In this document: positions 1-64,000 of the stretch, in pieces
How positions within the stretch are numbered: the first letter of the stretch is position 1
How the letters are laid out: every line of letters starts with the position of its first letter
DNA from: Schmidtea polychroa
Lineage: Eukaryota
NCBI GenBank assembly: GCA_044892525.1
Contig: CM097886.1
Location: forward strand, 40,300,001-40,364,000
DNA length: 64,000 nt
Reading direction: 5' to 3'
Notes under the pieces: model-generated
Databases searched by the model: none
Told to the model about the DNA's origin: nothing
What the model saw: the letters and a program-made list of their open reading frames with translations, nothing else
Program-made: the position numbers and the translations under genes

Positions 1-1633
1 GTATTGTCGTTTGGCCAAATATATACCAAACTCCACTAAGAACCTACTATACTATATGAAAAAACCAATAACATTATATTATTGAAATGTAAATACTGAC
101 TTTAATGTTATTCTTTGCAAGTTCAATGAGATAAACTCAACAATATAGAGATTGAAAAGTGATTAATAATATATAAATACTACACACACGCAACACATAC
201 TAAAAAATGCATGCAAACTTCCGATATGTATAATTGAGGCAATGAGGTGCCCTCCTATAATACCTCTATTTTAGACAATAATTAGAAAGAAATATGGCGG
301 TAAAATAGAGTTTCTGTTAAGTAGATATTACCGTAGGATTTATTTTAAAGTTAAAACTAATTTAATATTTCCTTAGCATTTCAAACATCTGTGTCAAAAC
401 CATTTCATTTTGTGAAAATGAAAAGATGATCTTGTTAAATTTATACTATATGTAACAACAGCCCACCCTAAACAATTAACCTTAAATAAATGAAGAAATA
501 TCATTTTTTTCTGAAACATTTCATTGGTTGACACATAGTTAACCGCAAGCTTTGTCAGAGATCAAAAGAGTAGACAACTCAAGCATATCCATGGACATTT
601 TGTTTTTTTATATTTAGAGAAATAGATGATAATAAAATATGTAATTAATTTAATTGATTTTTAATTGCTTTTTAATATTAAATATTTAATTGCAATTAAG
701 GGGTTGTTGTTACATATAGCCGAAAAAGAATCAAAAATGATTTGATTACTTTAGAGTCTGCTAAATGTTTCACTATTATTCTTGATTGCCTTCCCGATCA
801 GAATCATAACGACCCATTGTATATCACAATACGCTTTGTAAATATTATTGAAAATGTTCTTGATATGAATCCACTTCCATTTCAATGAAATAAGTGTAAT
901 TCCACATACCTTGGAGAGACTTCCCGTCATTTCTGTACTCAATCTCGTGAAAACTAAGGAGATCGGCCAATATTTATTAGCACAATAAGAACTTTATGAG
1001 TAAAATAGGATAGTCTGATATAAAGATTTTATTAAAAATTTTAATAATTATTGGGAACGTGTAATTTATGAAGCTTTGCCTATAAGTTTATTGAATTCAA
1101 AAATTAATGTACACAATGATGTCAGCAGGTGTGTTTTGAATGTTTTTTAAATAGTTTAGGTTGTAAATTATGGATATGTGGATTGTTGTTGTTTTCAAAT
1201 GCAATAAATTATTTTATATTTAAATTTTTCACAAAGTTTATCGATATTTAAAATTAAAAATTATAAAATTATATTAAAATAAAATTATAATAAAATATTT
1301 TATAATCTTTAAATATATTTAGTATAAATTGAAAAATAATTGGTTATTCAAAATAAATTTTAAAAATATATTTTGAAAAAAATAATAATCAATTGTTNNN
1401 NNNNNNNNNNNNNNNNNNNNNNNNNNNNNNNNNNNNNNNNNNNNNNNNNNNNNNNNNNNNNNNNNNNNNNNNNNNNNNNNNNNNNNNNNNNNNNNNNNNN
1501 NNNNNNNNNNNNNNNNNNNNNNNNNNNNNNNNNNNNNNNNNNNNNNNNNNNNNNNNAATATAGCATAGCAAATAGAGGTGTATATATAAGGTGTTACGTA
1601 GAGTGTAATATATAGAGATATGATGATTTATAT

Positions 1634-1902
1634 CAGAGGTTGGCAATCCATGGCACACGTGGCAGATTTGGCACGTGATCGAGTTGTTCATGGCACTCTG
1701 TGTTGGAATTTTATGTTGTTTGTTTTTCAATTAAATCTATTTAAAAAATAATTTGGGGATCAAGTTATTCTCATAAAGAACTTTATTATATAATGTGACA
1801 GACACATACCATTACTTATTATTTGTAAAGAAATGAGATGACACCCTGAATTAATTGTCATAGTAGCTTGGGACACCACAGCTAAAAGGTTACCGACCCC
1901 TG
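1634..1902. mobile_element. hAT (Buster/Charlie-type) MITE
   Basis: Imperfect TIRs CAGAGGTTGGCAA / revcomp CAGGGGTCGGTAA; perfect 8-bp TSD ATTTATAT at 1626-1633 and 1903-1910. Confidence 0.85.
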
Positions 1903-2576
1903 ATTTATATTATATAATTCATAAAAGCAATAAATTAGAAAGAAATAAAATAATAATTCGTGACACATTTAAGGTATTTAAGATATTGTGTAAACATGGA
2001 AATTTCTTTTAAAATTTCTCTTATTGCATGAAATATTTTATTTTTGAGGTTGTTATAAAAGAACTTTAAATATTAAATCTTTAAAAAATTATTAGATGAA
2101 AAAATAAATTATTAAAAATGTTGAGTAATTATTATAATTCGGTATGATAGAACAACTAATTAGCCTCCACGTGCTCTTGATCAAATAATACTAATTCAAC
2201 TCAATAATCTTTTTTTATTATTATAAATTATATTCGTTCAATTTGAAACCATATTAATCGCCCCTTGCTTAACACTAGATGAAGGTATCCCAAAGTCGAA
2301 ACCATTTTATGCAAACAAATCCCTTTCTTTTTCGAAATTTTCAAATTTTCACTTGTTACTTTCTCTCATTCTTTATTTGTATTTTTTTAATGCTTTATAT
2401 AATCTTTATATATGTTTTTAATAAATATTATTTTCATTCGTAGCCCTTTCAATGGTAGGGGCCCAAGATACGGTTTTGTCACGACCCGTAAATTTCTCTC
2501 GGTGACCTTGAGTAAATATATAGTCAAATATTATTCTAAATTTATATAGTCATATATTAATAGATGTATAATTTAG

Positions 2577-2786
2577 AGTTTAATGAATTTGGGACTGGGA
2601 TCTGTATCATTGATAAGTGGATATATTCTAGATAATCATGGATATTTTCTATTAGAAATTTTTTTTATACATTTATTAATGCTAAGTATCTGTTTTCTGT
2701 TATTTTTGTTTAAATGGAGCTTGAAGCATAAAAATATTTTAAACATAACGGCCAAACAACGACATAAAAATTTTGTGTTATCATAA
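2577..2786 (+). CDS. MFSD1: Terminal exon of an MFSD1-like lysosomal MFS transporter; upstream exons not found in the window
   Basis: After acceptor tttag: SLMNLGLGSVSLISGYILDNHGYFLLEIFFI...LNITAKQR, matching the MFSD1 C-terminus as recalled (QSIQNLGLAIISIIAGMILDSRGYLFLEVFF...LNYSARQR); ends in TAA. Confidence 0.7.
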   Translation, partial: SLMNLGLGSVSLISGYILDNHGYFLLEIFFIHLLMLSICFLLFLFKWSLKHKNILNITAKQRHKNFVLS

Positions 2787-3014
2787 AATACATTTTTCAT
2801 GTGGCAGTAACTATTATTATTTCATGTAATATTTTTCATTATAAAAATTTATTATTATTTCATTTACTCTGGATTTTTTATTATAAATTATATTTTAAAA
2901 GAAACTGTAAAAATTATAATGAATATAAGAAGGAATGTTTTGTTCATTCCAAAAAGATTTTAAAAATTCTTTATGTTGTAACACATTTTGGTTGAATATA
3001 AGTTCATGTCTACA

Positions 3015-3310
3015 ATTTACTTTTCGACGTATAACAATGTCGCAGTGAAAGACTGGTATCCGACAAGTTTGAATTGGCATCCGATTTGTGGAATCCCTTC
3101 AACAAGAATTGCAAAGAATATTACAAACCTTCAGTAAATATAACAATTGATAAACAGCTTTTCCAAAAATACCACACTGTAGGTTTCTGCAATATATCAT
3201 TAACAAACCTCACAAATTTGACATTAAAATTTCCTTACTAGCTGATATACAAACCAAATATATTTGCAGCGAATTTCCTTATTTAGATAAGGAAAGCGAG
3301 TGTCCATCCA
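3015..3310 (+). pseudogene. piggyBac (PGBD4-like) transposase remnant
   Basis: With a stop and a frameshift it reads LFDV*QCRSERLVSDKFELASDLWNPFNKNCKEYYKPSVNITIDKQLFP...CRFLQYIINKPHKFDIKISLLADIQTKYICSEFPYLDK, the piggyBac DEQL...QY.PNKP.KFGIK core. Confidence 0.8.
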
Positions 3311-3341
3311 ATCAGAGGATGGTTAAATACGTGGTTTAGGT

Positions 3342-3856
3342 CAGTGTTTCTCAACCTTTTTGACTTTCAGTCCCACATTTTTTGTTCGTAAAATCTCAGG
3401 CCCACTTTCACATTAAAAGACACGATTTTTAAGAAATGCAACTTTATTTACCGTTCAATTACCTCCAACCACTTGTAATATATTTAAAAATTTAATATTT
3501 AAATATATTACAATTACTATTATTTTTGAAAAATATTAAATTTCTTAGTCAACTGTAATTTTTATTTAAAAAATTCATTTTATTTTGTCAAACTTGTCTG
3601 TTTTTCAGACTTGACGTATAAATTCAAAATTTAATAGTAATTGTAATATATTAAAAAATTTAATAATATTTAACAAAATTAAGGTTAAACGATAGAGGAC
3701 CTGTAGTAAATTTCAGGGGGGATTTATGACAGTTTTTCTTTCCATCCTCCAAAATTTAATATTATTTCAAAAATTAAATTTTTCGGGCCAACCACGGGGC
3801 CAATTCATACTCCAGACCCACAATATTTTTATTCAAACCCATGTTGAGAAACACTG
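3342..3856. mobile_element. hAT (Buster/Charlie-type) MITE
   Basis: Perfect 14-bp TIR CAGTGTTTCTCAAC; perfect 8-bp TSD GTTTAGGT (3334-3341, 3857-3864); internal AT-rich inverted segments. Confidence 0.9.
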
Positions 3857-4254
3857 GTTTAGGTTATTAAGCTGTCTGTATATGTTTTAGATTGAACTCT
3901 GACAGTGTATGAAAAAAATTTCGTTTCAACAAAATATTAGATATGGAGATTGACAGTTGCAGAACTAACAGCCATCAATTATCATGTTGTGTATTCTCAA
4001 GTAATACACTGAAAGTATTAAACACAATTGGTAGACATCTGCAATATACCTACTCTTTTTATTAAAAATAACTGGAAGGAAAATCAGCAGGCGAGATTTT
4101 ATTTTGCTCTTTATTACGGAAATGTGAAAATCCTTCATATAGTGTGAAAATATTGCCACAGAAAGTGTTTCTGGAAAATAAGTACAATGTCAATAGTCTG
4201 GATGTCAAATGAAATAATTTACATATTATGTGAATTGCAGTGAAAATGTAATCA

Positions 4255-4512
4255 GTAGTAGCGACGGGTGGTGTGTACAAAGGGCAGGGACGTAATCAGT
4301 GCAAGCTAGTGACTTGCGCTTACTATGAATTCCTCGTTCAAGTTCCTAACTCGACAATGATTTAGCAGGTTACCCGGCCATTTATAGCTAGGAATTAAAC
4401 TCGTTATTACTGACATTTTAGCGCGCGTGCGGCTCCGGATTTCTAACGGCATCACAGACCTGTTATTGCTCAATTTAGCAGATTAGAGTCTCGTTCGTTA
4501 ATGGAATTAACC
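4255..4512 (-). rRNA. Orphan, internally deleted 18S rRNA fragment (3' third of SSU); pseudogene
   Basis: Reverse-complement conserved SSU blocks GTAGTAGCGACGGGTGGTGTGTACAAAGGGCAGGGACGTAATC, TAGCGCGCGTGCGGC, GGCATCACAGACCTGTTATTGCTC and TAGAGTCTCGTTCGTTA; no other rDNA nearby. Confidence 0.9.
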
Positions 4513-6603
4513 TTACCTTTGAAATTGCTTTTACGCTGAAATTTTGGGCGAACAAACTAAATTTTAACTGGCTATTTATACTAATTTAATTGCTACAAAA
4601 TTTAATAAATTTATTTCAGGCCTATACGCATGGAATAATTTACTATTAAAAATACCATTTACTTTACACCATTGCATATCAAAATACCAGTCACATTGCA
4701 TGTTTCACCATTCACCACATATCACCTGCCACATATGGCAAATTCAATCCCATTTTCCAAGGTGAAACAAATATTACCAATTTCAATCAAAATAATTAAA
4801 ATTTTTGCGTTAATAATTTATATTGTATTAAATAAAAAAATATGTGCAACAAAATATGGTTTTATCAAATCATTACAAATAAAATATTATACACCAAAAA
4901 ATAAAATAAATAAGATACCAAAATATATACAACAGAAATAAAATAAATAAGCACAACAAAAATATAAAGCAGTTTCTCAAATGAAATAAATATGCAATAT
5001 TTACAATTTCGATAATCATAATTAGAATTTGAAAAATAATTTATAGAATAATACAGTTAGGCAAATGTGCAAAGGCAAACAAAATGCTCGATAGATTGTC
5101 TGGATTGAATTGATTGACTTTGATTTCACTGTCTTTCCTCCAAACATACATTTAATATTTGTTTAATATGAATGTGGTGATACAACAGAATACACTGAAT
5201 ACAACTTTTGTGTTTGTAAACACCGTACGTGATTCAAATTAAATATTATTGAATTTTGACGTACTTTAAAATTTCGAGGGTAGGCGAAAGTCGTTCTTTC
5301 TCCCAATCCATTCTTTAAAATGATAAAATGTCTTCATAAACATTTGTCCTTCTTGGATATGACCCCTCTTTTGATGAAACATAGAATACTTAAAATATTA
5401 TCGTTTTCCATAGTTAATGAGTGAAAAACCAATTATGAAGAGAAGAAAGCAAAATATTTCGTTTAACTGGATTATTTTACTATTCAAAAAAAGTTTGTGG
5501 TCGAAACGTTTTCCATCATTCTCGTGTTTAGAGAAAAATTTAATTTTTAAGAAATGATAGTTAAAATGTTTGAAAGAAATACGATTGAAAGAAATACGTT
5601 TTCTCAATTGCCGGTTATTGATTTTCCAATAGTCGCTGTTACATAAAAAATTTGTCATCGTTGTAGCGAGCCGCTTCATAGAAATTTCTTCTTATTTTCA
5701 ATCGTTTTTTATATTATTTAAATTAAAATTACAAATGCATTATTGATGAAATAAATAAAAATTATCTTGTTTAAATATTAGCATTATTTGGTCGCCTTCA
5801 TTTTTCAACTGATCAAAAGAAAATTAAAAATGTATTCAAAAATCTGAAATCGTAACAAATTGCGGAGCATAGTATCGCTAAACCTTAAAATCCAATGTAT
5901 AATTGGATTAATATTAATATCTTTGTTTTTTATATATTTTTGTCTCATCAGTGTTCAAAGTTCATCTAATGGAAATATCAGTTCTTATTTTGAAAAGAAA
6001 TGCCAAAACATTGTTTTTGTCCAATATCGAGTTTAATTCGTGAAACTTTTCACTATGCACCGATTTAACATTTAGTTATGGCCACTTTATTGCTTTTGTC
6101 AATCTCAGTCTTGGAAATAGAACAAATACAAAACGAAGCTCTTATTTCAGATTGTAATGGTCCCCATTTAAATTATATCAGTTGAAAAATATATTTTAAA
6201 TGCATTACAGTTGCCACTGAAAGAAATAATTTTCAGGTTAATAAATTATACCACTGGTTTAAGATAAGGCCGTTTTCTTTCTAACACACAGTTAAATAAT
6301 TCATGACAATTAACAATTTTTCTTTTGTTGATATTTCAAAATAGATTTTTTGTAATTATAACTTTCCGAACAACCTCCAAACTGAACTATTTAGTACAAA
6401 ATTTCTCATCATTTTTTTCAATCTATGATTAATATCATTATTTTATTAGTATATTTATAAATAAGAAAATGTTTGTCTTTAAAATTATTCGTGTTTTTAT
6501 ACATTCAATGTTCATAAATATTTAAATTTAAATTAGTTCGTTATTTAAAAGTAAATCAACAAATATCAGTTCTTTATGAATTCATATTTTATTTTCATTA
6601 TAC

Positions 6604-9600
6604 ATGATCTTTAATTTATCAGGCGTCTTATTTTATGCCAAAGTTGTTAGGTTTATTCCCTTTATCAGGAATACAAATAAAAATATTTTAATTAATAATT
6701 GTAAATAAATACTTTAACAATGGGAGCTTTATTTTAATTACTCTAGTCTCGAAAATTTCACCATTAGTTTATTCGAAGCAACCGTCAAGTAATTTAAATA
6801 TTTTGCAAGTATTTTCACATTGTCATGTTTTATTTTTATCTTAAGAGGATTCAGATTCTAAAAATGACAAGGTCAAGGGGAAAGGTAAATATATGGAAAT
6901 TATTTATTTATTAACAAGTTTAGTTGTGGCTAAAATTAAATCTCAATTTACTTATGATGATTCTGTAAAGTCTATTAAATATATCACACCAATTCGTGCA
7001 ATTAAAGAATATTTATTAAAGTCTTGGTAAAGCTTTAAAAATATATGAAATTAACTGTTTATGTTAGTGATCTGGAAAATATTCCAAAATATTACAGTCG
7101 CAGTCCTTATTCTTCAGAAACTCGTGCATTAGTATATCGTAGGTCAGACGTAGAAAATTTGTACGCATTAATTTGTTTCACATAAAATGAAATTTAGTTA
7201 TAGAGCTTATGAAAAACATGGAGGCAAAGAAAAATTTGAACACATACAAAGTATTGCAAGCGAAATTGAGAGAAAACAACGAGCAGGTAATGTTAAAATT
7301 TGTAAATCAATTTCTAGAATTTCAAAATTAGAATTATTTAGTATTAAGAAGTTTACTAGAATTTTTCAAACTTCCGAGACAGAAGATAAAGTATTTTTAT
7401 ATCCTTAATTTTAATTTCATTATAGCCTAGAAATCTAACAAAACGGAATCCTTATATCATTCTGGAGTTGCTAAAGTTGTTTTATCAGCGATTGCTATGT
7501 AATTTTTTTTCAATTAAAATTTTATGTTTTATAATAATTTTTTTCTGATAAATTATTTTTTTAAATAAAAATAGTAAAAATTAATCAAATCACTGTTTAA
7601 TTTTCTAATTACCATTCTTATTCATTTAGTATTTTGTTGAAAATGTAAAGATTAGTTACTTATAAATATAAGTAGCTAATATTGAGATTTAAATATTTAG
7701 TAATTAAAAATTATAATATAAATTATGATAAATAATTATGATAAAGTCAACTGAAGAATTGATGGATTTTGTTATATTCTTTTTACATTCGTCATTTGTC
7801 ATAAACTTTTTAATATTGACTTCCTTCATTGATAAAGCGCCTTAGCAAAGATTTGTTCTATTAGAGTAGGAAAACTCTATTCATCGTAATTCTATTAAAG
7901 TATTTTTCAAATTCTGTCGGCATATATGAATGCATCTGATAATATAGATGTCAATTAAACGGCGTCTTTCAAATTTATCTCAATTTGTTTATAATTATTA
8001 TATCATTCGAATTTATAACGATGGCAAATGGTCATATTGATCAAATACAAATCTAGGGTAATTTATAAAATGTTTTTATTTTCACAATACAAAAATTATA
8101 AAGTATGAGAATTAATACAATAAATTCAACATTTTTAGATCAACGGAATTATTTTCATTTCATATTTATTTAATATGTAAAATTTGTATTTAATTCATAC
8201 TATTTTTAGTAACGGGACAAATTTTGTTGCTAAGGGTGTTGCCTGGTGGATGACTGGTTCAAAGAGCATTTTTTCTGAGACACTTCATTCATTAGCAGAT
8301 ACAATTAATCAAGTTGAATAGTTTATTGGATGCTGTAAATTTTGAATATTAATTTAGATAATTCTTGCTTATGGGCTTTATTCTTCATTACAGAGGCCAG
8401 ATGAAAATCATCCGTAAATTAATGTTATCATTCTATAAAAATTATTAGTATAATAATATTAATAACTATAATAATTAAATAATAGTAAATTTTTAATAAA
8501 ATAATAATAAATAATACATTAATAATTTAATAATAATAATTAAATAATAAATTTTTAATAAAATAATTAAAATAATACATTAAAAATTAAATAATAATAT
8601 AATCATTAATAATAAATTATTGATGAAATATTAAATTTATAATTTAATAATAATTAAATAATAATAAATTTTTAATAAAATAATTAAAATAATACACTAA
8701 ATAATAATATAATCATTAATAATAAATTATTGATAAAATAATAATATTTATAATTTAATAATAATTAAATAATAATAAATTATTGATAAAATAATAAAAA
8801 TTTATAATTTAATAATAATAATTAAATAATAAATTTTTAATAAAATTATTAAACTATTAATAATTAAATAAATAATAATAATTAAATAATAAAAAATAAT
8901 TTAATAATAATAATAAATTAATTTTAATGATAATAATAAAAATATTTTTATATAACAAGGAATATGAAATTTGATATTTTTATTATTTTTTTCTTCAATT
9001 TGATTAAAATAATTTATTGTACTTCTTTATATTTGAAATTTTGGGTTTTTCAGATACGGCTACACCTCAATGAAAAATATTACTTCATTGATTAGTGGAG
9101 TGGGAATATTCTGTCTGGGGGCTGGAATTAGTTTTTATCACGGTATTCATGGATTATTCAGTGTCCATGAAATCCATTCGTTTCAGTGGGTAATTTTTAA
9201 TGTGAAATTGTTATTCTAATAATTAATTTTAAAGTTTTCTTTAATGATCAAATGTTCTTAAATTGAATATTTTCTCATAATTTTTCTGAGAATATAATTT
9301 ACCGATTGATTTCATACAGTATTAAAAATTGATATTTTGTTAAATTCAATCAATATTAAATTATTATTAGAATCTGAATATAATATAATAACTCTGAATA
9401 TTTTGGTTAGTATTAACATTTTGTAAGTGAGACAGACATATTTTCTGAAGTTTAAAGACATAAAAGCTAGCCTAATTCTGCATTAAATTGTACTATTTCT
9501 TGGCGCTCAGTTTTGATTATAAATACCAGTTGACTTTTTGTAATGTGGATTGCTATGATGAAGTATTTCTTGTTTTGCGTCTTAAAATCGCTAACTGCTT

Positions 9601-12600
9601 TACAATATTTTACATAAAAGATTCATTTAGCACTGCTTAACCTCTACGTTAGTATGGCCGTACTCGTACGGCTGTTGTCATACAGACCTTAATCGTAAGT
9701 AGACGTCAGAAATGGAGAAACCAACGGCATCTATAGGCTTTCCCCATAATATTTTAAAAACTATGAAAAGTGGTAAGTTTTAATTTTTTTACCCCTTTAT
9801 TGTGTCGGAAGTCGTCAAACGTAATACTTTTTATTTTTAAAATTTAAAATTTTTATATTAAAATAACTCACTCCGTATAGATATGTACATCATACCAAAA
9901 ATCACTGCCATGGAGGTTAACTTATGCTGTTTCAGTTCAATAAGGTTTTCATATTCGGATTGAAATATTTTCTGGTCGATCAATAAATTATCTTATGCAT
10001 TTTTTTTTCTATATTTCATTTCTCACATACTGCATAATGCGCTTATTGGATAAATCTGCACATTTCAGACAACAAAAATGGAATCTTTCCTTTCTTTTCA
10101 CTCCTACAATTTGGTTTTCCCATGTTGATCTGTTTTTTACAAAAATGGGAAATGAGATTATTTTTTATCACTTGTGTCGTAGCGGGATATTTACTAGTTG
10201 TTCAGTGACACTTAGTCTAAAATCCTATAGGAGCTTCCTCCGCGTTTATTATGTACTTTTCTTCTACGGCATATGTAATTGGCAACATTTCGTTTTGATA
10301 ATTAACGCCTAACATGAATTTATTGTATTGTATTATCAGTTTTGGTTTCATGGCTGTCTTTTCTCATCGGTTCGTTGTTTCTATTGACGCTCCATAAAAT
10401 TCTGATGGAATCGCTAAAACTTCTCTACGATCCTTCCATTGTGTGACACATATTCCTTCAAAGATATAGAATTAGGCGGCCTAGGGCGCAAAAGTATTTT
10501 TCTAAATTATTTCTCGAATATATAAAAGAAATTATTTATTATGAAATACCTACTCGTTGAATTAAGAAATTTAAATTATTAAAACATAATGTTTCAGTTG
10601 GCATTCTTTAAGGTAGGCGCTTCATAAAAATTCGCCTAGGGCGCTACGCGTGGAAAAATTTTCTTGAGCCGCCCCTATATATATATTTATATATAATCTC
10701 CCCGGTTATTTTTTCTGGTTTCGCAATTTTATTTGCCATTTTGAAATTATGGACAAAATATTTTTAACCAATCAGTATCGTGTATTTGTATTATACCCTG
10801 GATCATTATTATTAAAACAGTCAGTGGTTTTGTTATGCCTAAGGTCAATTATTACATGGATTTTCTTTGTCATAATTTGTTTATTAATTTAATGGTTTAT
10901 CTTTTCACATCTTTTCAGCTTCCGTTATCCTCAATTACGACACTTAATTATAATCTGTTGAGTAGGAGGTTCATTTTTTAACTAAAAATTTAGTTAGCCA
11001 ATAAAATAATTGCACTCATGCAAACATTGCAAAAAATACAATGCAACAAGAATTCATGATTTTTACACTCCAATTAAAATTTAAAACGTAAAATTAACTG
11101 TAAGTAATTAATGAAAAATGTGCAAAATCGAAAATTCAATACAGGAATACCTCGCATAGTACGGTTTCGATCAGTACGGTTTTGAAATTTTCAAAATATG
11201 ATTGTTTAAAATTGTTTAATGATTAAAAAAATTTTGAAATTTAAATTTTTTATTAAATTAATTTTTAGAATTTATTCGTTATTATAAAATCATACGGCAC
11301 GTGTTTAATAATTTGTTTTGTTACGTTTAATTTCTGGTTTGTAGTTTTAATAAAAATTGAATAAATAAACCGTAAAAAAATTCATTTAAATGAATTGCTT
11401 TTGTTGATTTTTTTAAAATTAAATTGTTGTGTTTATTTAATTTTATTTACTTGTTTTTCATCAGCTATTTTTAATATTTTTAAAATGAAATAAATTCTTT
11501 TTTTTGATTTAGTTGCAATGAATTGGTATTACCGGCTTATAAATTTCAATAAATATATATTTAAATGTACAACTGTGTTAAATATGCTTGTTTTGCTCTT
11601 GAATATCAGAAAAATAAAAATACATAACAAAATATTTTTTGTTTACTAGATTTTAATCACGATTTTTAAATTTCTTAATAGGGGTACTAAGCCGTAATTT
11701 TATTAGCGCCAGAATGCCTCGAATAGTCCGGTTTCAAATAGTACGGCTAAATTTCAGAACCGATTAACCGTACTGTTCGAGGTATTCCTGTATTTCTAAA
11801 AAGACAAAATATGAATGGATAATAAATAAAAATATAAGTCCGAATATAGAAATTTCAAATCGATGAGGGTCTTTAGGAGATGTTATTTAAAAAATAAATT
11901 AATAATTTTAATTTTAATGATGACATTAATCTTGTCAGATGGAATAAAATTCCGGATCCTTACAGGCATGGGTTGAACTCTATTTAAGGATCAGCAAATT
12001 GGGAGTCGATTAATGTCGATGGAACCCTATATAAGGATAAGTAAATGCAGAGTAAATTGTTAATATATTCGAAGTAGAAAGAAAGATGAGAGTAAAGGTA
12101 AATCAGTATTGAGTTGGAGCGTCTATTACAAAGGAAAAGTTGCTTATTTGTCCCGAATTAGATTCACGAAAGTCGAGGCTATTTTTCTTGGGGTTACCGG
12201 TCATAATTATAATTATTGAGAAATCGAACAATAGTTATTCCTGAATTGACAATAAAATTTACCGTGTTGTGTCTAGTTATTAGAATATAGAGTTCACGTG
12301 AAGTTAAGATATAATTGTTCTCTCAGCGATATTTTTTAATAACCCAACAATATCTTATAAACATTTTAGTTTCTATAATAAAAGATATACTAAGCCTTTA
12401 CTGAAAGTTTTAAGTTTATTTAAAACAAAAATGAAGATTTTCTACTATGAAATAGTCCTCTTCAATCTGCTCAAGAATATAACTTGATAATTTTGAAGAT
12501 TTTGACTGAATTTTTTAACTGATTTTTTTGCTTTTTGATTGTATTTTTTTAAATTTGCGAATATTAGTATATATTTTTATTGTTTTCGACTATTTTTGTA

Positions 12601-14639
12601 TCTAATTTCGGCAGTTATTGTAAGAGAGATTATTTAATTTTATAAAATTTTAAAACAAAAGACCACAATCGAAATGCAATTACTTTATCAATATTCACAA
12701 AACTTTCAAATGAAAAATTAACTAAAAACATTATAAATTAATTTTTTAAAAAATAGTAAAACTTTAATACGGAAATTAAATCAAGATCCAATCAAAAACA
12801 AATAATTCAGTTAAAAAGATCAAAATCACATTCAAGCTAAATTTTTAGCAAATTGAAAAGGGCTTTTACGTAGTCAAAAATTCTCATTTTTTTATTAAAC
12901 TTTAAAAGTAATTTGGCCAAATTATTTTTTACCGGAAAATAGTACAAATGATTGAAAAATGTAGGCTATCATGCGCTATTATCATTTCAATATATTTATT
13001 TTTTATTTTGATATTTTTCATTTGGAACAATTTTTTTCAATAATGTATCATTTTCTTTAAAAACATTACAAAAGCCTTCACATATATACCGGAGATTCAC
13101 ATTCAACGAAATTACTTTGTTTAATTTCTCTCTTTAATCTCAATTTCTCACTATTCCAAAAATCATTAATAATTGAACATACTCTTTCAATGGTCGCATT
13201 AGTACCCGATCGGTAAGCACATAGCAAATTCAATAAGCAATTTCTAATTATTTCACTGCCTTCAAAATCTCTTGCCAATTTAATTTCTATTTTCTGTATC
13301 TCGTCATTCTCTTTGAAAATTCATATCATCAAAACTATAATTGATTTTCACAAATAGTGCAAAAAGTGCATAACATAAAAAAGCAGTACATATGGAGTAC
13401 ATACAAATTTGGCAGTACACTATCGAAAAGAAGTACTGTACTTCATTTATTATTTATATTGCATTTTATTGATGTGCAACCAGGTAATCATCATATTAGT
13501 TGATTTAATGTAAAATTGCAAAGTTCTAAATCCTTCATTATTTAATATATAAACTAGGATTCAAAAAATTTCTATATTTAATAATTATTTAAATTTTTAT
13601 AAAAAGTAATAGAATTTTTAAACTTTAGGGCGCAATAGTAATGAGTGCATCATTTCTATCAGAAAGTGGTAATTCTTAATTTTTTTGTATTTTTTTATTC
13701 CTTTGTAATGATAAGAAATTGTATTTAATCAATATTGTGCTGCGATGTAATTTATTGGTAATTTCTCTCCAATTTTTGTGTGCAAAATATCTCCATTTCA
13801 TTGTGATTTAAAACCAAGTCGACCAATCAAAAATTGAACTAATATTTACTGTGGAATATCGACAAAACTACCTAATTTTTTTATAGTAATTTTTAACTGA
13901 ATGACAAATATAGATTAGAAAGTTTTGCAATTTTTGATAAATCTATGCCGAAATATCGCGTACCTTATATAAAATTTTGATATCTAATTTTCTTCAAATA
14001 AAACGGCCAAAGTCATAAGAGGGTTATTTTTGTAGATTAAAAAATTAGAAGATCTTTGGACAAAAAATTTTTTATTTAAAATAAAGTATCTGAATTTTCA
14101 CTTTACCCTCATAAAAGAAAAAATAGCAAGTTGTGGCCAATGCGTTACTGATACCTTACACGAGCAAATTGTTCTTTCTACGGATGAAGCTAGCCATACG
14201 ACAGACATACAGATTGGACGAGCTAATTAATTATTTTGATCATACATGCACTTACACTATCATACACTGCAGTGAAATATGTCGAGGCAGAAGTCTGCTG
14301 CAATATTCAAGTACCACATCCTTAGGAGAGTGACTCAATTGCTTTTCCCCTATTACTACGATGCCCAACAATCTAATGAGATTTTAGCAAACAGTTAGCA
14401 TAAGAAAATGTGTGCCGTTAGAAGAATCTCCATTAACAGAAATTCCAAAATGGCTCTCAAAGTATGCAGAAATAAAGAAAAACTGCAGCCTCATTCTATT
14501 CTGTGCAACAACAGTCAAAAACGTTTTTATATTGGGGTGATATCAAAATAAATCATTTTTTCTTTGTTTTCATGGAAAAGTCCGTCGTTTTAACACACTG
14601 GGAGAGGTTACAAAAAGTCAATTTTATACAGCACAATTT

Positions 14640-14689
<50 letters not shown>

Positions 14690-17600
14690 GGTGGCCCAAA
14701 AAATTGAAAGTTAAAAACTAACAACTCTCACCCTTCCAAGTTGTTCCAATTGCTATAAAAATAATTAGTGCAAAATATTTCTGCAATTTGACAATATTTA
14801 AAGGTGGCCCACTGGTGATGAAGTTTTGACATGGTGTTTCTTTTGCCGGTAATTCAGGGCGAGTTATTGGTTTGTTATATAGCAGTGACTGAGAGAGTAT
14901 GGATGATTAACCTATTTAAGTGTTACTTATTTATTGGTATTTTATTGAATTTATTAGACATTCTTTGCTAATTCTCTTCTGTTTATGTTTATATTTGTTT
15001 TTCATTTTTGAGACAAAAAGTCAGCTATTACTCACCAGTCGAGATGTAATTATGCAATCTTTGTTCTCTTCATGTATTAATAGTCAGTATTTTACTTTGC
15101 TGAATTACATGCAAAAACACATCGTTGTTGAATGCATTTTACAATGTTAAATGTACTCTTGTACTATACAGCAAATTTAAAATTTTTCAGTTCATTCAAT
15201 TATGCCTAGTGTTTTGCTTAACCTAATCGTCTCCACTCTCCATGTTATTGTGTTTCAGATTTAACAGAATGGAAACAAGATCTAATGATTATGTTTACTT
15301 GATTAAATCATATGTTCCTGAAATTCTTGGTGCAAAGCTGCCATCGTATTATCAGACATTTGGGTACTTTCTACACCTACATAAAGTAGAAAAAATGACT
15401 CTTCGCGAAGCCAGTAAACTGACAATCAACGTGATAATGGAGTTCTGGAAAAAAGCAAGCATTCCAACAAGAGCAGAACAGCACTGCATTCAGAAGCTTG
15501 AATCAGTCTTTTATGAATGGAAGGGTCTCCAAAAACACAAGTCGAGGTCTGGTGAAGCTCACAAAAAACAGGAGCATGAATTTGTTTCTCATCTTGAAGA
15601 TCTGTTCGACATAGCCCATCAGGATGCACTAACTATCATTACCAACCCAGAAGACAGGGCATTCCTGTTACGCCAGAGAGAAAAAGGGCGTCCAGGATCC
15701 ATTGGTGTCCGGGATAAAGTTACTGAACGTAAAGCTAGAGCAGCTGGTGAACGCAAACAAGCTGAAGCAAGGCGGCGGCAAAGGTCAGTAGATGAAATGA
15801 ATATCAGTGCTTGTTTGACAACTCTCGAATCATCATCTGGTGAAGACAGTGACCATGACCAAGAGCAGATTGTCTTGTGTGATGATGAATATAAACCTGT
15901 TGCATCCTCATCAACAGATCCTGCTGACTGTATCACAAAGCCAGTGCCAAAGAAAGCTAAGACTGATGTATTGACTCCTGGGCTAATGGCAGCTCTGGAC
16001 AGAACACAGACATCCTCCAGAAATGCTGTTTATGTGTTGTGTGAAACAGCATCCAGCCTTGGTCACAATGTTGATTCCCTCAACATCAGCAGGAACTCAA
16101 TCCGCCGAGCCAGGTGTAAAGCTAGAACAATTGCAGCATCACAGCTGAAATCAGAATTTCTATCTGTAAACCATCTGACTGTCCACTGGGATGGAAAGTT
16201 ATTGGAAGATTTGACAACTAGAGAACACGTCGACAGGTTACCAATTCTCATCTCAGGTGTTGGTTGTGAACAGCTGCTTGCAGTTCCAAAACTGTCATCT
16301 GGAACTGGTGAATCCCAAGCTACTGCCGTGGTCAACGAGATAAAGCAATGGGGCATCGAAAAGCAGGTTGTGGCTTTGTGTTTTGACACAACAAGTTCAA
16401 ACACTGGTGATAACCAAGGTGCTTGTGTCTTAATTCAACAGATTTTGGCCAAAGATCTCCTATACTTGGCCTGTCGTCATCACATCATGGAACTTATTGT
16501 CGGTGCAGCATTTGACCAAATGCTACGAGGTTCATCAAGCCCTGACATCAATCTTCAAAAGATTCAAGGAGCACTGGAAATTCATAGATCGTGACAACTA
16601 CCCGCCGGCAGAAACGGATCCATTCATCGACAATCTCATTGCTAACAGTCGAAATGAATTATTGGAATTTGCTCGTCTTCTGCAGTTACAGACGTCATTT
16701 ATGTCAAAAGATCCATCAGAATGGGATGAGGATGAAACATACCAATGTGCACTGAGAACTATTAAAGGATTGGCTATTGTGAATGACAGAGCTGAGAGAG
16801 TGGTAGCCCTCATTCAGGACTACAATAAAAAGCTAACCAAGGATGAGGAACAGCTTCAATTCATGTTGCATGTCGTTAGCGAACATCGCCGGCTGTTTCC
16901 AGACTGCAGCAATTTCGGTCTCATGATGGCCATGTCATCTACGCCAACGACACCTTAACTATCAAACTCAGACTGATCTTAATTAGTAGTTACGACTAAA
17001 AACTGTGTTCAATCACCATGTTTTCAGTTTCCATGTTCCATGCACTGTTGTTATTTTACCCTAATGTGTACTGACTGTGTGACTGATAGTAATGTTCGAC
17101 TTTTGAGTTTGTCGACTTTGACTGGCTAGTGACTATAGGCCAAGTGATAAACTAAACTAGTAAACTGCTTCGGTTGTTAGGTGTGTTTATTGTCAAATAT
17201 GTCTCTGTTTTCACTACAGTTAATGTTGTAATAAAAATTAGATAATTTTGCTGCTCATAATTTCGTCAAACACAGTACAAGTAGCAAAAACGTATAAAAA
17301 CCACTTTAAAATATTTGTACTTCAAACTTCTAGATTGTTGGGCCACCTCTAAATGTCGAGAAATTTCAGAAAATATTTCACAGAAAATTTTCTTTTCAAC
17401 ATTGGAACAAGTTGGAAGGGTGAGGTGAAGTTTAAAACTTTTATTTTTTTGCTATNNNNNNNNNNNNNNNNNNNNNNNNNNNNNNNNNNNNNNNNNNNNN
17501 NNNNNNNNNNNNNNNNNNNNNNNNNNNNNNNNNNNNNNNNNNNNNNNNNNNNNNNNNNNNNNNNNNNNNNNNNNNNNNNNNNNNNNNNNNNNNNNNNNNN

Positions 17601-20600
17601 NNNNNNNNNNNNNNNNNNNNNNNTCTTCGTTTCGAATTACTCACCACGTTGTTTCAAATCCTTTAAGTTCTTCCTAATTTACTTACATAAAAAAATTACA
17701 TTCAGTTTTGTTATTTTTGCTAGGTGTAAAAATATAAAATTTCTTCAAATTTTAAAATTTGCAATTTGAAATTAACTTTATTCCTCTGACGTTTAAACTA
17801 ATAATACTTAAATTAGTAACATTTGGCATGGCTCTTAATCATGCACTGAAAGCATCAAGGAAAGATGGGTATCTTCTTCGAGAATATATTTTAGAAGGAA
17901 TTGATCCTACAATTAATGTTGTTCTGTTAGAAGATATGGCAGCACTAGCTGGAGTTTTTGTCGCCGGTAGTGCCATGGGACTTTCTTATATATTTCATTC
18001 CACAATCCCAGATATAATTGGTTCATTAGTAGTCAGTGGGATATTAGCCGGAGTGGCTGGTTTTATTGTCTGGACTAATACAGAAACATTGCTTGGAAGG
18101 TATTTTTGAAATCTTTCAATATCTTGAATTTTTTATTTGTTAGATCTATTCCTAATTATCAACGAGATGCGATTATGAAGATTTTTGACAAAGAAAAAAT
18201 AATACGGTACTTTTTAAAATTTTAATTAATATACATTACCGACAAATTAAAATATATGCTCAAATTTGCACTGGATTACCCCGACGAGAAGGGCTTTGAG
18301 ACTTACCTACTACATCTATATCCATCCTTATTAGTTTTTGAGTCATTAATAATTAATCATTGACGATAAGAAAACTTCCGGATCTTGTTTCTATTAGAGG
18401 ACATTTCTATGTTCAATTTTTGCTTCAAGATTGTGAATCGATAAAAAAACAATAAAAAATTATAATTTGTATTGATTGACTTTAAAATAATGTACATGAC
18501 GAAATTAAATAATTTAATTATATAATCTATTTTATTTATATTTATTTAATATTTATAGAGGAACTTATGATATTAAGGCAACTACAATGGGAGGTGATTA
18601 TATTAAATTTAAAGCCGAAGTGGATATCGATGGCAGAGAATTAACTAAACGTTATCTTGAAACTGTACCTTTAGATAAAATTTTAAAAGTTTGTTTTTGA
18701 TTTATAACAATATTTATTTTACATAGTTTTTTTACTAAAATATTACATCTTTATTTTATTTGTAACGTTGAAAATTTTAGTGATAATTTTATTCTCGAAG
18801 TATTTTCAACTTGAACTGTTTTTATAATTTATTTAGTAAAATTTCAATTAATATAAAAGTATAATATAACATTTTACTAAAGCCTGTAGAATTAGCTGTT
18901 ACTTCTATGGAGGAAAATTATATGATTATGTCGCTAATATTTCGTAAGGTTTTCTAATAGGGTTCTGTTAGAATGTACTTTTTAAGATAAATCTTTCAGA
19001 TATAATATAGTAAAGTATAATAATATTAAAAATTGGATATTGTAAAATTAATGAGTGGAATTAATAACGTTCATAAAATCTGGTTACAATAAAATATAAA
19101 TTTCTGACAAGTCAATTTATTATAGTTGACAAATAATCAATAATTTTTTGGTATTTATAATGAAATGTACCAAAAATATTGAAAGTTAAAATTTGTAAAT
19201 CTTACAATTATTTACATGGCATGCAAATTAAAAATTGTTAAATCAATCAATATTAAATGATTATTTGAAATTATTATTAGATTGTAAATTGTTGTTAGAA
19301 ATAGAATTAGAATATTTTTAATAACATTTAATTTAAAATTACTCAATTGCGCCTATCGTTGTTTATTTTCTTATAAAATATAATTTTCTTTATCAAGATT
19401 TATTTATTTTTTTTCATATTTAACACAGACACCGCCAGGATAATGAAATGAGACACATTTTTCACAAATCACGATTTACATTTTAATAACTTATCGAAAC
19501 ATACTGAGATTTTGATTAAAAATAGCATAAAATAAAATTTATAAAAAATTGGGGAAAATATGAATATTTTCAAGGGAAATGGTTATGATCCTATCACGAA
19601 TTCTCAAATATCATATCGAACCATATATAAAAGTATTTTTAAGACTGTTAATAATAACCACTTAATAATCTAAAAATATTTATTTTAATACAAATTATTG
19701 CCTAAATCTGGTATTATTAAAATACCCGATTTAAATGGCGAAATAATTAATTAAATAATAATGCGTGTCAGAATTTATACTTATCATACTTTTACTATAT
19801 AATAGTATTTGATACTTATAATAAGTGGTGAGCTATGCATGTTGTTCTTTCAATTGTGATTTTGCGCTTCACTTTAAATTAAAATTTCTATTGTTTTGGT
19901 AGTAAACATTTTTAAAACAATTTTACCGCATTTGTATATAAAAAAAAAATTTTCTGGACGCTTTTATATTTTACTAAAAAAGCATTTTTTTCTGGACGAA
20001 AAACACCTAAATTTTCTTTTGCGAGCCCTTTGTTGTTTTTTTCACAGCTCACCACTGCTTATAATACAATATATATATATATATATATATATTTTATTTA
20101 TAAATTAATTATTTAAATATTTTCGTACATTAAATAATTATTGTTGGGGGATAATAAATTTATTTCGTATTTTATAATAAATTTATTGGTTTAATTATAT
20201 TCTATTTATATTTTATTTTAATTATCCAAAAACTATATTTCCTATTTTTTAAATTCTGTAATTTAATTAAATTTTTAATTTTTTTAATAAAAAAAATTTT
20301 TTATATTTTAAATATTTTTTTTAATTTTAAATTTTAAATCTAATTAAATATTAATTTAAGTATTAATTTAGTTGAATGTTGATGGACGGTTTAAATTTTT
20401 TGATATAAAGAGTCTCAGCGGCTAATCTTTGCAATGAGTTTTTGAACGCATCTTGTAACATTTTGCATTTTGTTTCGTGTAACAGTGGTGCTGATTTGTG
20501 CACTTTTTTCCAATGTTCGTGATAATTGCTGGTTTTGCTCTTGATGTGTTCGTTGAGTCTTGTTTGGAACTACTACTACAGGTTATATATGACTCATGAT

Positions 20601-22517
20601 TTATCATCAGTTATTTTCATTCAATTTATGAATGTTTTTTGGATTATTAACAATTTATAGTTTTAGTATTTTTAACTTAAATTACCCTTTCTGGAATCCT
20701 ATAATAAATTGACAGATGTAACTGATAATTAATGTAGTTAGTTCTTTGAATAAGTGTGGTAAGACAATTCTATTACTTTGCTTAGAGTCTCAAATTATAA
20801 TATTATTACTAAAACTCGCCCATGAAATGTTTTAAAGAGAAAATTTTAAAACAATACATAGTAATTATGAAATTAATTATCCGCAGAAAGTGACTTACGA
20901 AATGCTAAAAATAAAGAACCGAAGGTGTGCTTAACAGCACAAAACTTTAATATTACTAAAGAAACTTTAAAATCAAAAGCTTCGAAATCAAACTTTATTA
21001 AAAAATTCTGTTTCAACTAATTTTTATGGAAATTATATATATATATCAAAAGAAATTAAAAACTTTGGTGTAATTTTATTCATTTTCCATTCGACAGCAA
21101 TATTAAAGCAGAAACAATTGCTGAAAATTATTTCAAATATTATTTACACTTGAAATAAAATTCATTACTTAAAAATGATATTTATATTAAAGCAAAGGCT
21201 TCTGAAAAAAAAATTTAGAAATATTCATCACAAGATAAGTATCCCAATTTGAATCAGACTCACAATCTGTTTTTGATTCAACATTTATGCGAATCGGTAT
21301 TTTCGCAACACGATATGCTTCACTAATTTAACATTTAAAATCCTGCTTAAAATTATAGATACGATGCAATGTGGAACAAATAATGCAGGAAGCTCATTAC
21401 ATATTATCCCATAATTCAACTTTACTCCTTATCAATTTATTTTTCCTTCCATTATTGACTCATTATTTCTTTTAACATAACCAATTTTATTAGAATAATC
21501 AATGCAAATATATTCGTTTAATTGCAAATAATAGAAACTGAGAACATTTGAGCTTGATGTGGTAAAGATCCTAACTAAAATGAAATACGATCGACATAAA
21601 ACTTAATACACGTTACTAAATGACTGTTGAAAACGAATATGGATCTTAGGTACTTACAAAAAATTCCACTGAAAATTTTAAAACTTAAATATGTGAAAAA
21701 TATGTTCCAACAAAATTATATATAATAAAATTCTAACATTCAATTTCATTAAGAATTGACATAAGTTAAAACATGCTTAATTTCATTATGAAAAATATAT
21801 CATATTTTCTAAGAATTTATAGGAAATTTTTACCAGAAACTACTTAAAAATTACAATTATTTAAAACCTTTTCACTCATCCTGGCTAAAATTCTTGCCAT
21901 TTTTTTTGCCTAACGCCATTAAATGCAAGGTTTGCCACATTCTTAAAAACTGTTTCTACTGATCTTACGACAATAAAATCAACAACTATTGAAAGTTTTC
22001 CCACATAGATTCATGAAACTTTACAAAATTCTCTAAATCAAATATGAGTGGAAGAAACAAACATTGGAAAATTAATGTGAGTGGAAAGGTTTAAAACGTT
22101 ATATTTCTACATATTTAAACAAAAATAAATTGCTTTTTAGAGTTTAATTTATTATGAGATCAAATTTAATAATAAATGAACTCTACATAAAATAATATAA
22201 ATCTTTGCTGATTCGCGATTGATAGGGGGTGTAATTTAATATCAATTGCTAGTTCGATTTTTGTCAACTTCAGATTTTCCAATTTATTTTCTACACATAA
22301 TTTTTTTAATATAAAGGAATGTCAGTCCATTGAAACAAAAGAAGAATTGATTCATTTTTTATTAAATCACGGAGAGAATGTTGTACAAATTCTTGGCGCA
22401 GAAGTCAACAAAATCGAAGATAATATAAAAGTATTATTAATTTTATTTAAATTTTGTTTTTATAATTTTTAGAAAAATTTCCCTTCGGTCAAGCATATTG
22501 ATATTGAAATTAATTAA
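6604..22517 (+). CDS. SLC30A9: Mitochondrial zinc transporter ZnT9, 17 exons: 6604-6700, 6747-6788, 6846-6884, 6924-7026, 7068-7160, 7204-7286, 7332-7390, 7431-7498, 8210-8312, 8358-8413, 9054-9189, 13629-13668, 17817-18099, 18144-18206, 18559-18688, 22317-22430, 22473-22517
   Basis: GT-AG splicing gives one open frame with motifs DLENIPKYYSRSPY...RSDVE, WMTGSKSIFSETLHSLADTINQ, HPYGY, SLISGVGIFCLGAG, DPTINVVLLEDMAA, DIKATTMG..IKFKAEVDIDG, HGENVVQILGAEV, KHIDIEIN*. Confidence 0.93.
8440..8945. repeat. Degenerate, almost pure A/T tandem array in an SLC30A9 intron
   Basis: Recurrent units such as taataataattaaataataaatttttaataaaataattaaaataatac. Confidence 0.75.
10474..10676. mobile_element. 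Terminal fragment of a Tip100-like hAT element
   Basis: Repeated subterminal motif (C/G)GCCTAGGGCGC; ends in GAGCCGCCCCT (revcomp AGGGGCGGCTC) next to a TA run; the other end was not found. Confidence 0.4.
11142..11790. mobile_element. pogo/Tigger-type MITE
   Basis: TIR CAGGAATACCTCG / CGAGGTATTCCTG flanked by TA on both sides; subterminal AGTACGG repeats. Confidence 0.85.
14687..17455 (+). mobile_element. hATm-type DNA transposon, defective; right terminus runs into the N-gap
   Basis: Starts TAGGGTGGCCCAAA directly after a (TA)n run; ~140-bp imperfect TIR (14687-14830 vs ~17315-17455); encodes a hAT-superfamily transposase. The hATm assignment rests on recalled TAGGGTG termini. Confidence 0.7.
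15242..16958 (+). pseudogene. hATm-like transposase with a frameshift (~16555) and an internal deletion (~16675)
   Basis: Motifs VHWDGKLL, CFDTTSSNTG, LACRHHIMEL (CxxH) and NDRAERVVALIQDYN; two overlapping ORFs; the segment expected between ELLEFAR and the C-terminal DPSEW region is missing. Confidence 0.8.
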
Positions 22518-24216
22518 TTATGTAAATGTTTTATTTATATTTGAGATTATTTGTGGTAGTTGCATTACTGTTTCCTGCATAAAATATGAAATATAAATAA
22601 AAGGTTGGGAAGTTTGATTTTTATTGATATTATTATAAGTGTAACTGTTAAATGTGTGTTGAAGAATAAAGATTATAATTATCAATTGTAATAATCAATT
22701 CGCTTAAATATTGTGCTTTAATCATTAGAATATTTTATATCTGTTGAATAAGTTTTTTTATTTGCATCCGCAAATGAATCAAGGTAATACCGTAGTTGTA
22801 ACGCCATATTTCCTGTTGTCCCTATCATCATTATGTTAGTGATATCTAGTCATGCGTGTTAACTTGATTTCTCAATCCACTAAGCAATTTATCAAAGTAT
22901 TCATTAAATACTTTGGTGCATTAAAGTAGATTAACAGTGTACACCAAACACCACTGAGATATATACACAGTGTAAAGCCATTCACTCACCAATTACAATG
23001 ATAAAATCACCAATTAATCATTATCAATTTCTCATCATAAATGTATTTTAGCCATTTTACAATTGGCCGCTAGGGTAAGATGTTTAATTTTAAGTATATT
23101 TTAAGGCTTGAATTTTGATCCATATAGATATGATATCATTATTCAAGTTCTTAAATATTACTTTTAATCTATAGTATAATCATAAATTATTTTTAATTAA
23201 TTTTCAGGGATTTTGGGATTTTATGACATTTATTTTTAAGTATTTTGGAATTATTTCGAAAAAATGTGAGTTAGGTATGATTATAAATCAATCAATCACC
23301 AAAAATATGTATTTTTCTAAAGAAATTTGGGAAAAATCGCCAAATATGAATAAAATAATTTTTTTTCGGAGCCCAATTTGAAGGGCTTCTTTCAGGAAAT
23401 CAAATCTGGATTGAAAAGACATAGAACCGAATTCATCTGCTTTTATATTTTCATTAAAAATATATTTAAAAATTCTCAACGGCCTTTTTTTCTAAAAATT
23501 GTCTAAAATAAAGTTAATATAGAAACATATCTCAGCGGTGCATTTCTACGAAATTAAAGTTTGTATGTTTTTTAGTATGTCTAGTTTTTAATTTGTCTTC
23601 CACTTTTCAGATTTCTATAGCATAAGATGTACCTCACTGAGCTATAAATGAGAACATCAACGTAAGTATGTATGTTTCTATAATGTAAGATTATTGATTA
23701 TTTTGTTATAGGAAACGGTTCTCAGTGGTGTTTGGTGTATATTAAATATTAAAATTAACAAAATCAGTATACGAATGTAAATAAGCGTCATAAAATTTAG
23801 AAACAAGACGCAGATAGAATTGGCTAACCAAATCTCAAAGTTGAACAAATTGCTAAAATCAAAGGAATAACGATTACAGAAGTATAGTGATAACAAAGTA
23901 TATTAAGATGAGTGGTTTTACAAATATCATAAGTTTTAAAAAGAAAAATATTATTATAACTAGAGAGCTTCAACAAAAAGTCTTTAATTTGAGCTGTGTA
24001 TTACAAAATTCAAATATCAACATGAGTATGAAGTGAGAATGTGTAATTCAGGGTTTCTCAGAGTGTGCCCCGCGGATCTGATAATCAAATTTGAAATAAA
24101 AATTATAAAGTTACATCACTTCAAAATTAAATTATAATTTTAAAAAAATACAAATTACTTTTAAATTGCTTGAACTACAAATAATTTCATTCATTGTTTT
24201 TATTTATAAATTTGTG

Positions 24217-24250
<34 letters not shown>

Positions 24251-24347
24251 AAAAATAAACTACACTTTGGAATTAGGCATCATCAATTGGTACATAAACA
24301 ATCGCGATCCACTGGGGTTCCGTAAAAATTTTTTATGACTTCGGAGG

Positions 24348-27300
24348 CAATGGCGTAGCAATAGGTTGTGCACGGCACAAGGACCCAGGACGAAAAATTA
24401 GTAAAATTTATACGTTCGAGCATTATAAATTCCCCGATTGTCATTAAACCAAGCATCGCTTTGGCGTTTGTTTTGTTTTTTTTAAGACAGCAACCACAGT
24501 TTGGACGGTTTATACATTTAATATTATTAGGAATCTATATTGGATATAGTTGTAAACCACATATGTCACACCCATTCATCTATTATTTTATTTGCTTTAC
24601 TTGACGTTGGTTTTTTTTATGTGATGAGGACTTGTTTATTAATAAAACGTCAAAAACAAGTTACTTGCCTACTCGATTCAAAATGGCGGTATAGCAGAGG
24701 TCATAGAGTTTTGTTGATATTTACTATGCGGTAAAAAGGATAAAAATAATATTGCTTATTGTATATCAATTTACAATAATTGTATAATTAGTTGGATATT
24801 ATATAATTGCATTAGCTGCACACCCTTAACTATGTCTAAGTCATATTTAAGTGGGGCTGCTAAGCGACGAGCACGTGAGGAACGAGAACAGAAGGCCGCT
24901 AAAATGCCGAAAATTTACGAATTTCTAAAGCCCGTGGATATTAAACCGATATCGAAGACTACTTCAGATATGGTGAGATGGATGTGGCTATAGATGTCGC
25001 CACTGAGCAGAATGACACTGTGGAATCTACGGCGGATGATCAAATATTGACACCAGATTTAGGAAACAGCGCCGACGATGAGAAATATGGCCCTTCAATT
25101 ACTTCAGCTTTTACTCAGAGCAATATTGACACTTTTGTGGAGGCACGAACTGCTTTAAAACATCTCACTGACAAAGCAAATTTAGGAGAGCATTTGTCAA
25201 ATGAACAGAAACGGCTGATAATTTCCTTTGGTCCATGTCAACCTCTTGGTCCGTTTCCACGAGATCTCGGCCAGAAAGGAAGATGCTTCTCCGAATCGTT
25301 TTACAATAAAATCAATAAAGCAGGCGTAAAACTAAAACGAACTACTCTAGCTTATTCGCCTAGTGGCGACTGCGTATATTGCCACGCATGTTGGCTGTTT
25401 TCGAAAAATCGTGATGCGTCTTGGGTAAGAGGATTCCGTGACTGGGGTCATCTGACATAAGTGCTGGATATTCATGAAAAATCCGTCGACCACATACAAT
25501 GTTGCATGGTTCTTGAACAGTGGCGGATGAACAGTACATTGACAGCGGAAATTGAAGATGGCATAAGGAAGGAAGCAAGCTACTGGAGACAAGTTATTGA
25601 CAGAATAGTAAACGTCACGCTTATGCTGGCTGGGGCGAATTTGGCATTCAGAGGCCACCGGGAAAAAGATGTCGGAACTAACGGGAATGAAAACTGTTGT
25701 AATTTCTTGTATGTTATCAACCTACTTGCAAGGTATGATCCCATCCTTGAAAAATTGTTGAGAATGCCCCAAGGTACTGTGAAGTATCTCAGTCCCACCA
25801 TACAGAATGAAGTGATTACCATGGTAGCTCGATGCATCAAGGAGGACATACTTAAAGACGTTACGTCTGTATTGAAACAGACCAAGCAGGCAAACCGGTG
25901 AAGTTGAAAATTTGTGAGTCATTTATGGGTTTTTTGGTGGTCGATGATACATCTGCTAGCGGTCTGTGTGACACTCTTGTAAATAAATGTATTACAGATA
26001 ATGGTTTGGAACTCACCAAACTGCGCAGTCAAGGCTATGACGGTGCGGCTACTATGAGTGGTATTCATTCGGGAGTTCAGGCGCGCATAGTCGCGAAGCA
26101 GCCGAAAGCTGCTTATGTTCATTGCGCGGCTCACAATTTAAACCTTGTTTTGAATGATGCTGTTTCTGACGTTATTGAAGTCAAGAATTTCTTTGGTGTT
26201 CTCGAACAGATCTACGTTTTCTTTGGTCACAGTATACATCGGTGGTCTATGTTGTCACTAGAATGCGAATCGGGTTCGAAACTTACACCGAAAAGATTGT
26301 GTCCTACCAGATGGTCATCAAGATATGACTGTCTCGTTGTCATGCGATTTCGCTTTGGTGATATTTTGAAAGTCCTCACAAGGATCATTCTGACCAGCAA
26401 GAAGAATGATGAAGTAGCAAATGCACTCATGATCAAAAAGAAGATGGAATGTTTTGAGTTTGTTTTTATTCTTGCAATGATGAATAAGATTTTGGAAGCA
26501 ACCCATGCCACCTCAGAATTACTTCAATCTCCGCAGTGCGACCTGACTAAGGCTAATGATCTGATCAAGACATCACATGAAAAATTAGCGCGCATGCGAA
26601 ATCAGTACGATTCTATTGGCGACACTGCTGCTGGCATGGCCACAGCTTGGAAAATTAAAGATCACTTCGAAGACCGGCGTTTAAAAAATACAAAACGACT
26701 TTATGATGAACAATGTCACGACGATCCACTTGCGTCAATTGAGTAACGTTTCAGATTGAACGTATTTTTGGCTACGGTGGATAAAGCATGCAGACAAATC
26801 AAACTGCGATTTCTTAGCCTCAGTTCACTGGCTGCAACGTTTAGCGCTCTGTTACCCTCTACATTATTGATTGCCTCCGACGATGAACTGTATACAGCGG
26901 CCGAATTATTAGCTAAAGAATACGATACCGATATTTCGCCTTCGTTTCCAGCTCAACTGTTGTCATTTCGCGCAAGCTTTCATTCCAATTTAGCCACCAA
27001 ACCAACCATATTCGAAATTGCCCAACTGCTACTTGTGGATTATTATGCTTTATCATCTGCATTCAGTGATGCCTGCACCGCTTACATGTTGCTGTTGACT
27101 TTGCCTGTGACTGTTGCAAACTGCGAACGATCATTTTCCAAATTAAAGCTCATAAAAAACTATCTAAGAAGTACCATGTCTGAAGGGCGATTAACCGACC
27201 TAGCGATGTTATCGATAGAAAACGAACATGCAAGAAAGCTTGACATTTCAAAAGTGGTCGATATTTTTGCTCAAGAGAAGGCGCGCAAACGGCCATTTTA

Positions 27301-27747
27301 ACTTTTGGGATTTTTAGCCTTTGACAAATCTTAAACTTGAATCGTGTCCAACTAAATTAGGACATATGTTTGATTTGTTCTTTCTTTTTATCATGTGATT
27401 CAATTTTATATTATGGTGAAATAAGCGTATGATCTGAGTTTTTTCTAAGAATTATGTTTCAATAAATTAGTGACAATAACAACAATTATTGTTCATTATA
27501 TCATGATGGTACCTGGCATGTGCCCATTCTATATACAGAGAATACCGAGAAGTAACAAAATATCCTTTCAACCCAACCCGAAACGCTACTATTTCTGTTT
27601 TAAAATGCGCAAATTTACTCAGAGAGTTGCTAATCACCTTCCCCCAAGCCTGCCTATGGTTTGGTTTCTCGGATCACTTCGTTCGACAAATATTTTGTGC
27701 GTCCCAAAATCTGCACAAGGGCCCCAGAAATCCTTGGTACACCACTG
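24348..27747 (+). mobile_element. Tip100/ZMYM1-type hAT transposon, 3.4 kb, defective
   Basis: TIR CAATGGCGTAGCAA / revcomp CAGTGGTGTACCAA; TSD TTCGGAGG / TTTGGAGG; contains a transposase pseudogene. Confidence 0.85.
24832..27301 (+). pseudogene. hAT Tip100-family transposase (TTF-type Zn finger, DDE, C-terminal dimerisation domain)
   Basis: MSKSYLSGAAKRR start; YSPSGDCVYCHACWLF; LAFRGHRE; SQGYDGAATMSG; YVHCAAHNLNL; CPTRWSSR; LPVTVANCERSFSKLKLIKNYLRSTMS. Frameshift ~24970, stops at 25458 and 26744, deletion at ~25858. Confidence 0.9.
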
Positions 27748-28958
27748 TTTGGAGGACTCCGTGCCTCTAAAAGTTTGAGAACCGCTGTTGTAATTGATGT
27801 GATTTTTATTTAGAAATAATTAAGTTACCATAGCAATTCCCATTAAATTCACTTAAGAAAAAACATGAGAATGTGATAAAATTAAACCAATTTAACACAA
27901 ATCAGATAAACAAACCTGTTCAGAGTCAATTGTGTACAAAATTTTAAAATTGTAAAACCATCCAGTTGAAAAAAAATTAGAAGTTTGAAGGATGCGGTTC
28001 AAAGAGATATGAAACAATTTTTATGAAAGGTCTATAAATCAAATATCTTTATGTTAATAATGAAAAGATCAATAATGGGTAAACTTTAGATATGGACAAT
28101 TTATCTTAGTAACCTTATAAAATAAAATTTATAAAAGTCATCGTGTTTTCAATTGTGATGGACCATGAAGATACAATAAAACCGTTTTTTTAATAATGGC
28201 AAAGTATAATGCAAACAAATAATAAATTTTCAAGATAACATTATAAAAAGAAATAGAGCAAAGAAGTTCAGATTAAAAATGACATAATATGTACGAATAA
28301 GGTCAAGAATTCCACAAGATACGCTAAAATCATCGAAAGTAGCAATTTCGTATTCAAAAATAACTTCGATATGCAATAGAAAATTAAGAAAACTCTGCAA
28401 TTGAAAGTTGTAAAGTAATAAAACGAAAGGAAATCCACTTAAGTTACAGATGTAATATTAACAACAATAAGCAAATAATACGAAGATATTACTTGGTTAT
28501 TAAGTGAATATCATTCTAACACCCAAAGTTGCTCCACGATATTTGTGGAAAGAACTCCAAAGTCAATATCATAAACAAAACGGGGGATTTATGCTATCTG
28601 ATACATTTAGACTCGGTTATTAAGCATTACCAATTACTAGTTCTACTTTGCAGTTTCCATGACAACTGCGACAATTAACCAGCCAATCAATTAATAGTAT
28701 TCGTGTATGTAAATTTGCAATTAGTATTAACGTTTTAATTTTCAAATTGGCACGCGATTAATTCTAGCTCATGGAGAACTTTTGTCAAGTTAGAAAGAAA
28801 CCAGGATTATAATAAAAGGTACAATTAAATTAAATTTTACAATTTAATATTTCAATACGAATATTAAGTTTTATCTTTCATGGCCTCTTTAGAAAAGTGA
28901 ATTGGCCACAATTATTAAAATTCATATTTATATCATGTACTATACTGCTATAAAAGAA

Positions 28959-29765
28959 TTAATCAGTTTTAGTTTCTCGTTTTCTTTCTTTGCCCCTTCT
29001 TATTGCTTCCTGAAAAAGTGCCAACCAAAGCCTAATTGTGCATATGGAATCATCATTTCCTGGAATAGGATATGTGATAAGTCGTGGGTCACAGTTAGAA
29101 TCAACAATTCCAACTGTTGGGATTAATAATTTAGCAGAATGTCTAACAGCTGCATGCTGTAGAAATACAGAATTAAGGCAGTGAAGGAAAATAACACAAT
29201 CTGGCAATCTGGTTACAACACCATATACAGTTTCTGAATCGGTAAAATGGCCACCAATCCAAGGTCTGCAATGTGAATATTCACCACATTCTTTGGCGAC
29301 TCTCTCAACTAATGGAATAGTCTATAAAAAGATAATACTGAATAACAATTAATTATGCTACTTGAAAATGTCTCGAAATAAACAAAATTATACCTCCACG
29401 ATATGAAACGTGGGCGATAAAATTCAATGCTTCACCCAATAACTTATATGTTTTGTTTAAATCAAAAATATCAATTCCTTGTCTATTTCCGAATAGATAA
29501 GGAACCATATAAGGATCTCTCACAGATTCTTTATGGCCAAGATGTACTCGATAAGTAAATAAATCTTCAACAGTGCATAAACTTCTCACTCCAAAGTAAT
29601 CATAAGTACTTAATGGATCTACTTGCTCTAAATTAGTTTAACAATAAATGCGAATAATATAAAAGTACCACAAGATTGAGTAATCTCAGAATGTAAAATA
29701 GCTTTAAACGATTTTATAACATTTTGTTTGTAAAAAAATAAATTGCTAAACTTTTGACGCAGCAT
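28959..29765 (-). CDS. MRPS2: Mitochondrial ribosomal protein S2 (uS2m), exons 29765-29669, 29627-29362, 29321-28959
   Basis: Spliced frame MLRQKFSNLF...DPLSTYDYFGV...LFTYRVHLGHK...YLFGNRQGIDIFDL...GEYSHCRPWIGG...PDCVIFLH...IPTVGIVDSNCDPRLITYPIPGNDDS. Confidence 0.93.
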
Positions 29766-30044
29766 AACTAAAATAATTTCAATAAAAATTTCATGAATAT
29801 AATAATTTTTTAATGAATATACAGTTGCTCAAATTTTCAGTATATATTATTTAAAAATCTTTATTAAATTAATAGCAATTATTAAAACAATTCTAAAATA
29901 TCGATAACTTCTGGTAACAATTTAACATTCTAAATATATTGGTGTTTTTGAAATGATTTATCCCTAAGTTTTCAATTTTTTCCTAAGTAATTTTATCCTA
30001 AAATATTATTATTAATTTTAAATTTCATTTTTACATTATATATA

Positions 30045-30247
30045 CCGTATATACTCACGTATAAGTCGAGTAAATTTTAAGAGGTTTTTAAGACCTAAAT
30101 TAGAAACCCACGTATAAGTCGAAATAACAAAAATAAAAAAAGGTTTAATGATTTCATTAAAAATTAATTTGTAAGTTTTTTGACCCGCGTATATGTCGAA
30201 GTGGCTATTTTGACTTGAAAATTTAATGTAAATTTCTCGACTTATAT
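30045..30247. mobile_element. Tc1/mariner/pogo-type MITE, right TIR truncated into (TA)n
   Basis: TA-CCGTATATACTCACGTATAAGTCGAG on the left; CTCGACTTATA followed by TA repeats on the right. Confidence 0.6.
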
Positions 30248-30467
30248 ATATATATATATATATATAACATTGCACAGGTATTTTTTTAAATGTGACTTGT
30301 GTTGTGACCGAAAGAAGTTCCTTGGAAATAAATCATTTGACTTTATGGAATTTGTAATTGCATAATTAAATTTGTTTTAATATGCAGATTTTGTGATAAA
30401 ATTAGAATTTAAAAAAACGTTGTGATTTCCTTGTGTCAATAAAACTTCAAGCTATCGCGGCTATATC

Positions 30468-31161
30468 ATGGACAAGATGATACCTATTTTCAATGGAGAA
30501 GGTGACGTTCAACAGTGGATTCAGAAAATCAAGCTAGTGGCAAAAATTCAAAGAATCGTGGAGTTGGAATCAATAATTCCTTTATATCTAGATGGACCAG
30601 CTTTTGCAGTGTATCAGCATTTGAGCACAGAAGACAAAGGCAACGCATTGAAGATCGAACACTCCTTAATCGATGTCTATTCGATCGATATGTTCCAAGC
30701 TTATGACCGATTACGTGAACGAAAGTGGTGCAATAAGCCAGTAGATGTCTATTTGAATGATCTCAAAAACTTAGCATCTCTGGCCAAGAAAGATAACGAA
30801 ATCATAATTAAAAGCGCATTCATAATGGGTTTGCCAGCAGTGTCATCACAACAGTTACGATCCAATGCCAATATTCAGCAGATGTCTCTTGTTGAGGTAT
30901 TGAAAACAGTCTCGTGTCTTAGTAAACTGTGACAATATGGAACTGTGTTCGGCTGTCGTGGGAAAAAAAGACAAGAAAAAGAAATGCTCGTATTGCGGAA
31001 AGAATGGCCATCTAGAAGAACGTTGTTTCAAGAAACAAGGAAAGAAGTGTTGGCTATGTGCAGAAGAGGGCCACATTGCAAAGGGGTGTACCAGGAATTC
31101 AGAGTCGGGAAATGCCAAAGGAGTAGCGCGTGCGCCAGCGTCTACTCTAGCACGAATATAA
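30468..31161 (+). pseudogene. Gypsy gag with two CCHC zinc knuckles; one frameshift at ~30910
   Basis: IPIFNGEGDVQQWIQK...; CSYCGKNGHLEERC and CWLCAEEGHIAKGC lie in the +1 frame after the lesion. Confidence 0.85.
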
Positions 31162-33919
31162 TGGCGCTGCAGTTTATTTCAGTCATAATCAATAGGTTGT
31201 CCGTGAAAGCATTGATCGACTCGGGATGTTCCAAATCAGTTGTGTCAGCCAGAATTGCGAAGAAAAAATTTATACGGAATGGGAGTATCATGACTGCGGA
31301 TGGATCACTAATCAAGTGTATGCGTGATGTGAAAGTTCAGCTGATCGTTGGTGGTAGTTTATTCAATGTTAATCGTGTTTCGTTGATGAAACTACTACTT
31401 AATGTTGAAATGATTATAGGAATGGACGTAATAGGGATGCTGGGAGGTCTTAAAATTGACAAGACCGGTGTATCTTTTCCAGGTATTGCAAACGTATCGT
31501 GCATGACTGAGAATCAGTTAAATGAGAATTTGCAAATTGAAGATGGTGATTTTTCGGCAGCATTCAGTGACGGCAAGTGGACGGTGAAGTGGAAATGAAA
31601 AGCAGAACCAGGGTTGCAGCACAAGTTTGACACGGAGGTTGAACGGTGGATTCAAGAAGGATGGCTAATTCCAACGAAAGACGTTGTGTATGGAAAAATT
31701 CCGTTATTGGCAGTAGAGCAAGCAAACAAAGGAAAAGTTCGTCCAGTAATGGATTTTCGAGAACAAAATAAATATGTTAGTAGCCATACTGGACAAAGTG
31801 ATGTATGTGGCGAATCATTAAGGCGATGGCGAATGATGGGCGAACAGGTAATGTTAATTGATCTTAAAAATGCTTATCTTCAGATACATGTTGATGAAGA
31901 CCTATGGGAGCACCAAAGGGTTAGTTACAAAGGGAACGGATACTTTCTAACGAGACTCGGTTTTGGTTTAAATGTGGCTCCGAAAATAATGTCAACAATA
32001 TTACGGAAGGTACTGAGTTTAAGAGAAGATATCAGGAAAGCAACAGATAGTTATATTGATGACATTATTGTCAACCAGTCGAAAATAAACGTCAATGAAG
32101 TAATAGGCCATTTAGCAGCATACGAGCTAATTACAAAGCCACCGGAAGAGTTTGATGATGCAAGAGTGCTAGGTCTCCAGCTTCAAACAAGTATTAACGG
32201 TCGTACGTGGCATCGTGGAAACATTTTGCCACACAGTGCGTTTACAACTATGTCAAGAAGGGAGTTATTTTCCCTCTGCGGTCAACTTGTTTGGCACTAT
32301 CCCGTTGCTGGATGTTTAAGAATAGGAAGTAACTATATAAAACGACACAGTGCTGGAATTAAGTGGGATGATACGATTGGAAAAATCGCGTTAAAAATGG
32401 TTAACGAAATGATGTATCGTGTGAAAGAGAGCGATCCCGTGACTGGTGAGTGGCATGCAAACAAGGACGGATCTACGATTGTCTGGTGCGATGCGAGCAA
32501 TCTGCCATTAGGAGTTGCTTTAGAAATATCAGGAAAAATCGTCGAAGATGCATCATGGATGAGGAAGAAAAACGATTTTTCTCATATAAACCTTGCAGAG
32601 TTAGACGCTGTGATAAAGGGAATTAACTTAGCCATCAGCTGGGAAAGAAGCAACTTAGTTGTAGTAAGAGATTCCGCTACCGTCAGGAGTTGGATAGATT
32701 CAGTTTTAACGGATACTGCCAGAATCCGAACTCATGGAATTGCTGAGATGCTAGTCCGAAGACGTCTGCAGATCATTTGTGAATTACGAAAAAGCTATGA
32801 CTTAACGATCTCGGTTGAGTTAGTCCCGACAGATAAAAACAGAGCAGATGCACTCACAAGAGTCAGTAATAAATGGCTGACATGGGTTAAATCGTGTCTC
32901 GAACCAACTGCAAGCACCGTTGCTGTTGTGAACCAAGTGTTACGAGAAAGTCATAGACAACACCATTTCGGTGCCAAGAAGACGTTGGATTTTGCAAAGC
33001 AACTTTGCCCGGACGTTACACTTGGGGATGTAAAGGCTATAATTAGTGAATGTTCAGAATGTCAATCTATCGACCCGGCGCCTGTAAAATGGGAGCATGG
33101 AGAGTTAAGCGTTAAGGAGACGTGGAAGAGACTGGCTATGGATGTTACACACTATCTAAGTAAGCTTTATTTAACTATGATTGATTGTGGACCGGGTCGT
33201 TTTGCTCTGTGGAGAGAAATAAGAGGTGAAGACGCGGAGACCATTACACGGAATCTTGAACAGATCTTTAGAGAACGAGGTTCCCCTGATGAGTTGTTGA
33301 TTGATAATGCGACATCATTTCGGTCGACACAAATGAAAGTACTGTGTCGCAAATGGAGTGTAAAATGTGTGTTTCGATGTGCTTATCGGCCATCAGGAAA
33401 CGGCATAATAGAACGGAACCATCGTACAATTAAACGCATGGCAGCAAGAACCAACAAGGGAATATTGGAAATGGTATATTGGTATAACCTAGCACCCAAT
33501 GACAAGTGCGGAACGCCGCCGTCTTCATCAGTGTTTTCATATTGCTGGAAAGGATTTGGCGCTTGTTATACAAAAGAGAAGACACAGCACACGCGTTCCA
33601 AGTTGGCGATGCAGTTTACGTTAAACCACCAAATGCGAAGTGCACATCGACATGGGGTGAAGGGATTGTAACGAAGGTAAATTCATCGACTAATTTCGAC
33701 ATCAACAGGATTCCGCGACACTATTCCGACATACGACCGGCTGTCAAAGAAGCGTCAGTGGAGAACAACGACAATGATGGATTAACAGACGTAGACAATC
33801 CTATACTCAACTCACTTCGCCGAGATGAACGTAGAGGCAGGACGAAAAGACCTCGTTATCTTGATGATTTTGAAACCAGTTTTATCGAGAACGAAGATGA
33901 AAATCACGCGGAGATGTAA
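31107..33919 (+). pseudogene. Gypsy pol (protease, RT, RNase H, integrase); in-frame TGA at 31596 and a frameshift near the integrase C-terminus
   Basis: LIDSGCS (PR); RPVMDFR, DLKNAYLQI, LGFGLNVAP, YIDDI (RT); WCDAS, AELDA, RADAL (RNase H); HRQHH..CSEC, MDVT, IDNAT, IERNHRTIK (IN). Confidence 0.92.
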
Positions 33920-34769
33920 TTGCATAATTAAATTTGTTTTAATATGCAGATTTTGTGATAAAAATAGAATTTAAAAAAAACGTTGTGATTTCCTTGTGTC
34001 AATAAAACTTCAGAATTCAATAAATTTTCATTATGGATTGGTGAAAATTGTTTTTTGGGGTTAGGTTCAATTCAAATGACGCTGTTACCACTATTGAGTT
34101 ATGATAGATTAAAACCTAAATATTAACTTCACAATTATACTTTCATGAAAACGCGTAATTCAAAAAACCCAAATGATATCTATTTTTGGATATAGTTGGT
34201 ACTTTACCAACTAGTTTAGAGGCTGAACATAAATATTTCCATAGATATAGGTTCAAGTTCTAATCATCATAATGCTAATAAGAATATTTTATACTATAAA
34301 GTACTCTATTAAAGCGTTACTCAAAGATGCAGTTTCAAAAAGCTGTACAGATTTAATACCTGATATAGAATACTTTTTAAATGCGAAAGTTCAGAAAACT
34401 ACTGGAAAATTAGGAACAAAAATTAATAGATCGCAATGGTAACGTAATAATGAAATATTTAGAAAAAAGATTATGCGAAGACTAGAGGCAAAAAGACAGA
34501 AAGCAAAAGAAATAGGCACAGTTAGGAGTCTAGAAAAAAATACAGAAAGTATTGGTGAAAAAAGAAATTAGAAATAAAGATCACTAATGATAAGAAGGAC
34601 TATTTGCAGTAATCAAACGAAATCATGAAAGAAACTTCTTATTGATTGATAAAAACGAAAGAACTATAACAAAACATATTGATAAAACATTTTAATGGAA
34701 ATGTATATGAGGAGTTCCAAAACTGTGCCGAAAATTCGTGAATATAAAAGTAACATCGATATCCATACT

Positions 34770-36686
34770 AGTAGTATATAGTGAGGACTCCAGGACACTT
34801 TCAAAGTCATCCCAACGTCCAGATCAAATATAGGTCAATCGAATAATTTTATTTATTTATTTATTTTTTTTTAATTTATTTAATTACTTCCATTTAATTT
34901 TTTTTTTAAACTTATTAATTAATTATTTTATTATATTTTTTGTTTTAATTAATTACTTTAATTAATTTTCAATTTATTACATTTAATTAATTAATTATTT
35001 ATTAATATTTTATTTTATTATACTTACGTTATTTAATTCATTTTTTTTTTAATTTTAATTTTTTATTTATTTATTTATTTATTTACCTTTTTTTATTTAT
35101 TATTATTATTATTATTTTTTTTTATTGTTATTATTTTACATTTACATTTAATATATTCTAACAAGAGTGTAAATCGTAAAAAATAATATTTCAATTTGAA
35201 TAAAATTTTAATTAGTAATTATCATAAAATAAAGCTGTGTTAATTTAAAATAAAATGGGCATTGATTTTTCAAAACAAAGCAAAGTTTTTCATGATAAAT
35301 AATAATTCTTACTTAAAACTAATTATCTAAATTAATTGGACAAATGAATTATTAAATGATAAAACATATTTTAATTAACGAAGTCAAATAATTCACAATA
35401 TATATTTTATTATTCACATAAATTTAATTGTTAAAGTGCTTGTTTCGATTTGCATTCGTTTCTAGACATAGCAGTTGCAATATGCATTTGAAGAATCTTA
35501 TAGTGACCGTAGGCATAGCTTTCATTAGAATTGAACCAATACCTTTTATCATCCAAACATTGGAGAGCTCGTTTTTCTGTCATGAAAGTATACAACTGAT
35601 GATTGACACTTCCTATTCTTTTTTGTGGGATGCTCACTGTTCCACCATCAGTATACACTTTTTTATAGGCTTCATGTGTAAGATTAGAGTTTGTAAGTCT
35701 TATTCCTTTGGCTTTTAGAGTGTTTTTATCGCCTTGGAGTGAGTAGCACTTTGGTCGAAGAAACACCCATTCTTTATATTGATTTCCTTTATTCTCATCC
35801 TTAACTTTCCCGATTACAGAACAAATTTTATCAGAGAACAACGGATCGGTCACTGGATAATTTGAAGTATCTAGGAGCCCATCTTCAATCATTTTTGGAT
35901 ATAGTTGTAAGCGTAAATCTACATTTTTACACTCTAAAAAGAAGGAATCTGTGTCACCAGCTACGATATTAATTTGACAATTGAATTCTTCTCTATAACT
36001 CTGTAGTTCTTTATATTGAAATTGGTACATGCGAAGTTTGGATAAATCAAGTACGGTTTGTCCAATATACATTGGTCTATCTAAACACACAATTTCCTTA
36101 TTGAGTATAACAGCAATGAGATCATCCGCAATCTTGATGCTACGACGAAACATAGGATGACTACAATAAGTTATCAATCTTTTGCTTTTGTTGCATAATC
36201 TCAAATTTATACGTTTCTTCAAGTTTTCCACAGTTTTACCGTATAAACTGTTGTTCTTTAACTTATAATAATCTCGCTGAAACGAATCCGTACTAGCTGC
36301 TTTCATTTTGGTATTGTAATCAATATATCCTTTGAAAATAGCCACTTGTTTGAATTCTACAGCACGATTAATTTTTGTGACTTTTGCGCCGTAACTCAAC
36401 CACTCTGTCAAAACTCTACCATTAACTACATAGTTTTTCTTAGGCTCATGAGTTAACAACAGCTTTTCAGCTTTACTACCAGGCGGATACCAAAGCTCAG
36501 GAGCTATAGGTAAATCATCTAGTTTATCTTGTATACTATCAGGAATGACGATGTCAACCTCTAGAACATATCCACGATCTCCATCAAACTCATCCCCATT
36601 TGCACATCTTTCAACAATACCATTCATTTCAGTCTGATCATTTATCCATCTAAATTCATCAACAGGAAGTTTTTGCGACAGCGCCC

Positions 36687-36688
<2 letters not shown>
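34770..36688. repeat. Outer left arm: inverted copy of 46345-48264
   Basis: Near-identical reverse complement, 1919 vs 1920 bp, including the 3' half of polB. Confidence 0.95.
35431..36687 (-). pseudogene. 5'-truncated duplicate of pPolB (starts right after motif A)
   Basis: Matches the C-terminal ~400 aa of 45248-47602 except PGSKAEKL vs PGSKVEKM; lacks the exonuclease domain and DVNNLYG. Confidence 0.92.
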
Positions 36689-38940
<2,252 letters not shown>

Positions 38941-38942
<2 letters not shown>

Positions 38943-40712
38943 CCGTTCACTAAAAGAAAATAATCATTAATATTAGATAGAGAATAAAAAATTATTCACT
39001 TATATAAGTTAAATTAAAAGTTTAAATGACAAACATTTGAAAAGTTACTGCTTATATATTACACATGATTAAATTCTGACCAATCAAAATCAAGGAAGGG
39101 TTAGGAAAAATAAATGCATTACGTTGCAGTATTTTAAAACTTCAATATATTTTAAAACACATTTTGACGCTAAAGTTGACTTATTTAACATTTTCATAAT
39201 AATTTAATAAAAATAATGTGATGAACCCACAAAGTAATATCATTTTTCAAAAAATTGCAAAACAGTAATAACGTTTTCATAAAATTGTAAAAAAGTAATA
39301 ACATATTTCAGATAAATTTTTAACAGTTCTAAAATATTTAAGCAAATTGTAACAAGATTAGAAAATATTACAACAAAGTAGTAACATATTTCAGAAAATT
39401 TCAACAAAGTTGTAAAATATTTATCAAATTGTAACTAAAATAATAAAAATATTGCAACGAAGTAATAAAATAATGATGTTAATTGGGACAAATCAATACA
39501 TTATTTCGAAGACGGACAACAAATTAAAAAGAATATTGTAATAAATTGTGAAGTCTTTCAGTAAATTACAACAAAGTAATAACATATTTCGGAAATATTT
39601 CACCAGATGTAAAATATTTAAGCAAATTGTTATAAGATTATAAAAATATTGCAACAAAGTAATAAAATAATACAACATTTTAAACTCTAGATCAATCCAT
39701 TTTATAGAAAATTAAATTTTATCTCTATAATATATGAATAAATATCCAAGGAAATTACGTTAACGTATAATAAATACAAATTTATCGTAAAAACATGTGT
39801 GTATTACACACAAAACAAGATACATAATTTATAATCAATCCATTTTATAGAAAATTAAATTTTATCTACATATTATACGAATAAAATCCTAAGAAAATTA
39901 CGTTAAATGTATGAAAAATACAAATTTATCGTAAAAACATGTGTGTATTATACACAACATACGAGACGTAATTTTTAATCAAGCTATTTTATAGAAAATT
40001 AAATTTTATCTATATAATATATGAATAAATATCCAAGGAAATTACGTTAACCGCGCGAAAAATACAAATTTATCGTAAAAACGTGTGTGTATTACACACA
40101 AAGCGACAAACTAAAATTTTAATTGAGCCATTTTGTAGAGAATTAAATGCTGCCTATACATGGTTACACTTAAATCCCAATCGGATAAAGAGAAAAGAGA
40201 CAAAGGGGTGAAAAAGAGAGAGAACAAACAGTAGAGTAGGGTAATGTGTGGACCCGGGTGAAACCTTTGCATAGATCTCTTCAAGACCTTTCGAATGATG
40301 TGAATAAAATATAATTAAATTTTAAAATACCGCAACGTAATATATTTAATTATTAAAATACCGCAATGTAATATATTTAATAATTAAAATACCGCAACAT
40401 AACATATTTAATAATTAAAATACCGCAACGTAATATATTTAATAATTAAAATACCGCAACGTAACATATCTAATAATTAAAATACCGCAACGTAACATAT
40501 TTAATAATTAAAATACCGCAACGTAATATATTTAATAAATTAAATACCGCAACGTAATATATTTAATAATTAAAATACCACAACGTAATATATTTAATAA
40601 TTAAAATACCGCAACGTAATATGTTTAATAATTAAAATACCTCAACGTAATATATTTAATAATTAAAATACCGCAACGTTATATATTTAATTATTAAAAT
40701 ACCGCAACGTAA
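38941..40712. repeat. Inner left arm: inverted copy of ~40861-43686
   Basis: Reverse-complement match, with differences in tandem-repeat copy number. Confidence 0.93.
39691..40140. repeat. 143-144-bp tandem repeat, ~3 units
   Basis: Unit anchor atcaatccattttatagaaaatt recurs at 39691, 39834, 39978 and 40122. Confidence 0.88.
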
Positions 40713-41829
40713 TTTCTTTTTTAATTTTTAAATTTTTAAAATTTTTTAAAATTTTTAAATGTATTACTTTGCGGTTTTTTGATTATTAATTTTTTTTTAA
40801 TCTTATTTTAATTTTTTAAATTTTTTTTTAAAATTTTAAAATTTTTTCAAAATTTTTTTTATTACGTTGCAGTATTTTATTTATTAAATATATTACGTTG
40901 TGGTATTTTATTTAATAATTATGTTACGTTGCGGTATTTTAATTATTAAATATATTACGTTGCGGTATTTTAATTATTAAATATATTACGTTGCGGTATT
41001 TTAATTATTAAATATGTTACGTTGCGGTATTTTAATTATTAATTTTTTTTTAATTTTTAATTATTTTTTTAAATTTTAAAATTTTTTTTTATTTTAAAAT
41101 TTTTAAAAAAAATTTTTTATTACGTTGCGGTATTTTAGTTATTAAATATATTACGTTGCGGTATTTTAATTATTAAATATATTACGTTGCGGTATTTTAA
41201 TTATTAAATATANNNNNNNNNNNNNNNNNNNNNNNNNNNNNNNNNNNNNNNNNNNNNNNNNNNNNNNNNNNNNNNNNNNNNNNNNNNNNNNNNNNNNNNN
41301 NNNNNNNNNNNNNNNNNNNNNNNNNNNNNNNNNNNNNNNNNNNNNNNNNNNNNNNNNNNNNNNNNNNNNNNNNNNNNNNNNNNNNNNNNNNNNNNNNNNN
41401 NNNNNNNNNNNNNNNNNNNNNNNNNNNNNNNNNNNNNNNNNNNNNNNNNNNNNNNNNNNNNNNNNTTTATTACGTTGCCGTATTTTAATTATTAAATATA
41501 TTACGTTGCGGTATTTTAATTATTAAATATATTACGTTGCGGTATTTTAATTATTAAATATATTACGTTGCGGTATTCTAATTATTAAATATATTACGTT
41601 GCGGTATTTTAATTATTAAATATGTTACGTTGCGGTATTTTAATTATTAAATATGTTACGTTGCGGTATTTTAATTATTAAATATATTACGTTGCGGTAT
41701 TTTAATTATTAAATATGTTACGTTGCGGTATTTTAATTATTAAATATATTACATTGCGGTATTTTAATAATTAAATATATTACGTTGCGGTATTTTAATA
41801 ATTAAATATATTACGTTGCGGTATTTTAA
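40324..41829. repeat. 31-bp satellite (AAAATACCGCAACGTAATATATTTAATAATT) that flips orientation at ~40712-40861
   Basis: About 13 forward units 40324-40712, then reverse units 40861-41212 and 41471-41829 across the N-gap. Confidence 0.93.
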
Positions 41830-42019
41830 AATTTAATTATATTTTATTCACATCATTCGAAAGGTCTTGAAGAGATCTATGCAAAGGTTTCACCCGGGTC
41901 CACACATTACCCTACTCTACTGTTTGTTCTCTCTCTTTTTCACCCCTTTGTCTCTTTTCTCTTTATCCGAATGGGATTTAAGTGTAACCATGTATAGGCA
42001 GAATTTAATTCTCTACAAA

Positions 42020-42890
42020 ATGGCTCAATTAAAATTTTAGTTTGTCGCTTTGTGTGTAATACACACACGTTTTTACGATAAATTTGTATTTTTCGCGCGG
42101 TTAACGTAATTTCCTTGGATATTTATTCATATATTATATAGATAAAATTTAATTTTCTATAAAATAGCTTGATTAAAAATTACGTCTCGTATGTTGTGTA
42201 TAATACACACACGTTTTTACGATAAATTTGTATTTTTCATACATTTAACGTAATTTTCTTAGGATTTTATTCGTATAATATGTAGATAAAATTTAATTTT
42301 CTATAAAATGGATTGATTATAAATTATGTATCTTGTTTTGTGTGTAATACACACATGTTTTTACGATAAATTTGTATTTTTCATACATTTAACGTAATTT
42401 TCTTAGGATTTTATTCGTATAATATGTAGATAAAATTTAATTTTCTATAAAATGGATTGATTATAAATTATGTATCTTGTTTTGTGTGTAATACACACAT
42501 GTTTTTACGATAAATTTGTATTTATTATACGTTAACGTAATTTCCTTGGATATTTATTCATATATTATAGAGATAAAATTTAATTTTCTATAAAATGGAT
42601 TGATTAGAAATTATGTATCTTGTTTTGTGTGTAATACACACATGTTTTTACGATAAATTTGTATTTATTATACGTTAACGTAATTTCCTTGGATATTTAT
42701 TCATATATTATAGAGATAAAATTTAATTTCCTATAAAATGGATTGATTAGAAATTATGTATCTTGTTTTGTGTGTAATACACACATGTTTTTACGATAAA
42801 TTTGTATTTATTATACGTTAACGTAATTTCCTTGGATATTTATTCATATATTATAGAGATAAAATTTAATTTTCTATAAAATGGATTGAT
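42020..42890. repeat. 143-144-bp tandem repeat, ~6 units, inverse orientation
   Basis: Anchor atggattga at 42308, 42452, 42595, 42738 and 42881, plus diverged units near 42020 and 42165. Confidence 0.88.
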
Positions 42891-43677
42891 CTAGAGTTTA
42901 AAATGTTGTATTATTTTATTACTTTGTTGCAATATTTTTATAATCTTATAACAATTTGCTTAAATATTTTACATCTGGTGAAATATTTCCGAAATATGTT
43001 ATTACTTTGTTGTAATTTACTGAAAGACTTCACAATTTATTACAATATTCTTTTTAATTTGTTGTCCGTCTTCGAAATAATGTATCGATTTGTCCCAATT
43101 AACATCATTATTTTATTACTTCGTTGCAATATTTTTATTATTTTAGTTACAATTTCATAAATATTTTACAACTTTGTTGAAATTTTCTGAAATATGTTAC
43201 TACTTTGTTGTAATATTTTCTAATCTTGTTACAATTTGCTTAAATATTTTACAACTGTTGAAAATTTATCTGAAATATGTTATTACTTTGTTACAATTTT
43301 ATGAAAACGTTATTACTGTTTTGCAATTTGATGAAAAATTATATTACTTTGTGGGTTCATCGCATTATTTTTTATTAAATTATTATGAAAATGTTGAATA
43401 AATCAACTTTAGCATTAAAATGTGTTTTAAAATATATTGAAGTTTTAAAATACTGCAACGTAATGCATTTATTTTTCCTACCCCTTCCATGATTTTGATT
43501 GGTCAGAATATATTTATTTTTCCTACCCCTTCCTTGATTTTGATTGGTTAGAATGTAATCATGTGTAATATATAAGCAGTAACTTTTCAAATGTTTGTCA
43601 TTTAAACTTTTAATTTAACTTATATAAGTGAATAATTTTTTATTCTCTATCTAATATTAATGATTATTTTCTTTTAG

Positions 43678-46600
43678 TGAACGGATGCAGTTTATATAAA
43701 TTTTGTATTGCCGAAAGTCATGAAGATGTGGAGAACTGTAAATCAGTTACATCATCATATTTCAAGATAAATGACTCTACCTTATCGGGTTACATATGTC
43801 CGGAATGTCTCATTATATCACCAGGTAGGTGGTTAATGTTTGTACGACAACACGGACACCATCTTAGAAGATTCGAAGAAACGAAGAGCAGGATGATCAC
43901 TAAAAGTAATACTCTTTCTACTATTAACAATTATTAATTTTTTTTTATAGTTCAATCGAAAATGAATACATCATACGATCCTAAGCAGATTAAAGAATAT
44001 GTTACAAGTTATGTTATTTAAGTTGTTTAATATTAATTATAAATATAGTTAGACAAAACTCTGGCACCGCAAAAAGAAAGTCAATATTTTACGGAAATGG
44101 AGACTCTAACATACAATTGTGTCCACGTCGGGAGTCTGACTTAAATGGTTCTCGTGTTGAATTGACAAGCGATGTATCTGCAATTAATTCTCCTGACATT
44201 GTTGTTCCAGATTGTCTCATCAAAGAAATAGAAGATCATATTCAACGAATGGGGACAGTAAAAATCCAATTTGGACTTTGTGCATAGTTTATCAAAGAGG
44301 ATGGTGAAATTAAAAAATGGTGTTTGTCGAATAAAGCAATTACAATGTCATCTTCATTTATTAATGATGGAATTGAAAAATTAAAAGAAAAGTTGGAGAA
44401 ATACACTCAACAAAGTAGTGGGTGGAGAATTCATAAAATATTAGAAGTTACTATGATTTTAACTAAATTATCAGACATAATACATGTATCTGGTAAGTTT
44501 ATTTACATTATTATATATATAAATCAAGATATTTACTTAGGTTCAAGTTACATTAAAACGCCAAATTACCTGAAAAACTGCCAGGCTTTAGTTAATGTTC
44601 AAAATAATGATCAATTCTGCTTTCTATATAGCATACTGGCCGTATTACATTATGATGACATAAAACATCACAGAGAAAGAGTAATGAAATATAATTTAAG
44701 TGGTAATATATATTTATATCATTCTAAAAATATATATTTAGAGTTAAAATGGAAATCAGATTGGTTTCCAATGAAGATGGTTAACATTTGTCAATTTGAA
44801 GCAATGAATCCTAATCTAGCGATCAATGTTCTCAAATATAATAAGGATCCAATTAAACAGAATAGTGAAAATATTTTCAAGAATCCGTTCGTTGACTTGG
44901 TATATAGAAGTACTTCGACGGGATCTCAGATATATCTCCTATTTATTGAAGATGGTAAAATTTCTTTTAATCATTAGAAATATTAATTAAATTTTAGAAT
45001 TAAATTATCATTATTTGGCTGTAACATTTCTCGATCGACTGCTCAATTACAGAGATAGAGTAGAAGGAGTCAGAATCCAATCACATTGGTGTCATACGTG
45101 TCTTCACGGGTTTCGAAAACGTCCTGCTTTTGAAAGACATATAGGTCTTTATAGGAAAAATGTGGAGCGGACGACTCTATACTCAATGCCAGAGAATAAA
45201 TATATCGAATTTAAAGACTGGAGTAAAACTAAAAACAACAGTTTGTTGTGTACGCGGACTTTGAATCGATATTACCTCTAGACGACAAACACTTCCAAAA
45301 ACATGAGCCGATTGCATCTGAATTTGTGCTTCTTCATCAAGGTTGTCCGATCCGAAATGAAACATTTGTTGGGGAAAACTGTATCATTCAGTTTATACAA
45401 GCCTTGAATGATATAGCTACAGACATAGTTTATCCGTGGTATAAAACTAATGGATCAAAGGAAATGATGGAACTCACCTGGGAACAGCAGGAAGAATTCA
45501 CGACTCAAACACATTGCTACCTTTGTAAAAATATTATCAATATACCTGTTCGAGATCATGATCATTTTACTGGTCAATATCTCGGAGCAGCATGTCAAGA
45601 TTGCAACTTGGCTAGAAGAATCAATCCGTCTTTACCTGTTGTATTTCATAATCTTCGTGGATATGACATTCATCACATATTAAAATATGCAATTGGAAAA
45701 TTCCCCGATTGGAATTTAAATGTTATTCCTCAATCAACAGAAATGTTTCTCACACTTACAGCGACATCGAAAGGCAGAAGAATTAGATTCATTGATTCTT
45801 TACAATTTTTAAATAGCAGCTTGGCAAATTTATCAAAAAATTTACCATGTCTTCCACTGATCTCAGATGTTTTCGAATCACAGATGATGACTTGTAAAAC
45901 CATTTTTCCTTATGATATGGCTACATCAATGGATGTTTTACAGTCAATAACAGAATTACCACCGATTTGGGAGGGAGTTAGTCAAGAAGATTATATACAT
46001 GCAAATCGAATCTGGCAACAATACAACTGTGAGATACTGCTAGATTACATGCTAGTATATCTCAAGCTGGATGTTTTTCTGTTGGCCGTTGTTTTTGAAG
46101 CTTTCAGAGAAAAAACATTTGACGAAGATGGACTTGAGGCTCTATCGTTGGTTTCCATACCCGGATTAAGTTGGGCATCAGCTATTAAACAGTTACCTGA
46201 ACCGGTAGAACTTATTCAAGATCCAGAGCTTTACCGTTTATTTGAAGCTGGTATTCGTGGTGGAATGACATTTATCAACAAACATCATGTTGAAGCTGAT
46301 GAATCCACACAAATGTCATACCTAGATGTTAATAATTTATATGGATGGGCGCTGTCGCAAAAACTTCCTGTTGATGAATTTAGATGGATAAATGATCAGA
46401 CTGAAATGAATGGTATTGTTGAAAGATGTGCAAATGGGGATGAGTTTGATGGAGATCGTGGATATGTTCTAGAGGTTGACATCGTCATTCCTGATAGTAT
46501 ACAAGATAAACTAGATGATTTACCTATAGCTCCTGAGCTTTGGTATCCGCCTGGTAGTAAAGTTGAAAAGATGTTGTTAACTCATGAGCCTAAGAAAAAC

Positions 46601-47602
46601 TATGTAGTTAATGGTAGAGTTTTGACAGAGTGGTTGAGTTACGGCGCAAAAGTCACAAAAATTAATCGTGCTGTAGAATTCAAACAAGTGGCTATTTTCA
46701 AAGGATATATTGATTACAATACCAAAATGAAAGCAGCTAGTACGGATTCGTTTCAGCGAGATTATTATAAGTTAAAGAACAACAGTTTATACGGTAAAAC
46801 TGTGGAAAACTTGAAGAAACGTATAAATTTGAGATTATGCAACAAAAGCAAAAGATTGATAACTTATTGTAGTCATCCTATGTTTCGTCGTAGCATCAAG
46901 ATTGCGGATGATCTCATTGCTGTTATACTCAATAAGGAAATTGTGTGTTTAGATAGACCAATGTATATTGGACAAACCGTACTTGATTTATCCAAACTTC
47001 GCATGTACCAATTTCAATATAAAGAACTACAGAGTTATAGAGAAGAATTCAATTGTCAAATTAATATCGTAGCTGGTGACACAGATTCCTTCTTTTTAGA
47101 GTGTAAAAATGTAGATTTACGCTTACAACTATATCCAAAAATGATTGAAGATGGGCTCCTAGATACTTCAAATTATCCAGTGACCGATCCGTTGTTCTCT
47201 GATAAAATTTGTTCTGTAATCGGGAAAGTTAAGGATGAGAATAAAGGAAATCAATATAAAGAATGGGTGTTTCTTCGACCAAAGTGCTACTCACTCCAAG
47301 GCGATAAAAACACTCTAAAAGCCAAAGGAATAAGACTTACAAACTCTAATCTTACACATGAAGCCTATAAAAAAGTGTATACTGATGGTGGAACAGTGAG
47401 CATCCCACAAAAAAGAATAGGAAGTGTCAATCATCAGTTGTATACTTTCATGACAGAAAAACGAGCTCTCCAATGTTTGGATGATAAAAGGTATTGGTTC
47501 AATTCTAATGAAAGCTATGCCTACGGTCACTATAAGATTCTTCAAATGCATATTGCAACTGCTATGTCTAGAAACGAATGCAAATCGAAACAAGCACTTT
47601 AA
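43678..47602 (+). pseudogene. polB: Protein-primed family B DNA polymerase with five spliceosomal introns (43906-43950, 44008-44048, 44493-44540, 44703-44741, 44955-44997); one TAG (44285) and one frameshift (~45240)
   Basis: SGWRIHKI, GSSYIKTP, VNVQNNDQFCFLYSILA, VYADFES (ExoI), RDHDHFTGQYLGAACQDCN, FHNLRGYD (ExoII), RFIDSLQF, YLKLDV (ExoIII), YLDVNNLYG (A), KLKNNSLYGK (B), GDTDS (C), LRPKCYS, AKGI, DDKR. Removing the GT-AG introns joins the pieces in frame. Confidence 0.9.
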
Positions 47603-48498
47603 CAATTAAATTTATGTGAATAATAAAATATATATTGTGAATTATTTGACTTCGTTAATTAAAATATGTTTTATCATTTAATAATTCATTTGTCCAATTA
47701 ATTTAGATAATTAGTTTTAAGTAAGAATTATTATTTATCATGAAAAACTTTGCTTTGTTTTGAAAAATCAATGCCCATTTTATTTTAAATTAACACAGCT
47801 TTATTTTATGATAATTACTAATTAAAATTTTATTCAAATTGAAATATTATTTTTTACGATTTACACTCTTGTTAGAATATATTAAATGTAAATGTAAAAT
47901 AATAACAATAAAAAAAAATAATAATAATAATAATAAATAAAAAAAGGTAAATAAATAAATAAATAAATAAAAAATTTAAATTTAAAAAAAAATGAATTAA
48001 ATAACGTAAGTATAATAAAATAAAATATTAATAAATAATTAATTAATTAAATGTAATAAATTGAAAATTAATTAAAGTAATTAATTAAAACAAAAAATAT
48101 AATAAAATAATTAATTAATAAGTTTAAAAAAAAAATTAAATGGAAGTAATTAAATAAATTAAAAAAAAAATAAATAAATAAATAAAATTATTCGATTGAC
48201 CTATATTTGATCTGGACGTTGGGATGACTTTGAAAGTGTCCTGGAGTCCTCACTATATACTACTCATACTGTTCCGTAGTCAATTTTTTTAATAAATATA
48301 ATGTTAATTGAAAAGAAATTAGAGATCAAAATCGAAAGAAGTTATAATAATAATTATAATAATAATTATTATTATTATATTATATTATTATTATCTCTCC
48401 CTTAAAAAATATTATTAATTTTCGTTAGTAATTAATTTTTCAGTCAAAATTTAACCAACTAAAAGTATTGAAATATTTACTCTTATTTAGAATACATT

Positions 48499-61815
<13,317 letters not shown>

Positions 61816-64000
61816 CTAATAATATTTTCCATTATTAAAATAGTTCTGATATAAATTTTACCTTTGATTTTATTAATAAATTTTGAAAATTAGAATACAT
61901 AATTTTACGATTCTGATGTTTTAAAAGCAAATAATGAATCGGATTATTTTTGCATATGTATATCTGATTGTTAAATTATGTAACAAATTAATTTTTAATA
62001 GTAATCATTTCGAATAAACAATTTTAAATTACTTGAATTAAGTAAAAATTCTTGCAAAATTATTTTTAAATATAAATACTTTTCATTTATATTAATTATT
62101 ACATTAACTTATAAATTAATTTTAATTTAATACATATTTTAATAAGCAAAATTTAATTAATTTTCATAAAATACATTAATGGCAAAATATTTACATGAAA
62201 AATGGATTACTTCATTACATATCTTTAGCCGCAATGGACATTTTAGTAAAAAGACATTTGAAATTATATTAAGTCACAGTTTTTAGTCAAGTCGTATTAC
62301 AGTTACCAAACCGTCAACTACTTTTGACGGATTTATTGTTGATTTTAATACAACTCACCAAATAAATTTATATGTATTAAACTATTTATATTAACCGAAA
62401 CGTTACAAACACCATGCCAATTATTCCTATAGATGCTTGAATAGAGCTATTGGCACAATTGATATGTGCTATTTTTATGTTTTTGTTCCAGCCATTAATG
62501 ATCGTGGAAAGCGAGTTTTTGGCATGCCTGTAGTATGTCAATGCAACCACCCGTAATTTAAATTTTGTACTCTTTACACATGACATGCTATATAAATAAA
62601 TACAATTTGGGTATTCGGTGGAAAGCAAAAGATTTGGGGGTTGAGGTTAGGAATTGAATTTCTCATTTTGTTGGATTATTGAGAGTACTATCCATGTTAT
62701 CCACCGCTTTCTACACAACCTGTATGGCAAAATCAGTAATCATATGATAGCCGTTTCTAGGCAACATTGGTACTGTGTCAAATTGATAGGTGTTAACAAA
62801 TGAGAACTTTACAAGTCATACGGCCAATGTTCTGTTATTTGAACTCTTCTTGGTTCTAGGAAAAGTAATTCACCATTTTTTGTCTTCTGTGGCCTGAATA
62901 ATGAAAGAGCCATTTCGACGTCACTAGAATGTTGATGAATTTCAGTTTGTATATTCTTGATTTGAATCGTATGCTTGTAGATCAATCCTGTAAAAGCTGA
63001 TTCTCACTCTAGGTGTCTTTGAGTTATCGACTATGAAACATAACGAACTAGTTTGACTTTCTGACATACATTTTTGACTACCTTATCATGCTAATTTTAT
63101 TTCACTCATCCAGATGTATCTATCTTGTGACTACTTAATGACAGAACTTGACAGCATACATTAATAAACGAATTTAGTTCGATAACGCTCTACAATTATT
63201 CTAACAGAAAAACGGGAGTTGCGATTAAAAATATTTTCTTTCGATGATGTCTGGTCAGTCAACAGATTTTCATGAAATTGGCTAGTTACAATCTCGTGTA
63301 AGGTAAAAATCAGACGGGTGGGCTTTCAGTTATGGATAAATGAAACTTTACTAAAAATGAATTAAATATTTCCATTGCCGTTTCTCTATTGATGTTAGAC
63401 GTAAAAAAACAGTAATAATAATGATACAATTGAAGTTTATTTTGTAAAACGTTTCTTTATTTGTTGGTTAAACTTACAAGGAATATACACAAAAACAGGC
63501 GATTTCGGAACATCGAAAAATCTTTTGAAATGTCTTTGAAAATTTTCCTTTTCAACTCTTTCTCGAAAACTTAGTCTATTTTCCCCATTCAAAAAAGATA
63601 AGAATCCCCAAATTTACTTTCTCATTAATATCGCTCTTTTTCATTCGAATTCTTCTGCTAGTGGAAATTCCATCATATGGATTCGATGCCAATATCATTG
63701 TTTCACCTGTCAATGTATCTAAAAAGTTAAATTTTTTCTCATGGCTTTACGAAACTTGAAACGAATAAAATTTCATGTGTAGCTAAATTTGTGGGTTGTT
63801 CATGTATTCTTCCGGTCATTCCTGGCGCACAAAGGAACGTCCCACATATTACTTGCAAATTTATTTCCTTGAATGATCTGTTAATGAAATAAAATATATA
63901 AAGACATTCATAATTTATAAAAGGTTGTAATGATTATTAACATATTAATAACATACATAAAATTACAAATAACAAATTCATGTACTCATTTAATAGATCC

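Follow-up and report, generated by a model that had tools for sequence, protein, structure and literature searches.

Probable spliceosomal introns in the DNA polymerase gene of a polymerase-only palindromic Polinton derivative in Schmidtea polychroa

A protein-primed DNA polymerase gene (polB) in the genome of Schmidtea polychroa is very probably interrupted by six spliceosomal introns and carried by a polymerase-only palindromic derivative of a Polinton, a reading to which we assign a probability of roughly 0.88. The gene lies within a stretch of 64,000 nucleotides (assembly GCA_044892525.1, contig CM097886.1, positions 40,300,001 to 40,364,000), hereafter called the window. A first-pass annotation of this DNA had described a virus-type protein-primed DNA polymerase, and the match of its last exon to PF03175 (E 9e-28) bears this out. 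The features of the element and of the gene are as follows (window coordinates).

34770..48264, no strand: whole element, a palindrome of 13,495 nt with Polinton-type ends 5'-AGTAGT...ACTACT-3' and a 6-bp duplication, CATACT
34770..36688, minus strand: left arm, comprising the element end and the 3' part of the mirror polB
36690..38942, no strand: inverted host UGP2 DNA replacing most of the left-arm polB, a copy of 53001-53747 and 53795-55306
39619..42890, no strand: palindrome centre, partly N, with mirror arrays of 31-nt and 143/144-nt tandem repeats
43450..43627, plus strand: putative promoter containing a TATA-like word (near 43570), together with the presumed end of the 5' exon, as suggested by reading the sequence
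43628..43677, plus strand: predicted intron I0, 50 nt, phase 1; unchanged in length in all of the 30 best copies
43678..43905, plus strand: exon 1, Cys/His-rich, probably a zinc-binding module; no Pfam hit
43906..43950, plus strand: predicted intron I1, 45 nt, phase 1; 42-47 nt among the 30 best copies; site common to L163/L149 and L166
43951..44007, plus strand: exon 2, linker, 57 nt
44008..44048, plus strand: predicted intron I2, 41 nt, phase 1, with the weak donor GTTATG
44049..44492, plus strand: exon 3, terminal-protein-like (D1, little-finger fold), from the P0004 model and site mapping
44493..44540, plus strand: predicted intron I3, 48 nt, phase 1, placed between terminal protein and protease; site common to L154 and L160
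44541..44702, plus strand: exon 4, start of an OTU-like protease with the predicted catalytic Cys (NDQFCF)
44703..44741, plus strand: predicted intron I4, 39 nt, phase 1; found in no relative
44742..44954, plus strand: exon 5, middle of the OTU-like protease
44955..44997, plus strand: predicted intron I5, 43 nt, phase 1, directly before the predicted catalytic His; site common to L154 and L160
44998..47602, plus strand: exon 6, protease end, exonuclease with an endonuclease-VII-like insert (PF02945, E 6e-4) and family B polymerase (PF03175)

The five GT-AG introns of 45, 41, 48, 39 and 43 nt proposed at first reading are present in the window sequence at 43906-43950, 44008-44048, 44493-44540, 44703-44741 and 44955-44997; all five begin with GT and end with AG, and their A+T content is 84-90%. 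To these we add a sixth segment, I0 (43628-43677, 50 nt), which ends directly before the originally reported start of polB and splits the start codon, the one base before it and the two after it spelling ATG (A|TG). All six segments cut a codon after its first base (phase 1), and exons 1-5 are therefore all multiples of three; the probability of six phase-1 sites is about 0.003 under a null that reflects base make-up only and not host phase frequencies. Removal of the segments makes the motifs HVSG|SSYIKTP and IEDE|LNYHYLAV contiguous, just as had been claimed. When AT-rich GT-AG candidates were chained across 43680-45200, passing over the window copy's own stop, 24 chains restored the frame, and the 45-, 41- and 43-nt segments were used at the same coordinates in 24 of 24. 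Frame restoration by I1, I2 and I5 is more than chance, and the placement of I3 and I4 is set by homology, as judged from sequence alignment. It had also been stated that splicing yields a single frame, which holds for these chains but not for the window copy itself, where, even after splicing, the frame is broken by a stop codon (44285-44287) and by a frameshift (near 45230); this copy is a dead member of its family. Similarly, the statement that introns are confined to the N-terminal side stands insofar as the exonuclease and polymerase regions are uninterrupted, but the last exon begins inside the protease domain. I1 holds an in-frame stop. I3 (48 nt) and I4 (39 nt) are multiples of three and stop-free in the window copy, in agreement with the earlier description. 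With GT...AG ends, an AT-rich interior and lengths of 39-50 nt, the polB segments match the host size class, six host introns read in the window measuring 40-59 nt, which confirms the size comparison made at first reading.

A protein search with exon 6 matched 1293 proteins, and the 80 proteins of at least 1000 residues among the best 120 of these were used for homology scoring. With X written at joints and breaks, the joined N-terminal part was matched by all 80 long homologs, and the query scored higher with I3 removed than with I3 kept in 75 of 80, and with I4 removed in 73 of 80. Alignment of the spliced protein to intronless homologs had been suggested as a check, and among the best 22 homologs I3 and I4 correspond to exact gaps of 16 and 13 residues in 22 of 22, so that none of the aligned homologs encodes the 48- or the 39-nt segment, and the I5 joint is contiguous. 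I1 and I2 fall in a variable linker, where alignment alone leaves their placement unfixed. At the N-terminus, the homologs P0015 and P0029 begin with MN-x-C exactly at the split A|TG, where the first Met aligns. Homologs of up to 61% identity occur outside the host's own family. A search of viral contigs with P0015 gave no match, and one with the alignment retrieved only 12 distant relatives at 25-34% identity.

The domain context was examined in a structure model of residues 1-450 of an intronless relative, P0004 (mean pLDDT 80). The model begins with a small Cys/His module. Residues 110-227 resemble the PolIV little finger, as seen in the match to 4ir1 (Z 8.3, rmsd 2.4, 92 aligned). Residues 241-372 resemble OTU proteases, with 4bop (Z 6.1, rmsd 3.4, 104 aligned) as one match among many OTU rows, and within them Cys260 and His363 are invariant in 63 rows. 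The N-terminal part gave no Pfam family, and the best E value in a PDB sequence search was only 0.12. In the portion of PMC11161782 available to us, the order of pPolB domains is given as TP-vOTU-exonuclease-palm, together with the hypothesis that the protease frees the terminal protein; at middling Z scores, the modelled domains of P0004 are the terminal-protein and vOTU domains of that study. I1-I5 map to P0004 residues 77, 100, 234, 288 and 359, with the predicted terminal protein bracketed by I2 and I3 and the protease cut between its Cys and His by I4 and I5.

A 24-mer across the I3 donor has 676 matches in the 781 Mb genome, corresponding to approximately 676 arms, and exon-joined 24-mers for I3 or I5, which would reveal processed copies, have 0 genome matches. 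In the 30 best DNA hits, taken regardless of intron state, I1 occurs in five lengths (42-47 nt) and I4 in three (39, 41 or 51 nt), the 41-nt form, which breaks the frame if kept, being present in 9 of 30; exon length changes were seen in 5 of 150 cells. A set of 60 copies, which includes copies picked for breaks, contains 14 in which I4 is not a multiple of three, and exons 1-5 are in frame and stop-free in 13 of these 14. In every copy I1, I2 and I5 are frame-breaking, the AT-repeat cores of I3 and I4 expand in single copies, and the codon at 44285-44287 is a stop in 5 of 60. Splice letters are kept in 1428 of 1440 cases across the 60 copies; none of 24 splice letters varies versus 24 of 242 interior sites, only about two being expected to vary. 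From 66 loci, 4 were dropped from the dN/dS set and 6 from the 60-copy set for poor exon cover. Among variants common to at least 5 of 62 loci, in which related copies are not independent, dN/dS is 0.26 in exons 1-5 (p 3e-5; 20 silent and 21 replacement changes over 214 and 875 sites) and 0.22 in the examined part of exon 6, and values between subfamilies are 0.18-0.34. For variants confined to one copy, dN/dS in exons 1-5 is close to neutral (0.71; Fisher p 0.007 versus shared variants); the exon-6 singleton count was inflated by cut-off loci and was left unused. The signal comes mainly from exons 4 and 5, the silent/replacement counts in exons 1-3 being 1/3, 0/1 and 3/3. Judged from these variants, the joined exons are under purifying selection, and the shortage of replacement changes both before and after I5 suggests that selection was at work during the subfamilies' recent spread.

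RNA was examined for polB as contigs of four of the 15 runs listed, X1, X2, X3 and X5 (at most three samples from two studies), with X1-X4 as host control. RNA contigs lie in or across I0, I1, I2, I4 and I5, and no joint across any of the six introns was found in the contigs of the four runs. Contigs of X1 bridge I0 and I2 unspliced, and those of X2 pass through I1, over I2 (with 24 letters on one side only) and 16 letters into I5; I3-I4 lie outside the coverage of the X2 and X3 contigs. In the host control, the UGP2 introns of 59 and 46 nt are spliced in X1, an X2 exon contig runs on into the next host exon, and a repeat with a depth of 8,547 in X1 is uncovered in X2 and X3. The spliced host introns and the uncovered repeat indicate that the runs hold RNA and that X2 and X3 hold little DNA; X1 covers unique intronic and repeat DNA, and its polB depth may therefore be DNA or pre-mRNA. 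Contigs drop rare forms and carry no strand, and the unspliced polB contigs represent unspliced RNA or DNA background rather than an absence of splicing. Bulk polB RNA may be read-through, antisense or silenced; the part of PMC8532177 that we could consult describes repression of planarian Polintons by SMEDWI-2 piRNAs, so that bulk RNA may be read-through or silenced.

The window polB gene sits in the right arm of the palindrome. Six further whole elements follow the same plan, with two outward polB genes and central tandem repeats; their arms are up to 99.9% alike and often have an identical lesion in both arms, and their ORFs of at least 100 aa are polB pieces, antisense frames of these, or repeat frames. 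Target duplications of 6 bp were found at 3 elements, and further ones in later samples. Among the first 100 I3 donors listed, 58 are in head-to-head pairs and 0 in tail-to-tail pairs, and in two sets of 30 element ends all ends lead into palindrome-family sequence. A partial mirror arm is present at 9 of the 12 copies listed without a partner. Neither integrase, ATPase, TBP nor putative capsid genes were found within 10 kb upstream of these 12 unpartnered copies, and inward of 30 ends the probes for integrase, ATPase and putative capsid matched nothing; those for capsid and penton were themselves putative, presumed from their motifs without Pfam support. The gene thus belongs to a polB-only palindrome and not to a whole autonomous Polinton. 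Complete elements with integrase, A32 ATPase and TBP do exist in the genome, with different polB and ends; one complete element whose ends were read has only AGTAG in common with the palindrome ends, and no complete parent element was reached from the family ends in the samples examined. Given the polB-only content and the complete families elsewhere in the genome, it is likely that the integrase is borrowed and that integration occurs in trans.

Several other observations concern the family and its neighbours. The inverted UGP2 exon/intron copy in the left arm (36690-38942 versus 53001-55306) is 99.7-100% identical to its source and is either a recent rearrangement or an assembly artefact. 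Twenty ends of the second set of 30 (L271-L274, L276-L291; G000:C1, 0.38-1.22 Mb) have one flank in common and are in many cases spaced about 4.5 kb apart; they form a tandem or segmental array near a chromosome end and were counted as one insertion. In addition to integrase and A32 ATPase, the complete relatives L149 and L043-L045 have a short gene of the TBP family (PF00352, E 3e-17 and 2e-15). A sister polB family lacking I1-I5 also forms a head-to-head pair (L235-L236), and a more distant Polinton type, with a polB about 26% identical (L244-L247), adjoins or is nested with the TBP-bearing type. Several palindromes (L040-L045, L270, L272, L275, L278) are inserted in genes of other Polintons. 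A target preference for other Polintons was considered; insertion in a Polinton gene was seen in 2 of 6 fetched elements, but Polinton DNA was found at only 1 of 30 and then 4 of 30 end flanks, and the preference is not established.

A metagenome scan was made in which 75 loci were kept, the best-ranked 27 being examined. Four of them (L141, L142, L150, L151) are one frame from near the first residue. L154, which is 45% identical to the window gene in the N-terminal part and 55% in the polymerase, has four phase-1 GT-AG segments, two of which (43 and 44 nt, frame-breaking) are at the I3 and I5 sites, and L160 has frame-breaking phase-1 GT-AG segments of 43 and 48 nt at the same two sites. L164 and L167 start in AT-rich sequence ending in AG at the I5 acceptor. 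L163/L149, L166 and L156 have linker introns only, three or four in number. Every intron is phase 1 in the one chain of L163, and likewise in the chains listed first for L166 and L156, for which alternatives containing a phase-2 step also exist. I1 aligns with the first intron of both L163 and L166. The comparison of intron positions among Polinton families that had been recommended thus shows the I1, I3 and I5 sites recurring in relatives, and no clearly shared site was seen for I0, I2 or I4 in the relatives examined. Sister polB families in the same genome run through the I1-I5 sites unbroken, with a candidate phase-1 intron at the first Cys in one of them. Introns at shared sites are dissimilar in sequence (z at most 1.3), and when 14 introns were compared among themselves 3 of 91 pairs reached z of at least 2.5, none at a shared site, and no introner-type repeated family appeared. 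Neither target duplications nor terminal repeats were evident by eye at the intron edges; in old introns such marks would have disappeared. Two trees, one built on the interrupted region (34 rows) and the other on the downstream region (49 rows), both nest the intronless L151 and the linker-only lineages beside L154. The three I3+I5 lineages are rejected as a clade (p-AU 1e-53; fewest changes 3), the tree having been seen before the test. Two structural details were also noted. Mini-exons are repeated between phase-1 introns in the polB linker of L156 (80-470); symmetric exons can duplicate, which may explain linker introns, not I3-I5. L154 (140-380) seemingly starts with two mini-exons and is without the N-terminal Cys/His module.

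Two other explanations deny that the segments are introns in present use, and both draw on the RNA contigs, in which only unspliced forms were seen. An origin of the segments as inserted coding sequence, or as AT-rich debris of dead copies, would agree with I3 and I4 being multiples of three and stop-free in the window copy and with the expansion of their AT-repeat cores in single copies, but it conflicts with the exact gaps in 22 of 22 homologs, with the breaking of the frame by I1, I2 and I5 in every copy, with an I3 donor kept at 676 matches while joined I3 or I5 exons occur at none, and with the interruption of distant relatives at the same sites by unrelated GT-AG sequence; we consider it extremely improbable. 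The introns might instead be ancestrally functional and now unspliced, with polB as baggage in palindromes that are copied entirely by helpers. Many copies do contain stops or frameshifts that are often identical in the two arms, and a family without integrase must already borrow functions; nevertheless, shared variants are poor in replacements (0.26 and 0.22) against 0.71 for single-copy variants (Fisher p 0.007), which makes this account improbable too. The dependence on the host spliceosome proposed in the first-pass annotation is supported by the comparative evidence from homologs, copies, relatives and frame-restoring chains, in favor of spliceosomal introns.

A further question concerns history only. 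Because at least three sites are common to distant relatives, the introns are not simply a recent gain in the host. The shared sites might reflect parallel gains at favoured positions or recombination between families, and it is true that the three I3+I5 lineages do not form a clade (AU p 1e-53), that intron sequences at shared sites are unlike each other (z no higher than 1.3) and that the phase-1 state of all sites implies some positional bias. However, parallel gain would need two sites to be hit jointly two or three times, and the trees of the interrupted and downstream regions agree on the nesting of L151 and of L149/L163/L156/L166, so that module swapping is unneeded; we regard these alternatives as rather unlikely. 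A single old gain, followed by repeated exact loss, is the more economical history suggested by the sequence comparisons, since gains in parallel would have to strike two sites jointly on more than one occasion. Loss via cDNA is expected to retain 5' introns longest, and the longest persistence of 5' introns in the polB clade would fit cDNA-mediated loss by analogy.

Under the spliceosomal reading, host RNA polymerase II would read outward from the palindrome centre, and the host spliceosome would remove the six introns, thereby creating the ATG and yielding a single protein of about 1,235 residues with zinc-finger, terminal-protein, OTU-protease, exonuclease and polymerase parts. As hypothesised in PMC11161782, the terminal protein may then be freed by the protease, and the element would be replicated from its ends by the polymerase, with integrase and particle proteins likely supplied by other, complete Polinton families in the genome. 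I1, I3 and I5 at least would be old and likely lost cleanly in several related lineages. More tentatively, and as a possibility short of probable, the phase-1 introns could have been gained long ago by an animal Polinton clade and lost cleanly, 3'-first, via cDNA of its own spliced mRNA, the six-intron lineage described here being a polymerase-only palindromic satellite whose polymerase is turned on by regulated splicing while the bulk RNA stays unspliced.

The gene resembles those of animal Polintons/Mavericks (eupolintoviruses, adintoviruses) in its PF03175 polymerase, AG...CT ends and 6-bp duplication, and Polinton pPolB in its little-finger-like D1 and its OTU-like D2 with Cys and His ahead of the exonuclease; as in Polintons, the polB of the relative L149 and of a sister family in the host genome adjoins integrase, A32 ATPase and TBP genes. 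It differs in that polB has six introns and the element consists of polB only, in two mirror arms, and, unlike an autonomous Polinton, the element is devoid of integrase, packaging ATPase and capsid genes. It works as a Polinton replicase gene, not as an autonomous Polinton. In adenoviruses, the E2B mRNAs for the polymerase and pre-terminal protein have their start in a short exon upstream, which the host spliceosome attaches, and the present gene is likewise a protein-primed polymerase with a start from a short spliced upstream exon; unlike in adenovirus, introns also cut conserved domains, terminal protein and polymerase form one gene, and the element is integrated. Copy-back (snap-back), non-autonomous derivatives of transposons and viruses have mirror arms and intact ends and are missing the mobilising enzyme, all of which applies here; in contrast to such derivatives, the polymerase is kept under purifying selection, and no complete parent was found in the samples examined.

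Polinton polB genes had been described as generally intronless, and the accessible parts of two studies agree: intact vertebrate Mavericks are without introns (PMC8097293), and in a nematode element the core genes are intronless, with introns in cargo genes (10.1101/2022.07.12.499685). The accompanying remark that intron gain is known in nematode Polintons found no counterpart in the sections seen of that study or of PMC10748475, which deals there with group I introns only. What we saw of PMC12166617 reports introners in dinoflagellate polinton-like viruses, mostly as old as the introns of the host or younger; the present case is similar in having spliceosomal introns within a Polinton-like element, and unlike introners its introns have no common sequence family and retain their sites in relatives whose proteins are 45-55% identical. 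A different case is that of the group I introns of cryptophyte elements, treated in the consulted part of PMC12220804. Nothing further on Polinton polB introns was seen in the parts available of PMC10748475, PMC6431247, PMC8502044, PMC9683012, PMC10680173 and 10.64898/2026.10.13.758929. Neither introns in the polB of animal Polintons nor such palindromes were described in the literature that we searched, and planarian Polinton records in Repbase or supplements may already annotate a spliced POLB. Since Polinton core genes are both described and surveyed as intronless ORFs, intron-split polymerases would be called truncated or dead, or be missed. Introns kept across 45-55% identity would show long nuclear transcription and host-spliceosome dependence of the lineage, and their patchy, nested distribution would offer a compact system for studying intron loss from a DNA replicon without reverse transcriptase. 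The all-phase-1 pattern is unexplained and testable, and a selected polymerase-only palindrome bears on Polinton replication and on the sharing of functions in trans.

The remainder of the window contains both host genes and other mobile elements. A host UDP-glucose pyrophosphorylase gene (UGP2; Pfam UDPGP) occupies 48495-61900 on the minus strand, its apparent last exon lying about 230 nt from the element end, and RNA reveals a further 46-nt intron near 61815-61861. An LTR retrotransposon with reverse transcriptase and integrase hits and direct repeats at both ends is located at 30353-34012. Decayed DNA-transposase-like frames, which we take to be hAT-like from their motifs, occur at 15227-16958, 24945-27301 and about 59600-61000, one of them with a DUF4371 hit. 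In addition, a host cation-efflux family protein gene (17756-22470, plus strand) and a ribosomal protein S2 gene (28959-29760, minus strand) have introns of 40-44 nt.
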